Origin: Psammoneis japonica
Taxonomy: Eukaryota
Assembly: GCA_008632985.1 (NCBI GenBank)
Contig: QPGO01000026.1
Coordinates: forward strand, 62,001 to 126,000
Reading direction: 5' to 3'
Length of the DNA: 64,000 nt
The position numbers and the translations under genes were made by a program. Below are positions 1 through 64,000 of the stretch, piece after piece. Positions within the stretch are counted from its first letter, which is position 1. The number at the start of each line of letters is the position of its first letter. Below the pieces are notes generated by a model. That model had not been told where the DNA came from. It worked only from the letters and a program-made list of their open reading frames with translations, and made no database searches.

Positions 1-1879
1 GGGTGTTCCAAGACAGGTCCAAATGTCACAGCAAAGTGCGGGAAATTCGAGGCCCACAAATGTCCATCCTCACCCCCATGGATCCATCCTCAAACAGCTG
101 CCTGTGCCTCCAGGAACCACACATCCAGGTTTTTGATGTTTTCATTGTCCTCCTCCTCTTCCTCCTCCTGCATCCATGGTGGGGTGGCTCTCATTGACAA
201 CATGAAGGCCAGTGTTGCAGTGACTCTCATTTGGAAGACACATGTCAAACAAGATGTTGCCATTGCAAAGAAAGTCAACAACAGCCCTGTGGATGTCCAA
301 ATGCACCATCATGTGATGACAATGCTTCTGCTCACCAATGCAAACAAACACCTGAACCCTGTCAAGATCAGGTGGCACAAAGTGGGTGCAAAAGCAACAT
401 GTGTCCAATGCTTGTGGCTTGCCTGACCCAGCTTGCAAAGTGAGGAAATGTTCTTCCAACATGATTTTGTGGGGTCGTCTTCATGCATCATCCCAATGTT
501 CTTAAGTCCTCTCCATTGGCTGGGCACCAAACAAAGAATGATTGACTTCAGAGGACCCACAAGAGGAGATTTTGTGGTGCAATTGGGAAGTTCCGGGCCA
601 CGCACAACTGGGTTGTTCATCCGGGATCCATTGCAGGCAAACCAATCAACAAATGGTTGGAACAAAAACAGATGGGAGCAGATGCTTGAGGAGGTGCTGC
701 TTGGACAGTGACAGATTTGCAAGGGGAGCATCTGGGGCAGAGATGACACTTCTTCAGCTGTTGCAGCAGTGGGAGGCAAAGATGCAGCAGGATCACAGGG
801 GAAAGCTCCTGGAGTGAACAGAGTGGATCCATTCCCAAGAAAGAGAGGTGATGCAGGATGGACCATGGCAGAGCTTGTGAAGTGCTCCATGGAAAAAAAC
901 CACCAACATCAATGCCACTTCAAAAACTGTGGGATGATGTGTCATGATGATCGCCTGCACAAACACAGGGATCCTTCAACAGCTTCATCCCCCACAAAGG
1001 TTGGAGCAGTCATGGGGTGAACCCTTGCAGTGGTGCACTCTCTAGCTCACAAGCCCACAAAGTGGGATTGGCAGCTGTGCCCCCAAAGCAAGGAAGGAGT
1101 GTGGGAGATGCACCCTGACAAAGTTGTTGGAGGCATCCCCCGACATCCCCTGTGGAAATGGGGGCCATGGGATGAACCCTGGCAGCAATGTCACAAAAGC
1201 TGTCAAAAAGCCCAGAATGACTGGCTGCACCTCTTGGAAGCATGGGGGGGGGCATGAGATGACCCCCCTGGCAGCATGGCAGGTGTCTTCTGTGCCAACC
1301 CTGTGAAGTGGTGCTGCAGAACCAAGCTTCCCTTCCCCACCCTTGACTGCATTCTGACCCTGCTTCTTTAACAGACTTGAACATTGACCCATGATGTGTG
1401 GAAAACAGCAAGCACTGTGCAGCAGGTGTTTGGAGATGTGTTGTTCTGCCCACAAAATGAAACTGTGATGGCATCAAAAGCAAAAAATTGTGAACAGAAT
1501 TTCATTTCCCCAATCCAACTGAACAAAACAAAAATTTTGGAACAAACTGTTGAACAGGACATTGGAGCTGCAAATTGAAATTTTCATTGTTGTTGGAAAA
1601 TGACATCACTGTGAGGAAAAAGAAGCAGAAAGTGGTGCAAAGAAAAACAGTGTGTCACCCAAAAAAGGTTGTGAGTTGTGCAGCACATCTGTGTGGAGAA
1701 CATGTGGAGAGGATGCCTGCAAGGAGAATTTGGAAGAATTTTGCCATGCTGCGGGAGTCATGCAGTGTTGTGTGGAAAAAATGAAAGTTTGTTGCATCAA
1801 ATGTGGGTCATCATGCACTTGAGAAATGAAAACCCAATGGGCCAATGCAAAACCTGTGTGGAGCCCGCCTCAACTCTGA

Positions 1880-2146
1880 TGTCAGATGACTGCAAAGTTC
1901 AATTTTGAAAAAAGTTGTGAGAAACTGGCAGCAGCTTCAGTGCACAATTTTGGCGCTCTCACCAGGGGTCATTTTTGAAATGTTCCTGGCATTGTTTGGG
2001 TGCCACCACTTGCAAGGAGAGCCACAGTGGTGGCTTGTCTGTGTGATGGTTTCCACGCACTTTTTGCACTTTTGTGGAGATGGATGAACACACAAAAATG
2101 TGTGGAAACCATGGTGGCAGACAGATTGCCACTGCGACTCTCCTTG
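1880..2146. repeat. Dispersed repeat (second copy at ~14686-14867) ending in an imperfect palindrome at ~2013-2146
   Basis: aaagttgtgaga(a)actggca...caggggtcatttt...ccacttgcaaggagag occurs at both loci. caaggagag...gatggtttc is mirrored by gaaaccat...ctctccttg. Confidence 0.75.
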
Positions 2147-3546
2147 GCTTGCTCCTGTGGACCGCAACGCATTTCAACTGGTGCACAGACAGATTTCTAC
2201 ATGATTTCTGCATGCCTTGTACAAATCATGAAGTCCAGTGCCAAGATGTGAAGGGCGATGATTCGGGAAACTCGGCGCAAGTCAAAAACAAAGGATTGAA
2301 GTCAAAAGGAGGTCTGAAAGATGACAAAACAAACAAAGAGCTGAGCCTGGTCTTAAAAAAGAGATGTGAAAAGACTCTTTGGCTTTGTCTGAATGATTCC
2401 CACAGGGACACGTGGCATTTTTTCATGTTTTCAGACAAACCTGTTTGCGCAAGACTTCTTCTTTGGCACACATTAAATCTCTGCAAGAGACACCAATTGT
2501 TTGTTGCAGACAATTCATGTCAAATGCGCACACTTCATGAATTATCAACCAATGCTTTAAATTCAACGCATGTTCAATGAATGTCCACATGCCCCTGGTC
2601 TGTGAATCCCAGTCTCACCACAGTGAGACCAGGTTTTCAGTGACCCACAACAATGCCTGCAACCTGTCATTTTGCACCTGAGCAGACTGGAGGAGCTAAA
2701 ACATGCTCAAATGAAAGTTTCTGGTGGTTGAAATCATTTGAACAAGAACCTGAAGCAGCTTTCCATGTTGCATCTGGAAGGGAGAGGCATTTTGGGTCTA
2801 AACATGACCCTGGCCTCAGATGTGTGAAACCATGGTTTGTGCTGGAAAACACGCAGAATTCTGCAGGAACAATGTTTTGGAGCCACCTTTTTTTTTTTAA
2901 ATGAGTCATGCATGCTGAATGTTGCATGAGGTGCACTAAAACAATTTTTTTGTGGCATGTGACCATGCTTGTGCAAACAAAGTCCTGGTCTCACATTTGT
3001 GAGACAGGGCGTGGAATGACCCAAAGAATGACTGTGACTGAGTTCTCTGCACTGTCTTGCACAACTTCGTTGTTTGGCAATTCTCCCTTTGTCATGGAGA
3101 CAACATTTCTTTCTCCTTTTGTTGCTGAGACAAAGTTTTGTCGTCGATGACAAATGGCAACAAATGGTGACAAACGGAGACAAATGCAAAAAAAGTCATC
3201 CAAGACACAACAAACAGAGACAACAGAGACAAGTTGATCAAAGCCAAGATGAAATGGGCTCTTTAACTCTTTGCAGTGCCATGCAGTGGCAGGTGGTTTC
3301 AATTTGCAGCTTGGTTGGTGCCGGTGCCATCACATGTCTGTCCATCCCATCATCGATTGATCCGTTGGCTTTGGATGCATCCGTCTGGCAGGTGCCGGTG
3401 CCATTGCATGCTCATCAACCCGCCACCATTGATTGATCTGTTGCAATTTTCCTGTCTGTCTTGTTTGTCTTTTCATTTGTTGTGGTTGTTGTCCTTTGTT
3501 GTGGTTTGCTGTCATTTGTTGTCTGCAGCATCAACCTTTTGCTGCA

Positions 3547-4285
3547 GAAATTTCAACTGGGGGATGTCGCCAACCATTTGGCTGTCTTTGTGCCAAAGTG
3601 GAAATGTTGATTGGCTTGCTTTGGCTTGAAGTCATTTGTTGATTTGGGTTGTGCACTTGTTGTCAACCAGCCACAAGCATGAAATGTTTGCCAGCAAACA
3701 TGAGCTTCTTGCTGTTGGCACAAAGAATCTCTGAGTGAGGTTGGGCCCAAGAATCTTTGAGCATTCTGAGCACACAACCTGAGATGTGCCAGCAACAAGA
3801 CCCTCTGCACAGCCATGCAGCCAGCACCTCTCTCACTCTTCTCTCAAGAGTTTGCTCACAACCAGTGCACCAGGGTCTGAAGCAAGTGGCCAAGCTTGCA
3901 TGTTTTTCTTCTCCCTGGCCCTCCCCAGAAGCCGCCTTTGAGTGAATGGTCACCCTGAAGCTGCAATGTGCACCCACCTTTTGCACCTGCAGCAACCATC
4001 CCAGACCGCAAAGAAGAGACCAATGAATGGTCAAGTTTTGTGTGCATTGCATGGTTGAATCCCCTTCTTTTTTCCCTTTCCTTTTAGCTGGCCATGAACA
4101 TGAAAAAATTGCCATTGGTGGCAAACATTTCATGCTCGTGGCTGGTTAACGACAAGCACATGACCCAAACCAACAAATGACTTTGAGCCAAAGCAAGCCA
4201 AATGGTTGTTGAAATCCCCCAACAGGTGTTTCTATTTTGGCACAAAGGCAGCTAAATGGTTGGTGACACCCCCAATTGAAATTTC
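3547..4285. mobile_element. Foldback/MITE-like element with ~150-bp imperfect inverted arms (3547-3693 and 4119-4285)
   Basis: The left arm ending caaccagccacaagcatgaaatgtttgcca is reverse-complemented by tggcaaacatttcatgctcgtggctgg. Mismatches are mostly TG/CA/CG/TA toggles. Confidence 0.65.
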
Positions 4286-4832
4286 CACTGTGGCACAAAG
4301 ACAGCTGAATGGTCAACGCTGCAGAGTTTTTGGGCATGAGTGAAATCGAAGAGGTGAAACAGGATGTAGAATGTGAAATCACCATTTCATTTCTGCACCA
4401 GTTGACTGCAGCATTTAGATGTTCATTTCAAGGTGTCAATTGGTTTTCTCTCTCTGCTTTCAATGCCTGCAACAATGCTGGTTTTCAGATCTCTGCATGG
4501 GCATCCAATCAAAACGTGCAATGCACACCTTTTGTGGCAAAGGCAAATCACAAATCAACCCATCTGGAATTTGCAGCCTCCTTTCAATCCACACTCAACA
4601 GAGGTGAGCACATGCCAAAGACTTTGGGGAGAGAACAAAAGGCTCTTGAGCACACAAAACAAGAAGAGAGTCAATGCACCCCTCTTGTTTTAAACCTTGG
4701 ACCCAGGGGTGATCTTTCTGCCACCAATCTGGCAATTTTTTCACATTCGTTATCAACCATGCGATGCACACAAAAATTGACCATTCTATGCTGCATGTAA
4801 AAATAGTACGTGGGTGATTGATGCGTTTCTGT

Positions 4833-6404
4833 CTATTCCATTAGGTCTCTACAACTATCAAAACTCAACAGAGGCGTCAGACTGAACTCGTTCGCCTTGA
4901 GTTTGCCACTTTCGTAGACGTCAAACTGACTTGCGTTTGTGCTCCAATCGTACGAGTGAAATTTGACCTTGATTGGAATGCCCGATTGAATCATGCGTTT
5001 CAATGTTTCCGCCTTTTCGCCCCTCAAGAATCGCAATAAGCTCTCTGGCAGTTTTTCCTTGGATTCTGCAAAATCGCTTTGGTACCAACTCATAATCATG
5101 GTGAGCTTGATTTCATTCTTGGCTTCATCAAGAGCGACATTCTCGTCCTCTTCGCAAAACGAAAGAGCAGCAATTCTCAATTCCTCTTCCACGCTTTCAA
5201 CAGTAAAGTCCTTGACGGGCGGACAACTCTTGGCGCCGCAATTGAGAGCAAAATGAATCCGACAATCTACTCGACTCAAAGCAAGACGTCTTCGGGGGTC
5301 GGACGACGAAAACGGTGTGCTGAAACTGTAGGGCGGTTTCGAGTTTGACCGAAGCACTCCATTCTCCAAGTCATTGAACGACAAAACGTCCCCGCCAATG
5401 TTGAATTTGACACCCGAAAAGAAGGAAGCTCGCGTCAAGTTAGATGATGGTATACCCACCTTTATGAACGCGTACTTGATCATAAGATTGTACAAGTTTA
5501 TTCCAAACACGAGCCTCTCCTCCTCATTCATTTTTACCATATCCACTCCTTGCAGTTCGCAGACGGCTTCTTCAAACACGTTGTAATGTTCACTCTCGCG
5601 GGCACCAATATAGTCCACTAGCCCTTTTTCGTCCGTGATGGACGATTCCACCTTGCTCAGTAATTTTTTCAATCGTTTGAGCAACGCCATGGCATTCGGA
5701 TCGACTCGTTCGGTCCAAACACGATGGGAATTGACAATGTCGGGTTGATGAAAACACTGCAGTCGATAATAATATTTTGCGTCTTTGAATTCGTGTTCTT
5801 CACAAACATGATGGAGCAGTTTGGCATCTTGCAGCTGTCGTCCAAACGCAACAGCCTCATCACGAGTATTGATCTGTTCAAAATGCTCCATGAGCGCGGA
5901 AACTCCCTTGGTTCCAACGAAACAGTCCTTGTACACGTGAACCTTGTAGGAAAGATCGTCGCGTGGAAGTACCTTGATGAGTTTCTGCATAATATCCAGA
6001 ACCGTAGTCATTATTCCGTCGGGTAGAGCAATGCTGTTTTCATTGTCACGCGGTGGAGGCTCTTTTTCAACGACGGCCGGACTTGTAGGAAGGGCCAAAC
6101 GCGGGTCCAACGGATCGGGTTTGGATTCAATTTCATCTTTATATCGTTGCAATGCACTTTTTTCAGTATTCTTGTCCCATCCTGTCAATTGAGCAATCGT
6201 TTCATCCGCACCTCCAATGTGTTGTTCATTCCAGAAAACCTGCGGCACCGAGAGACGATCCGTCAGGGACAGCATGTCGTTTCGTTTTTGAGGATGAGTC
6301 GAGAGATTTATTTCCGTAAAGGGGATCTTTCTTGCACTCAAAGCACCCTTGGCTCGCTTGCAGTGTGGACATGAGTCAAGAGAAAAGACAGTGATGCGGC
6401 CCAT
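4833..6404 (-). CDS. Glutaredoxin + DEP + DUF547 domain protein (523 aa)
   Basis: N-terminal CPHC glutaredoxin motif with SVPQVF..HIGG. DEP-like DCFVG...EAVAFGRQL...LHHV...FKD..YYR. DUF547-like INLYN...LENGVLR...RIHFALNCGAKSCPP. Normal TA/CG content, intact ORF. Confidence 0.92.
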   Translation of the reverse strand: MGRITVFSLDSCPHCKRAKGALSARKIPFTEINLSTHPQKRNDMLSLTDRLSVPQVFWNEQHIGGADETIAQLTGWDKNTEKSALQRYKDEIESKPDPLDPRLALPTSPAVVEKEPPPRDNENSIALPDGIMTTVLDIMQKLIKVLPRDDLSYKVHVYKDCFVGTKGVSALMEHFEQINTRDEAVAFGRQLQDAKLLHHVCEEHEFKDAKYYYRLQCFHQPDIVNSHRVWTERVDPNAMALLKRLKKLLSKVESSITDEKGLVDYIGARESEHYNVFEEAVCELQGVDMVKMNEEERLVFGINLYNLMIKYAFIKVGIPSSNLTRASFFSGVKFNIGGDVLSFNDLENGVLRSNSKPPYSFSTPFSSSDPRRRLALSRVDCRIHFALNCGAKSCPPVKDFTVESVEEELRIAALSFCEEDENVALDEAKNEIKLTMIMSWYQSDFAESKEKLPESLLRFLRGEKAETLKRMIQSGIPIKVKFHSYDWSTNASQFDVYESGKLKANEFSLTPLLSFDSCRDLME

Positions 6405-7299
6405 GGTGCATCAACAACCTGCAAGACAAGCAATGTTTGAGAAAGTATGGCACTAGTAGCTCTAGAGTAGAGACAGTCGTCGACACGGAGCAAGTAAACT
6501 ACGAAAAGCGTGGGCATCAAAATGCGTTTCATTGACCACTCAGTGGTTAGGTTGGTGATTGCAGACTTTTTCGTGTCGGTCCGGCAGTCGGGCAGTCGGG
6601 CAGTTTGTCCGAATTTGAAAGTGTGTCCCTTGGATTTTGAAAGGGTATGGGTTGTTTAGTACAAATGGATTCTTCGGATTCTTGGAATTATCATTGAGGA
6701 CATGAGAGGTTGTGGGGACATCCTAAAAAATCGATAAATTCCCTACGACAGGTACGTGGCACGGTTTTTCAGGAGAGCTCGAAAGTTCTCAAAAATTGGG
6801 ATTGCCGGCGTGGCATGTTGAAAAATGTATTCAGTTATAAACAAAGATAATTTATCGTGAATTCTACACGAAACAGTCATATTTGGGAAAACATATCGAA
6901 CAATAAGTGAGTTTGTGCGATGCGCTATTATGGCGATAAATTGGAAAAAAAAGAGTGTCCGTGCACCTCGCCATACAGCCCCAAAAATGGCATGAGACAT
7001 CAAATAACGGTCATCCGCGTCACCGGTGCGGTGGCCACGCCACTCAGCCGCCACAATGCCGGCCCCGGCGGTAGGGCCCTACGTACGTACAGGCAATACA
7101 GCATGCAACGGCACACACCCACACCCACAAAGAAAGACAAGTGGTCAATGCTCCCCGCAGGCCTGGTTTTGCTCGAGGAGTTTTGGAATATAACATGCAT
7201 GACCCCATGTGCAATTTACAATGCCATGTCTGCCTCTGCCAAGGCATCAACATCACAGGCAACGCAGTGCAACACTGCGTGATCGCAGGATTGTGCGCG

Positions 7300-9640
7300 A
7301 CACTCACGAGCAAACAAAGCACACACGCGCTGAGCACGATGATGCATTGAGCGCACTTGACACGGCACTGGATGAAGTCGAGCCAGAACACTCTGACAAC
7401 TCACGATCGCAAATCACAAAACACTTGCTGCATCTCATTTGTTCTTCGATTCACGAATGAAGATGGGCCCACACAGTCAACAAAGAAGCAAGTGCTTTTC
7501 TCCAATTCATTTCGCAAACAACAAATGAGAGGCAGACAATGCAAGAATGGTGCTTGGCATTGTTTCTCTTGTTCCACCACTTTGTGTTTGCTGCGCCCTT
7601 GTGGCTCCAGTCCAGTTTTGGTCTGCTTGCAAGTGATGATGAGATTGCAGTTGGAACTGGCAGCTGTGATGGTTTGACAATGTGCACCTTGACACCAGCA
7701 GAAAGGCCAAGGTTTTGGCAACAAGAAGTCATGCAAAGGGCAGGTGATTGCATGCTCCTGCAGGAGATGGGGTGACTGTGCCCTGAGCTCCCCCAAAGGC
7801 TGCAAGCAAACTGAGTTTTGCAGACCAACATGTGTCAAGACAGAGGGGGTGGTTGGCAAGTGATTGTCAGAGCTTCTGCCCTGAAAAAAGGGCTCTCTTC
7901 AAAAGCAGTGCAGTGCTTGAAATGTTGCCAGGTTCAGGCATGTGCTTGTGCAGCAGAGTGAGCTCCTTGGCAATGTGCTCTTCTGAAAAAGCAGCACAAC
8001 ACTGCCCTTGCTTTGGGTGCATTTAGGATCACACAAAATTGTGGCAAATCAAAAGAGTCATGCTGCCACAAGCAAGACTCATGGACTTGGGGGACTCTTG
8101 CTGACTGCTGTGCACATGACTCAGTGTCAGCCATGACAACGGTGGAAATGGCAACCTTTCCGATCTCAGCTTGCATCATGGTCAAGGCATGCAAAAAATT
8201 GGTCATGCATGCACAAAAGTGCAGTGCTGTTTTGTTGCCCAGAATGTGTGGAAAAACGATGCCAGGTTGATGGGCTGAGAACCAAATGAGTCATGATGGG
8301 ACGAGGAGTTGCGGCACACAGAAGAACATGTGACAACATGAGATCACAAACTGTCAGAGGAGTTGCTGAAAGTGACATGCATGTGAGACTTCTTCCCACA
8401 AACTGGTCACTGTCAGATGACATGAGCGCTGGCAAGAAAAAGCAAGAGAAGCAGATCTCAAGTGAGGAGACCCACTTGTCCATTTGAGATGTGGTTTGTC
8501 AGCAGCTGCCCACACACAGTCTGGCCATGGCACACACACCTTGGGTGTGCTGACAAGTGCCCAGGCTGGCAGCTGCAACAGTGCTTGTGAGCACTGTGAA
8601 GAATTTGCCAGCCAGCATTGCAAGAAAAAAGGCAAACTTTGTAAAATTTGCAGCACTTGAAATGTTGGGAGAGTTGCAAAATCCCATCTCAAAGATGGAC
8701 TGGCCATTTAGAGGGACGATTCTTGAGAAAGTGGTGTGCAAACTGTGCACCCATTTGCCAGCATTAAATGCAGCAATGTTGGCTGGCAAACAATCGCTCT
8801 GCATCACATGCACCAACAGGCAACTGTTGCACAGCTTTTGGAGCATGATGGTGAGAAAAATGCAGATGACAGATGATTCTAACACCAAGACAGCATCAAC
8901 TGCATGTGAGTGACAATGCTTTCTGCTGACTTGTGCAGAGTTGATCAGAGCTTCTGGGTGTGCACACAAACTCCAAGCTGGGGGTGGGCAAACACAAAAC
9001 AAGCATCTTGAGAACAGCACACATTTCTTCCAAGTTTTCAAGGAGCTCCATGTTCTTTGCAAATTTAGAAACTTCCAAGGGTGGCTGCAAAGCACCAAGC
9101 AGCTGCCAGAAAGCACACGCGCCTCATGAGCTGTCACAAAACCATCGCCTCAGAATTGGAAAATGGTGGGCACACACAGGCACACATTTTTGATCATTGA
9201 ATGCCACCACCACCTTTTGCCTGCAGGCCAGTTGCAGTTGGTTAATTGGCTGTAGCGGCAACTAAGAGCTGCTTGTCAGCTCAGCTTTGTTTCTGCACAC
9301 ACCCCTCATGCACGGGGGGCGGGGCGGGAGAGAGCTCCACATTTTGTTCTCTTTTCACAAAAAAGCAAACACTCCCACTCATGCACAAGCTTTTGCAGCA
9401 AGCACCCAGCACTTGTTTGCCTTGTGCGAAAAGCCACATGTTTTGTGCCACGCGAAGATGACCTGCACAACTTTCATCCACAAGCCCTTGGCTCTCCGGA
9501 GCAACACTTTGTTGTGTCTCCCAGAAAGTTTGGCTGTCAAACAACATCAGCCAATGGGGCTTCTGATGCAAAATCTGCGCAAATGCACACACACCCTCTC
9601 GTGGCACCTGTGCAACTTTGAGTTCGCAAGAAAATTGCAG
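7300..9640. repeat. Degenerate TpA/CpG-depleted repeat domain, probably a decayed coding element
   Basis: Abrupt compositional switch at both ends. Tyr-free, Cys/His-rich ORF fragments. Family not recognised. Confidence 0.65.
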
Positions 9641-9986
9641 GAGTTAGAGTTAGAGAGCAAGAGTCGTGTAAAAGTGGCCGACAATCAGAGGCAGTGATGA
9701 AGAATCGATCAGCGCAGTACAATAAAATTTACCCAAACAAACAACTTTATGTTTAATCTGACTATTCAGTAAAATATTAATGTTGGAAACCCACAAACTC
9801 GGATAGTGTTTGTGGTAGTATCAAAAAACAGTACATGAGCGTATTTCAATTTTTCAAATCGATTGCGGCAAAACACATTTCTTTGCCTTTCTGACTACTG
9901 TGGCATTCATCATGGTGGCTTTTCATCATCTTGTGGGGTTTGATGAGAATGAAAGGGACTGGGAAGAGCTTTTCCGAGTACGTGAA

Positions 9987-11375
9987 ATGAGAGGTACGAC
10001 TAGCAGAAGCGGTAAACGTCGCTATCAGTTGGAAAGTAGGAACGCCGCGGCCAAGCCAATCTACAAGAAAGGGAGGTGCCTCGTGACAAATTGGAAGAAC
10101 AGGCCCTTGTCCCATAGACTTGGGACATTTGTCTTCATACTTGCGGTAGTAAACGCTGTCAGTAAAGCCATCCCGCCCCCTTCAGGAACAGAAAGCAAAC
10201 CCATTGCTGTTTCACTTTTTCCAGACGGTCATGTCGAGACTATCGAACTAGTCAGGGAAGACTCTCAGATCAAAACAAGATTTTACTTGTATGACAAGAA
10301 GCAACGAACAAAGATCAAAGAAAAGATAAAGTATGAAGATGAATGTGACCCTTTGTATGCGTGGCAGAAAGAATTTTACCCTGTTTGTAATAATATCCAT
10401 GAAGCGAGTTTTTCTCAGCTGCAACACAATCGACTGAAGCTAGTCGCAAGCGATAGCGATCACGACATTTATGCTGTACAGGGGGCAAGTAAAACTGAAA
10501 GGGTTCTAAAGACAAATAGAATTGTCAGTCCGTTTGAGAAAAACGATATGGTTCGTCAAATCGATGCTACTATAATTGAAGAGAAATCTACTGCCTCGCT
10601 GAACGTGGTAACGACGACTGTGCAAGGTCTCTGTGGGTTTTCATCATTTCATGAGCCCACTATTTTAGAAAAGAAAGAGACGCTCAAGAGCACTTACAAG
10701 AAACTTGATCGACAAGGACGATTGCGTGCTGCTGCTCAGATTTCACGCGGCCTCGCTGACGTTCACACTCTCGGTGGCTCGGAATATTCACCATTCGTGC
10801 ATTACAATGTTACAGAAGCGAGCTTTGTGTATGTGAATGGACAATACCAATTGAATGGATTAGACCAAGGCTTTATGCTTGGTTGGGACAAGAAGCGGCA
10901 TCGGACCTGTAAAGCAAAAAAGAAGGGCTTTGCAAATGTGGTAAGTCCCTCTGAGTTCCAATGTAACCCAAACTGAGAATGCCATCAAATACCTCATTGC
11001 CATCGCAACTTTTAGCTCCGTGCTCCGGAAGAATTCCGAGAAGAATGGAATTTGATTGATGAGAAGGTGGATATTTTTGCTCTTGGTAACATCTTTTACT
11101 TGCTGTTGACAAACGAACAGAAATATGAGGGAGTAGGAGAAAGGGATGCTTTGGGACACATCCTAGTCGGAGATATTCCAAAGCTTCCGGATAACTTGAA
11201 GCGAAATGACGACGCGGCGGTTGTCGCTCTTAAAACTGCCATGCATATGTCCTTAGTGTTGGATCCGGAGTGGAGAGCAAGTGCCTTGCAGATTGCGGAT
11301 TATCTCGAGGGCCAATTGGAAAAGTTGCAGAAGGGTTCCTCAAAACTCCGGAACAAAGTATCAAAGGTAGAATGA
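9987..11375 (+). CDS. Membrane-anchored protein-kinase-like protein, probably a pseudokinase; intron 10941-11015
   Basis: TM segment LGTFVFILAVV, YPVCNNIHE, VLKT, GLADVH. Splicing GTAAGT(10941)..TTTAG(11015) joins FANV to LRAPEE...EKVDIFALG, then P.WR.SA. Start ATG is inferred. Confidence 0.85.
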
Positions 11376-11847
11376 TTTGTATCAAAGTTCTCGCTGCATC
11401 CTGGATTGTTTTGTTAATATTCCCGTACAAGCATGGCTTTGCAATCACAAACTCGCTTATAGGATATAACGCGGCAAAAGTAATAATCGAGAATGCAGCC
11501 TGTGCATACTTCTCATAGTAGACAACTGCCATCCATTGGACCAACGGCAACAGACTGCAAAAGAGAAGGATTGTGAAGCAAGCCAATAGTTCTGGTGGTT
11601 TGAAACATACATCACCGTCAGGACTATACTGTCCATCACAAATGCTAATAAGGAGGAGAGACAGAACAAATCGAAGCGCAACTGGGGTGCCAACGGCGAG
11701 AGACGACATCGTGACCATCGAGCAGGATATGAATGCAGCGGCCTTTATATAGGTAACCGTAGATGACGAGTCATCAGCGACGATTTCCTGGACGACACTG
11801 GAGTAGTTTGGTGGTGGCGTTCTTCTAGGTGCACAAGGAGCCATCAT
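11230..11847 (-). CDS. Hypothetical multi-TM membrane protein; exon structure uncertain
   Basis: 205-aa ORF with several hydrophobic segments in normal-composition DNA. The 3' end overlaps the kinase gene, so the true stop is uncertain. Confidence 0.4.
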   Translation of the reverse strand: MMAPCAPRRTPPPNYSSVVQEIVADDSSSTVTYIKAAAFISCSMVTMSSLAVGTPVALRFVLSLLLISICDGQYSPDGDVCFKPPELLACFTILLFCSLLPLVQWMAVVYYEKYAQAAFSIITFAALYPISEFVIAKPCLYGNINKTIQDAARTLIQIILPLILCSGVLRNPSATFPIGPRDNPQSARHLLSTPDPTLRTYAWQF

Positions 11848-11969
11848 TCATCGGTTCAAAGTTGGTTTTTGCTGCGATCTTCCTTTTACCCGCACTACGA
11901 CTAAGACACGTCGCACTGGCCGGCATTCCTGCAGAGGCATACAGCACCAAGGATTTATAAGGGATTGCT

Positions 11970-14880
11970 GCAAGTGCAGCAGTCTTGTTCTCTCCAAGCT
12001 TCTTCACTTTCTCGTTGCAGTCATGCAACTTGACCTTGCACTCACACTCAAGTTGCCTTTCTTCTTGCACTCTTTTGTCTGATGTGGTCTGGCAACCGGC
12101 ATCACCTGGTGCTGGCACCACTGTCTTTGGCATTGCTGATGTGGGGCTCTCACCAGAGAAATCCTTGCATGCCATGTCTTCTAGAGAGATCTTGCCAGAC
12201 ACATGCTCTGATCATGCTTTTTCTGCACATGTGTGGTGATGATGTTCTTCTTGACATCTTCAAATGTTGCATCATGTGAGTTTCTGTTCATTGATGATGG
12301 ATGAAACTTCATCTCTGGCTCGAAGCTCTTTTTTGAGCCAGCCTTCTTGTTCTTGTTGTAGAAAGACTCATGGCCTCTGCCAACCCCTTTCCTGTCTTGG
12401 TCATGTCCTCAGCCTTCAGCACTCTTGTCCCACCCAATCCTCTGCCACTCACAATGCAGACTTCCTGTGTCAGATGATTGTGTGGAGGTCAGTGCTGCAC
12501 ACACCAAATGCAGTGCTTGTGACTCTCTGGAGTGAATGTTGAACCGACAAGTCAATGTTGCCCAAAGGGAATCCTGCAAGGTTTCCTGCACTGCTCATTG
12601 CACTTGTCCTGATTTCTGTGGCAACTGTGGTTTGCCTGGAAGTCCTCCAAGAACTTCAATCCAGTGACACCCACTGGTGCCACAAAACACAATTTGTGGA
12701 AACCAGATGATTCTTCACTCCAAAGTGTGAGACAAAATGAGGTTGGTGAGATTGGCAAAGAATGTGTTTTTATTTCCAAGGTGGCACCAGATCCATCACA
12801 TCAGCAGTCTGAGTGTCTTCTTCTCTTCAACAATTCCATGTCTGTGGGGGGTTCTTGCATTTTCTGCTTGTTCTAGAGCTGCAACACGGGCAACTTGGCA
12901 AGTTGACAAAAAAGCATGCTTGGGCGTCAGAGCATCTGATGCAGGGCTCTTTTGCCAACTGAGCCTCCACCCAGAAAACAAACAGACAAGTGATTGCTCC
13001 TTGAAGTTGGGTCTTGTCTCACCACACACATCTGATCAGAAGCCAGTGTGGTGCCGCAAGTTGCCCAAAATGAAAGCTGCACGCCACATGCACTCTCATC
13101 ATGTGAAAAAGGTTTTCAGCATGGATGGCAGGGTGGGCAACCCAGCTGGAAAAAGATTTGCAAGCTTGCTTTCTTGTTGCTTTTTACCCCAACATGAGCA
13201 GGGGCTTGTTGGGCACCAACAGAGAGCTGCAAGAAAAGAGCTTTGCAGTTTGTGCACCAGAGTTGTTCTGAGTTTGGATTTGTTTCTTTCTTGCAAGGCC
13301 TCCTGGCACCTTGCTCTGGCCTCAGGTTGTGAAACGCATTTGCACAATTGTGCATGGGACATGGGCCTCAGTCACCAACAAACAATGAACAGCGCTGCAG
13401 TGTTCAGAACACCTTCTCTTCATTGTTGTCAGTTCGTGCAAACACACACAACGAGTGTGTTCCTCTGTGTGCTGCAACCCTCATTGCCACCTGCAATGCG
13501 TGCCAAATTTCGGAAAGCAGCCACACATGGCAGATGTGCAAGAAAGTGCTGCCGCACCTGGATCAATGTCACATTGCAGCAAGCTGGTGCAGGAAACCTT
13601 GTGAAGAGGAAATGTTTTGGGTGCAACTTGGCAAAGATGCTCTGTTGTGGAAAAAAAGCAGGGGAGCCAATGTGACTCATCTTGCACACCCAGTGCGGAA
13701 AGATGGATGGCAGAAAACTGGCCAGCCAAGTGAGAGTCATGGTCAGACACAGATCAGGCCACACACAAGAGCAGTTGGCATTGGCAAAGACACCTCTGAC
13801 ATGGACAGATCATAGACCCCAAAAGCAGCAAGCCTGCAAACCTCCCAATGTCTTCACAAGATGGTTTGTGAAGCCCTGTGTTGCCCCAGCAACTTTTGCA
13901 AACAATGGCAGCACCAGCACACCCCCCCCTCCTCCCACCACATCCCCCCAAGTCTGGCAAGGTTGGCACAACCAAAGAACAGGGCAAGACCTCTTCTGAA
14001 CAGAAAAAGAGGCACACAGCATTGTGATGCTCTCATGAGAGTTCACAAAAAGGAACCTGGCCACATGACCCAAAAAAGATGGGTGCCTCTGATGATGATG
14101 GCATCTCATCATCCAAGGTGCCCTGCGTGGAAACTCCACAGAAAAATCTCATCAGGCCAGTGCACAATGCATGCAGCAATGGGATCACCACAAAACAATG
14201 GCATTGTCAGCCAAATGTTTGGCACAGTGCCTTGTGATGATGGCCAATGCCATCCACTCCAAGACATTCTCAGACACACACACACACACACAAGACTTGT
14301 TTTGTGGGCTGGTCCAAGGACCAAAAAGGTGTGCTGGACATGCAGCCAGCAAAAACGAAGGTTTTGCCACTTTTGCAACAACTGCGCCGCATGCTGCAGC
14401 TCAGTGCAATTTCTTCAGCTCATCAAGAACTTTGTTCCTGGAAAGTCCTTCCACATCATCACAGTGCTTGGCATCATGTCATGTGCAGTGTTTGGCTCAA
14501 GTGCGTCGACGCAATTGTGAGCAGCATTTGTGGCCATGGCCGATCTGCTGCTGTGGTGTGGGCAGTGGTGTTTTGTGAGCGATCGAGCATGCCTTGTGCA
14601 CGAAAAGCAACAAGCGACATGCAGTTTGCAGTGACTGATTGGGTGCATTTTTCATCAATGCATTTGCAGCAGCACGCCTGGTGGTCAGATGACAGCCAAG
14701 TCCATTTTTCAAAAGTTGTGAGAACTGGCAGTTTTTCAGTGCACAATTTTGGTAATTTCGTCAGGGGTCATTTTCGAAATGTTCCTGCTGTTTGGGTGTC
14801 ACCACTTGCAAGGAGAGCTGCAGTGGCAACTTGTCTGTGCGGTCTCCGCACTCACATTTTGCACTTTCATCCGTCCCCCC
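11970..14880. repeat. Degenerate TpA/CpG-depleted repeat domain including a retroelement gag-like remnant (-, ~11970-12202)
   Basis: Compositional switch. ECECKVKLHDCNEKVKKLGENK resembles an LTR-element gag coiled coil with Y->C/H. Ends with the dispersed repeat also seen at ~1880. Confidence 0.6.
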
Positions 14881-15496
14881 GCACCACCTTTTGGCCCGAT
14901 CCACGATGAGCCATCACCGCCAGCGTCTCTTGGCAATGCCGACTTTGCGCAGGCGACATTCACACACAGAAGAAGATGATGATTGTTACGTGAAGATTTG
15001 AATCAACATTCGTTTCATCATGATGCAGATCAAATTATTGCTGCACCGCCCGGTGATGTTCGTATCTGAGCCTGTGATGTTCGAGTCTTGTTGAGGGCGT
15101 TGGATCGTGCTGGCTGTGCAGGCGTCATGATTATTTGAATCCGTCTTGCTAGCTAGAGCTACATTAGAGTAGGTATGTACCGGTAGTCGCGCTGCAGTTG
15201 CTCGTATCATAGTTCAAATTCGTTTGGCGGTTGAAAGATTGCATGCGCCATTGAGACTATTCATACGTGAACTTCGCCGGCAAGTGGCAACGGACAACGG
15301 CGATGCCTCCTTTTTGTCATTGGGCGGGTTCAGGGTGTTGCGATTTGCGATCCGCAGTTTTTTTTGTTCTTCCAACCGTCACTTTTGCCGCGGTCGTGCC
15401 ACACAAAGAAGTTCATTTCAGCACAAGCCGACCTATTCGCGCCGTAGGGCCCTTCTGTACCGGGTAGACACATAAAAGAGAAAAACTCAAACTATC

Positions 15497-17169
15497 ATGG
15501 CAACTGACAAGGCATGCATCGATCTGTCACAGGATGATGTCGACCATGAATCTGCTCCTGCCATTTCGCTCAAGCGAGAAGCTCCTAGGGATGACGCCGC
15601 GCACTCCGCTCAAGACGACACTCGAGAGCGCGAAGCCAAGCGATCTCGCTCTGGTGTCGCTGCTTCGACGGAAGAATCGTCCCGTCGAACGCTACAGCAG
15701 GAGAATGAAAGTTTGAATCAGACTGTCCGTGAGCTGCGCAGTGAGCTGGAAAGGAGCCAGAAGCTTGGGGAGCTCTATTTTGAGGACCGCCGTGCTGACA
15801 AGGCCAAGATCAAACGACTTGAGACTCAGGTGGCCACGCAGCAGGAGCTTCGAGCGGAGAGGGACGCGGCGAGGAACGAACTAGAAAAGGTCAAGGCAGA
15901 GAGGGACGCGGCGAGGAACGAACTAGACAAGGTCAAGATGGAGCGTCAGGCTTTGTCATTGAAAAAAGAAAGAGTTGAGAATGTGAATGAGGACGCATCA
16001 AAGTTAATCAACCAGAGTATGGATGAATCAAGTGAGCTCAAGAGTGCTCTAGCCGAGGCGAAAGCTGAGAATCAACGCCTGAGACGGGAATCGCATGAGC
16101 GCAGAGTCAATCAGGAAGCCGGGGTCCTAGCACGAGTGCATGAGTTGGAACAGGCTGCTCAGGTCACAGAAGGCGAAGGCGACGATAAAGACGTGGAAAG
16201 TGGCACAGAGAGTAAATCTGATGATCCTCAAGATGATGATGATGATGATCCCGAGCATGTGCCTCCTGCTGCCAGCTACGAAGTCGACGACGACGATCCC
16301 ACACTTTCTGTGGAGGAGCAAGAAGAATCTGATGAAGAGGGAGAAGATCATCAAGACGACGATGATCCCGACTATGTTGACTCTGAATTCGATGAAGATC
16401 GCACACATGGTGTGCATCACGGCGAAAACTCCTCGGAAAATGAAGAGGATGTGCAAGATGGAGTTGGATCCAACAACGGCAAGCTCTATTTTTCGGAAGA
16501 GAAGGATGGCAAAAATGCTTGCAAATGGCAGAAAATGTTTGAGGAATGGGAGCAATTCAAAAATGAATACGGGGACATGCGGGTTCCCAGCAGTGGAAAA
16601 ACCAAGGTAAGCCGTGTCTGCGTTTTCTTTTGTCACGTGTTAATTAAAGGAGATGCACTCTCAACACCGTGTTTTTGTGAATTTTTGTCTCCGATTTTTA
16701 TTTCGATTTGAAAGCCTTTGTACGTCTGGTGTAGAATTCAAAGGCTGAGGTACAAGAAAACAACAAAAGATCCGACGCATAAAACAAAACGCACAGCTCT
16801 GACAAGGACACAGTACAACAAGTTGGACTCCACGGGTTTTGTTTTTGAGATGGTTTATGAGAAAATGTGGGACGAAAAATTTGCCAAATTAAAGGAGTTG
16901 TAGAGAATGGCGGGGACGTCAACGTCATGCGAAACATGCGAAACAACGACCGTGTAAGTGCAGCGCTGTGTGTTCTCGTGCACTCCTCCTTTTTGTCACT
17001 CACTTTTCATGCGAAGCCGCAAAAGCCTTTGCGCAAATGGGTTCTACACCAAAAGGAAAAGTATCGAGTGAAACACGACCCGCAATACAGTAAAACGAAT
17101 CGATCTCCACTGACCGACGATCAGGAGAAAAGACTCAAAAGCCTTGGCATGGTGTTTGAAGATTACTGA
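15497..17169 (+). CDS. Coiled-coil/acidic protein with two C-terminal helicase-associated (HA) domains; introns 16607-16714 and ~16954-17025; apparent frameshift at ~16898
   Basis: KWQKMFEEWEQFKNEYGDMRVP / PLYVWCRIQR...QYNKLDSTGFVF and WDEKFAKLKE / LRKWVLHQK...RLKSLGMVF match the HA repeat pattern. GTAAG donors at 16607 and 16954. Confidence 0.8.
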
Positions 17170-17280
17170 TTGCGATATCTATCTATCTAGATCATCACGC
17201 TGCCAACCCGCCCCCGCACCGGTTTGTTGTGGAACCATGTACCAAGCAAATCATAAAATGGTACATTGGCGTTTATCACG

Positions 17281-17727
17281 CTACACTAAATTACGTTCAA
17301 ACGTTACGGGGCGCTTGGTTATGCGAGCATTCCCACACACGGCACACAAGTGAAGGGGGTCCGTATTAACATAGGTGCACATGGAACATGTCCATTCCTG
17401 TTCTGTGTTTTCGGATGTCTCGGAAAAGCTACTAGATATTCGTGCATGCCGAGGCAAGTCATATCCCGACGACTTTGAACCTTCACTGGTATGAACAGGT
17501 GCAACCGTGGTCGCTGACGACAACACAGCATAATTCGCTTCTCTCTCTTGCGCTGTTTCACCGTCTTGGAATTTCCCGGCTATCCAATCACTAACTTGCA
17601 GTTGTCCATCCGAATACGCCATTTCACCCCGTCCTTCGCAATTTCCCATGGCACATCCGCCATCGTATTGGGTATCATTCAGCCACATCTTGATCCCACA
17701 CCCGTGTCGTGCTTTTTCTCCAATCAC
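17281..17727 (-). CDS. MORN-like repeats plus C-terminal RanBP2-type zinc finger; 5' end uncertain
   Basis: RHGCGIKMWLNDTQYDG..EGRGEMAYSDG (MORN-like) and WTCSMCTYVN....LCAVCG (W-x-C-x2-C-x3-N-x6-C-x2-C). Confidence 0.7.
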   Translation of the reverse strand: MIGEKARHGCGIKMWLNDTQYDGGCAMGNCEGRGEMAYSDGQLQVSDWIAGKFQDGETAQEREANYAVLSSATTVAPVHTSEGSKSSGYDLPRHARISSSFSETSENTEQEWTCSMCTYVNTDPLHLCAVCGNARITKRPVTFERNLV

Positions 17728-18971
17728 CGACGAACAGGAGCAAAATTAAACTACGTCGCATTGGCGTGAGATTTCCAACACGTCGTTCAATCTTTCGAGA
17801 AACAGGCGCTTGTCTCAAAATGAAGCAGGTGAGGGAATGGAGATGTATCATTGAGTTGCAATTTATGAGCTAAGCACCGTCCTCTTTCTCGTAATGCACC
17901 TCATTGAAAATCTCTTGTGCTCAACTACGTCATTCTCGGGATGAGGGAGCCGATCCGAAGTACAGCAGGATCTGGAGACACGCATCATTGACAGTCCGCG
18001 CAATGTCTCGTATCTTGATACTGGTCATGAGATGACGACACCAAAGCACCGCTGCGTAGTTTAACCCGGCGGTGACAGAATCTGTCCCTACGGAATGCTG
18101 TTCTTTCTCAAACTATTGATGCTGCCATTGATTCGTTCCAACAACGTCCCTGCCGCATATCCAAGGATGGGTACACGTAGAATAGACGCCAGGTCCGAGT
18201 GGGCGTAGTAACTCGTTTCCTTTACCAACTCGCTCGTTGCGTCATATCTTCGTTCCTTGTCGGGAGTCTGATTGATAGCATACTGCGAAAACGCATCGCT
18301 TTTTCCGTCCCAATCACAAGTGCCATTGACATGGATACCGTAGCCAAACTCTTTCTTTTCTTGCTTTAGCTTTGCTCTTGCCACCTGAAACAGAGGAGGG
18401 TCAATCACATAGGAATCCACTCTACACTTTGTTCCCTCTACTGTCACTTCAGTAAAGGTGTGGTGCAAGGTTGAAGGAAAAGAAGAACCAAGTCCCAACA
18501 AGACGTGATTGGGAATGTGTACAGCAATCACTTGTGCATCGTCAAACCCAGCTTGACGCAAGAGCCGGACAAAGAGTTCTGTCTTTGGTGTGCAGTGCCC
18601 CATTTGACGCTCCAGGGTGTACTCCGCCGTGGCTAAATCGTGCTTGTGTTAAGTAATCACACGGTAGCCGCGCGAAATCACCGGAATCACACGGAAATCA
18701 CGTCACGAGCGCGCCAGCGCGAGTGAGTGATTTCGCGTGATTCCGTGAGGAATCAGAACGAGCACCGAGTTCAGCGCGGTTCCGTCCGGCCTTCGTACGG
18801 GACCTTTCGAAAACCACTTGCACAAAACATCACAAAAATCGCACACCATGACGAGTGCCGCCGACGCGTCGTCGTGTATCTCAACAACCGTTTAGTATTA
18901 TCCAATACCACTAATAGACTCGGTTACTCTTTCATCTCAGATCACTGGGGTAGCTTCAGTATTGTCACAAA

Positions 18972-20346
18972 ATGTCACAACCATTAAAAAAAAGGCGTCG
19001 GAAAGTGCATGGTAAATCTTCTCCGTCAAACAGGGTCACAGTCGATTGTGAGCTCGATACGCTTCATTCGACCATTAAGTCATGTACAGCTTGTGAGAAT
19101 CAGATCTATACATGTATGGAAAGCTTTATTGAGCTGGGTTGTGCTGGAAAATGTGCTCTTTGTGTCTCTTGCTACGCCCGCTCCGTCGCGTTGAGAGGTT
19201 GTGACGCGACGTTGTACTGCTCGGTATGCAGCAGTGAAACGACTGACTTTACTATGCATTCTGTTCATTTTGAGCAAGGACATGGTGGTATGAAACCTTT
19301 TCAACAATCCTGCACTGGTGCAATCACTCCTCCGAATGCCAAGATGGATCCGGTTCGTCATTTCATGAGCAACAAGGAAACACCGGACCAACTCTTCGGA
19401 GGCAACGTCCATGTTACGTCATCAAGGGTTCAAGATTACGCCTCATTGACATTTGCTGGATACAAAGAGGATTCGCGATTTCTGCTGTTACAGTGAAGCT
19501 CAGAAGAAAATGTGGATGCTGTCACTCTTCCGCAAAACTGTGAATGGCAAGAACCAGTGTGGAGACCGCTTTTTTGAGAACATTGTTGGTCATGCCAGAT
19601 TACATTCGGGCAAGCATGTGTACAGCAACGATGACGCTAAGCACTGCAAACGGATTCGCGAAGTCGCTATGGAATCTAACAAAAATCAAAGCCACAGGAA
19701 AATCAACAATGCTGCAGCAGCAGTCACTGGCCAAGAGGGTCCTCGTCAAATGAAAGTGAACAAGTGGTTCTGCGAGTCATTGCTGTGTCTACGAGATGTC
19801 AATTACTTTGGCAATGGTGCTCCGCGCGTCATCCCTGCCAAGCCATTTTCGAAACGTGGTCCGGTGTCAAGCCACCGTGAAGTTGAAGAACTGGACCTTG
19901 TTGGACCATCCGGGAGATCTGGTGATCCTCAGAGCTGCTTCATATTGTCTACCGGGGAAAAGCGATTCGTTGAATGCTTTGAAAAATTTATTGTAGATGG
20001 AGATCCATCTGATTGCTCTCGACCCGAGACGGGTGAAGAAGGAGTGGATCTTTCATTGATCCCACCAGAAGCGGACAAGAAGGACACCGCATTACAGGAC
20101 GAGCTGAAACGATGCTGTTCCAAAGACTACAGCTTTCTGATGACTGGGGGTGTATGCACTGTCCCAGAACTCGACAAGGAGCTTGCATGTGTGAAAGGTG
20201 AAATAGAGTCCGAAAGATGGAAAGCAATCGTGGCGGCGCACCCAAAACCGATCAAAGGGAGTTTGAACAAGGCATCAAAAGTTCACCGACTTATGCTAGG
20301 AAGACAATCAATGCGAACAATAGATCCGAATTGGCCAGAGTTATGA
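18972..20346 (+). CDS. Element gene 1: basic NLS plus Cys-rich RING-like zinc finger; joined across an intron or frameshift at ~19420-19495
   Basis: KKRRRK, CTAC...CAGKCALCVSC...CSVC. Continues into the 297-aa ORF. Candidate acceptor ctgttacag at ~19493. Confidence 0.6.
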
Positions 20347-21914
20347 AAGGAAGAGTACAAGGCAAATCGACAGTCTGAGAGGGTTACTGAAAATGCAGAC
20401 TTTGAAGCAAAACTGAAAGCCGAGATCGATCAAGATATCTTCTCGGTTAATCAAAATGTCCGTTCCCAGTTCATACGTAAGTATCCAATTGAATGCAAGC
20501 AGCGACATATTGATCCGTCTGCGGCTGTACTGCCTCCCCTCCATCTTGGGATGCTTCCTCCGCATACTCTGTACGATCGTCTGATGCATCTACTCGGTAT
20601 GGGTTGACGGGATTTACTCAATCCCAATCCCCTGGCTATCAATTTTTCTAAAGTAGCAGTATATTGATTCATTCTAGTAGTGTACTTTAGATATTGAAAC
20701 TGCTCATAATTCTTCGATGACTTCAGGGTACGCTCGAGGCTTTTTGGATGGTTTCCTACGACTCTTCTTGAAAGCATCAATGTATTTCTCAACGGCAGAT
20801 GAAACCAAACCATCCTTGCCAGCAACTAATGGGTAAAAGTGAAAAGCGTCATTGCTTCTTGTTTCACTCCTAGTGACAGCCTTGAACGCTTGCATTACAG
20901 GCTTTATATCGTCCCCTGAATGCGTGACCAACAGCAACTCCGGCTTTTTGGCAGGAAGGTCGATTGTATTTCGTTGCCCGCCATCCGTCTCGGAAGGTTC
21001 AATCCCGTTCAAAACCAAGCACACAACACGCACACACGGTTCATTATCAAGCCGATTTGGATAGTGTGTCGTATCAGCAGCAGTTCCCGCTTTCTTCAAC
21101 AGTGCGTGAATCGAATCAATCGCAGTTCTGTCCGCCTGTTGGCTGAGAGAAGCTGCATTCGTTCCCATCAGATGCAAAGTGTCTCGAGATTTTTTTATCT
21201 TTTCTGCATCTTCTACCAAAGCCAGACGTTCTTCTACTGGGGAAAAAAGTGATGTAGCTTTCAGATTGAAACTCGATCTACCGTCGTTGGCGGGGCGCTT
21301 GTTTGTTCCACAGACTCCGACGCTGGAGTTCTGCTTCGACGCTTTCTGCTCTTGCCTCTAAAAAAAACCTTTGACGATTCTGACAAACCGGCTGATGTCA
21401 GTCTTTTGTCAGATACACTGCTAGGTGGCTCTACCTGTTGTTCTCCGGCGGTACCATTGTCTGTAGCGACTGATGTTTGTTGCGCGACCGGTTCTGGCAC
21501 GGGTGAAACTGATCGCGGTAATTTTGCAGTTCCGATGGTTACTTGCGCATACTTTTCATGAATAGCAGCCTTTTGCTCATTCAATACGCGAATCCTTCGT
21601 TCATATATGTCTTTTTCCCATCGTGGGAACTTGCCCCAGCGGTTCTTCTCGATCTTCTGCTCAGCGGCATCCATTTTGACGAAATCTCGGACCTTCCGAA
21701 AAACGTTTTGCCCATTAGCATCATAACCGAGAATGTGACGTGGTATCTCGCATCCATTGTATTTCAAACCAAGTACTCGAACGATTGAAAGGTTGATTTT
21801 GGGATCAACAAGCATAATTTGCCTCTCCTGGGTCATGTTATACTTCGGAGCCGCATTTTGTGTGCTTCCATGAGTGTCGCTATTCAACCGCGGTGCAATC
21901 GATGAAACCGACAT
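20341..21914 (-). CDS. Element gene 2: hypothetical protein, multi-exon or frameshifted
   Basis: Stacked ORFs 21914-21261, 21219-20704 and 20825-20451 with protein-like composition. No recognised domain. Confidence 0.5.
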
Positions 21915-22277
21915 ATTTCAGCAAATCTAAAACATGAACATGTACTTGAATACTGTTAGATCGTGTGTGCAAGGTTTGGTAGTTGTTATCATAAAAGTTA
22001 TAGCGCTACACGACGACGCGTCGGCGGCACTCGTCATGGTGTGCGATTTTTGTGATGTTTTGTGCAAGTGGTTTTCGAAAGGTCCCGTACGAAGGCCGGA
22101 CGGAACCGCGCTGAGCGAGGTCGCTTCTTAGATGAGAGTGCAACACGAACCGAGGGGAGTTTGATTTCGAGGCGAGTGGAGACGCAGTCGACACGAGACG
22201 AGAAATCAAACGACCCGAGGTGAGTGTACGAGTGTGGGAGAGACGATTCCGTTGAGCGGCGAGTGTAGATTACGCGA

Positions 22278-22899
22278 GGAATCAAACAGTAACAGTGCAG
22301 GAATTGTTTTTGTTAAGGGAATTTATTTTCTTATTCGATAGAAATACAAATAGTATGAACTTATATATAAAAATATGATTTTAAATACGAATAAGTCTTC
22401 TATTAAATATTGGTCCGTCTCTTCAATGACTATGCAGCTACAAGCTGTCATGGGAGAGAAGTCTCTTCCATCGTATATGTTGTTATTACACTCGGCCGGT
22501 TGCCTACTGAATCGATATCATTGGTTTGCACTCGAGACAATGCGGTGCTACCGGTATCAACCGCGATCGTCACTCTTGGCTCCGCCCAACGTAATTCCTA
22601 CGTATGTTTTATACTAGCGAACTTCAACCGTGGTGAATTCTGGAATCACCACGGTTACGTGTTCTGATTCCGGAATCGGTCACGGCTCCGGTCACCGTGT
22701 TAATTACTCGCTGATTCTCACGACACGGCAAGTGTGTCGCGTGACTGGTTTTTCCGGTCATTATTCGTGCACGCGTGGAATAATGTACTGTGATTTCACG
22801 TGGCTTCTACGTAAAGAAAAGTCATAATGACTGTTTTGCTCGTACATTCTACATGATTCCCGTACAAAACCAATGACTGCACAGTTACTGTTTGATTCC
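22278..22899. repeat. 23-bp inverted repeat (22278-22300 and 22877-22899), 1 mismatch
   Basis: ggaatcaaacagtaacagtgcag vs ctgcacagttactgtttgattcc. Confidence 0.9.
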
Positions 22900-23451
22900 G
22901 TGTAAAACCAAAGGGCAAGTCACGAACGCAATCATGAAGAGCCACCGCGACCTACCTGGCGTTTGTGACAATATTCATATTTTCATGGCATTGCATCAAC
23001 GTATTCATATTTGGATGTTTTGCAATAACGCCGAACTTCCAACTCTTCATTCGCCCAACAATCGCTACCATCAGATCTGAAGATACAACATATGATCCAA
23101 GATTCGAACCCCGTGTGCGATGCTCAGTCTCGAATCCCGCGGAAGCCGAGTCACGAATGCGATGTTTGTTCCCAGCTTCGCGCTTGTTTAACTTCGCGTT
23201 TCTTTTAGATGGCAGCTGCATCTGCTCATAAAAACTGCTCATAATCTTTCTAACGTGCTGATTATCACCTCTCAACTTTTGGTGCAATAAAGTTACTGAT
23301 TGATTGTTGTGTCGCAATCACAGCTTTCAATCACTGAAAGTGCGCACGAATCCCAGAATTCCGGCCACTTTCCCACACGCTTCCTCTGCGAAATCTACAA
23401 GTTAAGTCAATCGATCTTAAGCTCTCGATTCTACTTTACTCTGCTGCTGCT

Positions 23452-24969
23452 ATGGTCACGCAGACACGAAACGCGGCTGCTCCAGCTGCCTCTGCTGCAG
23501 CTCCTGCTGCAGCACCTGCTGCAGCTCCCACTGCTGCTGCTCCCGCAGCAGCACCTGTTGCTCCTCCAGCCGCTCCAGTTGCTCCTGCCCTCCCTCTAGT
23601 TGTTCCTCCAGTCATCCCTCCTGGTGTGCCTCCAGGAGGAGGTGGGGGAGGAGGTGGAGGAGGAGGCGGAGGTGGAATCCCACCAGGTGGAGTTCCGCCA
23701 GGTGGACCACCATTGGCACCTGTGCCACCACTGCCGATCTTCGCCTTGACCCCAGGTCAACACCGTCCCAACAATTTCATCGACTGCGGCACATCGCAAG
23801 GCCTCAAGCTTTGGAACGCCGCTGCTGCTCCGCTGCCGCACGAGTTCAACGGTGATTCAGAAGGTCTCAAACGGTTTTGTGAGACGCTCAGTCAAAGAGC
23901 TGCCGAAGCAGGATGGAAAACAGGGGCAGGAGACACACTTGCCATTCCCGACGCAAATGGCACTCCACGAGATCTCATCTCAGAGCATGGACTGCTCACC
24001 CTTCAGGATGTAAGAACCCATGCGAACACCTTCGCGAATCCACCTGCGCGACAGGCACAGAACAATGTGCAGATGGCCGAGGCCATCTCTCAATCCCTTA
24101 CGGAAGAAGCAAGAGACAAGATGCTGGCTGAGATAGATTCCCACACGATCAACGGGAATCAAATCGGCACACTCTTCTTCAAGCTGCTTGCCCAGAAGGC
24201 CATCGTTGACACCCGATCTGCCACCAACTGCTTCCGCGAGAACCTCTCAAGCCTGGACACGCACATGGCGGCTGTCAACTCGGACATCGAAGAGTTTGAC
24301 AAGTACGCCAAACTCAACGTCGATGGACTCCTGGCCAGAGGAGAGCAGTGCGACGACCTTGTCATGAATTTGTTCAAAGGATGCGCCGCTGCTGCAGACG
24401 AGGTCTTCGTCAAGCATGTCATGTCACACAAGGACAGATGCGACGATGGTGAGGATTTCACACTGACTCAAATCATGACGTTGGCATTGAACAAGTGTGC
24501 TAACCTCAAACGCGAGAAGAGATGGGGAGCACTGTCACCGGCTGAAGAGCAAATCGTCGCGCTTGCAGCCAAGGCAGACTCTGTCAAGGATCAGAACCTT
24601 CAGCTGTCCAAAGCATTGAAGGCCAAGGCTGGTTCTACCAAAGAAAGAAGCACACGGTCAAGGAGGCCCAAGACTGCTCCACGTCAGAAACAGAAGGCGG
24701 ACGAGGCCTGGAAGAAAGTCCCGCCTAAGGAGGATGCTCCTAAGAAGACAGTGAACGGTCATCAGCACTGTCACAAATGCGTCAACAATCGCAACTGTCA
24801 CTGGTGTCCATGTCACACCGCTTGGGTCATTCACTTGCCTGACGATCCGGGCAGCCAAGGCTGTAGACTCCGCAAGCAACAGTCTGCTCCATCCATGGAC
24901 ACATCGGACAAGAAAGTCTCCTTCGCAAGTGCTGTCTCTGCCATCCTAAATGAAGTGGATCAAGAGTGA
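23452..24969 (+). pseudogene. gag: Copia gag with Ala/Pro/Gly-rich N-terminus and zinc-knuckle-like HWCPCH..W
   Basis: LFFKLL..KAIVDTR, NLFKGC, CHWCPCHTAWVIH. Only one Tyr in 505 aa. Confidence 0.85.
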
Positions 24970-25380
24970 CTGCTCCACAGGTTCACTCTGACACTGCTGC
25001 TGTCTTTACAGATGGCCATCACTGTGTCAGTGCTCCTGATGGCGGTCGCTGGCGTCATGAAATGTGCAGCACCGATCTGGATCATACTGCCATTCATGAT
25101 GCCATCCCTTCCTTCAGAAAAGTGTAAGCGCCTGTCACATGCCGTGATGACGCCAGGTGAGTGGGTTATCTCACACATCCTGGCTGAACTGGGCACAAGA
25201 CGAGTTAAGACTCACCAGCGACGGCCAACGACAAGGTGCTGCGCACGGTGTCACACGTCGACGAGGCCAGGTCACCGCTCCAGAGTGGCCACCAAGAAGG
25301 CTCACCATGTCATCACGTGATGCAAGACGGTTAGGGCGTACAATTCAACCACTCCATGCCGTCCCAATCAAACGGAACCC

Positions 25381-28300
25381 ACTTACGATTCGGATTCATT
25401 CGCAATCGGTGTCGACTCGCATTCTTCCTGCACCATGTCTAACGACGAGGCACACTTTGTTGGTCCGATCAGAAAAACAAATGAGGTGGCACTTGGTGTC
25501 AAGGGCTGCTTGCGTGCCAAGGGAGAAGGAACAGTGCAGTGGGCAATTGAGGACGACATGGGACGAGTGCATAGCATCAAAATTCGAGATGCGCTGCTCG
25601 CACCGGACTTACCTCATTGTCTTCTCTGCCCGCAGCAATGGAGTCAACAAGCTAATGACCATGCGCCAGAGCCTCACGGAACTGTGTCCTGGACCAGGGA
25701 CGACGGACTGTCACTGATGTGGGACCAGCGCAAGTGTCATCGCCTGATTCCATGGTCCGCCAACTCTAATGTCGCCAAGATGCGCTCCGCACCCGGTTCC
25801 AACAAATGCCGGACCTTTGCAGCCGCTGTCGAAGAACAAACCGATGTCGAAACTGTCGAGCACGTGGCCTGTCAAGCTCACATCATACCACCAGACGACG
25901 AGAGCATTGCGAATGATGACGAGGCTGCAATTGACACAGACGTCTTCAGAAGTCCATCCGAGACACGTCCTTCTGAGACGCAAGACGCACGCAACACTGC
26001 TGATGAGGGTGCTCCTGTCTCATTTGAGCCAACAGACAGAGCAAGTTGTTCAGACTCAGACGAGGAAAACCCAAGGGATTTCACAACACCGGAGGCACAG
26101 CAGGACTCACCGGAACCCATCAACATTGTGCCAAATGATGACGCCCTTGCTGCCACTGATGACCAGGGTGAACTGTTGCGTTGGCATTGCCGCCTGGGCC
26201 ACATGTCATTCAAAATGACAAAGCCATTGGCCGCCCCAGGCATTCCACCGAAACGCCTTACAAAGGCACACAACCCAAAATGTGCCGGCTGCCTGTGTGG
26301 TGCCATGACAAAATGACCGTGGCACTCCAAGTCCAAGCGGAACCGACGAATCCACTTGGCAACTTCGCCTGGAGAGGCCGCATCCGTCGACCAGCTTGAG
26401 AGTCCTGCTCCTGGACTCATCCCACAGCTTAAAGGGAGGCCTACGAAACAAAGGTGTCAAGCAGCGACAATTTTTGTTGATCATTTCAGCAGATTGGGGT
26501 GCACAAATTTGCAGAAAGGACTTGCCTCAGCCGAGACGCTCGACGCCAAGCACGCTTTTGAGGCATTCGCATGCCGGATGCACGTCCGCATTCGACACTG
26601 CCACACCGACAATGGAAGATTTGCTGACAATGCTTTCATGCAAGACGTCAAGAAGCAACAGCAAACAATGTCTCATTGTGGGGTCAACGCCCACTTCCAA
26701 AACGGCATTGCGGAGAAGAGAACAAGGGACCTCCAAGAGCAATCTCGGAAGCAACTCCTGCATGCAAAGGTGAGATGGCCAACGGCTGTTGAGTTAAATT
26801 TGTGGCCAAGCGCTCTCAGGAATTCAAATGAGATCAAGAATCACTTGCCGAATCACGAAGACGGTTCCTCTCCGTTGGAGCGTTTCTCGTCTGTCAAGGT
26901 CCAACCCAATCTCAAGCAACATCATGCCTTCGGCTGTCCAGTCTACGCCTTGCACACAATCGGTTGCAGGGAGGAGGCAGGCCACCTGAGTGGGACCCAA
27001 GAGCAAGGTTAGGAATCAATTTGGGGCCATCAACAAGACACGCAGGTTCAGTTGCCTTGGTCCTCAACTTACAGACTGGACTCGCATCGCCACAGTTCCA
27101 CGTGCAATTCGATGATTTCTTTGAGACTGTTCGTCCTTCTGCTGGGAATCCTCCTACATTCTCACAATGGCAAGGCATTGCAGGTTTCAGGCAACTCAAG
27201 ACAAGGAGTGCTTTCAACATCTTTGGGAGATCAAATGACGCACTGGTTGAGGGATCAATCCCTGCTGTTTCGGAGCCACCTGAGCTGAATCCGGATGTCC
27301 CGTCTCAGCTGCTGCATCCTGCTGACACAACAACTGCTGATGACTCATTTGACAACACCCAACCGGATGATGAAGTCCCACACACGCCTCCAGATGATTC
27401 TGACGCACCATCTGAGCCACAGCGCACCATGGGTCAACCCAGTGCCAGCAGGTCCGGCCGACAACGATGCCCAACCGAAAGGATGCGCGAGAGCCAATTG
27501 CAACGGGCTCAAGGCATAGTCTCCTACAATGCAGAGGCAGAGGCACATTGTGACGCAATGCACGAGGATGATTACAAACTGCAGGATGACATGGACTCAC
27601 CCATCTCTTTTCTGGCGAGCTCGGACCCCGACACCATGCACTTTGACCAGGCTGTGCGTGAACCTGACAGAGACGAGTTTGTCAAAGCCTGTGTTAAAGA
27701 GGTCAATGATCACATTGAAAGAAAGCATTGGATGCTTATTCCAAGAGAGGACGCACCTGATGATGTTGATGTTCTCCCTTCAGTGTGGTCCATGAAGCGC
27801 AAAAGAGACATCAAGACTCAAGCCGTCTACAAATGGAAGTCCCGACTCAATGTGCACGGTGGAAAGCAAGAGCATGCTGTCAACTGCTTCCAGACCTGCT
27901 CTGCCGTGGTCTTCTGGTTCACCATCCGGCTCCCACTGATCACAGCCATTCTCAAGAAGTGGCACACACGCCAAGTTGACTTCGTTCTGGCGCATCCGCA
28001 TGCCGATGTTGAACATGACATGTGCATGGAGTTGCCTGCAGGAATTGAAACAAAATGTGGCAATGGCAAGACTCATGTTCTGAAGTTGCTCAAGAACTCA
28101 CATGGACAGAAGCAAGCAGGGAGAGCATGGCAAGAACACTTACGTGATGGATTGTTAAGGATTGGTTTTGTTCAATCGGCGGTTGATGAGTGCCTGTGTT
28201 TTCGCGGCAATGTCATTTTCATTCATTGTGTCGATGACGGCATCTTTGCATCCCCTGACAAGTCTGCCATTGACAAGGCGATGCAGGGTGTCAGAGATGA

Positions 28301-29231
28301 GAATTTTGACATTGATGATCAAGGCACTCTGGACGACTATCTCGGTGTCAATGTCGAGACGCTGCCTGACGGCAGAATGAAACTTGCCCAACCTCACCTT
28401 GTCAATCAGACACTGGAGATGGCCAACATTCCCAAGAGACCACCAGACAAGTCTGCTCCTGCTCCTTCTTTCAAGATCCTCCACAGGCACATGAGTGAGC
28501 CTGCTTTCCAAGGGAGCTTTCATTACCGATCCATCATCGGCAAGCTCAATTTTCTGGAGAAAAGCACTCGACCGGATGTCGCCTACGCGGTGCACCAAGT
28601 CGCACGTTTTTCCTCCGATCCCAAGATTTCTCACGGTGAAGCTGTACTATGGCTCTGTAAGTACCTAAGGTCAACCAGAACTGAAGGTATTATACTACAG
28701 CCCTCAACGGACAAGTCCCTTGAAGTTCACGCTAACGCGGACTTTGTGGGCAATTGGAACAAGCTAACAGCACCCGATGACGTTGGCACTTCCAAATCTC
28801 GAACTGGGTTTGTCATCACCTACGCAGGATGTCCGATTGTATGGACGTCCAAGCTACAGACTCAGATCGCGCTCAGCACTACTGAAGCTGAATTTATCGC
28901 TCTTTCGGAAAGTCTTCGAAGCGCCATCCCAATTATGAACCTCATTCAAGAGTTTATGGGTCATGGTCATAATGTCCCTTCCGAGACACCAGTCGTACAC
29001 TGTAAGGCTTTTGAAGACAATTCTGGAGCACTGGAGATCGCGAGATTGCCTAAGATGCGTCCTCGGACAAAACACTTCAACCTCACTCTCCACCACTTTA
29101 AAGACCATGTTCGCAAAGGTCTCATATCAATCCCACCAATTGATACGGCAGATCAGATTGCAGACATTTTCACCAAACCTCTACCACAGAACCTCTTCGT
29201 TAAACACAGGAAAGCGCTCCTTAAGTGGTAA
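25381..29231 (+). pseudogene. pol: Copia pol (protease, integrase, RT, RNase H) with a TGA at 26314 and a frameshift at ~26960
   Basis: DSDSFAIGVDS, WHCRLGH, DNGRF..QNGIAEK, HGQKQAGRAW, CVDDGI (from YVDD), STTEAEF, QIADIFTK. Confidence 0.95.
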
Positions 29232-30974
29232 GACGTTTTCGAGTCATCATTCCACCCGACGTTATTGAAGGGAGTGTGACAATATTCATATTTTCATGGC
29301 ATTGCATCAACGTATTCATATTTGGATGTTTTGCAATAACGCCGAACTTCCAACTCTTCATTCGCCCAACAATCGCTACCATCAGATCTGAAGATACAAC
29401 ATATGATCCAAGATTCAAACCCCGTGTGCGATGCTCAGTCTCGAATCCCGCGGAAGCCGAGTCACGAATGCGATGTTTGTTCCCAGCTTCGCGCTTGTTT
29501 AACTTCGCGTTTCTTTTAGATGGCAGCTGCATCTGCTCATAAAAACTGCTCATAATCTTTCTAACGTGCTGATTATCACCTCTCAACTTTTGGTACAATA
29601 AAGTTACTGATTGATTGTTGTGTCGCAATCACAGCTTTTAATCACTGAAAGTGCAGACGAATCCCAGAATTCCGGCTGCTTTCCCACAGCGTTTTGTCAT
29701 GCCTGATGGCGACGACGACGACAAGGACTCCACCACGGCAGCGACTGAAATGGCTTTCATCATGTCAAACTTTCTGGTCAATGCACGACCAAGGCAGGCA
29801 GGCGCCTTTTTTGTGAGAGCAGAATCACAACCCACATGATGCAAAAAGGATGCGAGTGGGAGCTTCCAAGAACACCAACGTGTCACTGCTCCATCCATGG
29901 CGCGTTGTCGGTTGTTGCTTGTGAAAAAAGTGCGGGATGCCACGTCATTCGTCACACCCAACATGGACAGACGGACGGCAGCGAACTGGGTCGGTCATGC
30001 CAGCCATTCTCGAGTTTCGTCAATTGACCAGTTGCCGATTCAGAGCAAGTTGCAGGTAAGACTTTTTGCAATGACAGAGGTTTTGCCTTTCAAATGCCAA
30101 GTGGTTGTGCTCTGGATCCAATGGCCAGGGAACGAGGAGGAAATGTGCTGGTGGGTCGGCGCGATTTGCTGAAGAAGAAGGTGCGCCAGAGTGACGTGGG
30201 CAAAGAAGGAGGGGGGCAGCAGAGGGAGGTGACAGGCATGGTCATGATGCAGTGGATGTTGGCTGGTTGATTGTGGAAATCTTTTGAAACAAAAAATGAG
30301 AAAGAGGGGCAATGGGTGAGCAGCAGCTGCTGAAATGTGGCAGCTCAAAGTCAAAAGGACAAAACACAAGGGAGCACCAGGGTGAGGACAAAAATGCATT
30401 GCACAGAAGACACAGCAGAAGGCACCTGCAGCAAACACAGCTTTTGCATCAGAAAAAACCAGTGCTGTGGCTGGCACAAACTGCAATTTTTGGAAAGTTT
30501 TGAGTGCCACAAGAGTTGTGCCGTGTCAAAAGGTGAAGTCAATTCACAAAGATTGTTGCATTGAAAGCAGTGTGAAATGAAGAGCAAGTGAGGGGCTCAC
30601 TGGGGTGAAAGAGAAGTCCCAGCTCTGCAACTTCCTTGACAGGATGAGCTGGTGAACACATGTTTTGCACCAGTGGACTCAATTTTGGCATCCAAGCAGC
30701 TGAGAAAAGCAATTTCAAGGTGCAACTTTGAGATGAAATGGTTGACTTTTTCAGGATTTTTCTTCACCCAGTTTGTGCTTTGACATGGGTGCCATGAACA
30801 ACAGGCAGGTGCCAACAAGCCACACACACTGGCTTGCTCTTGAAAGAGCTGCAGCCACAACCCAATGGAGCCACACAACAGCTCCCAGAAGCAGACCTCT
30901 TGCTTGAAACATGACCACTGCCAAGATGTGTTTGCACGCAAAGAACAAGAAAGCTCATTTCCACAGCTGCTTGC

Positions 30975-31287
30975 AAAGCTGGGTTCATGATGAGTGACAA
31001 AGGGGGCATGCTTCACACCAGCATGAGCAAAAAGTTGTTGGAGACAACTTGGGCTGGGATTTGTGTGCACATTGTTGAAAAAATGGAGCAGGAGCACCAA
31101 ATCAAAAGAGAGCAAGAAGGGTGATGCAACAAAGCTGGGTTCATGATGAGCAACAAAGGAGGCATGCTTCACACCAGCATGAGCAAAAAGTTGTTGGAGA
31201 CAACTTGGGCTGGGATTTGTGTGCACATTGTTGAAAAAATGGAGCAGGAGCACCAAATCAAAAGAGAGCAAGAAGGGTGATGCAAAG
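30975..31287 (+). repeat. Tandem duplication with a ~156-bp unit
   Basis: aaagctgggttcatgatgag...caagaagggtgatgcaa occurs twice in a row. Confidence 0.9.
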
Positions 31288-34200
31288 GCATGTGTGCTCC
31301 ACTGGGGGTGTGCAAAGCAGGACAGCTTGCTCCAGACCACACTGAGAGTTCACATTCAAGCCCATGGTTGTGTCACCTGCAAGGAGTGTGTGACACAAAG
31401 TGTCTTCCCATGCAGGGCAGTGCTGCTGCAGAAGCATCATCTGCAACATTTTGCACACAAGCTGGCCAATTTCAAGACCCATGAGTGTGTTGCCAGGGCA
31501 GATGACTGCCCCCTTAGCTTCCACCTGTGATGGAAGGTGGAGACACACCAGAGTCACAGCCCAATGATGAGCTGCACAACTTGCTTGAGTGTGGTGTATC
31601 AAGCACATGGCAGAAGCACATGGCACCACAGGACTTTGACCCATTGGCATGCACTGCAGCCAAAATGTGCTCCATCAGCCCTGGCTGGGACTCTGTGTGA
31701 CATTTGCGTGCAGAGTTCTGTGCATGAGCTTCACAGCAAAATCACCAGGTGGTGAACATGCCAGTTGTTGCCAACAGAAAAAGAGGCAGTTTTGTGATTG
31801 CATCTCTTCTTTCATTCTTGGGGTGCATTGTTTCCAGTTTGCCAGGGTGCACTCTTTGCAGACATCAAAGAATGGGCCCAGCTAATTTTTGCTTTCACAA
31901 ATGGGCACAATGAAAATCCTTTGGCTTCACAAAGCAGGGAGTGTGGGGAACAATTTTGTGGAATGATGCATGTGTAGAGATGCACAGTCCAGAGCTGGAG
32001 TTTGTCCCAAATTTGTTGCACTCTGCAAACAAGTCAAGCATGTCAAGGAAGGATGCAGAAGGCATTCTGGTCCAAAGCACCAAGGCTCCACACAAGCAGG
32101 GCTGCAGCCCAGACTCAATGAATCAGCACGGTGGTTGTGTCAAAGTGGGAGAGTTAATTGTGAGGCTGCAATTGTCCAAAAAGTGCAGTGCACCTGCTAA
32201 TTTTGTTCTGTTTTCAACTTTTTCAACAAGTGATGTTATCATGGTGAATCAATCACTGTGAATCTCTCTTGAAGGTTCAAGGCAACAGCTTTGCATTTTT
32301 GCCTCTTTTGTGTGCATCAGCTTCAACACAGCAGATGGGTGTCTGCATGTCATTTTGGTTGTTGCCTGCACTTGGAAACACTTCTTCCAGACACACACAT
32401 GGATGATGACAAATTTCCTTTTGAATCCTGTGTGCATTTGAATGCATCTTTGCACTGACCCAAACTTCAATGGACACTTGTGACTCCAATCTTTGGGAAT
32501 CCAGCAGTTTGAAAAGAATGATCTGGGGAATGTGTCTGGACAGCTGCTGTTCAAATGAATTCTGTCCATCTGTGCATTTGGGGCATCTGTGAGTGCAGCA
32601 GTTTCAAAGGATAAAAAAGATGCAAGGGCAGAGTCAAGCATGTGGCTCAAGGAAGTTAGACAAGGCTGACCAAGTCATGTGTGCACATCATTCCTCAAAA
32701 TAGATGAGAATTGGAGTGGCTTGCCAGGCTGTTGCTGATCCTTTCAACAATGCAAATGCCAGTGCCATCTGCCAGTCTTTTCCATCACATGGAAATGGCT
32801 TTTGTTGCTCATTTGAAGCTGGCCAGCCAGTTGCAAGATGAAAAAATGGATGTTGCATTGATGCCACAATTCAATGCTCATTTTTGCTCTCTGTCCCAAT
32901 CCAATTGCACTGCACTTTTGTTTTGGCATCTCACCCATTTTGTTTGACACACTTGTCTTTGTCACTTAGAGAGGACATTGAGCAATGTGTCACCCCCAAG
33001 GATGAACAATGGCTGACCATTTCATTTTGACATTCTTCATCGTGTTGGAAAGGGGCTGTGAGTGTGGCATGCCATGCACTCCTTTTTGGTCCAAACCAAG
33101 CAAGACACAATTGATGCTGTCACCAATGATGACAGTTTCAATGTGCAATGGGAGGGCATTGACATGTCCATGACCTTGCCAAGTGCCAGTTGGCAGTGCT
33201 CTCCCTCATTCAGGGGCCAAAAACTGGGGCAACTCTTGGTGACATGGCAAGCATGCAATTGGAGCATGTGAACAAGGAGGCTGAAATGTTGTGCGGACAA
33301 CTCTCAAGGCTGTGCCAAAGAAAGGCATGTTTGCATTGGTTCAAAGTGACATTGATGCATCACACATCTGCAGCATCTGTGTGTGACAAGCAAACCAGCA
33401 ATTTCTGCTCTCAATCTCTGTCTTTCCTGTCAAGGTGGTGTCTTGGTTTTTGTTTCTGGTGGCCTTTGGATCTGCAGAGAAGGACAGGAACAACTTGCAC
33501 CTCATCAAGCCAGGGTTGTCATCAGCTCACAATTTGTGGTGATGATGTGTCAGCGAGTTGCACAAACTGAAGACACACCTCACAACATGCCAGCACCCCA
33601 AGATGCACCTCTGCTCATTTTGTGTTTCCTCTGCAAGACAAACAAGAAACCCTGAGAACTTTTGTTGTTTTCAGCAAAGTCATTGATCTGTCATGGTCAA
33701 GCAGATTGTGGATAAAAACAAGCAACAACATTGATGGGAGTCAGTGCATCCATGGCAAGTGGAGCCAGACCAACACCTCCATTGTCATCTGATGTCAACT
33801 GTCTGACAGTGTGCTTTTGTGCAAACACTTCTCATGTTGCTCTCACTGCTTTCTTCTGATTCTTCTTGGTCATTCAATCCATGTTGAGTGGATGGAACAG
33901 GCTTGGATGGGGCACCACTGCTTGCATTGTGCATTGTCCATGGCGGCTTCAATGAAGCCAACCCATTTTGCACTTTCTGCTGACCACAATGCAGGGTGTC
34001 ACATGGCAACTCAACCAAAGCTTTGCCCAGACACGTGCAGCAGAAGAGATGATGACTGTGCAGGAGGTGACACCATTGTTCTTGTTTTTGATCTTTGTGA
34101 CATGAACTTTGGTTCCATCGACTGGGTCTTTCAGGTGAGAGCCATGTTTGGGATGCTTTTTCAGCTCACCACTCATTTTTTGTTGCAACAGCTTCATTGA

Positions 34201-35908
34201 CACCCCAGAGCTATGAACCCATTGACCAATTAGAGGCACTGACCCAATGCTCAACAAGAGACAATGTGCTGTGTGGTTTCATTATGCCATTGAATGCTTC
34301 TTGTGTCATGCACTGCTTTGGCACCATTTTAAAGAAAAAACTGCTGCACCTGATGCACAAGAAAAGCAGATTGGCTGCATGCAGGTCAATCACAAATGCC
34401 AATTGGGTGCAACAGATGTTGTCAGCAGCAAAAAGTGTTGGTGCTGGCATGCCATCATTGCACTGGCCAGCATTTTTTCCTGCGGTGTGGTGTGATGCAA
34501 CCTGGTCTCTGGCATTCCCACAATTCTTCTGAGTGCCCCAATCTCACTGATTGACAGACTGTTCCAGCACAAACCCCATTTTTTGTGCAAGATTGTTCAC
34601 ACAGCAGCTGTCCAGACATGTTCATCATAGAACCCCGCAAACATGTGGGGACCCACAACCTGGAAATGTGCAGAGTTGTGCGTGCATGCATTGGAGCTGT
34701 TTATGCAGGTTTTGCACCAGAGTGTGTTGTGAACTGCTGGCGGGCATTTTTTTTAAATTTTGTCATGGCAACAGAGACTCCAAACTCTCTGGTGCTTTGT
34801 TGGCCCCAGGCAGAAACAGCACCATGCCCTGTGCAATGTTCAGTCAATGAAACCAAAAAAAGTGCAAGAAGTGTGCCATGATTTTGAGGCCATTGCAATT
34901 GACACCACACCCGAGTTCACATTGAAAACAATGCTCAAGGGTGGCATCAAAATGTTCATCAAAAAAGGCTTGGTTGTGTGGGGAGGTTTCAGAGGTGCTG
35001 TGCAATGGTGCAGGTCAACATGGGCTCACAATCTGACAGAGACTCCAATGTGACCTCTTCCACTGACATGCAGAAACTGTGCCAGTTTTGTGCAGGCATG
35101 CTGAGTGTTTCAGCACCACATGCAAAAATGAGCATGGACCTCTGCAGGAGGGTCCCCACACATTTGCAGGGTGACACAATGAACAAGTCATGATTGCAAT
35201 GTCATCTGGTTGCAGAACATGACTGCAACTCAGACTCATTGATTCATTTGGCCATTCACTGAAATCGCTGTTTGTGGATTGCAATTGACTTTTGCCACAA
35301 TTTCTGGAACAGCAGCAACAACAACAACAACAACAACAACAACAACCACTGTTTTGCCTCTTTGTTGTTGCTGCCATCCACCCTTTGAGGGGACTTTTGA
35401 TTGTGTGTCAACCTCAGCACAGTCTTTCAACTCTGATTGTTGAGACCATCAATTCATGCATTGGCACTAAGCTCTCAGTCAAGTTGTTGCCACAGACATT
35501 TCCTCTGATGGAAACACAGCTGATTTCAAATCACCCATCCCATTTTCACAACCAAGAGAACCGTGGCTCCTCCTGCCACACCACCACCTCCTCCAAGAAC
35601 CCTGGCAATGGGCACTGCACCAAATGTCAGGTTGAAGGAGGAGGAATTCATGAAGATTTTCTCCAGCATCAGAACCCAGGGACAATCACCTCCAACACCA
35701 CCCAAATGAGGCAGAATCCCTTGAACTCATGGTGCACATGTTGGAAGATCTCTCCTTGATGATGACTGGAAGCAGACAGATTCACATGCACATCGTTTTG
35801 CATCACAGCATTGACACCCCAAGGCTCTCAATTCAACCAAGTGCTCTCTCCAAGATCAACAAGCTTCTGCAATGACCTCCAAACAACTTCAACAGCAGAC
35901 TCAAGATT

Positions 35909-36650
35909 TTGAATGGTCCCATCAACAAATTAGACAAGGACCACTTTGTCAAGAGCATCCAAGACCCAGTGGAGGCTCACAGACATGAGATGTTCTGTCA
36001 TGCAAAGAAATCAGACAGAAAGGTCATCCATGTCTTTGATCATCTACACAAGTTTTTGGCAACAGATCTCCCTGCTGAGAGCGACACTTGCAAGTTGGAC
36101 ATTGATGACTCAGCCTGCAACAAGACAGAGCTCCATGACATTGGCCTTTCTCAGCTTCCAGTTTTACATGGAGTCACAAATGCCTTTGGCAAGAAAATGA
36201 AGACCAAGTTCAACCACTTGAAGGATTTCAAGAACTGTCCTGAATCCGTTCTGTTCATGATGGCACTCAACACATGCAACACCAGTGCTCCAGCTGACAT
36301 TGAGACTGCCAAGAAGGAGCTGGAGGATCTTGCTTTGGCCACCTGCCTGGGAGAAGACTGTGCCAACTTCACTGCTGAAGGTCTGTGGATCATCAAGGTC
36401 CTGCAGATGGACTGCACACTCCCAGTCAATGCTGGATCCAAGCTCTTGCACAAGGCATCCAATGCATCTTTGGAACACTTCAATCGCCTTGTGCACAACA
36501 AGATTGATGATGTCAAGAAGATGGAGTGCAAGTGTGGGCTCAAGGACCCCATGGAAATCAAGTCCAATGCTGCCTGTGCCAACCTGGGCCAACTTGGCAT
36601 CATCACATGGATCCAAAAGCAGCACTCCCTCAGAGCAACCTGTCATCATC
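35909..36650 (+). pseudogene. Decayed diatom copia gag-like fragment
   Basis: VLFMMALNTCN..DIETAKKELEDL.LATCLGEDC..F...LPVNAGSKLL resembles CoDi gag (YPGE->CLGE). No Tyr. Confidence 0.6.
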
Positions 36651-37852
36651 TGACAACCCAACCAACATGTTGTTGGGGATGTGGTCTTGAAGGCTGCACC
36701 AAAAATCCCAAACACCCCAAGAAGTCATGTGCAACTGCATGGCAAACTGCCTGCATTGGGGAGACCACTGCCAAGGACCCAAGTTGCTTGAAGTTTCAGC
36801 GGGGGAGTCTGACAGGACTGTTGTTGATGGTGTTGAAGAAGGCCCATCACTCCATGTTGATGAAGGAATGTCCCATGGAAGAGCACTTGGTGCACCCACT
36901 GGCACACCACTGGGAACCACTGATGGTGAGAGGGAAGGTCTCTCAGATGGTGAAACAGACGGTGCATCACTGGGGCTGGCAGCACTCAGCATCAAAAAGA
37001 CAATGTCTCTGACGGACTGGTGCTGGGGACACACGTTGGGCCTTCACTTGGCATTTAAATGGCAGAATCACTGGGGTTGAAACTCAGCATCAAAGATGGC
37101 ATCTCTGATGGATGAGTGCTGGGGACACCCATTGGAGATCTTCACTTGGCATCAAAGAGGGAGAATCAGCTGGCATGACACTTGGCTCTGTTGTTGGTGA
37201 CACCAGTTGGATCTTCACTTGGCATTGCAGAGGGAGAATCTGATGGCATTGCACTTGGCACATCTGTTGGGGCTTCACTGGGTGGGACTGAAAGTTTTTG
37301 TGATGGCACATCACTGGGCACCAATGATGGCGCACCCAATGGCACAATGCTTGGGCTGGCACACTTGTTGGAGCATCACTGGGAGCATCACTGGGAACTG
37401 ATGAAGGACTTTCTGATGGTGCAGCACCGGGTGCAAAGGATGGCGCAGCAGACGGCACAACACTCAGCATGTTTGCTGGAGATTTGCTGGGTGACAAACA
37501 GGGCTCATCACTGGGGCTGCCACTTGGCACCAATGATGGTGTCTCAGATGGTGCAACACTTGGCACATTCATTGGTGCCTCACTGGGTGATGATGATGGT
37601 TCATCGCTTGGGCTGCCACTTGGCATTGATGATGGCATCTCAGATGGCTCAAGGCTTGGTGCTTGCATTTGGCATCGCAGAGGGTGAATCAGATGGCACA
37701 AGACTTGGCACATCTGTTGGAGCTTTGCTGGGAACCAATGAAGGAGTTTCTGATGGCACAATGCCAGGTGTCAAGGATGGTGCAGTGGACGGCACAACAC
37801 TTGACATGTCTGTTGGAGATTTGCTGCTGGGCAACAAACAAGTGCAACACAC
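36630..37852 (-). pseudogene. Fragmented mucin-like (PSxx)n repeat gene remnant
   Basis: PSDAPSVSPSERPSLSPS and PSEMPSSMPSGSPSDEPS broken across several frames. Confidence 0.65.
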
Positions 37853-38487
37853 AAAATGATGAAAACAAAGAAAGAACGATCTTATGTTGATGCAAACGCT
37901 CTTGTTGCTACAACAACCAACATGACTAACACAGATGATGATGCTGCCATTAGAAGGTCTGCCAAAGACAAATCACTTGAAACTCAGCTTCGTTGTGCCG
38001 ACCTGGCACAAGTCACCCGTCAACAGCAAGCCATTTTGAGAGATGCTGGGCAAATTCTTGACGATGGAAACAGCACTGCGTGTGACTTGAAAAAGGCCAG
38101 CAACAGTTTGAAAATTGTCAGTGAAACACTTTCTATTGTTGAAAAAGCTGCTGCTGAATAAAATGCAACAGTTGCTAAAGAATCCAAGACAACGGGCGTT
38201 CCGTACGTTCATCGAAGGCTCGCGGCTTCGGGGAAAGTCGCCCAATCCTGAGCAATCATTGATTGGAGCCATGTCACTGGCTCTCATCATTGGACAAACT
38301 CACTTTGTTGTCGGACACGACAGACATGTCCCCAAAGCTTGGAGAGGGTTCAGAGCTCTTTCTTCAACTTGTTGAGCAGGCATGGGGAGTTGAGGTGCAC
38401 CCTGTTAAACCCATGTACATCATGGGAGAGTGTTCATTCTGTCTGCCTCTGGGCTTGAGATCATGGTGCACCTCACTCTCAAGGTTT

Positions 38488-39360
38488 TCACAGTGTCTTT
38501 TGTTTCTTGGCAGATGCAACAGTTTCAGGACTTAGGTGTTCTTCATTCCTTTCGAAAGCATCAAGCAACTTGTGAACATGTTTGCAGTTGACACCCAGAA
38601 AGTATGCTGGCTGCTGCTTCGCAACATCCAAGGGAGTTTCAGCAAAATGCGATTCATGCAGTGGATCTATGTTCTCCTGTCTGAGCAAGAAATCTGCGCT
38701 TTCCACTTTACCCGCAAGTGTGGCAAGGTGCAGAGGCATCTCTCCATCGAAGTCAACTGCGCTTACATCTGCACCATTTTCTATGAGTGTTCGCATTGCT
38801 CCAATGCTGCCAGCACTGGCAGCAAGGTGAAGGGGTGTCTGACCTGAGGTCCCTTGCATTTGTGAGCTGTTTTGCTTCAACCACGGACACTGCTTGAGAA
38901 CATGCTGGATGGCCTCTTTGTCATCAAGACATGCAGCGTTTCGGAGCACAGGTCCTGCACCAGCTGAGCGGAGCTTCTTTGTAATTTGCTGGCCCAACTT
39001 CGATTCCGAATCCATTTTCGACATTTGATCCTGAAATTCCTCACTGAAACACTTTGCCGTCTCAACATCCAAGTTAACCAGATCCTTGGCAAAGTCAATG
39101 TCGAACAGCCCAAACTCCCAGCTTCCGACAGAGAATGGATGAACCAAGGAGATCACTCCAGTTTCACACACAATGTCAATCGACTTGTTTCCGGCAATGG
39201 AATTCTTTAAATCAAGCAGAGGCCCGCCTTGCATCTTTCCTGAATAGACTGTGCACTCACAATCTTCCATCTGCTCTTCCCAGTGTTTCGGGTCAGAGCA
39301 ATGATCTTGCTGGAGCCTCATCGACAATGGATGTGTCAAAAGAGGGGCTGTGTCAGGCAT
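38488..39360 (-). pseudogene. Ankyrin-repeat protein, 5'-truncated by the copia fragment
   Basis: GQTPLHLAASAG...GADVSAVDFDGEMPLHLA...ETPLDVA. Abuts copia sequence at ~39360. Confidence 0.75.
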
Positions 39361-39361
39361 T

Positions 39362-40918
39362 GTTCACACTCTCCCCAACCATCCCATCCTGTCTATGTTG
39401 CTGCAGACGAAGCATGCGCGACATGGCACAAGGCTCGGTTTGGCATCGATTTGGACAGGAGCATGGCACTTCCGATGCAACATGCACTTCAAGGACACCC
39501 AGAAGCCGGCGTGCTCTGGGAGACGCACATCAACGGCATTTTGTCCGATGTGAACTTACTTTTTCGCAACACTGCTCATGACAAATGCATCTGTTCTGCT
39601 GCTTGTGAAGGACACAAGATCTTGCTCCTCCGTCAGGTTGATGATTTCTCCATTGCATGTCCTGAAGAGTCCCTTGCGATCAAGACCTGCGACAAGATTG
39701 GCAAAGCTCTCCAATTGGAATCGGAGACTTCTCCACCTTTCAAGTGTCTTGGCGTGATTGAAGAATTCAATGGTGTGGATGTTCTTCAATGTGATGATTC
39801 CATTGGTGTTGCTGTCCACAGTTGTGTTGATCGGGTTTGCACCTTGCATGGATGGTCGACACCGACAGACGAGGAACTCAAAGAGATGAACACAAGGCCA
39901 CACCAATCCCGGTTGATTCCATTTGTGACCTGCACACTGCCATTGGTCCAGCTGAAGGAACCCCAGAGCATGCGGAGTTGCAACAAGCTGCTGGCTTTGG
40001 GTGCCGCACTCTACTTGGTGAATTGTTGCATGCGTGCATTGTCTGTCGATTGGATGTTGGGTGTGCTGTCACTGCTCTCTCCAAGTTCTCTACCTGTCCT
40101 GCTGTGGTTCACTGTGACGCGCTCAAAGGAGTCTGCAAGTGCCTTCAACGCACCAAGCATTGGGAATTGAACTGCAAGAAGCCCACCCAAGACTCAAGAC
40201 TGCCTGCCTGCCCCTTTGAACGCCTCTCTCCGGACCCAACCCTACCACCATTCCCTTTCCCTGAATGTGATCATCAACTCGTTGCTTTCTTGGATGCTGC
40301 GCATGGCAATGACCTCCGCAACCGTTGCTCTACGACCGGCTGTGCTTGCATGTTTGCTGGCGCTGCCATGTCTTTTTGATGCAAGACCCAATTGGTGCTG
40401 CTGCGAGTTCTACGGAAGCTGAATTCTGTGCGGCTGGCACTGCTGCCAAGCATGTCCTTTGCCTTTGTCACATCCTGTGTGACCTGGGCTTCCCTCAGAC
40501 GAAGCCAACCCCGTTGTGCATTGACAACAAATTGGTATCAAGATCATCAATCATTCGATCCCAACCGAGCACTCCCGTCACATTGAGACTCAGTTTTTTG
40601 CGATCCAAGAATGGAAGGAAGCGGGCAAGATTGTCACAAGACATGTCCCTGGCATTGTCAACCCCAGCAATGACCTCACCAAGGCCCTTGGGTGGGTGCC
40701 ACACGCTCGCCATGCTCAACGCATGATGGGACACTGCTGTTGACATTTTTTCTGCGGTGGCCTCCCTGCTGCGCATTGCCCCCTTGTTTGATTGTGCATT
40801 GGGCATGGACACTTGTCGTGTCCTGTGTCTAGTCTCTCTGTTTTTCCTCACATCATCCCTGTTCTTTGGTTTGATGTGCACCATTCTCTGTGTTGAGATG
40901 TTGCAAATCAGGGGAGGG
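39362..40918 (+). mobile_element. Partial duplicate of the copia RT/RNase H 3' region (copy of ~46390-47948)
   Basis: Near-identical sequence including the PPT ggggaggg, running directly into the LTR at 40919. Confidence 0.92.
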
Positions 40919-43900
40919 TGTCAGCCCATCTATCTGCCTGTCATATGATGGACAGACTGGATGCGGATGATGGCCAGACCATTTGGACAGACGAGCAGAT
41001 CTCTCTGAGATCTGCTTTTCACTTTCTCATCTACTGGCACTCGTGTCATCACAGTCCTAGCCCTTTGGGGAGTCTTTCACACCTCTGTCATCTCTTGCCT
41101 TCGGCATTCTGTCAGGCCATGGCCTTGCGCTGTGCCACAGACCTCTGCGCCAAGCTTTCCATTTTGATTCGTTTGTTTTGTGAGCCGATCGAGCGAGCCT
41201 CATCGTCTGATCCGACAACTTTTTGTCTCGCTTTCCCGGCATTTTTCACGACCGTAGAAACATGCCAGATTTCCACGCGTGCATGACCAAAAATGGCTCA
41301 ACCAACTAAAACCATGGCGTCTTCCGACCCCACAAAACCCGCTCTCCCGTCCATTGCAGAGATCTGCTACGAATTCGAGGCACATGCAACAATGCCACAT
41401 CTACATGACTGCCTGAGTACGATTTGTGCAGACTCCACAACTGATCTCGACCAATTTTTTGACGATCCAGAGCATGCGCAACCCAAGAAAGATTTCGCGG
41501 ACATGCTTCGTGATTGCTTCATCAACAAAGCATTTCCAGCACCCCACACAGCTGATCCTACGGATGTACAATCAATCAAGACAATTGTGGATCAAGCCCC
41601 ATTCCGGCTTCTTGACTCTCAAAGGCCTTGTCCAGTCCGTTTGACGACTCCGATCTTGTCAAAGATGATCAAGACGAATCTTCAGAACCACGAGCAATCT
41701 CTGTTCATTCTCATTTCCACGCAACATGTGTGTGTTGATCTGGACATGGTGTGGAACTGTCGCAATTGGAACAAATTCTCTCTCACACCCTGCCAGCAGA
41801 AACAGCAACCTCCATCTCCTTCTCTGAAAACTTCAGGACCTGCCACATTGACTGTGAATGACTTGGTCAATGCACTCAATGCATGCGTGTCGAGCCACGC
41901 TCCGCCCTCTACAGCTCCTGCCAAGCCGACTGGAAGTGCTGCATCTTCCGTAACATCAAAATACCTCTTCAATCTGAACACACTACCCAAAGATGTTTGT
42001 GCACGCTACGACCGCAAAGAAGACGGAAAAGTCACACTCCAGAGCTCTCTCGTCCCTTGTGACCATGGATTCCATCACTGTGTTGATGCATCTGATCGCA
42101 TCGTCCTTGACGATGGCACCCTTTTCATCATGAGCTCGACTCCTGACCAGAAAATGCTGTTCAGGGAACCTCCTGTATGTCATGACGACTCTCCCCCTGG
42201 GATGCGAGCATGGCACCAAAATTTCCAACGTCATGTCTTTGATTCAGGATGCCACACACATCCATTGTGGTGTTTTGCCAAGGACCACGGTGGTGAGAAG
42301 GGTTTCAAGATCGGAAACTGCAAGGATGATGACTTACCTCAATGTGTGTACGTCCACTGCAAGGAAGCTCAGAGCTCTCTCCACAAGATGCTGTCCAAAT
42401 CGGACATGTTCCCCAAGAATGGCAAATGTCATCGGATTGTTGCATCATGCTGCGGCAACGGATGCAAGGCTCTCAAGCAGATTGTCTACGAGAATCATCC
42501 TGCTTTCGACCACAATGCTGCTGGACTAGTTGATTCACATCCCACCCAAGGCAATCAATCATTGACGGACCATCACATGATTTTCAATGATTTCCTGCAG
42601 CTGCGTGCTTGCATCTTTGATGCGGATTCTACATTGGATGATCCACAAGAGATGACTGTCTTTGTCAAGAATGCCAAGCACTCCAAGTTCTTATCTTGTG
42701 CTGCCAGAGATGAACGGAAGTCTCCAGCTGTGCTCAAGAAGTGCACTGATGCACAGATTGTCAAGACTCTCTCTGATTTCCTCCGCCAACTGGATGGCCC
42801 ATCCCTTGCCACTCGTGCGACGCCATCCAATCCCCACCGTAAATGGAATCGAGCAAATGAGGACACGCGATGCATGACTGTTGTTGATGTCAATGCTCTC
42901 CAGGTCCCTGAGATCCCTCCACTTGAACCAGTCGATGACTCTACCGCTGAAGACACTGGTGCGGAATCTCCACCTTCGGATGCCTTTGATGCTTTTTGCG
43001 ACGAGCTGCATGAACTCGAGTTCCCTTCTACGGACAAAGATCAACTCCTTCATCATGTCTGCTCGGCTTCAGTTTACAAACTGAAAGTTGCTCCGAATGA
43101 AGCTTCCAAGAAACCATGTCTCGTCTGCCCCGGAGAGCACTCATTTGATGACTGTCCTGTCTTGAGGAATGACCCATACATCAAGGGATTCCATGTCCGC
43201 TTTTGTCAATTCTTGAAGAGGGAAGCAGCTGTGCGTGCTTCTGAGTTCCAAGGACCCCAAGGACTGCTCCCCCCTCATGATAAAAACCCTGAAAGTTTGA
43301 CTGAATCTGGTGCTCCGCCCTCGGATTTTCAATTGGGCCGTCGCAGCTAGTTTCGGATCTCCGACACTGCCCGTTTTCTCCTCACCGAGACAAGACTCAT
43401 GTTGGCGGGATGACTTTGAAAGAGGGACTCACTGTCTCATCATCTGCCACTACAATGCCTCTTTCTTCGCAGATTGATGTCAACACCACCCCTGCCACTG
43501 CCACGAAGGTGTCATTGGATGCTAGCAAGTTGCCCAATGATGACCCTGCTCCTCAAGAAGACACCGTCGATGATGCTCCTGCTCCGGATCCTTTGGAACA
43601 GGGGAGGGAAGACCCAGAAACATCAGATTTTGAGGAACACATTGACCTTGCCTACGATGACATGGCTGTTGAGAAGATGGTTTTGCTGCTGTCAATTCTG
43701 TTTGTGTTGCTCCGATCGATCCATGCCAAGCCACCCATTCTCCTGAGCTAGAATTGCTGTGCTCCACTGGTTCTGTCAATGGAGTCAATTTCACTCCGAA
43801 TGAGCATTGTGCTCAGTTGGATGCTGGTGCTGACATTGCGTGTGCAGGCGACCGTGACCTCCTTCATCGATGCCAAGAATTCACTCCGTCCCATCCATGT

Positions 43901-46900
43901 CCTCTTGCCGTCAACCCGGCTCTTGGCCATCAAGCTGTCCCAGTTGGATTCGGATGTCTTCGCATTCCTGCAGAGAACTCCGCTGGCTATGTTGAGGTTC
44001 GTGCATGCCACCACCCACAGATCCAATCTATGTTGGTCGATGAGCGACTCCTCCTTTGTCAAAATGGCACTCATCGTGCAGATTACAACGTTGATTGTGT
44101 GCTCAAGTTCCATGATCTTGGTGCCTGCAAGTTTGTAGCACGACACCGATTGTGCAAGAATCAGGACATCATCATTCATGGGAAATTGATCAAGGGAAAA
44201 TGCTTTGCTCACCCTCTCATCCTCCCGGAATCTAATGAGGAATTGGGTGCATCTGTCGCGTGCCTCAAGACTGGCGACCCTTCCTTTGCGATGAGTGTGA
44301 AGCGGTCTCTGCGCACATGATTGAAACATGTCGCACCCACCAACATGAAGCTCTTCGTGCTGAACGCAAGTTGATCCCTCGAGTGCATCAAGACATTCCT
44401 TTTGAAGATCATGCCAAGAAGAACATTCCTGTCCAGTCTCTCAAGGCCGACATGGAACGCCTTTTATGGCATCAGCGACTTGGTCATCCGAGTGATCACT
44501 GCCTTTGTCATGCACATGAACACGTTGACGGTGTTCCCAAGTTTGCCCACGGAACTTCTCCTCTCGACACTTGTCCTGCATGCATGCAAGCAAAGCAGAT
44601 GAAGGAACCTGCTGGTCCGAACACCACTCTCACTGCCACCCAACCCCACCAAGGCCTTGCGGTTGACTTTTCTTTCTCTGGACTATGATCCAAGAACTCA
44701 GAGCATGCCAAGGACCATGTTGGATTGAATGGCGAGACTTGTTGGATCACCATTTATGATCATAAAACAAAGCATCTCCATGGTGCGACTCGAGTCTCCA
44801 AGGCAACCCCTTTGAATTGGCTTCACCACTTTCTGGAAGAGCACTCGCCAAAATGTCCAGACAAACATGCATTTGTGGACCAAGGAGGTGAATTGTGTCA
44901 AAATCCAGAGGTTTGGCGACTTTTCGAGAATGACTTTCACTGTGCAATTTGTCCCACAGGAAAAGATGCTTCAAACCAGAGTGGCCCAGTGGAACGCAGT
45001 CATTTGACTGTTGCCAATGCCATCCGGGCGATGCTCATTGGTGCCGATTTGCCCATGAAATTGTGGCCCTGTGCTTTTCATCATTTCATTCGAATCAACA
45101 ACGCCACACCATCCCGCGGGCAAACTGCTGTTCCGATTGCTCTTGCCACTGGTCGAAAGGATGATTTCAAGAACTTTTGTACATTTGGTTGTCGAGTTTG
45201 GGTGCGTGCTTCGAACCATCGCCCAGCAAAATTTCGGTCTGTCTCTCGCAAGGGTATTTTCTTGGGACATCTCCCGGACACTGCCAAGAACACACTCTGG
45301 TGTGATGCCGAGACCTCGCGTGTCAAGCTTGCCAAGCACATTCGTTTTGATGAGGGAATGAACGATCTCCCCCGCGACTCCCTTCCTCCGAATGTGGTTC
45401 ACTTGGAGCGCACTCAAGATGGCAAGGCTCTACCTGCCGAGACTGAAGAATCTATGTTAGATGAGTTTCACTTCCATGGGAAACCTTTTGCCAAGACCAT
45501 TGCGCGTGCGATGAAGGGGCCATTTCCTGATCCGACGTTTGGAATTTCCATGACTGTGGATGATCTCTATGAGTGTGTCTTCGTCTCTGACATTAAACGT
45601 GGTTCTCCTGCTGCGCATCTTTTCTCTTCTTTGAAGGCAACCCGCAACAAGCTCAAGGGTGTGTGTGTGTTGTGTTGATCGATGATCACCCTGTCTTCAC
45701 GGCAGAGGAGGCTGTCAAATGTTTTCAACAGATCTGTGATTCTGGCAAGACTCATTTTGAAATCGAATTCGCGCCGGAACGTCGACTGGATTCCCAGGCT
45801 CTACAACGTGCTCTGATGGAACACAATGTCCATGCACCAACTCCTGATCCTGATGATGAGCATGTCCCGGAAATTGCCAATGCCAACATGCGCGCCATTG
45901 CCGCCATCCGTCACCCTGACATTGATTTTTCCGACATGGACGATGATGACGTCCCTCTGTCGTTCTATGTTGACTGTGACAATGGTGTGGTCAACATCTG
46001 TGCTATTTCATCTCATGCAATTGCTCCAGAGGAACAAGCGTCAGGCACTTTCACTCGCCATTGTCTCAAGAAGTTGGACACGTGGCCCGAATGGCATGCG
46101 GGTGAACTCAAACAACTTGATCAATTCCATGAGCTGGGGATGTTTGGTGCACCAATTGAACATCCCAAGGATGCCATTGTCCTTCGTCTGCATTGGCAAT
46201 GTGATCTCAAGCATGATGGTGCACGACGATCTCGACAATGCTGCGATGGATCTCCCCGTGCTGCGTCGACCCTACATCGTCTTCACTCGACCTGCTCCTC
46301 TTGTGTGGAACAACCCATCCAATGCATGTTCTTTGCCCTTGCTGCAACTGTGAGCTGCCCTGTCTTTGGTGGTGATGCCCGTGATGCATGTGCACACTCT
46401 CCCCAACTGTCCCATCCTGTCTATGTTGCTGCAGACGAAGCATGCGCGACATGGCACAAGGCTCGGTTTGGCATCGATTTGGACAGGAGCATGGCACTTC
46501 CGATGCAACATGCACTTCAAGGACACCCAGAAGCCGGCGTGCTCTGGGAGACGCACATCAACGGCATTTTGTCAGATGTGAACTTACTTTTTTGCAACAC
46601 TGCTCATGACAAATGCATCTGTTCTGCTGCTTGTGAAGGACACAAGATCTTGCTCCTCTGTCAGGTTGATGATTTCTCCATTGCATGTCCTGAAGAGTCC
46701 CTTGCGATCAAGACCTGCGACAAGATTGGCAAAGCTCTCCAACTGGAATTGGAGACTTCTCCACCTTTCAAGTGTCTTGGCGTGATTGAAGAATTCAATG
46801 GTGTGGATGTTCATCAATGTGATGATTCCATTGGTGTTGCTGTCCACAGTTGTGTTGATTGGGTTTGCACCTCGCATGGATGGTCGACACCGACAGACGA

Positions 46901-48144
46901 GGAACTCAAAGAGATGAACACAAGGCCACACCAATCCCGGTTGATTCCATTTGTGACCTGCACACTGCCATTGGTCCAGCTGAAGGAACCCTGGAGCATG
47001 CGGAGTTGCAACAGGCTGCTGGCTTTGGGTGCCGCACTCCACTTGGTGAATTGTTGCATGCGTGCATTGTCTGTCGATTGGATGTTGGGTGTGCTGTCAC
47101 TGCTCTCTCCAAGTTCTCTACCTGTCCTGCTGTGGTTCACTGTGACGCGCTCAAAGGAGTCTGCAAGTGCCTTCGACGCACCAAGCATTGGGAATTGAAC
47201 TGCAAGAAGCCCACCCAAGACTCAAGACTGCCTGCCTGCCCCTTTGAACACCTCTCTCCGGACCCAACCCTACCACCATTCCCTTTCCCTGAATGTGATC
47301 ATCAACTCGTTGCTTTCTTGGATGCTGCGCATGGCAATGACCTCCGCAACCGTTGCTCTACGACCGGCTGTGCTTGCATGTTTGCTGGCGCTGCCATGTC
47401 TTTTCGATGCAAGACCCAATCGGTGACTGCTGCGAGTTCTACGGAAGCTGAATTCTGTGCGGCTGGCACTGCTGCCAAGCATGTCCTTTGCCTTTGTCAC
47501 ATCCTGTGTGACCTGGGCTTCCCTCAGACGAAGCCAACCCCGTTGTGCATTGACAACGAATCGGCGATCAAGATCATCAATCATTCGATCCCAACCAAGC
47601 ACTCCCGTCACATTGAGATTCAGTTTTTTGCGATCCAAGAATGGAAGGAAGCGGGCAAGATTGTCACAAGACATGTCCCTGGCATTGTCAACCCCAGCGA
47701 TGACCTCACCAAGGCCCTTGGGTGGGTGCCACACGCTCGCCACGCTCAACGCATGATGGGACACTGCTGTTGACATTTTTTCTGCGGTGGCCTCCCTGCT
47801 GCGCATTGCCCCCTTGTTTGATTGCGCATTGGGCATGGACACTTGTCGTGTCCTGTGTCTAGTCTCTCTGTTTTTCCTCACATCATCCCTGTTCTTTGGT
47901 TTGATCTGCACCATTCTCTGTGTTGAGATGTTGCAAATCAGGGGAGGGTGTCAGCCCATCTGTCCACCTGTCATATGATGGACAGACTGGATGCAGATGA
48001 TGGCTGGACCATTTAGATAGACGAGCAGATCGCTCTGAGATCTGCTTCTCACTTTCTCATCTGCCAGCACTCGTGTCATCACAGTCCTGGCACCCCAGGG
48101 AGTCTTTCACACCTCTGTCATCTCTTGCCTTCGGCATTCTGTCA
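40919..48144 (+). mobile_element. Second Ty1/copia element (different family), inactivated
   Basis: 196-bp LTRs at 40919-41114 and 47949-48144 (TG...CA). gag 41293-43350, protease QLDAGA, WHQRLGH, integrase DQGGE..GPVER, RT ALQGHPEAG/QVDDF, RNase H STEAEF/NPSDDLTK. Confidence 0.95.
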
Positions 48145-48928
48145 AGAAGAATTTTTGAAGTTTTGTTCAAGTTTAGCACCACACTGCTTTGTCAACAAAC
48201 ACCTTTCACATGACTGCAAGATTTCTCTTCTGGGCCCTCCCCAGAAGGCAAGCAACTCAGCAGGCCACACCATGAGTTCACAGCCAGACCATGCAGCTTC
48301 AACTCCAGGAGTTTGCACACACACACACTCTGCTGCAGCAGGAGAGCACTTTGGACCAAACCAGACAGATGGATGACAGCTGGACACATGCAAGTGCAGA
48401 CAGTGCAGCATGCTCAGCCCGCGCAGCTGTGCACACATGAGAAGCTCAGCGCAGCAATCAGTGCTCAACTTCAAATTTGATCCAGCATCTCTCCTCTTTG
48501 TGGTTGGATCACAGCTCCAACTCATGCTTGGCTGTCAACTGCCATTGACATTTTTGCTCTTCCTGTCAATGCATTGCAACACTGTGGTTGCTGCTCTGCA
48601 AGCTCCCATTGCAAGCCAGTTGTGCTGAGCGAGCATTTTTGCACAGCCGCTGCGGCTTGTGCTGGGTGAGCCGGCCAAGCCATTTTTCCGCATTTTTGCA
48701 CAGACCCTCCCTCAGTCAAGTTTCACTTTTATGTGCCCCTTTGATGCTTTTTTAGGAATGGCAATGTTTGATCGGAACCTGCGGTGTTCCGAAATGTTCT
48801 CAAAATTTTTGACAGCACATAAAAACGAAGCCGTCCCTCCGTCCAACCGACGATGATCCGGACATGCGGTCGGACGCGACGACTCGATCGCAGACTAGAC
48901 TCGCTCGCTCGCTCGCGATCATGCGACC

Positions 48929-50362
48929 ATGAGGAACAACCGTAATCAAAGCACCATGGTCCATACTCTTTTGCTGTTGCTTAGATGGCTTCTTTTAGTA
49001 GGACGATGCGCATCTTTTGTACCTTCCTATCGAAGAGCGTTACTTCGCCAACCGAATCAACTATCGAGCGTTCAAACTCAACAGGATGAAGTTTTGCTAG
49101 ACAAGTTGGAAAAAGAGCATGTTCTGGAAACCATCATGAATCCCGGCATACCCGACGGTTTCTTTGTAATAAAAGAGTATAATTCTACTCTTCAAGATGG
49201 ATTTGTATTTGAGTTTTCCAAGGTGCTTTCCGAAAAGGATTCAAACCGACTCGACCTTTCTCCCTCCAATGTGACACTACCGGTGGCACTCATGTTGTTG
49301 GATCCTACAGAATATCCATCACTGTCTCGAGCGCGCAAGGCTTGTCGTAAGGGGACTATACTAATCCATCGGAATGCCAGTAATGAATGGAATACAACAA
49401 ATTGCATACGTGGTCGTGTCGGTGATTTCGTTCTTGTCGGGGATGTCGTTGCCCAACAAGTGCGCATGGGCAGTGGCAGAGACACGTACCTTGAGCATCG
49501 GCAGCAAGAGCCACCACCGTATGAATTACCAGTTACGTATCAAGATGATTATTTTGCAATTGTAAACAAACCGGCAGGAGTAGCTTCAAGGGAACGTGGA
49601 ACCATGTCGGTGCGGGCTGCCCTGCCCTTTGTTTTGACACCGCCACAAAAAGGAGTCGTTTCTGTCATGAGACGTCCTCAACCGGTCCATCGATTAGACA
49701 AGCCAACATCAGGTTTGTTATTGATAGCAAAGACAAAACCAGCCATGGTGAATCTGTCAGCTCAATTTCTCAAACGTACAATCAAAAAGACGTACACTGC
49801 CATTGTCAATGGGATCCCACAAGAACCAGTTGAAACACGTCTCTCGTCTCGACAAGCGCACAAATTGGGTGTTGACGTGGATCCAAATAATGACAAAGCA
49901 ACCAATTGGCAACTCATTGACTATACTTTGGATGAAAAGGACGCCATTACGGTATGGAGAGTGCTTGGTTACTCGTCGTCACTCAAAGCGAACGATGGGA
50001 CCTTGACGTTGGTCGAGTTGAAACCAAAGACTGGACGGTTTCATCAGTTACGACGTCACTTTGCATGGGCACGGGGTAAGCCATTGGTTGGTGACAAGCA
50101 GTATGATGAGTCGACTGCGTTTCGACACCGAGGATTGTTTCTCTGTAGCAACCGAGTCGTCTTGGAACACCCCTACTACAATACAGACGAGGGGCGAAAG
50201 GAATGGGAATTGCTGCCTGATGATAAGAAGTTTGCACATGGCATGCTGAAGCTATCCAATGGAAAAGTGATTGTTCAGGCAGAGATTGAGCTTCCTGGAA
50301 AGTTTCAGAGCTTGCTAAACAGAGAGCATGAGAGGTCGTCGAAACTAGATGTTACCATGTAG
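48929..50362 (+). CDS. RluA/RluD-family pseudouridine synthase, probably plastid-targeted
   Basis: VNKPAG, catalytic VHRLDKPTSGLL, TGRFHQLRRH, PLVGD..Y. Signal peptide followed by CAS-FVP, resembling the ASAF motif. Confidence 0.92.
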   Translation: MRNNRNQSTMVHTLLLLLRWLLLVGRCASFVPSYRRALLRQPNQLSSVQTQQDEVLLDKLEKEHVLETIMNPGIPDGFFVIKEYNSTLQDGFVFEFSKVLSEKDSNRLDLSPSNVTLPVALMLLDPTEYPSLSRARKACRKGTILIHRNASNEWNTTNCIRGRVGDFVLVGDVVAQQVRMGSGRDTYLEHRQQEPPPYELPVTYQDDYFAIVNKPAGVASRERGTMSVRAALPFVLTPPQKGVVSVMRRPQPVHRLDKPTSGLLLIAKTKPAMVNLSAQFLKRTIKKTYTAIVNGIPQEPVETRLSSRQAHKLGVDVDPNNDKATNWQLIDYTLDEKDAITVWRVLGYSSSLKANDGTLTLVELKPKTGRFHQLRRHFAWARGKPLVGDKQYDESTAFRHRGLFLCSNRVVLEHPYYNTDEGRKEWELLPDDKKFAHGMLKLSNGKVIVQAEIELPGKFQSLLNREHERSSKLDVTM

Positions 50363-50374
50363 AAAGTATGTCAC

Positions 50375-52291
50375 CTATGGCTTCCGTAGTGTTACGACTG
50401 CTCCCGGCACATATTCAACTCCTTGTTTTCTCAAGTATTCCTCTTTCCATTCTACTAGCTCCAACCCGTTCCTTTTTGCCATAGCCTCAATGTAGGCTCG
50501 CGTGTGTCCAAACCGGCCACTCTTTAAAAGCTTCACTCCCACAGAGTCATCATCATTCAACAATAGTTCCACCGTAAAGCAAAGATAGCCACCGTTTCGT
50601 AGCGTTCTTGTGCATTCGACAAACACGTCTTGCAAGTCACCCACGTAGATGAAGACATCGGATGCTGTAATGGCACTGACGGAACCTTGCGGGAGATTAT
50701 GTAAAAGGGCAGTACCATCCACCACGGAAACTTGACTATACACGGCAACGTTTTGGCCAGTGTCCAGCTGAACCTGTCTTGACCGAGAAATCGAAGCCAT
50801 GCGTTGCGACAAGTCCACTCCGTATATCGTCACGCCTATTGCTGAATCATAATCATCAAAAGAGGAACAAGATGACAAAAAGTGATTGCGTATCAATTCT
50901 CCAAGCAAGCCAGTACCACATCCCAAATCTACAATTGTAACATTCCCGTCACCATTTGGTTCCCATTTGGAAAAGAGTGCCTCAGCCACAAGCTCGTGTC
51001 CCTTGTAGTTCAGTTCCTGTACTAGCTCGTCTTCAAAACGTTGCGAATACCCATCAAACAAGCCCGCCACGTATGAGTCTTGTAATTTTACAGTGGCAGT
51101 GGAACGATCCAGAGAAGCCAGTTGCACGAGTGCGTGTCCGTCGTTTGGATGAACCTCAAGGGCACGCTCAAAATACGTGACTGCCAAATCCAATTGATTT
51201 CGACTCTTGTAGACAATACCGACATTGTTCAACAAGTCGGCAGCCACTTCTGGATCAATAATGTTCTTCTTATTACTGTGGTTATTCCAATAGTCCAAGA
51301 GAAACAATCCATATTCCAAGTGTGGATCGGGATTCATGTTTGCTTCTCGAGCACTGCACGCGGCGAGAATGACATGATTGACCAACCGATTCCAAATAAT
51401 TCCTTGTTGTTTGTCATCCAGATACGTGACGGGTAGGGATGGAAGTGAACCATAGGGATATTGTTTGTTGTTGCTGTTGTTGTTTGGATGAGTTGATCCG
51501 CTCAGCAAACTATCCACCGCCGCATTGTGTGATTTGAGAGCGGCTTGTTGATATGAATTGTAAACACTCGTAGTAGTACTTATTGTAGCACTCATTGTCG
51601 TTTGGTCGGCACTGTCTCCGAACGGAGGCACTTGCTGGTTTATTCTTCTCAGAACAACACCCATGTATTCATCAACAATGGGCTCCTTGGGACACAATAC
51701 CTGGCATTTCCGACACAATTCCAAAGCTTGCTTCAACAGGACTTGTTGTGATGGACGATCCACGTCGGCACGAGACAAGAGCAATTTGATTAGAGTTTCA
51801 AAAACAGCCGCATGCTGAGATGACAAATCGATGTCGTCATTATCCTCTTGTTGAATATACAGCGCTTGATACAAGAGTTCTTGTGGTTGTTGCCTATCGT
51901 TTTTCTGCTGCAATAACAAATTGGCAGCACGGTGCAAGGCCAGAATGCGAGTGACGGGCGACGCTGCCGTGGTGTTTTTAGCCACATCTTGATATAATTG
52001 TATGCACTCTTGTCTAGATGAATCATCATTGCCAAAAGACTCAAGCATGGCCGCGAGTCGATAACGTGTATTAGGAAAAGGCCATGATGATTGCTTCTGA
52101 TGATGGGCATTATGCGATTGTAGGTGCCGTCTGGAACGTTCGATGGCTACTTGAATGGCTGCGTGATTGTCATTGTTATTTTTTGTTGTTTTAGGGTCAT
52201 TGAAATTCGCATAACTGCACGGTATGGAACGTGAAAAGAATGCTGTGATTAACAACAAGCGCATAGTTTTGAAACAAAGATCCGCCATCAT
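50375..52291 (-). CDS. Signal-peptide protein with TPR and a SAM-dependent methyltransferase domain
   Basis: TPR LLNNVGIVY...AVTYFERALEVHP. YVAGLFDGYSQRFEDEL, VDLGCGTG, GVDLS, ASDVFIYVGDL, SGRFGH. Confidence 0.88.
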   Translation of the reverse strand: MMADLCFKTMRLLLITAFFSRSIPCSYANFNDPKTTKNNNDNHAAIQVAIERSRRHLQSHNAHHQKQSSWPFPNTRYRLAAMLESFGNDDSSRQECIQLYQDVAKNTTAASPVTRILALHRAANLLLQQKNDRQQPQELLYQALYIQQEDNDDIDLSSQHAAVFETLIKLLLSRADVDRPSQQVLLKQALELCRKCQVLCPKEPIVDEYMGVVLRRINQQVPPFGDSADQTTMSATISTTTSVYNSYQQAALKSHNAAVDSLLSGSTHPNNNSNNKQYPYGSLPSLPVTYLDDKQQGIIWNRLVNHVILAACSAREANMNPDPHLEYGLFLLDYWNNHSNKKNIIDPEVAADLLNNVGIVYKSRNQLDLAVTYFERALEVHPNDGHALVQLASLDRSTATVKLQDSYVAGLFDGYSQRFEDELVQELNYKGHELVAEALFSKWEPNGDGNVTIVDLGCGTGLLGELIRNHFLSSCSSFDDYDSAIGVTIYGVDLSQRMASISRSRQVQLDTGQNVAVYSQVSVVDGTALLHNLPQGSVSAITASDVFIYVGDLQDVFVECTRTLRNGGYLCFTVELLLNDDDSVGVKLLKSGRFGHTRAYIEAMAKRNGLELVEWKEEYLRKQGVEYVPGAVVTLRKP

Positions 52292-52899
52292 GGTGGTGCT
52301 TGCACCGGTACAGTACGTAGGGCCCTGGGCAGGAAAAGCAAGCTACTACCGGGCGGAGGACTCAACCGGTCCCGGCGTCCGTGACTGAAATTTCACCACG
52401 GTGAAGTACGAGAGTCGAATAATTCGATTGGACTCAACCGGTCCCGATTTTGCATTGAAAACGGCATGTTGTACTTTGATGCATCTCGCCATGGCATACA
52501 TCGTTGGGTCGATGTATCTTTCATGGGGGGTCTTTTTCTACCGTTATTATGAAGAGGTTGATGCATTGGTTTGGTTTTCTGGGGGGATTTGGTTTTGACA
52601 CACGGTGCAAACGGCAACGTGCCTCGACTCGTGACTCGATTGCTGCAGGGTGGGGGCAACATCTGAATGGTCGACAACGTCGCGACGGTAAGTTCCCTTT
52701 GTGTTTTATCATTTTATGTCGTTTTCCTATTCACTAAAGATCATTGTTGTTTTTGTTACAGCGTGTGAGGTCGATTGGTCGTCTCGTACGGTCGATTGTT
52801 GCATCTGTGATGCTGGTGTCTTTCTCATGGCGTTCACACCACCACAGTGCATCCGTTTGGGAGCCTCATGCTTCATCTCACTCTTTGTCCTTTGGTGAA

Positions 52900-55800
52900 T
52901 CTATTTGCACTATTTTTTTGGACTCGTGACGAGCTTGGTGTGTTTTTGAAGGTCTTGGTCGGCTCGCAATCACAGCATGTCATTTTTCGGAGATGACAAT
53001 TTCTCTTGAAAGTGCATGCCGCGGGAACAAAACGATGCGATGGAGTCTCGGGGATGCTCACGACATTGGCATTTGTCAGACAGCCTTGCCACAGTCCAAA
53101 GAAGGCAACCCTGTGAGCATGTTGTGATTGATTGAGTTTTGGACTCGCTTTGATGAAACTTGCATGCCTCGCGACCCTTTTTTGGTGCGTCTCGATCATG
53201 CATGCAGGTGTCTGGTCCTTTTTGACCCTTTCCACCAACCCTTCAACCGCATTGTCATCATTGTCTAAGACATGACATTGTCTGCATTATTTTGGGCAAT
53301 CTTTGTGGTGCAACTGCTGCTCTGGGCTTTGCAACGGGTAAAATGGGAAGGTTGAGGCTTGTGCTGGCAGGCTCATTGCCTCCTCTTGAATGCGCGGATG
53401 CCACGAACCGCTGATGGCACTGGGAGGCATAAAAATTGGTGAGGCAACTCAACTCTGTCTCTAAAAGGTTCCCCAATGAGCACACTATGATGTGTGATCC
53501 CAATGGATTGTCACTGCGTGCGTTTTTCCACTCACATTTTCATTTTGCCTGTCATTTTCCAGTGTGAATGTCTTTGACTGCCAAAGGTTGCAATGGCTTC
53601 CTGGGCCAATGTTCTGCATGACATGAGTCTTTTGATGCCATTTGTTGTTTTGGGAAAATTTGTTTCTCTGAAACATTCAGTCTAGAGAGGAAATGACAGA
53701 AAAATGTGGAACCGGCTGAAGAAAAGTGATGAAATGTTTGGCAAGCATGCTGTTGTGTGTCAACTGTGGAGTTGGTCAGCTCTGTGGGTGTGAGCTTTTT
53801 CTGCATTTCCATGAGCAATGAAGCAGTGGACAATGCATTTGGATGGCTCATGGTGTGTCACTGTTCTTTGGAGTGTTTGCCAGAGCTGCGACTGCATCTA
53901 AAGCACCGGTCATCTGGGCGTCGTGCGTGAGCGGTGTTTTGTCACCAATTGCAACATTCCCACAAATGATTTGACGATTTGTCCGGAAAAATGCACTGCA
54001 AGACAAATTTCAATCATTGGCAACAAACCAGACAAAATTGCACCACAATTGGTGATGGCGTGTCCCAAACACAAAAATTACACAATTTTTGATGCTTTTT
54101 TAAAATTAACTTTCGGCAAAGACACGCACTTTTAAACAATGTTTTGGCAATTTTTTCTTTTTGTCACACCCGACAAACACCGACAAACCCCAACAGCATG
54201 CAACAAGAGCTGACAAACCCTGACAAACCCCAACAAACCCTGACAAACCAAACGCCGACACAACCTTGCCATTGTGGTCGGTGCCTTTGAATGTGCTTTG
54301 GTGAGGCTCGAAGCAAACAAATTGCTGCAAAATTTTAAAATGTTTGAGCAGCCCATGTTTTGATTAGTCTGCTGCGTCAATGCTGTGCTGTGATGATGCA
54401 TTTCAATCACTGCATGGTTGACATTGTCTTGGCACGACAGAGAATCGCTGCAGCAAAGTGCACCTCCTCTTTTTTTGGTGGTCTTTCGCACCTTCTTCCA
54501 CCAGAATCCTTCATTCAGACACCACATTGTTTCATGCTAGTTAACATGGGCTGCTTCTGCAGCTGTGGAGGTGAAAAAGGCATTGAAAAACATGCGCACA
54601 TCTGTCAAGACTTTTCAGAAAAATGACAGCCATCAACTGTTTCGCCTGCAGGATTCTGCCTGATGTGTGCACCGAGCACCAATTGGCGTGATGAAAAACT
54701 TCATTGCTCGTGTCAGTCAGCTTGGACTCTTGACATCAAGGAATGTCAAGATGTGATCTTGCAGCATGCTGTCATGAATGAAATGCTGGAGACCACCAAG
54801 AGCAGCATGATTGCCACTCTGCATCATCGTCAAAAGAGACACAGTGTCAACAGAGACGACAGCGGCATTGCTGGCTGGCTGGAGTGGGGTGTGGGTGTTT
54901 CATTTGTGAGTCGGTTGTTGTGTCGTGATGTGATGCAGTTGTGAGATGCTTTGCAGCACAACCCAGCAAAAGCTCATTGCCACCCCAGCAGGCCAGCCAA
55001 GAATCTCTGTGTGTTGTCCATGACCAATCAGCAGCACCCTGAAAAGTGTTTTCAACACCACTTTGGGGTGTGACCCAGTTGTCATTGAGAGCTGTGCCTT
55101 GCAAAAAGCTGCTCCAGTGCTTGTCAGCAAATCTCCAAGCATGTGCAAAAGCACCGGAGCTTGCTGAAGATGTCTCTCTGCTGCTGTGCACTGCTTCTGT
55201 CAAATGAGAGCACAAGCATGTGCTCCATGACCTCTTTGCAGAGCTGAGCAATTGTCTTTCCAGCTTTGGTGTTTGGCACAGAGCTCCCAGCACAGTGCTT
55301 TGCTGTGGTGCCAACAAGGTCATGGGCAAGAGCAGCAGTGTCAGCAGCAAAAAGCAGCTCTGCTGTGTGTTGGAGCAGCAAGCAGCAGCCAGAGCAACAA
55401 CAACAAAAAGAAAAGATGAAAAGAGCAGAAGTTCACAGGCACGCAGCATCTGAGGTGCCCAGAAATGATCTCCAGCATGTGCCAGCACAAGACAAACAGT
55501 GGCAAAAGCAGGGTGAGAAAACAAAGGCTTGCTTTGATGAGGATGGCATGGGGGCAAAGTCAAGAAGCTGCGCAGAGAGAAGCAAGCCAACTTGGTGCAG
55601 TCTTGGCACCAGGTGGTGGCTCAAGAGTGCACATCATTGTGCACAGCCACTGCTTGTGAGGTGCCAGCCAAGAGCAGCAGCAGTGCTGGCCAGCTCCCAG
55701 GAGCTGCCAGAGCTCAGCCGGCCTCTTGCGTTGTCAACTCAGAACACTTGCAAAAGAAGAAACAACAACAGCGAGACAGGAAGCAAGCAACAGCTGACAA

Positions 55801-58800
55801 CAGCAACTCTTTCTGCTTGGAATGCCATCACATTTTCTGTGTTCACTGTCCCAGTTGCTTGCATTAGACTGGCAACATTTGTGCCACAAGATCCATCTTC
55901 TCCATGCGCAGCGGTTTAAAGCTGTGCTTGACCAACTTGATTAAAATGACAAAGGGCAATGTGTGATGACTCAAAAAAGTGCCCCGTCAAGCAAGTAAAA
56001 ATTCGCCTTTGTGTGCGGCACAACCTTGTTGTGTCCTCGTTGCATCCTCCGCCCCATGTGCAGTGCAAATCATGAGGCACAATTGCTTGGAGGATGACCT
56101 TCCACATCAGCATTGTTGTCATGTGTGGCACCCCACACTGTTTGACGACCTGCCCTGCGAATGCCTCTCTCTCTTCCTCCTCCTTTTCCTCCTCTTTTTT
56201 TTCATAAACTTGGAGCCACCCACCCCTGTGCAAGGGCTGCCATGGGATGCAGGTGGGTGTGGTGTGTGATGACATCACCACATGCGTTGAGTTGCGTGCA
56301 CCCACATTCGCGCTGACAATCACATGTCGTCAAGCAATGACTCCCGTCCCATGGCACCCCAATTCTCTGGCCATCAAACACTGAGGGCAGCACTCAACCA
56401 TTTTTCACCCATTCTCAAACCACGCAAACAACGCACATCACATCAACTCCACCATGACAACGTCTCCTCCTTCGTCACCAACAGATTGCCAGGACTCTGT
56501 TCCTGCTGAAGTTGTTCACATTGACGCTCATGCAAGAGGTGAGACTGTTGCTCCAGTTGTCATGCACCTCATGCATCCCAAGTGAGAATGTGCAAAGTCA
56601 CACTGTGATTTTCATGCTCTGCTGCTTGCCACCTCCTTGCCTCCCACAGGCAATGCCCCCTGTGGCAACACCGTCCCTGGGTTTCTCCCGCTGCCATGCC
56701 TGACACTGTGTTGATGTTCAAGGCATTGGGCAAGGCAGTGAAGACTGGGGCACACACCAAGAAGGGTCTCAGCATCCTCCTTGCTCTGGGAGGTGCCACT
56801 TGCCACTTGCTGTGCATGCAATGAGGTTGCATTCCTTGCACTTGGAAAGGCAAGTCTGATGGATGTCAGGCAAGTCTGATGGACGTTAAAGCATGGCACA
56901 CAGATTTGATTGGTGCGAGCCTCACTCTCTCACACTCTTGTGCATCCTTCTTTTCAATGGGTCAACCTGGTTGCCCATGCTGTTGGAAACATCATCAAGC
57001 ATGTCATCAACATCATCAAGCGTGTCATCATTGTTGTCGCCTCAGCCATTGCATTCAAGACCCCATGAGCACCAGTTCCATCATTGGATCCTCCACAGCT
57101 GTTGCAGGTGCACTTTTGCATTCTTGCTGTGAAGGCTTCAAAAGAAAAGAAAGAAGAAGCTGGAACCCCCAAGTGTTGCACGGAATGTTGCGGAACATTG
57201 TTTTGCATGTGACAGACTGCGCCCATTCTGGAGGATCATGCTGTTGCTCTGTGTGGGATGATTCCAGCTGCCAGAGAGCTGTTGGCAAAACAACAACTGC
57301 TTTCTCGTTGCACTCACTTTCTGCACACAATCGTCAAAATCATTTTTGACAATCTCCCAAAACCAGGTGACCGTCTTGCTCTTGTTCCCCTTGTCTTCCT
57401 GCAGACCCGGGTTGATCTTTTTGCTTGGGGTGTGTGTTTGGCATTTGCTGCTGACATGTTTGACCAGTCAGAAATGCCATCTCATGGGTGCCTCATGGTT
57501 GCCATCTCGTGGGTGCATTTTCTGAAGGTTGTTGCTTGCTGCACACATGCAAAGAGAGCAGGAGAAGTTGACCAAGTGTGAATCAAAAGCATGGCAAAAG
57601 GAAGCATTTCATTTAGAGTGTGCAGGTTTTTGCAATTCTCCTTTTGTTGTCATCTTGCACTCTTCCAGCAAGTTTGGGACTTTACAAGAAATGGCCAGTC
57701 AAGAAGAATCCACCACTCACTGGCTTGTTTTCTGCACGTGCTCCTGAAAAATGGGCACTCACTTGGAAACAATTAAATTTGATTGATTTGATGGGACAGA
57801 AAGCAACAGCAACATGGGCAAACAGTGGAACAGCAGGGCAGTGTGAAACAGCATTGCAGCAATTGGCCAAGCATGGTCTGCCAATGGCTTGTTGGAATGC
57901 TGGCCAATGCAAGGCTGCCACTGAGAAGATGCTGCAAAATTGAGCTCACCATGATGCTGGGTGCATCATCTCTTAAATCTGTCAAGGACTTTGTTCTGGA
58001 GTGTCTTTCAAAAACAGCGATGCAGCTTTGGACATGAAAATTCTGAATGCCATGACAATTGACATCATTGGCACCAACCATGACCAATCTACAAGGCTGT
58101 CCAAGGATGGCAATGTGAGTTGGTGTTTGCCACAAATGTGGTTGGTCATCATTTGTTGTGCAAGCTGTCAGAGCCTTCACTTCTTAGATCAAAAAGGGCA
58201 AGGATTGTTTTCATGTCATTTGCAGCAAGCTTTGACACATTTGAGCAGCACAAGGTCATTGCCAACAATCTGGAAACATTGAATTCTGAGCTCTGTTGAG
58301 TGCAAGAAGCAGTGCAGAAAGAGCTCTTGCCATGCTTTGCATTGGTGTCCATGTGGAGGAGCTGATGAAAAAGAATGTTCAAGGATGATCCTTCCATCCA
58401 CAAATGACAGAAGTTGTGAATCTGTTTGCGCTTGACACCAAGATTTTAAAAAAATGTTTGGGTGTTTTGTGATGACCTCATCAAGGACTTCATGGAGTTT
58501 TGTCACATGAGCATGTTTTTGTTGGAGAGAGCTGGAGGATCATGCACATGAGTTTCTCCATGGAGAAATGTAGAATCATCAACTTTCCAGAAGTGGACAG
58601 CTGTGGAGCTCTGGTCCAGGGCTGCCACACCTTTGGCAAAATGGTTTGTGGATCAAAACAGCTCTGTTGCATCTCATGGATCATTTGTGGGGATGGAAAG
58701 ATGCCTTGGGACATGGTGTGGAATGGAGTGGGACTCGCCCTGGGCAACTCGGAATTGTGTGTTCCCACAAGCAGGAAAAGACGGGTGTCATTGCACAGCA

Positions 58801-59250
58801 TGGTTTCAGCTTTGTTCCTCATTTTCATTTTTTGGGTCATTTGTCCAAGATTTGTCTGTTGTTTGTCGCCCATTGAATGATCAAACAGAATGCTTGTCAT
58901 TGAAAGACGTTTAAGTTGCGGCATCATTGTCTCCACCGCATGAAACTCAGTCGTCTTGTTTTGCAGTGCTGTTCGTGTGCAGCAGCATCCTGCATCCCGC
59001 AACTCCTTGCTGTCAACATCATGCTGAAGATGTCAACAATTCCCATGAACAAATTCTGTCATTTCTGTTCTTTTGTTAGAGAGGGAAAGTTGGCAGCATC
59101 CAAAGAAAAACATCAAAGACATCTTTTCACATGCATCAACCTTTCATCCGACTTTCATCTTCCAGTTTTGCTGCCCATTTTTCAGATTCGCTTTAGTTGA
59201 CACTGACCTTGCCTCCATGTGTTTGATTGGGAAATGAGTTGGATTCGCAT
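52900..59250. repeat. Degenerate TpA/CpG-depleted repeat domain, with short gacaaac tandem units at ~54170-54260
   Basis: Compositional shift and Tyr-free ORF fragments. Family not recognised. Confidence 0.65.
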
Positions 59251-61795
59251 CATTGACTCATCAATGGCATTCATTTGCAACCTGCCACCGGCAAAAGAGT
59301 GTTGAAACAGTCATGCGTCACGAAGGACTTCTTGACTTCAACTTCTTCATCTAACTTAATTTCTTCAACCAAAACCACATCACCTGTCACATGTGCAGGT
59401 CCAATTGACCGCACTGCATGATCACGGCAACAGAAAATGCTGCAATGGGTGCTGTTTTGCAAGAGGTGTGGGTGAAACGTCGGAGGGAGTTTCTGTAGAC
59501 TTCTACGTAGCCTGGTGCAAACTCTTGGCTTCAAGCACACAGACTTTGCCGTTGGCTCCACCACGTCTTTGTCGGATTGCTTTCCGACCATCCGAGAGTG
59601 TTGCCTCAACTGTGTCAAGCAGTGTGTTGCCAAAAAATTTGCTGAATGTTCCATCACAGTTGATGGCACTCCATCATTTGCTGAAGCCGAGGGTGTCAAA
59701 ATTCGATCTGCCAAGAGAACTCATGATTTGCGTTTGTCTCTTGAAAAAGTTGCCGAGTGCAGTTCTTCTTGGAAAAGCAATTGTCAAAACGCTCATGAAA
59801 GACATGTGGTTGTCCTTAAAGAATTTGTTGGCTGTTGGGATGGATCGTTGTCATGTCAATCATGCTTCTTTGACATGGCTAAAGGATGCTCATGACGTTG
59901 TTGCATTTGAATCAAAGTGCAACTCTCACACTCTGACCAAATGTGGAGAGAAATTCACGGACCACACTGGAAAGAAAGCAAGACAGCTTCTTGCCAAAGT
60001 TTTTCAGTTGTGCCAAGGAAACACTTGTTTGCTGTTCCTGGAGGAGCTTGGTGTCCTGCCGTCAGTGAAGGGTGGCATTCGTTGGTGGATTGAGTGGGAG
60101 ATGGCCCAGCAGAACGCTGAATTGTCTCTCAAGAAGATCCTTGTAGCAGCAGTGAAATGCGCTGCAAGAGGTCATTCCACCAAGTTGTCAAAAAAAGCAA
60201 TTGAGCGCCTCAGCAACAATGCAACCATGGCAAGGGCGATTGTTGAAACTGCAGCTGCAGCAGATGCTGGATGTCATTTTTGCACTGGTGCATGCATTCT
60301 CGAAGGTGACACCCCTCTTGTCTTCATTGCTCACAAGGAGCTGCTGAAACTTGAGGCGTCCACTGTTGAAGACAGGATCCCATGTCCTTTTCTTGAAAAG
60401 GCGGCAGAAAGGGCAGAAGAGCTTGTTGCCCCTGCAATGCATGAGTTTGATTTGCAGATTGTGGAACTCACTGACAAACTTGAATCAAAGGAAGAAGCAA
60501 GGGACACTGTCATGGCAGCAGCAGCAGATGGAGCACCTGCAGAGGAACACAATGCCAAGGCAGGTGGCAGGGGTCGCGGTCGCCATCGGCATCGGGTGCG
60601 CATGCCGGTTGATTGCAAAGAACTCGCCACTCCTGCGGCAGCGCCACCAAACACTGCTGTCAAAGAAGCAGACACACTGGAGGATCTTAACAAGGAGGTG
60701 GAAGATGCAGAAAAAGAACTTGAGAAGGTGATTCAAAACAAAGAAGACTTCAAAATAAAAGCAGGAGGTGAAAGCAAGGCCGACTTCATTGATCATGACA
60801 AAAACGTTGTCGCACCAGGGCATGAGCATTGCAGGAAGATGCATCTTTGCACTGATGGTGAAATGTGTGAGGTTCAAAAGGCGATCAAAGCGGCAAGCAT
60901 GCTCAACCCATTGGTGATTAAGGAGACTTCTTTGGAGCAAGCACGCTCGCTGATGAAACTCTTGAAAGCACTCGGGTTCAGTCACTTCACCGATGAATTC
61001 ATTGGAAGGCTGTGCAACCAAGTGGGCAGGCTGATTCAAGCAGCAAACACTCCAAATGATTGGGACTCCGTTGAAGGAGCAGCATCTTGCAACAAGAATC
61101 TGGCAGAAATGAACCAGAAGAAAGCTGCTGAAGAAGGGGGTCGGCTCACGAAGTGAGGTGCAACTCCTGGGAGGAGGACCCGTCTGAGAGGGCAAGGTGA
61201 ATTTGGCATTGGTGGAGGGACCACAAGCCACACTTTAAAGATTTTGCAACTGCTGTTCATCTTGTTGCTCCAGTTCAAGTCTCAAGCGCATCTGTTGAAC
61301 GTCTTTTCTCCCAGCTCAAGCTTGTTGTGGACTTGGTTGGAGAGAACATGCTGGAAGAGACCCTGGAAGCTCGTCTCTTTGTCCTCAAGAACATGGTCCC
61401 CAATGGCATCTACCCAACTCATTGAATGTAATTGTTGCAGTGTTTGGAGTGTTTTAGCAAGTGTTTTTAGTGGCCGTGGGGCTCTGCCACCTACGACCAT
61501 GCGAGTCAACTGCTGGGCGAAAGTGCCATGTTGGTTGCAACTTCGTAGCACATCACGATAATTAATTTTTCCTTGTCTGGTAACATGGTCCCCAACGGCG
61601 TCTACCTCACTAGTCGAATGTAATGTTTAAAGTGTTTTAGCAGCTATGGGCTCTAGAGACAAGTCTGCCGCTAGTAGATGAAAGGACCATGTCAAAACAA
61701 ACTACGCGGTAAATCACGATAATTAATTTTTCCTTATCTGGTTTCCTTATCTTTCCTTGTCTAAGGAAATTTAGGGCCAAATAAGGAATTCCCTA
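59250..61795 (+). mobile_element. hAT-like DNA transposon remnant with a transposase pseudogene and probable right end at ~61795
   Basis: ITVDGT, MDRC, CNSHTL, RWW, LEGD. hAT dimerisation motif VQVSSASVERLFSQL at ~61270-61320. Subterminal repeats at 61390-61745 and terminal ...aattcccta. Confidence 0.75.
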
Positions 61796-61858
61796 CAATA
61801 GAAAACCCTGATCGGAGATCGCCGCCGATGCGAAAAAACCGAAATCGCAATGCCATAA

Positions 61859-63579
61859 TTGCAACATCAAACACAACTCAAACCGCAGGACTACAATATG
61901 TTATCGCCATCACCATCACCAAACAATTCAACGACAATGAAGACTCCAGCGGCAAGGAAGAAAGAAGACTACGAGGACTATGGTCTTTCAGCTCCCAGCA
62001 AGTTCTTGTCGGAAAAGGAGCGGCGAAATTTCGACAACGCAGTGGAAGCGATCAAGGACGACTTTAGTCGCGAGCTACGAATAGAATGGAAAAGCGAAGA
62101 GAAGAAAAAGGTGCTATGGTTTAAGAAGCGATCTGACGGTGCTGAAGGGGAGCTTCCGGATGATTTTTGTCGGATACTCCTTTTCCTTTATAGCCGCAAT
62201 TTCTTGAAGCACACAACGCAGGGCTATCGAAAGGATTTCGTCAAACACATGCTAGAGCCGGGACGCATTCGAAAGGCCATCCTGCAAGTCATCAAGTGCA
62301 CCGGAGATCGCAATCTTTCTCTCAACGAGAATTTTCGGGCTCATTATGTCCGTGCCTGCTTCACGATCAACCGATACTTTCAACAACCTGAAGCAACTGG
62401 CTTTGTTAAGGATATGTCGAGCCTAACGTATTATTTCCGAATGCAAAAGTTTGGTAGTTGCTTCCTTCAAGCAGCGTGTGTTGCCATGTCTTACGCACTT
62501 CAAGCGCGCGGCATGCATGTGCCACCTGCAGACGCATCGAGGCTAATCCGTCATCACTTTCGCGACGAACAACTCATCAAGTACATTGACGATAAAGGCG
62601 GTGACTCTGTTGGAATCTTCAAGATTCTCGACAAGAAGTTCTTTGTGTGCGAAAAATCCCAACGTGAGCCGATACCGGTCCATTGCAGTGTTTTGGGCAA
62701 CCCCGGTTTTCTTGCAGCTACCAAAGAACAGCTTGCACAAGGACCCGGGTTGGTCTCAAAATTCATGGTCCCCGTAAATTTCATGTGCTCGCCACTACTA
62801 TCATGCGACTTGAAGCAGACATTTCCCAAGCTTGCTAATTACGAGAGATGGGAAGATGTTCCTGCAAATTTGATCCCACCTGGTGTTGCCCGTTTCACAA
62901 CGTGGAATGAACCGGCCGAGTTTATTCCCTTGTGTGCTCCCAGCGATGCTGAATCGAAAGATGAAGAACTTGTTTTGAAAGAAAAATGGGAAGAATTACT
63001 GGATCAACCAGGAGAAGATGATTGGCAATCCACTAAAGTCACTGCTTCAATGTCGCTAGATTCAAGTTCTGGTTTCACTGGTGATGATGGTCTAGGAACA
63101 CCTGGTGAGTTGTCAACCACCAACAGTGCTTCCAGTTTCAAGTTAATGGGAGAAGATTCCAATGGAGAGGATTGGTCCCATCTCTTTGATGATGATGATG
63201 ATTATTATAATAGTTCCAGTGTGTTGTTCGAAGACAGTGAACCTGGAGAAGGAGCTGCGGAGGCAGCATTGCATGCAATGGTCCTTCTTGGTCATCACGA
63301 AGCAGATGGGGTGGGATGTTGGCTTATACAGAACTCTTGGGAAGGCCCACGCAAATCCTTGAAGTCAGCACTGAATATTTGATGAAATCAGGTGCCTATC
63401 TCTACTTCTACCAGGCTGATGTCGGGAGTCTAAAGTCCAAAGATCAATGGGGCAGTGTCGATAGTTCGAGTTTGTTTTGCCCATCACCCGTTGCAGAAAG
63501 TTGCGGACTTGAGCGTAGTGATTGTGAGAATTGGTCAGATCGCCTGGTGATCTCTGAGGATTGGTTTTATGACGATTAG
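61859..63579 (+). CDS. Papain-like (C1-fold) cysteine protease-like protein with an apparent frameshift at ~63345
   Basis: MQKFGSCFL (Gln/Cys), HAMVLLG (His), WLIQNSW (Asn). The C-terminal QILEVSTEYL lies in another frame. Confidence 0.7.
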
Positions 63580-64000
63580 ACGGCACACGCGGCTTTGCTT
63601 GGTGCTAGCCTAGTTTGACAGTCTTGGAAGCAGAGTAGATTTTTCGACCTGCATAACTGAGCCGTACAAAATCTATGCCGGTAAATATCAAGATAAAGCA
63701 AGGCTCCCACATGCCTCATTCTTAGCAAGTGACCCCCAGAATCCTGAAAAGAACGACGTCACGACGTCATGTGTGTGCATTGGTGATTGAATCCAGTCCA
63801 GAGCGATTGCTCTGACTCAGCAGACTTGAAAGAGACATTTTTATAAATCTAGAAGTAAAACTAATGCTAAGATGTGCGGGGCATGCGTAGATGGTGATTT
63901 TAAATGCACGGTTGTTGTTTGCCGTTGCATGTTTCCGTTGGTTGGCACTCTTCGAGCGATTCACGACCACAAAATCACACACTTTTTTCTCACTTTTCTC

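Follow-up and report, generated by a model that had tools for sequence, protein, structure and literature searches.

In the literature searched, a fast TpA mutation process like the one considered here has a single described case, that of the unrelated alga Bigelowiella natans. For this alga Mettrop et al. (bioRxiv 10.64898/2026.01.13.699255) report hypermutation that is restricted to TpA and affects integrated DNA of NCLDVs and virophages. According to that preprint, mutation-accumulation lines gave a direct measurement of the rate, taken on viral inserts present as single copies; it was raised about 1000-fold in mitotic lines, only some of which were active. Its authors also note coding sequences that are depleted of TpA and contain transposon domains, and they put forward an ADAT-type deaminase (ADAT2/3) as a candidate. 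The terms "CpG", "diatom", "retrotransposon" and "context" are absent from the main text of the preprint, where the order of TA before CpG loss, a TAY motif and 5' polarity are unreported.

The diatom copies analyzed here resemble that system, as far as the preprint describes it, in that TpA becomes TpG or CpA on both strands, in foreign DNA only and with a GC bias. Unlike the rhizarian case, which was measured, the diatom case is deduced by comparing the copies of an LTR retrotransposon, and it reaches 80–95% loss. The literature searched, which mostly lay outside the subscription journals, contained no account of TpA being erased from diatom transposons.

RIP of ascomycetes produces C:G>T:A transitions at CpA/TpG, making TpA, in strand-coordinated clusters within a round; it is homology-triggered, premeiotic and RID-dependent. 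The diatom copia shares with it post-insertion, dinucleotide-specific transitions in repeats, on both strands, with host genes spared and frames broken. Unlike RIP, the change runs from TA to TG/CA, so that TpA is removed; furthermore strand-coordinated runs are absent, many near-identical copies show no erasure, and the loss has a polarity from one end of the element to the other. There is also a likeness to the methyl-CpG decay of silenced transposons (C>T at CpG, both strands, transposon DNA only), which accounts only for the slower of the two losses described below. Transposon methylation in diatoms is ascribed to DNMT5 (PMC9998398).

The copia element and its TA-erased tract

The window is a 64,000-nucleotide stretch of contig QPGO01000026.1 of the diatom Psammoneis japonica. 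Its element at 22964–29688 (forward strand) is a Ty1/copia LTR retrotransposon, with a TG...CA LTR pair, a 5-bp target-site duplication (TSD) and an integrase before RVT_2. The TSD had been described as intact, and GCGTT indeed flanks both sides, at 22959–22963 and 29689–29693. Both LTRs (22964–23377 and 29275–29688; 414 bp) retain most of their TA, with observed/expected ratios (o/e) of 0.49 and 0.53. A gag-like frame of 543 amino acids, stop to stop (23338–24969), has no Pfam match and is so named because of its position. The broken pol (25321–29231, three frames) shows the copia domain order of Pol_BBD (weak, below cut-off), gag_pre-integrase (25321–26313) and RVT_2 (within 26832–29228), which places the integrase region upstream of the reverse transcriptase. 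The stop at 26314 was correctly read as CGA changed to TGA: the window copy and its allele have TGA, as does one further copy, and 17 of the 20 copies examined have CGA.

Gag and most of pol form a TA-erased tract (23460–28500) with 42 TA (o/e 0.154) and 242 CG (o/e 0.67), TG and CA products being interleaved along it. Three TA-rich sister copies have 211–216 TA (0.70–0.71) and 291–293 CG (0.89–0.90) in the same interval. The sequence-only reading of an interior nearly free of TA and rich in CG is thus borne out for this tract; it does not extend to the 3' end of pol (28501–29274; 3 of 31 TA sites lost, o/e 0.61) or to the LTRs, which retain TA. Nor is CG intact, as 62 of 353 shared CG sites differ in the window copy, part of this being sublineage divergence; 14 of 121 sites still CG in its nearest relative, L051, have been lost. 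The direction is that of TA loss, since of the 12 Tyr codons that a TA-rich copy has in the reverse transcriptase region, 10 are Cys or His codons in the window. The spared segment 28501–29274 carries the copy's own lineage variants and is therefore not a patch from a TA-rich copy. The window copy is at a middle stage, with tract TA mostly gone, CG down 12–18% and both ends spared. It had been called young, which is not supported: its CpG loss exceeds that of 10 of the 11 other scored TSD-matched copies.

Two end-state domains, at 1–4790 (TA 0.067, CG 0.174) and 30000–37800 (TA 0.047, CG 0.092), lack both dinucleotides as claimed, and the second adjoins the spared 3' end of the copia. A second copia family (39361–48144, forward strand) is at an intermediate stage, with TA 0.15 and CG 0.67 in 41114–46388; all 30 of its 30 pieces have TA o/e of 0.03–0.17 and CG of 0.29–0.68. 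The repeat 39361–41114/46389–48144 was considered as an LTR pair and rejected, as it includes the end of pol. It is a tandem duplication made after TA erasure, and its two members differ at 16 CG versus 6 TA sites.

LTR divergence and independence of the copies

The 414-bp LTRs had been put at about six differences; this is the number of events, while the bases number seven. The three named differences are all present (CG/CA at 23105–6/29416–7, TG/TA at 23283–4/29594–5, CA/TA at 23328/29639), and to these are added a CA/TG doublet at 23366–7/29677–8, a single TA site reading CA in one LTR and TG in its partner, and a 2-base change at 23344–5. Polarized against other LTRs of the family, the 5' LTR after insertion underwent TA losses at 23283–4, 23328–9 and 23366–7 plus the change at 23344–5, and the 3' LTR one TA loss (29677–8) and one CpG loss (29416–7). 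Because five of the six events are of TA or CG type, LTR divergence is not an independent clock, and LTR-pair dating was rejected as such. The argument for a fast TA clock from low LTR divergence is thereby left unsupported, the more so as the window LTRs lie outside the erased tract. Family-wide, TA-type changes make up 131 of 199 LTR-pair differences. Since two thirds of these differences are TA events, both LTR-divergence dating and copy-identity estimates are biased in such genomes, and TA and CG ratios combined may be a better gauge of the stage of element decay.

Identical LTRs around an erased interior could also come by inheritance, and a test of copy independence was therefore needed. 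The share of sites with the same product in two copies has a median of 0.59 (217 pairs), with near-identity only in two same-locus pairs, and the window copy matches its nearest relative at 32 of 49 sites. That TA loss arises after insertion, independently in each copy, is supported. Descent of the interior from an erased parent, or RNA/cDNA editing at retrotransposition, would make LTR identity uninformative. Inheritance is logically possible for a copy with spared LTRs, the more so as an erased parent may lie outside the 40 of 56 candidate copies scored; erased states shared by duplication do occur in the window (39361/46389), and the pair L045/L049 has 86 of 109 products in common. Distinct insertions, however, do not share their products, LTR pairs differ at TA sites, and both strands are equally affected, rather than carrying one-strand products. 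Retroviral cDNA editing is single-stranded, in contrast to the changes seen here, and the time that minus-strand DNA spends single-stranded predicts a gradient opposite to the 5'-high one observed. We regard this explanation as largely refuted and very improbable.

Rates, polarity and tempo of the two losses

In lightly decayed copies, TA loss far faster per site than CpG loss is supported. In copy L035, for instance, 155 of 263 TA sites are gone, and between the two LTRs only 1 of 347 bases is different. Inside their tracts, ten TSD-matched copies, L050 and the window copy being left out of this pool, have lost 905 of 1124 TA versus 76 of 1691 CG sites; outside, the same copies have lost 56 of 1052 TA versus 22 of 1346 CG. 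The in-tract TA:CG hazard ratio is about 36 when these ten copies are pooled, and 20–59 in eight copies taken singly. It drops to 8.1 for the window copy and 7.1 for L050, and among the four copies with the most decay it is 3.1–4.7. The TA tracts show a CpG loss 2.8 times that of the sequence outside them (P=6e-6 for enrichment). Over 12 copies TA and CpG loss are correlated (rho 0.87), so that half of what was to refute the two-clock proposal, a joint scaling with age, was found; the relation is saturating rather than proportional, and thus two rates remain. The proposal of two clocks converging on TG/CA is supported by these family rates and not by the LTR argument. Over 18 copies TA loss shows no coupling to transversions (rho −0.04) or to G:C>A:T changes of other kinds (rho 0.06).

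The set of 12 omits the TSD-mismatched copies L034, L037, L041 and L049, the allele L031 and three reference copies, and L039 (partly N) is left out of every per-copy count. TSDs are mismatched in 4 of 19 copies and one copy is a demonstrated chimera, which means that assembly has produced some of the sharp tract edges; the LTR-pair, transversion-correlation, neighboring-run and motif counts took in three or four such copies.

TA hypermutation is confined to mobile DNA, host DNA being spared. Between haplotypes, 7105 bp of host DNA holding 288 TA and 402 CG differ at 0 TA and 1 CG, while the copia, over 3223 bp, has 7 TA and 10 CG differences and none of any other type; a TIR-bounded element likewise has allele differences of TA/CG type (5 of 5). 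We think it exceedingly improbable that the pattern is an artefact of assembly or base composition. Haplotigs do contain chimeric copies and 1-bp errors, yet such errors do not yield TpA-restricted, copy-specific transitions with a context motif, and short-read contigs span both insertion junctions of the window locus and, at one TA site, agree with the window in showing the derived base. The haplotig allele has a 2.4-kb TA-rich patch (window about 26640–29030), which may reflect gene conversion or an assembly chimera.

One might suppose that a single machine has both outputs, the CpG loss of the tracts being enzymatic as well (methyltransferase- or deaminase-driven). The co-localization of the two losses, the ten CG differences of the copia haplotypes with none outside TA/CG, and the many C5-methylase domains of the genome (27 matches) are in keeping with this. 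The TA:CG ratio, however, shifts about tenfold along the copy series, and the duplicated pair kept losing CG after its TA was exhausted, which separates the outputs in time; CG loss also shows little flanking preference (0.020–0.028). We consider a single machine improbable.

TA loss peaks over the gag half of the element, and in 12 of 12 TSD-matched copies it is greater in reference columns 700–2800 (window 23742–25842) than at the 3' end of pol. This polarity was examined in one family, the second having no TA-rich copy among its 30 pieces. Spread from adjacent erased domains was rejected as the main driver of interior erasure (5' flank against 5' interior, rho −0.14), and the erased 3' neighbor of the window copia, which adjoins a spared element end, counts against spreading. 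Neighbor erasure may act on the 5' LTR (rho −0.58, P=0.008; 20 rows including chimeras).

The TA process had been thought possibly burst-like. In its strict form this would be a true RIP-like burst of one or a few rounds, for example in sexual reproduction, striking both strands of a tract at once. Near-saturated tracts do adjoin untouched DNA in lightly diverged copies, the window copy retains more TA than a constant rate predicts, and B. natans, in the lines the preprint reports, was active in only 11 of 15 (10.64898/2026.01.13.699255). Against a single step, strand-coordinated runs are absent (683 of 1310 neighboring pairs alike in product, against nulls of 678 and 672), double hits from TA to CG are few (7 of 1578), several copies have graded tract edges and low, scattered TA loss, and CpG loss, the slow clock, is already raised inside the tracts. 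A burst in this sense appears unlikely. What stands of the claim, on moderate evidence, is early activity followed by slowing. The window copy retains 18 of 91 TA sites versus 5.3 expected at a CpG hazard of 0.12; this depends on the hazard assumed, the young-copy value of 0.049 giving 16.4, and in L050 slowing is visible only with its gross CpG hazard. An allele-based clock (6 TA losses seen versus 25.5 expected) is weak, because the alleles disagree (window 5 TA/2 CG versus haplotig 2 TA/8 CG, P=0.06) and the haplotig carries many 1-bp errors; a second same-locus pair, L037/L056, has too few differences for such a clock. A front-loaded TA-erasing activity is moderately supported.

Context, candidate enzymes and a possible mechanism

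A:T>G:C transitions occur almost only at TpA, on both strands: across 14 copies, non-TA A>G changes number only 115 in 2749 sites, versus about 80% TA loss inside tracts. The raw TG excess (903:680) was examined as strand bias and rejected, as it is gone once context is modelled; with the +1 base included, the strand rate ratio is 0.9–1.0. Relative rates by +1 base at TA are C 1.2, T 1, G 0.5 and A 0.3. Among 95 asymmetric sites 69 favor the TAY strand, 15 the opposite strand and 11 are ties, and non-TA A>G also prefers a 3' pyrimidine (86 of 1297 versus 29 of 1452). The context model gave no preference for G at +2 of TA sites; the natural TadA target has G at +2, which weighs against the chemistry favored below. 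ADAR prefers a 3' G, whereas TAG is disfavored in the diatom copia. CG>TG/CA changes likewise fall on both strands within transposon DNA. A>G with a 5' T, weak on other 5' bases, is a likeness to TadA-derived adenine base editors, which are described as preferring YA (10.1101/2024.11.19.623682). The fall-off from the 5' LTR recalls AID targeting downstream of a promoter; TadA editors, ADAR, AID and APOBEC are, unlike the present case, engineered or animal systems.

We favor, with some reservation, a scheme in which copia insertion and silencing are followed by two mutational processes, fast at TpA and slow at CpG, that share one chromosomal tract. The fast one consists of A:T>G:C transitions restricted to TpA, on both strands and in each copy separately, with T-A-C/T preferred on the adenine strand. 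It would begin over the 5' third and spread 3' to varying lengths, with the last part of pol and the 3' LTR usually the final portions to be reached, and would take 80–90% of TA steps early and then slow. The slow one is C>T at CpG in the same tracts; it would initially run some 35 times slower per site and persist after TA is exhausted, and its cause is most likely methylcytosine deamination. The polarity hints at recruitment from the promoter side of the 5' LTR, which would be transcription- or RNA-linked.

As to the chemistry of the fast process, we lean slightly towards conversion of DNA adenine to hypoxanthine by an enzyme of the TadA/ADAT fold, fixed over many replication cycles. Sequence reads adenine and thymine lesions alike: a TAY motif becomes RTA when read on the complementary strand, and it fits both. 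A thymine lesion in R-T-A, be it a modified T or an error-prone polymerase placing G opposite T, would thus yield T>C with the same timing, and the search for a nuclear DNA adenosine deaminase identified none. For polymerase eta the WA signature also affects AA, which the scarcity of non-TA A>G speaks against. Overall a thymine lesion seems rather unlikely.

The genome has TadA/ADAT-fold and A_deamin genes, which tRNA editing would call for in any case; the most clear-cut TadA-like gene encodes a protein with a hydrophobic N-terminus that is probably organellar. No deaminase fused to a chromatin-reader domain was present in the frames scanned. Two weak C5-methylase matches were checked, and their scanned frames held no SNF2 domain as in DNMT5; Tet_JBP gave no match, as did the positive control of that search.

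More speculatively, diatoms may possess a DNA adenine deaminase that is dedicated to transposons, prefers T-A-pyrimidine and is loaded onto newly silenced retrotransposons downstream of the promoter in the 5' LTR. It would work its way along the element much as somatic hypermutation does, disable it within a short evolutionary interval and then stop, methyl-CpG decay finishing the process. Such a GC-biased counterpart of RIP would be shared with Rhizaria and possibly ancestral in SAR.

The copy series yields an order and a rate (TA, then CpG), a TAY motif for candidate enzymes to match and a rule of position, by which the gag half goes first and the 3' end last, and these make the mechanism testable. 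Within the literature searched, one preprint is the only source to date that proposes a natural defence by adenine editing of DNA. If confirmed, the present case would mean that one of the major algal lineages inactivates its retrotransposons through A>G mutation targeted to their DNA.

The copia element and its relatives

The element at 22964–29688 is a Ty1/copia retrotransposon which ends in TG...CA, is flanked by the target-site duplication (TSD) GCGTT and carries RVT_2 downstream of gag_pre-integrase. Its LTRs, whose length of 414 bp each marks its sublineage (~348 bp in most other copies), differ at 7 bases. Polarised against the family's other LTRs, the 5' LTR has three TA losses and the 3' LTR one TA and one CpG loss; the remaining event is one 2-base change. 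At one TA site the two LTRs carry different products, CA and TG. The sequence-only reading described the interior as almost stripped of TA, and this holds for 23460–28500, where there are 42 TA and 242 CG against 211–216 TA and 291–293 CG in three TA-rich copies; it overlooked the stretch 28501–29274, which is spared (3/31 TA sites lost, versus 91/125 and 68/79 upstream). Of 12 Tyr codons that a TA-rich copy has in the RT region, 10 are Cys or His in this element, which fixes the direction of change. It is on direction of change that membership in RIP fails.

With pol as query 51 matches were obtained, and 40 of 56 candidates were scored. The sample comprised 20 near-full-length copies plus 7 partial or more decayed ones; L039 was left out because part of its sequence is N. 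A natural copy, L044, and not a consensus sequence, set the coordinates; a site was scored if three TA-rich copies agreed on it (263 TA, 364 CG). TSDs are mismatched in four copies (L034, L037, L041 and L049), which are either ectopic recombinants or mis-assemblies. Since L037 has its 5' flank and 5' products (the TG or CA left at a lost TA) in common with L056 and its 3' flank in common with L047, some copies must be chimeras, and these were removed for a repeat of the main counts. The window insertion has an allele in a haplotig (L031, G000:C334), with the same flanks and 100/100 products in common; over window positions ~26640–29030 this allele carries a 2.4-kb patch matching TA-rich sister copies, which represents either gene conversion resetting erased DNA or an assembly chimera.

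Relative rates of TA and CG loss

The TA erasure observed here is real. That TA is lost before CpG, as had been proposed, was borne out by a pooled TA:CG hazard ratio of 36 within erased tracts of 10 TSD-matched, lightly decayed copies. Inside tracts these had lost 905/1124 TA and 76/1691 CG, and outside them 56/1052 TA and 22/1346 CG. The ratio was 20–59 in the eight copies with tracts, 17 in L056, 13 in L055, 10.5 in L051 (the nearest relative), 8.1 in the window copy, 7.1 in L050 and 3.1–4.7 in four copies with CG loss of 45–57%, the counted loss in more distant copies containing some lineage divergence. This drop indicates that TA loss saturates near 85–95% while CG loss climbs on. The two losses do rise together (rho 0.87 for 12 copies, 0.91 for 19), and scaling together had been put forward as evidence against separate clocks, but their rates differ and TA saturates. 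As CG loss is also enriched within TA tracts (P=6e-6), the processes have a domain in common, but not a rate. For 18 copies, chimeras included, TA loss was unrelated to transversions (rho -0.04) and to other G:C>A:T changes (0.06).

The argument that the copy is young by its LTR clock did not survive. Of the LTR-pair differences across copies, 131 are TA-type, 29 CG-type and 39 of another kind; what separates the LTRs is thus mostly the work of the TA process. L035, another copy, has lost TA at 155/263 sites and its LTR pair differs at 1 of 347 bases.

Host DNA and other elements of the window

In this assembly (91.4 Mb in 597 contigs), gene-bearing DNA of the window has TA o/e of 0.49–0.60 and CG o/e of 0.84–1.09 and alternates with domains in which TA, CG or both are scarce; two older domains lack both, as claimed. 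The host gene at 48899–50359 has named matches including Cylindrotheca, Fistulifera, Amphora and Nitzschia (~50–55% identity), which points to a diatom host. The haplotypes differ by 2 substitutions, 0 at TA, over 7105 bp of host DNA, and by 7 TA and 10 CG differences and no other kind over the 5' 3223 bp of the copia. The host block at 4799–6013, outside the 7105-bp count, is ordinarily heterozygous: it contains a glutaredoxin-DEP-DUF547 gene and shows 25 haplotype differences in 1.2 kb, and near-identical host DNA lies further along. An element at 18764–22121, bounded by 125-bp inverted repeats (94%), is still TA-rich; its 5/5 haplotype differences are TA- or CG-type, possibly the onset of erasure. 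Degenerate tandem repeats (~60–140 bp) lie at 37039–37826 inside an erased domain, and each strand there has long open frames.

All 30 of 30 pieces of a second copia family are at an intermediate decay stage, none being TA-rich. Its tandem duplicates at 39361–41114 and 46389–48144, each comprising the 3' end of pol and what is probably a ~195-bp LTR, have their erased state in common and differ at 16 CG, 6 TA, 6 TG/CA doublet and 13 other sites, nearly all TA and doublet differences falling in the final 200 bp, where this probable LTR lies. The duplication is later than the TA erasure.

Timing, signature and a possible mechanism

Distinct insertions have a median of 0.59 of their products in common (217 pairs), and the window copy and L051 have 32/49; such low sharing implies that erasure is post-insertion and copy-specific. 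Any single copy may descend from an unsampled erased parent. Five pairs exceed 0.75: two same-locus, two with small overlaps (20/26, 18/22) and L045/L049, two copies with 86/109 TA products in common, more than other distinct insertions. TA loss is higher at window-equivalent 23742–25842 than at 28644–29275 in 12/12 TSD-matched copies, and in 10 of these at most 2 of the 28 TA sites of the latter (27 in one copy) are lost. Despite identical sequence, 5' LTRs have lost 73/168 TA sites and 3' LTRs 26/156. No dependence of interior TA loss on the state of the flanks was found.

Of the suggested burst, front-loaded TA loss stands with moderate confidence. Of its 91 tract TA sites the window copy kept 18; a CpG hazard of 0.12 predicts 5.3, one of 0.08 predicts 8.7 and the young-copy hazard (0.049) predicts 16.4; L050 departs from the constant-rate expectation at its gross hazard only. 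The allele clock (6 TA losses versus 25.5 expected) points in the same direction, but cannot be relied on: the two alleles give conflicting counts and the haplotig sequence is prone to errors. The absence of strand runs lends no support to a single-cycle burst, unless both-strand lesions are fixed together: neighbouring TA losses show no strand coordination (683/1310 same product; nulls 678 and 672). Mettrop et al. (10.64898/2026.01.13.699255) describe the same TpA spectrum for viral DNA inserted in B. natans, a process that the family's erasure resembles. From the counts in that paper we computed a rate of 1.1e-5 or more per TpA and generation, at which, by rough analogy, 80% TA loss might take ~1.5e5 generations. 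Literature searches found no report of TpA erasure in diatom transposons.

After modelling context (13 copies, three chimeras included) the strand rate ratio is 0.9–1.0, so both strands are equally affected; in the same copies the base 3' of the adenine is the dominant context effect (relative rates C 1.2, T 1, G 0.5, A 0.3). Rare non-TA A>G changes (14 copies) show a pyrimidine preference too. As several observations of the same site do not count as independent, a per-site count was added, in which the TAY strand was favoured at 69 sites and the opposite strand at 15, with 11 ties. Double hits were 7/1578.

With spectrum, motif, strand symmetry, copy independence, polarity and rate order established, we suggest that a TadA/ADAT-fold enzyme probably deaminates adenine in DNA. 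The process needs a 5' T and acts weakly in other contexts, much like the YA preference that 10.1101/2024.11.19.623682 reports for TadA-derived editors. The main rival, less likely, is a lesion on the thymine side of the step rather than on adenine. TadA/ADAT-fold and A_deamin genes are present in the genome, none tied to TA erasure, nor are any of its many C5-methylase domains tied to the process. At the deaminase-candidate locus L064:1327–2055 (+), P0121 is TadA-like, bacterial-type and N-terminally hydrophobic, probably targeted to an organelle. At another such locus, L066:313–1785 (-), one 491-aa frame combines a cytidine-deaminase-fold domain with DIOX_N and 2OG-Fe(II) oxygenase domains. 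Three C5-DNA-methylase loci (L110–L112; G000:C301, C297) lie within TA-erased DNA (TA o/e 0.07–0.10), and mobile elements probably carry them. According to PMC9998398, diatom transposable elements are methylated and repressed by DNMT5. The putative adenine deaminase would load from the 5' promoter side of the element, and the slow clock would be the decay of methylcytosine.

Follow-up and report, generated by a model that had tools for sequence, protein, structure and literature searches.

Structure of the locus

The stretch flagged in the earlier note is a young Ty1/copia LTR retrotransposon, here called element 1, in the diatom Psammoneis japonica. It lies in a stretch of 64,000 nt that was analysed as a whole and is referred to as the window (Table 1). 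Element 1 has the TG..CA LTRs, the 5-bp target-site duplication, the purine tract, the gag ORF and the integrase preceding the reverse transcriptase (RT; RVT_2) of a Ty1/copia element, and Pfam matched gag_pre-integrs, Pol_BBD and RVT_2 domains in it.

Sharply bounded TpA-poor blocks with TpA observed/expected ratios (O/E) of about 0.03-0.13 cover 32,295 of the 64,000 nt, or about half of the window. At a resolution of 500 nt their limits are abrupt, and normal TpA and Tyr contents are found in the host ORFs. Two of the depleted blocks are copia elements. A Pfam search of the most extreme blocks, including 29745..37801, gave no matches. The pair of blocks at 54487..61305 includes a 598-aa ORF with a single Tyr, for which a search found no homologue. 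The undepleted 3' LTR of element 1 adjoins the most depleted block of the window.

Table 1. Features of element 1 and TpA-depleted blocks in the window.
Feature	Position	Strand	Remarks
Depleted blocks 1-2324 and 2848-4103	1..4103	.	TpA O/E 0.03-0.04, CpG 0.14-0.22
Depleted block	7248..8730	.	TpA O/E 0.03, CpG 0.28
Depleted block	12091..14982	.	TpA O/E 0.04, CpG 0.23
Left target-site duplication GCGTT	22959..22963	.	same 5-mer at 29689-29693
5' LTR, element 1	22964..23377	+	414 nt, TG..CA, 16 TpA, no TpA depletion
gag ORF, counted from ATG	23452..24969	+	1 Tyr in 505 aa
TpA-depleted zone, element 1	23452..28524	.	O/E: TpA 0.155, CpG 0.67, TpG 1.57, CpA 1.45
Protease/integrase part, two frames (25321-26316, 26317-27012)	25321..27012	+	gag_pre-integrs, Pol_BBD
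Integrase C-terminal part, RT and RNase H ORF	26832..29231	+	799 aa; RVT_2; catalytic YVDD is CVDD
Undepleted 3' end of pol and purine tract (GAAGGGAG) directly 5' of 3' LTR	28525..29274	+
3' LTR, element 1	29275..29688	+	414 nt, 18 TpA; 7 positions unlike 5' LTR
Right target-site duplication GCGTT	29689..29693	.
Most extreme block	29745..37801	.	25 TpA; O/E: TpA 0.05, CpG 0.12, TpG 1.83, CpA 1.94
Second, older copia element and upstream partial copy	39133..48746	+	gag_pre-integrs, SH3_retrovirus, weak RVT_2; TpA 0.13, CpG 0.58
Direct duplicate of 46389-48144, 1756 nt	39361..41114	+	97.2% identity
Depleted blocks 54487-59207 and 59508-61305	54487..61305	.	TpA O/E 0.06-0.07, CpG 0.24-0.45

TpA depletion within element 1 and across the window

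From gag to the end of the RT portion (23452-28524), 42 TpA were observed against 271 expected (O/E 0.155), compared with 767 against 1415 (O/E 0.54) in the host stretches of the window. The TpA loss proposed in the earlier note is therefore real, and was understated; the adjacent host genes are normal, as that note had also held, with Tyr contents of 1.2-4.3% in ten host ORFs. TpA O/E is 0.57 over the undepleted parts of element 1 taken together: both LTRs, the leader and the final ~700 nt of pol. The depletion ends abruptly at about 28524 and spares both LTRs; on the 5' side, its limit is hard to place because of the GC-rich Ala/Pro/Gly tract at 23452-23900. The sharp stop, the spared LTRs and the far more extreme blocks, which have also lost CpG, had escaped the earlier note.

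TpG and CpA are raised together in the depleted zone. In element 1, a fraction of 0.27 of the TpA and 0.62 of the CpG survives, which makes the loss of TpA about 2.7 times faster than that of CpG. About 73% of the TpA in the interior is gone, whereas the LTRs have lost at most 4 of about 38. Most of the interior load therefore probably predates the insertion or is region-specific. Since the LTRs, the leader and the end of pol are undepleted, the simple model of a whole silenced element mutated in place fails for this copy. Element 1 is a young insertion that carries a heavy load of TpA changes in its gag-to-RT portion.

The extreme blocks, when pooled, have O/E values of 0.045 for TpA and 0.18 for CpG, compared with CpG values of 0.58-0.67 in the copia elements; CpG O/E in depleted blocks falls as low as 0.02-0.2. 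Over 128 windows of 500 nt, TpA O/E is correlated negatively with TG/CA (rho -0.87), and TpA and CpG losses coincide in the same blocks (rho 0.84). Relative to host O/E, 20.7 kb of extreme blocks lack 692 TpA and 985 CpG (1677 in all) and hold 1652 extra TpG and CpA. The signature of methyl-CpG decay is present, but it accounts only for the CpG share of the surplus (985/1677).

The remaining TpA sites have a distinct context. YTAR makes up 35-38% of them (host 16%) and RTAY 8-9% (host 29%). The survival ratios are 0.44 for TAT, 0.81 for TAC, 1.47 for TAA and 1.49 for TAG (chi-square p 6e-13), and ATAT occurs once in the depleted set against 61 times in the host set, although these contexts may partly mirror newly created TpA instead of survivors.

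Loss of tyrosine from the encoded proteins

The count of one Tyr in the 505 residues of gag, given in the earlier note, was borne out. Where a relative has Tyr, the residue in element 1 is Tyr in 13% of cases against 52% in the control, Cys in 19.7% against 1.3%, His in 14.1% against 5.0% and Phe in 16.8% against 11.9%, summed over 60 relatives and 1332 residue pairs; replacement by Cys is thus 15 times and by His 3 times above control. Only 3 of 15 conserved Tyr columns retained their residue, compared with 279 of 359 conserved columns of other residues (Fisher p 6e-6). The RT examples that had been singled out (NCF, LAHP, DMCMELP, KNSHGQKQ and CVDD) lie at columns with Tyr in 3-4 of 4 normal relatives. 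The excess of Cys and His was as claimed, but their exclusivity was not: the 12 Tyr columns in the depleted zone read C6 H2 L1 R1 F1 Y1. Cys is absent from the nine Tyr columns of the undepleted 3' part, which read F3 Y2 H2 W1 L1.

At five Tyr columns of the RT, the window copy and its relatives P0121, P0241 and P0281 read, in that order, CCHC, HCCF, CHHH, HCCH and CCHC. Such differing mixtures of Cys and His among mutated relatives point to independent hits on TAY codons rather than a family trait. Of the 73 conserved residues replaced within the depleted zone, only 13 can be put down to a single TA to TG or CA step; transversions account for 28, and another 19 take several steps. Ordinary family divergence makes up much of the difference at the protein level. 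Among related proteins, only 1/120 and 3/150 were poor in Tyr, and related copia loci from metagenomes had TpA O/E values of 0.42-0.86 in nine out of nine cases. Judged from these sequences, TpA depletion is not intrinsic to the lineage.

Timing, strand and direction of the changes

The two LTRs of element 1 differ at 7 of 414 positions, which amount to five events: two of TA versus TG/CA, one of CG versus CA, one of adjacent CA versus TG and one of GC versus AG. Three to four of them are of the TA type, and four of the five lie at TA or CG sites. The 1756-nt duplicate shows the same preference in 40 difference events, 28 of them at TA or CG sites: 16 of CG versus TG/CA, six of TA versus TG/CA and six of adjacent CA versus TG. 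The rest are four other transitions, seven transversions and one CC versus TT. Each of the seven adjacent CA-versus-TG doubles in the LTR pair and the duplicate requires hits on opposite strands, one per copy. Taken together, these differences reveal a DNA-level process that acted on both strands after insertion or duplication.

The direction is loss of TA, as the earlier note had argued. Tyr is the ancestral state in 59-60 relatives, and Cys and His vary within columns. At 11 sites, TA in contigs of a public sequencing run corresponds to TG/CA in the window, and no site shows the opposite (40 listed of 375 differences; binomial p 0.001), an asymmetry partly forced by the few TpA remaining in the window copy. 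The reading of TA to TG and TA to CA as one A:T to G:C change on either strand also held.

Discussion

We are highly confident of the pattern itself: the dinucleotide specificity, the direction, the involvement of both strands, changes made after integration or duplication, sharp regional limits, and a sequence that recurs in read-derived contigs. Its best overall explanation, to which we give a probability of about 0.6, is a DNA-level process that converts TpA in transposon-derived DNA. We propose that the diatom subjects such DNA, presumably silenced, to mutation of TpA to TpG or CpA, A:T to G:C, on either strand. The process would favour an A followed by a pyrimidine (TAT over TAC, and TAC over TAA and TAG), and ordinary methyl-CpG decay would run beneath it in the same blocks. 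The interior of element 1 was probably mutated mostly before insertion, from a mutated template mobilised in trans or by recombination with one. The agent is presumably an enzyme acting on DNA, with a role in genome defence. The leading candidate, at somewhat less than even odds, is a TadA/ADAT-like adenine deaminase of polynucleotides that would be brought to silenced chromatin.

The earlier note knew of no described system of this kind, a statement now outdated by a 2026 bioRxiv preprint that measured the signature de novo in Bigelowiella natans. As reported there, 230 of 231 mutations in integrated viral regions of mutation-accumulation lines were A to G or T to C, all at TpA (bioRxiv 10.64898/2026.01.13.699255). 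The DNA hit there comes from integrated giant viruses and virophages, an ADAT2-like enzyme is put forward as a candidate, and TpA-poor coding sequences are enriched for RT and DDE domains (Mettrop et al., 10.64898/2026.01.13.699255). As for the target, the proposed confinement to mobile or silenced DNA stands, whereas repeats as such are only a possible target. In the public run, word depth is low and even along the most depleted 8-kb block, and the sequence hit in B. natans was single-copy. Over the interior of element 1, word depth is 10-30 times that of the old block beside it, these being summed contig depths and not copy numbers.

Several other explanations deserve weighing. A bias of repair in CpG-methylated DNA seems unlikely to us. 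A T:G-mismatch glycosylase or short-patch system that guards against 5mC deamination would take replication G:T mispairs at TpA, remove the correct T and fix A to G. Among the mispairs taken by thymine DNA glycosylase, TpG.T ranks directly behind CpG.T, and in E. coli the depletion of CTAG is due to very-short-patch repair. The coincidence of TpA and CpG loss (rho 0.84, 128 windows) and the reported CpG methylation of diatom copia elements (PMC2806351) agree with such a bias, but the ~2.7-fold faster loss of TpA in element 1 is hard to obtain from replication errors alone, the related copia loci L007-L009 combine strong CpG decay with normal TpA, and the B. natans mutations, described as occurring in bursts and in some lines only, suggest a switched activity (10.64898/2026.01.13.699255). 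Editing of the element's RNA or cDNA before integration, by an ADAR-like activity on dsRNA or a cDNA deaminase, would suit nearly identical, little-affected LTRs (7/414) around a depleted interior, and ADARs favour a 5' U (PMC10661471). We nevertheless regard it as quite improbable. Retro-copying passes on sense-strand edits only, whereas both strands changed similarly here (TpG 1.57, CpA 1.45; Tyr to Cys, Tyr to His), and TA-type and CA-versus-TG differences arose after integration in the LTR pair and the duplicate. Moreover, the preferred 3' neighbour is a pyrimidine and not the G of the ADAR 5'-UAG, TAG and TAA survive best, and old blocks without coding signal are the most depleted. Very little weight goes to a modified thymine, in which a TET/JBP-type oxidase would make 5-hydroxymethyluracil or a derivative at TpA that mispairs with G, giving T to C on either strand. 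TpA is self-complementary, so sequence cannot separate T to C from A to G on the opposite strand, and dinoflagellates replace T by 5-hydroxymethyluracil preferentially at TpA and TpC; however, no feature of the window speaks to base modification, and a base of this type is not known to us from diatoms.

Two further readings are extremely improbable. In one, the family is a functional lineage that avoids TpA by selection and truly uses Cys and His. P0121, the closest relative, shares Cys with the window copy at six Tyr columns including the RT motif, and the ORFs stay long; their length is to be expected in any case, since the loss of TA does away with TAA and TAG (3.1/2.2 per kb vs 7.7/7.8 in host DNA). 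Against a functional lineage, Cys or His varies by copy at one and the same Tyr column, the 3' part and LTRs of element 1 itself have normal TpA, and blocks without a Pfam-detectable domain are depleted even more. The other is an artefact of assembly, base calling or polishing at modified bases. Seven contigs of public run X1 (595-2201 nt, depth 56-66) span 29659-39480 with 0-1 differences each; these are Logan word-based contigs, not raw reads, of a run that is possibly the source of the window's own assembly. Their depth is uniform at about 60, and they match 9.3 kb of the block in which depletion is greatest. Since contigs of the public run reproduce it, the TpA-free sequence is not a polishing artefact. 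The same run holds other copies with TA where the window copy has TG/CA, and Tyr-poor, Cys/His-rich relatives occur in independent public protein sets.

A genome defence that converts TpA is of a rare kind, with reports to date from a single unrelated alga, and we found no report of TpA hypermutation in diatoms in the literature. It is possible, if rather doubtful, that diatoms and chlorarachniophytes share an old chromatin-targeted defence that edits adenine (or the paired thymine) at chromosomal TpA. If so, transposons and integrated viruses would be erased faster than by methyl-CpG decay and without creating stop codons, and a natural context-specific A:T to G:C DNA editor, with a readable preference of TAT over TAC over TAR, would be widespread in the SAR supergroup.

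Comparison with known systems

Fungal RIP likewise consists of dense transitions confined to mobile or repeated sequences, which are inactivated while their neighbours stay intact. RIP, however, turns C:G into T:A, chiefly at CpA, and thereby creates TpA (PMC2621366), whereas here TpA is destroyed and CpA and TpG are created, the reversed polarity that the earlier note had recognised. Methyl-CpG decay of silenced transposons also ends in TpG and CpA, and it occurs in these blocks as well. It cannot remove TpA, and related copia loci with CpG O/E of 0.18-0.39 keep TpA near 0.6, so 5mC deamination is insufficient, as had been claimed.

Hyperediting of repeat dsRNA by ADAR, or of retroelement cDNA by APOBEC3, resembles the proposed process as a deaminase-based attack on mobile elements, and the 5' U favoured by ADARs fits (PMC10661471). 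Those enzymes act on one strand, on RNA or single-stranded cDNA before integration, whereas both strands were changed after integration here. In addition, APOBEC causes G to A and not A to G, and ADAR prefers a 3' G rather than a pyrimidine. TadA and ADAT2-ADAT3 deaminate A34 after the conserved U33, a UpA context. A likeness to these enzymes and to TadA-derived DNA base editors is that TAC is among the contexts favoured here; a difference is that TAT is hit more than TAC, and that they act naturally on double-stranded DNA of chromosomes has yet to be proved. For these enzymes, a review table gives the motif 5'-ACG and the substrate "RNA, DNA?" (PMC10661471).

The closest parallel is B. natans, from which our case differs in several respects. 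B. natans is a chlorarachniophyte and rhizarian, our host a diatom and stramenopile; its targets are viruses, ours LTR retrotransposons and unidentifiable relics. The depletion here is near saturation (O/E 0.045 vs rho 0.45 reported for the B. natans NCLDV region) and is accompanied by CpG loss and a 3'-pyrimidine preference, while the text of the preprint does not mention CpG and its main text carries no trinucleotide analysis (10.64898/2026.01.13.699255). The evidence here is historical, drawn from sequence alone, whereas that from B. natans includes de novo mutations. In both algae, TpA is turned into TpG and CpA on either strand by A:T to G:C changes, within discrete foreign or mobile regions beside normal genes, and the process in P. 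japonica may well be of the same kind as the TpA hypermutation of B. natans.

TpA and tyrosine loss inside a complete copia element

The region 23452-28500, flagged in an earlier note for its shortage of tyrosine and TpA, is the interior of a complete Ty1/copia LTR retrotransposon, referred to here as element 1. It is flanked on both sides by the 5-bp target-site duplication GCGTT, has a purine tract immediately 5' of its 3' LTR and contains the Pfam domains gag_pre-integrs, Pol_BBD and RVT_2. Public protein sets contain more than 380 full-length relatives. A nearby glutaredoxin-DEP-DUF547 gene identifies the host as a diatom, because its best matches (about 60% identity) are diatom proteins, source-named Seminavis, Thalassiosira, Chaetoceros and others. 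We compared the window with Logan contigs of a coded public sequencing run, X1. The word depth summed over element 1, a measure that does not equal copy number, is 10-30 times that of the contigs at 29659-39480, which marks element 1 as a multi-copy family.

Features of the window and their dinucleotide content (O/E, observed/expected)
Feature	Coordinates	Size	TpA observed/expected	TpA O/E	CpG O/E	Remarks
Host stretches		19.8 kb	767/1415	0.54	1.0	
Inverted repeat	18771-18878 and 22007-22114	108 nt				perfect; encloses ~3.1 kb
Host-like patch	20122-20657	540 nt				inside the inverted repeats
Element 1	22964-29688					Ty1/copia
5' LTR of element 1	22964-23377	414 nt				TG..CA ends
Depleted zone of element 1	23452-28524	5073 nt	42/271	0.155	0.67	gag to RT
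3' LTR of element 1	29275-29688	414 nt				TG..CA ends
LTRs, leader and last ~700 nt of pol, element 1		1651 nt	70/124	0.57	1.08	
Most extreme blocks	e.g. 29745-37801	20.7 kb in total		0.045	0.18	
Tandem unit	30974-31285	156 nt				two copies, 98% identity
Ankyrin-repeat ORF	38491-39363 (-)			about 0.2		Ank, E 8.5e-13
Copia 2 and upstream partial copy	39133-48746			0.13	0.58	second, older copia element
Duplicate	39361-41114 vs 46389-48144	1756 nt				97.2% identity, 40 difference events
ORF	59360-61153	598 aa				

The depletion of both TpA and tyrosine noticed earlier in element 1 is real. In the depleted zone, TpG and CpA rise to O/E values of 1.57 and 1.45. The near absence of tyrosine from gag was confirmed, with a single Tyr in 505 residues, as was the normality of the adjacent host genes, where ten ORFs contain 1.2-4.3% Tyr and the surrounding stretches keep a TpA O/E of 0.54. 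The four ORF pieces of element 1 were aligned to 60 relatives, with the relatives compared with each other as the control. Opposite the relatives' Tyr, element 1 carried Tyr in 13% (control 52%), Cys in 19.7% (1.3%), His in 14.1% (5.0%) and Phe in 16.8% (11.9%). At conserved columns, Tyr was retained in 3 of 15, other residues in 279 of 359 (p 6e-6). The statement that Tyr had given way only to Cys or His was slightly too strict: the 12 Tyr columns in the depleted zone now hold six Cys and two His, but also one Leu, one Arg, one Phe and one retained Tyr. The nine Tyr columns in the undepleted 3' part hold three Phe, two Tyr, two His, one Trp and one Leu, without any Cys (6/12 versus 0/9, p 0.019). 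Codon-level classing of the replaced conserved residues, a comparison of low power, assigned 13 of 73 to the TA type.

Direction of change and independence between copies

The ancestral state at the replaced columns of element 1 is Tyr in 59-60 relatives. Of the 375 differences between the window and X1, 40 were listed; 11 of these pair TG or CA in the window with TA in X1 and none the reverse, an asymmetry partly forced because the window copy retains few TpA. Both observations bear out the proposed direction, a loss of TA. CG-type differences among the same 40 run both ways (6 and 5); overall, the differences comprise 315 transitions and 37 transversions.

The decisive evidence is supplied by further Tyr-poor relatives in public protein sets: P0121 (1 of 120 proteins) and P0241, P0281 and P0313 (3 of 150 cluster representatives). 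At five RT columns where 3-4 of 4 normal relatives have Tyr, the window, P0121, P0241 and P0281 read C C H C; H C C F; C H H H; H C C H; and C C H C. One and the same TAY codon was struck on different strands in different copies. Such mixtures of Cys and His at the same Tyr columns exclude an active family consensus that itself uses Cys or His, which the earlier note had named as grounds for refutation.

The two LTRs of one element are identical at insertion. Those of element 1 differ at 7 positions, which form five events: two TA versus TG/CA, one CG versus CA, one adjacent CA versus TG and one GC versus AG. The 40 events in the 1756-nt duplicate consist of 16 CG-type, 6 TA-type, 6 adjacent CA-versus-TG doubles, 4 other transitions, 7 transversions and one CC/TT. 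A CA-versus-TG double requires an ancestral TA or CG struck once in each copy, on opposite strands. The seven doubles from the LTR pair and the duplicate thus show that the process works on integrated DNA and on both strands. Along with the comparable increases in TpG and CpA, they disfavor editing at the RNA or cDNA level as the main source.

Artefact and outside controls

A polishing artefact had been considered as a source of the missing TpA. Seven X1 contigs (595-2201 nt, word depth 56-66) span 29659-39480 with 0-1 differences each, so TpA-free sequence is present in read-derived contigs; this exact agreement covers a range outside the interior of element 1, and X1, whose platform is not on record, is possibly the assembly's own sample. 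An artefact is thereby countered for that TpA-poor range. Nine related metagenome copia loci have TpA O/E values of 0.42-0.86. Three of them (L007, L008 and L009), which come from other organisms, combine a strong shortage of CpG (O/E 0.18-0.39) with TpA near 0.6; their decay is of the classical methylation type, with no sign of the TpA process. The loss of TpA is therefore neither a trait of the copia lineage nor a by-product of CpG-methylation decay, in agreement with the earlier argument that 5mC deamination cannot account for it.

Over the 540-nt, apparently host-like patch, the one X1 contig shown (depth 135) has 10 listed differences. At nine of these, TA (5) or CG (4) in the contig corresponds to TG or CA in the window, so another allele or copy is unmutated. 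The TpA process may thus leak into low-copy DNA. The patch lies within the ~3.1 kb enclosed by the inverted repeats, which holds four ORFs without Pfam matches. No target duplication was seen around these repeats, which could be DNA-transposon ends or an inverted duplication, so some of the "host genes" beside element 1 may be mobile.

Depleted blocks across the window

At 500-nt resolution, the window resolves into normal stretches and sharply bounded depleted blocks, the latter totaling 32,295 of 64,000 nt with TpA O/E of about 0.03-0.12. The depletion of element 1 is a small part of this larger pattern. In the most extreme blocks, TpG and CpA each reach an O/E near 1.85. Relative to host O/E, these blocks lack 692 TpA and 985 CpG (1677) and have gained 1652 TpG and CpA. 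The corresponding deficit and surplus are 498 and 459 in copia 2, and 225 and 182 in element 1. Deficit and surplus nearly balance; two processes therefore share their products, the ordinary decay of CpG and, separately from it, the loss of TpA. Simple repeats were rejected as the cause of the blocks, as Tandem Repeats Finder gave 11 small arrays only.

Depleted blocks such as 29745-37801 contain 1.4 TAA and 0.8 TAG per kb, compared with 7.7 and 7.8 in host DNA, and the removal of these stop codons leaves long open frames on both strands. ORFs of the extreme blocks gave no Pfam match in a scan of 72 of the 100 ORFs of at least 130 aa, the other 28 being overlapping or antisense frames mostly within the two copia elements. 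No homologue of the 598-aa ORF was found. One of the two differences between the 156-nt tandem copies, which lie in an extreme block, is an adjacent TG-versus-CA double. The ankyrin-repeat ORF (0.69% Tyr), in moderately depleted DNA between an extreme block and copia 2, may be a piece of a host gene that was captured, or is decaying, inside the mutated domain.

Sequence preference and relative rate

Of the residual TpA in depleted DNA, 35-38% is in YTAR (host 16%) and 8-9% in RTAY (host 29%). When scored by the 3' neighbor of each of the two adenines per TpA, survival ratios were 0.44 for TAT, 0.81 for TAC, 1.47 for TAA and 1.49 for TAG (p 6e-13), although residual TpA is possibly in part newly made rather than surviving. 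ATAT occurred once against 61 times in the host set, TTAA 25 against 37 times. T-A-pyrimidine is therefore the favored target. On the sense strand every Tyr codon is TAY, and the roughly 2:1 excess of Cys over His at former Tyr sites, after subtraction of controls, fits a TAY preference. With the undepleted parts of element 1 as the baseline, the depleted zone retains 27% of its TpA and 62% of its CpG, which, if the two processes were active for equally long, corresponds to TpA loss about 2.7 times faster than CpG loss.

Spared ends of element 1

Depletion stops sharply near 28524, so that the final ~700 nt of pol are spared, as are the leader and both LTRs; its 5' limit is poorly resolved owing to the GC-rich Ala/Pro/Gly tract at 23452-23900. 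The most depleted block of the window adjoins the undepleted 3' LTR, and the intact target duplication shows that element 1 inserted exactly at the edge of that block. The LTRs have lost at most 4 of ~38 TpA, the interior ~73%. Hence, either most interior changes predate insertion or activity on the interior was at least 10 times higher. We favor a mosaic element that arose when template switching joined mutated and intact RNA, or else the mobilization in trans of a mutated template. A homology- or chromatin-dependent trigger restricted to the interior may have operated instead. The duration of cDNA single-strandedness, a model derived from APOBEC3G editing gradients in HIV, was rejected as the cause of the spared LTRs and 3' end, because under it editing would be confined to a single strand and would peak immediately 5' of the purine tract.

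Candidate agents and known systems

The loss is specific to TpA, runs from A:T to G:C, is regionally confined and faster than CpG decay, and affects both strands of integrated DNA. An enzymatic agent directed to silenced chromatin is the proposed cause of this combination. The most likely candidate is a polynucleotide adenine deaminase, to which we would give a probability of roughly 0.35-0.4. Biased repair of G:T mispairs in methylated DNA could lead to the same loss, as could a modified thymine that mispairs with G. Since TpA is its own complement, the deaminase and these two rivals are inseparable by sequence alone.

Cellular A:T to G:C hypermutation of selfish DNA was unknown before 2026, and its sole precedent is a preprint on a single alga, a rhizarian. 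Its occurrence in a diatom as well, where it hits retrotransposons and approaches saturation, would mean that the process is neither a one-species curiosity nor limited to viral inserts; it extends the kind to a major algal group and adds testable detail. Genetic tools exist for some diatoms, a comparison of species that show the signature with species that lack it could reveal the enzyme, and the readable context preference provides a test for candidate enzymes. Stop-codon removal also has consequences for annotation: dead transposons keep long frames that are likely annotated as genes, and gene finders will probably predict spurious genes in depleted blocks. The oldest relics, which lack Pfam matches, would escape similarity-based repeat finders, and half of the window is such sequence.

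The T-A-pyrimidine preference is opposite to the 5'-UAG motif of ADARs, and overlaps only partly with the 5'-ACG given for TadA/ADAT2 in a review table (PMC10661471). The earlier belief that no system of this kind had been described is outdated by the preprint on Bigelowiella natans (bioRxiv 10.64898/2026.01.13.699255). Its mutation-accumulation lines had 231 mutations in two integrated viral regions; 230 of them were A>G or T>C changes, every one at TpA. They arose at about 6e-7 per site per generation, and only part of the lines showed them. TpA-poor coding sequences of B. natans were enriched for reverse transcriptase and DDE domains, and the candidate enzyme is ADAT2-like (10.64898/2026.01.13.699255). 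The preprint's main text, as far as available, makes no mention of diatoms, CpG or trinucleotide context, and our literature search, including term searches of two papers on diatom transposons and chromatin, PMC2806351 and PMC4504042, found no account of TpA-directed mutation in diatoms. The TpA signature reported here is real, strong and biologically unusual, and is best filed with this very recently described kind. The diatom host, the near-saturation, the coupling with CpG decay, the TAY preference and the retrotransposon targets appear to be new, the targets in B. natans being integrated viral regions.

Follow-up and report, generated by a model that had tools for sequence, protein, structure and literature searches.

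Our analysis of 64,000 nucleotides of the Psammoneis japonica genome (the window) indicates that it probably contains a dead copia retrotransposon lying within a repeat compartment in which both CpG and TpA have been erased by transitions with the genes spared, and that the long terminal repeats (LTRs) of this element show the late tail of that process. The original prediction, made from the LTR pair, was that TA is lost in genomic DNA after insertion and independently in each copy. The process is real, the observation behind the prediction was partly confirmed and its interpretation is partly supported.

Profiles of dinucleotide composition in 1-kb steps were bimodal, with observed/expected (o/e) ratios in genes of 0.4-0.8 for TA and about 1 for CG and in repeats of 0.01-0.2 for TA, 0.02-0.5 for CG and 1.6-2.1 for TG/CA. 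TA and CG o/e values were strongly correlated (Spearman 0.84, 128 windows of 500 bp), TA o/e was below 0.25 in 65% of these 500-bp windows and approximately 65% of the whole window was depleted in both dinucleotides while host genes were spared. The GC content of the affected DNA is about 0.46-0.50. Borders are sharp, with zero TA in 48174-48730 and in 29639-30057, and TA depletion extends around 500 bp beyond the 3' LTR of the retrotransposon under study (element 1) and also fills stretches without retroelement homology. The affected DNA includes a second retrotransposon (element 2) and the stretch that follows it:

22964..29688, + strand: element 2, a younger Ty1/copia element with 414-bp LTRs at 22964-23377 and 29275-29688 (RVT_2 E 8.6e-25)
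29689..38000, no strand: most depleted stretch of the window, no protein family recognised

Element 2 is flanked by a 5-bp target-site duplication, GCGTT (22959-22963 and 29689-29693), and within 30001-38000 the o/e ratios are 0.05 for TA, 0.10 for CG and about 1.9 for TG/CA. Twelve ORFs from the other depleted stretches had no Pfam family match with the E cut-off relaxed to 1 (a PT-repeat and sub-threshold matches only) and no homologue was found for ORF 59360-61153, so that these stretches are not demonstrable as transposons. Their long ORFs are probably artefacts of lost TAA and TAG stops.

Element 1 (39357-48144) is a dead diatom Ty1/copia (CoDi-like) retrotransposon consisting of a 5'-truncated pol, an LTR, an internal region and a second LTR, with the following features:

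39357..40918, + strand: copy A, 5'-truncated 3' end of pol (C-terminal part of the reverse transcriptase and RNase H), from self-BLAST and tblastn of copia homologues
40910..40918, + strand: polypurine tract AGGGGAGGG before the middle LTR, read directly, with the same at 47940-47948
40919..41114, + strand: middle LTR (the 5' LTR of the original prediction), 196 bp, TG...CA ends, 4 TA and 4 CG
41115..47948, + strand: internal region of the degenerate Ty1/copia element, TA o/e 0.14, CG o/e 0.65
41287-43350, + strand: 687-aa ORF with no Pfam family, in the internal region
44239-44688, + strand: gag_pre-integrase (gag_pre-integrs), in the internal region
44689-45678, + strand: integrase SH3-like domain (SH3_retrovirus), in the internal region
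45597-47198, + strand: RVT_2, in the internal region
about 46916-47764, + strand: RNase H, in the internal region
47949..48144, + strand: 3' LTR, 196 bp, 3 TA and 4 CG

The domain order is that of Ty1/copia, with the integrase before an RVT_2-type reverse transcriptase, and the direct LTRs with TG...CA ends and the polypurine tract lying immediately 5' of each LTR copy, including the 3' LTR, are likewise Ty1/copia features. The best named homologues are diatom proteins. The internal region is broken by several frameshifts and, at 44686-44688, by an in-frame stop, and its RVT_2 domain scores only E 1e-5, but despite these dead genes the family is highly repeated, with 3,844 contig pieces of run X1 aligning at 80% or more; runs X2 and X3 provided no coverage, which is uninformative. 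Self-BLAST reveals a 1,760-bp direct repeat (39357-41114 against 46386-48144; 97.2% identity, 47 mismatches, 3 gaps) of which the LTR pair forms only the end (196 bp), and it is because the first 1,562 bp of this repeat are pol coding sequence that the layout is read as above. Copy A is accordingly the duplicate of 46386-47948 (copy B), its RVT_2 match falling on ORF 39244-40170. This arrangement would most likely have arisen through an unequal exchange of LTRs and a later deletion on the 5' side.

The two LTRs of element 1 differ at 21 of 196 positions (~11%). As predicted, the middle LTR has TA at 40931, 41032 and 41058 where the 3' LTR has TG, and conversely the TG (40984) and CA (40988) of the middle LTR correspond to TA in the 3' LTR (48014 and 48018). 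Sites reading TG in one copy and CA in the other are also present, although these doublets number four (40935-6, 40975-6, 41035-6 and 41066-7) and not the three predicted, and two further doublets lie in the repeat adjoining the LTR. Five of the nine single transitions interconvert TA and TG/CA, a change open to 23% of positions (binomial p 0.03). Element 2 LTRs differ at 7 positions (TG/TA at 23284, CA/TA at 23328 and CG/CA at 23106, with in addition a complex change covering 23344-5 and one TG/CA doublet, 23366-7), and pooling both pairs gives 7 TA-interconverting transitions of 13 (p 0.012), which without polarity is only a modest excess. A metagenome scan for other family copies with a 20-base LTR word returned one chance match (L001), unrelated outside the word. 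Among the family contig pieces the single paralogous fragment listed at the 41032 site reads TG where the middle LTR (copy 1) has TA, and 41018, the sole LTR position among the 40 variant sites listed of 1,524, is C in the family.

The prediction took the LTRs to have been identical at insertion, a premise that is unsafe in this element. No target-site duplication was found in the five bases on each side (GAGGG before 40919, AGAAG after 48144), which follows from the shared middle LTR and the truncated arrangement, and the divergence of the LTRs is some six times that of the 1,562 bp of pol duplicated next to them (~1.7%). Without a target-site duplication the LTRs may derive from two family members and need not have matched, and in a family this abundant two members could have been joined by ectopic recombination, in which case the 21 differences would mix lineage differences with changes made in place. 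The shared middle LTR, the truncated upstream copy and the contrast in divergence would all suit such a history; however unequal sister-chromatid exchange within a single old insertion yields the same structure and the same contrast, and the clean LTR pair of element 2, which has its target-site duplication, shows the same classes of difference. We therefore regard a recombinant origin as somewhat unlikely, and the independent origin of the differences in two lineages holds either way. Judging from rates and composition, the five unpolarised TA versus TG/CA differences most likely represent chromosomal TA losses that followed the separation of the LTRs.

The polarity of the change, TA to TG/CA, is strongly supported by the conserved tyrosine columns of pol. 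Element 1 keeps the conserved Tyr in 0 of 16 columns, which now hold 13 TGY Cys, 2 CAY His and 1 Phe, compared with 288 of 338 other conserved columns (Fisher p 4e-13), and no Tyr was gained at columns with a non-Tyr consensus. Copy A keeps 0 of 15. Element 2 keeps Tyr in 3 of 9 columns (the others being 3 Cys, 1 His and 2 Phe) and other residues in 235 of 259 (p 8e-5), with two Ile-to-Thr (now ACA) and one Val-to-Ala (now GCA) replacements in addition. TGY or CAY codons thus stand at 15 of the 16 lost Tyr codons of element 1 and at 4 of 6 in element 2. The pol strings held to carry this signature (DACAHS, FKCLG, GCRT.LGELLHAC, DVGCAV and TTGC) were all recovered in the translation, and tblastn alignment gives their homologue counterparts as DAYAHS, FKYLG, NYRTLLGELLYAY, DIGYAV and TMGY/TTGF. 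As a host control we utilized the Grx-DEP-DUF547 gene, whose named relatives are all diatoms (best 60-61% identity); it keeps Tyr at all 8 Tyr columns, Arg at all 16 Arg columns and, counting every column, 197 of 208. The predicted direction therefore holds, as opposed to a gain of TA of the kind produced by repeat-induced point mutation (RIP).

It could still be argued that no TA-specific process is at work and that CpG decay with ordinary transitions, or a RIP-like TA gain, is sufficient, given that CpG decay is the commonest recent change, that doublets are CpG-derived and that the unpolarised LTR excess of TA-interconverting changes reaches only p 0.03. We consider this very improbable in view of the Tyr columns, of a TA o/e of 0.02-0.08 in repeats against 0.4-0.8 in genes and of the stops in the window, where TAA (277) and TAG (219) are few beside TGA (1,460). 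A RIP-like process raises TA and here TA is erased, and the Tyr columns of both elements together with the host gene refute the polarity that a gain of TA would require. An assembly or base-calling artefact, in which modified TA sites of repeats would have been miscalled as TG or CA, is hardly credible. The depletion does coincide with the probably methylated compartment, and strand-dependent miscalls could in principle yield TG/CA doublets between copies, but host genes on the same contig keep both TA and Tyr, the two polarisable doublets go back to Pro CCG and not to TA, and 503 k-mer contig pieces of run X1, a run that may be the assembly's own source, are at least 99% alike to the sequence examined.

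CpG decay, which the original prediction did not include, is the commonest change to have followed the duplication: of the 26 differences between the copies of the 1.56-kb duplicate, 15 are single CG/TG or CG/CA changes and one is TA/CA. It is reciprocal, with CG in copy A only at 7 sites and in copy B only at 10, and is polarised by the Arg, Ser, Asp and Pro columns of homologues. One of two doublets that could be polarised illustrates this:

46407..46409, + strand: TG/CA doublet, CTG in copy B against CCA in copy A (39379-39381), homologues Pro 108/115

As the homologues have Pro here the ancestor was CCG and the CpG decayed on opposite strands in the two copies. The second polarisable doublet (homologues Pro 33/76) also has CCG as its ancestor, and the earlier reading of doublets as TA lost on both strands fails at both. 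Because two of the two testable doublets next door proved CpG-derived, we read the four LTR doublets in the same way, as CpG decayed on different strands in the two LTRs. With doublets counted as CpG the loss per site and per copy is 0.71 for TA and 0.60 for CG in the element 1 LTRs, 0.07 and 0.17 in the internal duplicate and 0.06 and 0.09 in the element 2 LTRs; taking the element 1 LTR doublets as TA instead gives 0.87 TA and 0.14 CG, out of line with the other two pairs. Diatom transposons are reported to be CpG-methylated, and CpG decay of methylated transposons explains TG/CA doublets that are reciprocal between copies, but such decay can account neither for the removal of TA nor for the change of Tyr codons from TAY to TGY or CAY. 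CpG loss may be a second process independent of TpA loss.

With regard to timing, outgroups polarise a TA loss after the duplication at one site (47040):

47039..47041, + strand: CCA codon in copy B, CTA in copy A (40011-40013), Leu in 48 and Val in 25 of 79 homologues

The homologues are mostly Leu at this codon, which places a TA-to-CA loss in copy B after the duplication. All 15 lost Tyr codons of the duplicated part are identical in copies A and B, and most coding-region TA loss in element 1 is older than the duplication. In element 2 Tyr codons have lost TA at 4 of 9 as against 2 of 36 per copy in the LTRs (p 0.01), so that its TA loss mostly predates insertion or prefers the internal region. 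On the strength of these two comparisons most of the loss cannot be placed after insertion. As it is largely older than the duplication, and in element 2 exceeds the LTR record, the LTR pair is the tail of the process and records only a small, late part of TA loss. Changes private to this copy relative to the family comprise 12 CG to TG/CA, 2 TA to TG/CA and 1 CA to TA among the 40 variant sites listed of 1,524. The claim that TA is lost in genomic DNA after insertion is supported by the loss at 47040, with reciprocal though unpolarised LTR differences and depleted flanks alongside it, but has against it the greater part of the loss, which is shared between copies or precedes insertion.

A large inherited share would be expected if an adenosine deaminase acted on the RNA or single-stranded cDNA of the element before integration, most TA loss then being present at insertion. 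The identical Tyr losses of the two copies and the excess of internal over LTR loss in element 2 point this way, as does the multiplication of a family whose genes are dead, and the sense-strand excess of Tyr-to-Cys over Tyr-to-His (16 against 3 in both elements, p 0.004) would also fit editing of RNA or of a single-stranded intermediate. However RNA editing cannot make two LTRs differ, since a single template serves for U3 and likewise for U5, whereas both LTR pairs carry reciprocal TA/TG and TA/CA differences. Moreover the loss at 47040 postdates a duplication at the DNA level, the depletion runs past the 3' LTR and into stretches without retroelement homology, and the chlorarachniophyte Bigelowiella natans is reported to show the same spectrum in resident chromosomal DNA. 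The Cys excess can also be met by sequence context, as the sense strand reads TAY at every Tyr codon and a preference for T-A-pyrimidine would favour Cys. On balance we judge editing before integration to be unlikely and prefer loss from resident DNA. Context supports such a preference in that a pyrimidine precedes 189 of 244 surviving TAs in depleted DNA (326 of 739 in genic DNA) and TAs followed by a purine survive best. Tyr-to-His replacements occur only after a purine (3 of 10 such sites) and all 9 of 9 after a pyrimidine are Tyr-to-Cys, consistent with the context explanation but not significant (p 0.21); it was on this weak test that a pure strand bias for Cys over His was set aside for a 3'-pyrimidine context.

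Known systems that place clustered transitions of one kind in retroelement copies include APOBEC3, acting on cDNA, and ADAR, acting on double-stranded RNA, but their edits precede integration and leave the LTRs alike, and in the window non-retroelement flanks are depleted too. ADAR is a metazoan enzyme that favours G after the edited A, whereas the TAs before a purine are those that survive best here. It also favours U before the edited A (bioRxiv 10.64898/2026.01.13.699255). Fungal RIP resembles the present case in its one-dinucleotide transitions confined to repeats, its killing of transposon genes and its division of the genome into mutated and unmutated compartments. RIP is described as changing C to T, mostly CpA to TpA, so that TA is created and GC lowered (PMC2621366); here the polarity is reversed, with TA erased and GC at the level given above.

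The closest parallel is B. natans, for which the preprint of a mutation-accumulation experiment counts 231 new mutations across two viral regions integrated in the genome, of which 230 were A-to-G or T-to-C changes, every one at a TpA (Mettrop et al., bioRxiv 10.64898/2026.01.13.699255). The same preprint describes this spectrum as arising in integrated foreign DNA at an elevated rate measured in mutation-accumulation lines, names an ADAT2-like deaminase as candidate and notes that reverse-transcriptase and DDE domains are over-represented in coding sequences poor in TpA (bioRxiv 10.64898/2026.01.13.699255). As reported there, the two cases share TpA to TpG/CpA changes that hit foreign or mobile DNA and leave host genes unaffected (here within this one window), and long-term TpA depletion with gain of CpA and TpG, reverse transcriptase being among the TpA-poor coding sequences. 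They differ in host (a chlorarachniophyte there, a diatom and hence a stramenopile here), in target (giant-virus and virophage inserts there, LTR retrotransposons and unidentified repeats here) and in extent (124 small clusters and a Rho of 0.45 in the NCLDV insert, as compared with near saturation, at a TA o/e of 0.02-0.15, over ~65% of the window). Mutation was seen live in B. natans, whereas here it is deduced from sequence alone. The strong CpG loss that coincides with TpA loss in P. japonica has no mention in the preprint's abstract, Results or Discussion, and the almost exclusive A/T to G/C spectrum does not apply here, where changes of CpG to TpG/CpA in the affected DNA are no rarer than those at TpA. 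Our literature searches yielded no description of diatom repeats losing TpA specifically.

The mechanism we propose is that two self-complementary dinucleotides are erased by transitions in the repeat compartment, CpG going to TpG/CpA, as would be expected for methylated transposons, and TpA likewise going to TpG/CpA, an A:T to G:C change restricted to TpA. The chemistry of the latter is likely to be a site-specific deamination of adenine on DNA, with T-A-pyrimidine preferred, by a putative enzyme that would be aimed at silenced or repeated DNA. A wider reading, which we put forward tentatively as a possibility falling just short of probable, is that diatoms like the rhizarian Bigelowiella have a chromosomal, enzyme-driven adenine-to-guanine hypermutation at T-A-pyrimidine that targets the same silenced DNA as cytosine methylation and is saturated over most repeats in this species.

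The first description of a mutational genome defence acting by A:T to G:C at TpA dates from 2026 and concerns a single alga. A saturated signature in diatom retrotransposons would show that the process is not confined to one lineage and, with a family of thousands of copies, would open a much larger natural data set on context, timing and targeting. On the wider reading Tyr codons and TAA/TAG stops would be erased and a heterochromatin with TG/CA only would be left. As TAA and TAG are gone such repeats mimic long open reading frames, their transposon proteins evade domain searches, as illustrated by the weak RVT_2 match of element 1, and the parallel loss of TA and CpG biases consensus-based dating and polarisation of LTR elements. 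Whether cytosine methylation and TpA hypermutation share their targeting is now a testable question. If one silencing pathway does direct both CpG and TpA decay, it would constitute a RIP-like genome defence of opposite polarity found across the SAR supergroup, and a defence common to that supergroup would be old.

The window divides into genes and spacers, with a TA observed/expected ratio (o/e) of 0.4-0.8 and a CG o/e of about 1 in the window profile, and a remainder in which TA falls to 0.01-0.2 and CG to 0.02-0.5 while TG/CA rises to 1.6-2.1. The borders between these compartments are sharp. In 500-bp windows (128 in all) TA and CG o/e are correlated, with a Spearman coefficient of 0.84, and TA o/e lies below 0.25 in 65% of the windows. 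Stop triplets number 277 TAA and 219 TAG against 1,460 TGA and, because TAA and TAG are nearly gone, the depleted DNA holds many long stop-free frames on both strands that lack Tyr and contain 5-8% each of Cys and His, for example:

12731-13672, stop-free frame
35876-37009, stop-free frame
59360-61153, stop-free frame

No family or homologue was found for the long ORFs searched from those stretches, and gene finders would predict false genes in such DNA. Within the most depleted DNA lie a tandem duplicate of 156 bp and some older repeats (30974-31285; 37207-37826; 1881-2072 and 14684-14867), whose differences include many doublets, TG in one copy and CA in the other, with 6 of them within 108 bp at 37.4 and 37.7 kb. 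Independent decay of CG or TA sites in each copy would be expected to give this pattern. A perfect 108-bp inverted repeat pair (18771-18878 and 22007-22114) encloses about 3.1 kb with ORFs that match no known family. This DNA shows no TA or CG depletion, and the unit may represent a young DNA transposon, or an inverted duplication, that hypermutation has yet to reach.

The original prediction treated the repeat of element 1, a degenerate copia retrotransposon, as an LTR pair and so misread its anatomy, the LTRs being only the final 196 bp of a direct repeat of 1,760 bp (97.2% identity, 47 mismatches, 3 gaps).

39357-41114 and 46386-48144, 1,760-bp direct repeat, from window self-comparison
40919-41114 and 47949-48144, 196-bp LTRs of element 1 (the LTR1 pair), starting TG and ending CA

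The polypurine tract AGGGGAGGG lies directly 5' of each LTR. The first 1,562 bp of the repeat are coding, with an RVT_2 match in both the upstream copy A and the internal copy B, and both pol copies align with the C-terminal reverse transcriptase (RT) and RNase H portions of copia polyproteins. Between the LTRs are domains in copia order (gag_pre-integrase, integrase SH3-like domain, RVT_2), within an internal region carrying several frameshifts and one in-frame stop, and the locus thus has the layout 5'-truncated pol, LTR, internal region, LTR. No target-site duplication is present at the LTR1 pair (outer 5 bases GAGGG vs AGAAG). Unequal exchange between LTRs with a 5' deletion most likely produced this layout; recombination between two family members may have done so instead. 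The family is highly abundant, with 3,844 contig pieces from one public run matching the stretch at no less than 80% identity, and among named proteins the RT is closest to those of diatoms (Cylindrotheca, Nitzschia, Fragilaria). Where copy A is truncated, at 39357, it adjoins an ankyrin-repeat ORF (38488-39363, minus strand, Ank E 8.5e-13) that lies in depleted DNA (TA o/e 0.17) and may be a piece of a host gene that ended up in the mutated compartment. Beyond the 3' LTR, TA and CG depletion extends for around 500-600 bp (48145-48730), reflecting either an older repeat remnant or spread of the process into flanking DNA, and ends at the promoter of the following gene:

48899-50362, pseudouridine synthase ORF

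In order to polarise the TA changes we used protein homologues as an outgroup. In element 1, aligned by tblastn with 120 RT homologues, none of the 16 conserved Tyr columns is kept (13 TGY Cys, 2 CAY His, 1 Phe) compared with 288 of 338 non-Tyr columns (Fisher p 4e-13), and no Tyr is gained at non-Tyr-consensus positions among the 354 conserved columns. A MAFFT-based count gave the same picture, and truncated copy A keeps 0 of 15 Tyr columns. Arg is lost at 10 of 29 columns (Cys 6, His 2, Trp 1, Gln 1), the mark of CpG decay. Diatom transposons are CpG-methylated. As a control we utilized a host gene whose named matches are diatom relatives only, at no more than 61% identity:

4836-6410, minus strand, Grx-DEP-DUF547 host gene

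Together with the RT relatives, these matches identify the host as a diatom and rule out Bigelowiella. The gene keeps Tyr at 8/8, Arg at 16/16 and 197 of 208 columns overall. The coding-region consensus therefore carries Tyr and not TG/CA, in agreement with the predicted loss rather than gain of TA, and judged from these columns the change runs from TA to TG/CA, the opposite of fungal repeat-induced point mutation (RIP).

Direct reading of both LTRs bore out every TA site named previously and gave four doublets in place of three. The LTR1 pair (196 bp) differs by 4 TA/TG, 1 TA/CA, 4 doublets, 1 CG/CA, 3 other transitions and 2 transversions, and the adjoining duplicate (1,561 aligned bases) by 10 CG/TG, 5 CG/CA, 2 doublets, 1 TA/CA, 3 other transitions and 5 transversions, making LTR1 approximately 6 times more diverged. 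CpG decay, unremarked in the original prediction, is the main recent change in the duplicate. TA-interconverting changes, counted without polarity, show a modest excess: they account for 5 of 9 single transitions in LTR1, against the 23% of positions that could yield one (p 0.03). Adding LTR2, the LTR pair of the younger element 2, brings the figure to 7 of 13 (p 0.012).

Each difference in the duplicated pol segment was polarised by its homologue columns. Both doublets fall at Pro columns (108/115 and 33/76 homologues), copy A having CCA and copy B CTG, which makes the ancestor CCG and the doublets former CpG rather than TA sites, decayed on opposite strands; CG is reciprocally kept solely in copy A at 7 sites and solely in copy B at 10. 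The sole TA/CA difference (40012 CTA, 47040 CCA) falls where homologues have Leu (48/79) or Val (25), and 47040 in copy B is a TA to CA loss later than the duplication. Copies A and B share all of their Tyr-codon losses in the duplicated part, which are hence older than the duplication.

With doublets taken as CpG, per-site per-copy losses of TA and CG are 0.71 and 0.60 in LTR1, 0.07 and 0.17 in the internal duplicate and 0.06 and 0.09 in LTR2. Taking the LTR1 doublets as TA instead gives 0.87 and 0.14, inconsistent with the other two pairs. Judged by these rates rather than by an outgroup, the five LTR1 singles are probably TA losses and the four doublets CpG. The only paralogous fragment among listed contigs has TG at the 41032 site, and a family consensus would be a biased reference given fast and parallel loss. 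Sites where all other contigs disagree with the element 1 copy (40 listed of 1,524 variant sites) comprised 12 CG to TG/CA, 2 TA to TG/CA, 1 CA to TA, 2 doublets, 2 CG kept by the element 1 copy and 19 others. Set against the 57 TA, 278 CG and 1,315 TG+CA of element 1, these 40 sites give an indication only that TA is lost per site at a rate similar in magnitude to that of CpG decay, and tens of times faster than the change runs in reverse. Doublets also separate the element 1 copy from the rest of its family, since at 43403-43404 and 43792-43793, among the sites listed, all other family contigs carry the opposite doublet.

Element 2 offers a cleaner test.

22964-29688, element 2, younger intact-looking copia element, its 414-bp LTRs differing at 7 positions, target-site duplication GCGTT

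Its LTR differences fall into classes like those of LTR1 (TG/TA at 23284, CA/TA at 23328, CG/CA at 23106, a complex change and one doublet). Scored against its own set of 150 homologues it keeps 3 of 9 conserved Tyr (3 Cys, 1 His, 2 Phe) vs 235 of 259 other columns (p 8e-5), with two Ile columns now ACA and one Val column now GCA. TA loss at Tyr codons (4/9) far exceeds that in the LTRs (2/36 per copy, p 0.01), and o/e is likewise lower in the interior than in the LTRs for both TA (0.24 vs 0.5) and CG (0.71 vs 1.2), so that either much of the TA loss preceded insertion or the internal region is more strongly affected. Loss before insertion would mean that mutated copies were mobilised in trans or that an intermediate was edited. 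The upstream flank is normal (TA o/e 0.82, CG 1.53) and the downstream flank has 1 TA in 912 bp, placing the insertion exactly at the border of normal and depleted DNA.

Tyr to Cys changes outnumber Tyr to His by 16 to 3 (p 0.004). The excess could reflect a sense-strand process and also fits a T-A-pyrimidine preference, given that a Tyr codon always reads TAY on the sense strand. In each of the three His cases the codon follows a purine, making the antisense context TAY as well, and all 9 Tyr sites with a preceding pyrimidine became Cys, the association of base and outcome having p 0.21. Among surviving TAs a pyrimidine precedes 189 of 244 in depleted DNA vs 326 of 739 in genic DNA. ADAR favours a G 3' of the edited A, and TadA and ADAT act on the A that follows U33.

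The TA to TG/CA loss is thus real, directional and probably at least partly chromosomal. The predicted timing, loss in the chromosome after insertion and independently in each copy, holds in part through the change at 47040, but most of the loss is not datable to after insertion, given the Tyr losses shared by both copies and the excess in the element 2 interior. A 2026 preprint on mutation accumulation in Bigelowiella natans reports 231 new mutations across two integrated viral regions, of which 230 were A-to-G or T-to-C changes, every one at TpA. The mutation rate in those regions was raised about 1,000-fold, the mutations appeared in some lines only, and TpA-poor coding sequences were enriched for reverse transcriptase and DDE domains; its authors propose an ADAT2-like DNA adenine deaminase (bioRxiv 10.64898/2026.01.13.699255). 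These results directly support, in a different lineage, the predicted loss of TA from chromosomal DNA. In contrast with the system described there, the present case has a diatom host and LTR retrotransposons as targets, depletion is near saturation and CpG decay coincides, on which the preprint's Results and Discussion are silent. We found no literature report of TpA-specific loss in diatoms, and the case adds a diatom member to a type of hypermutation that was first reported in 2026.
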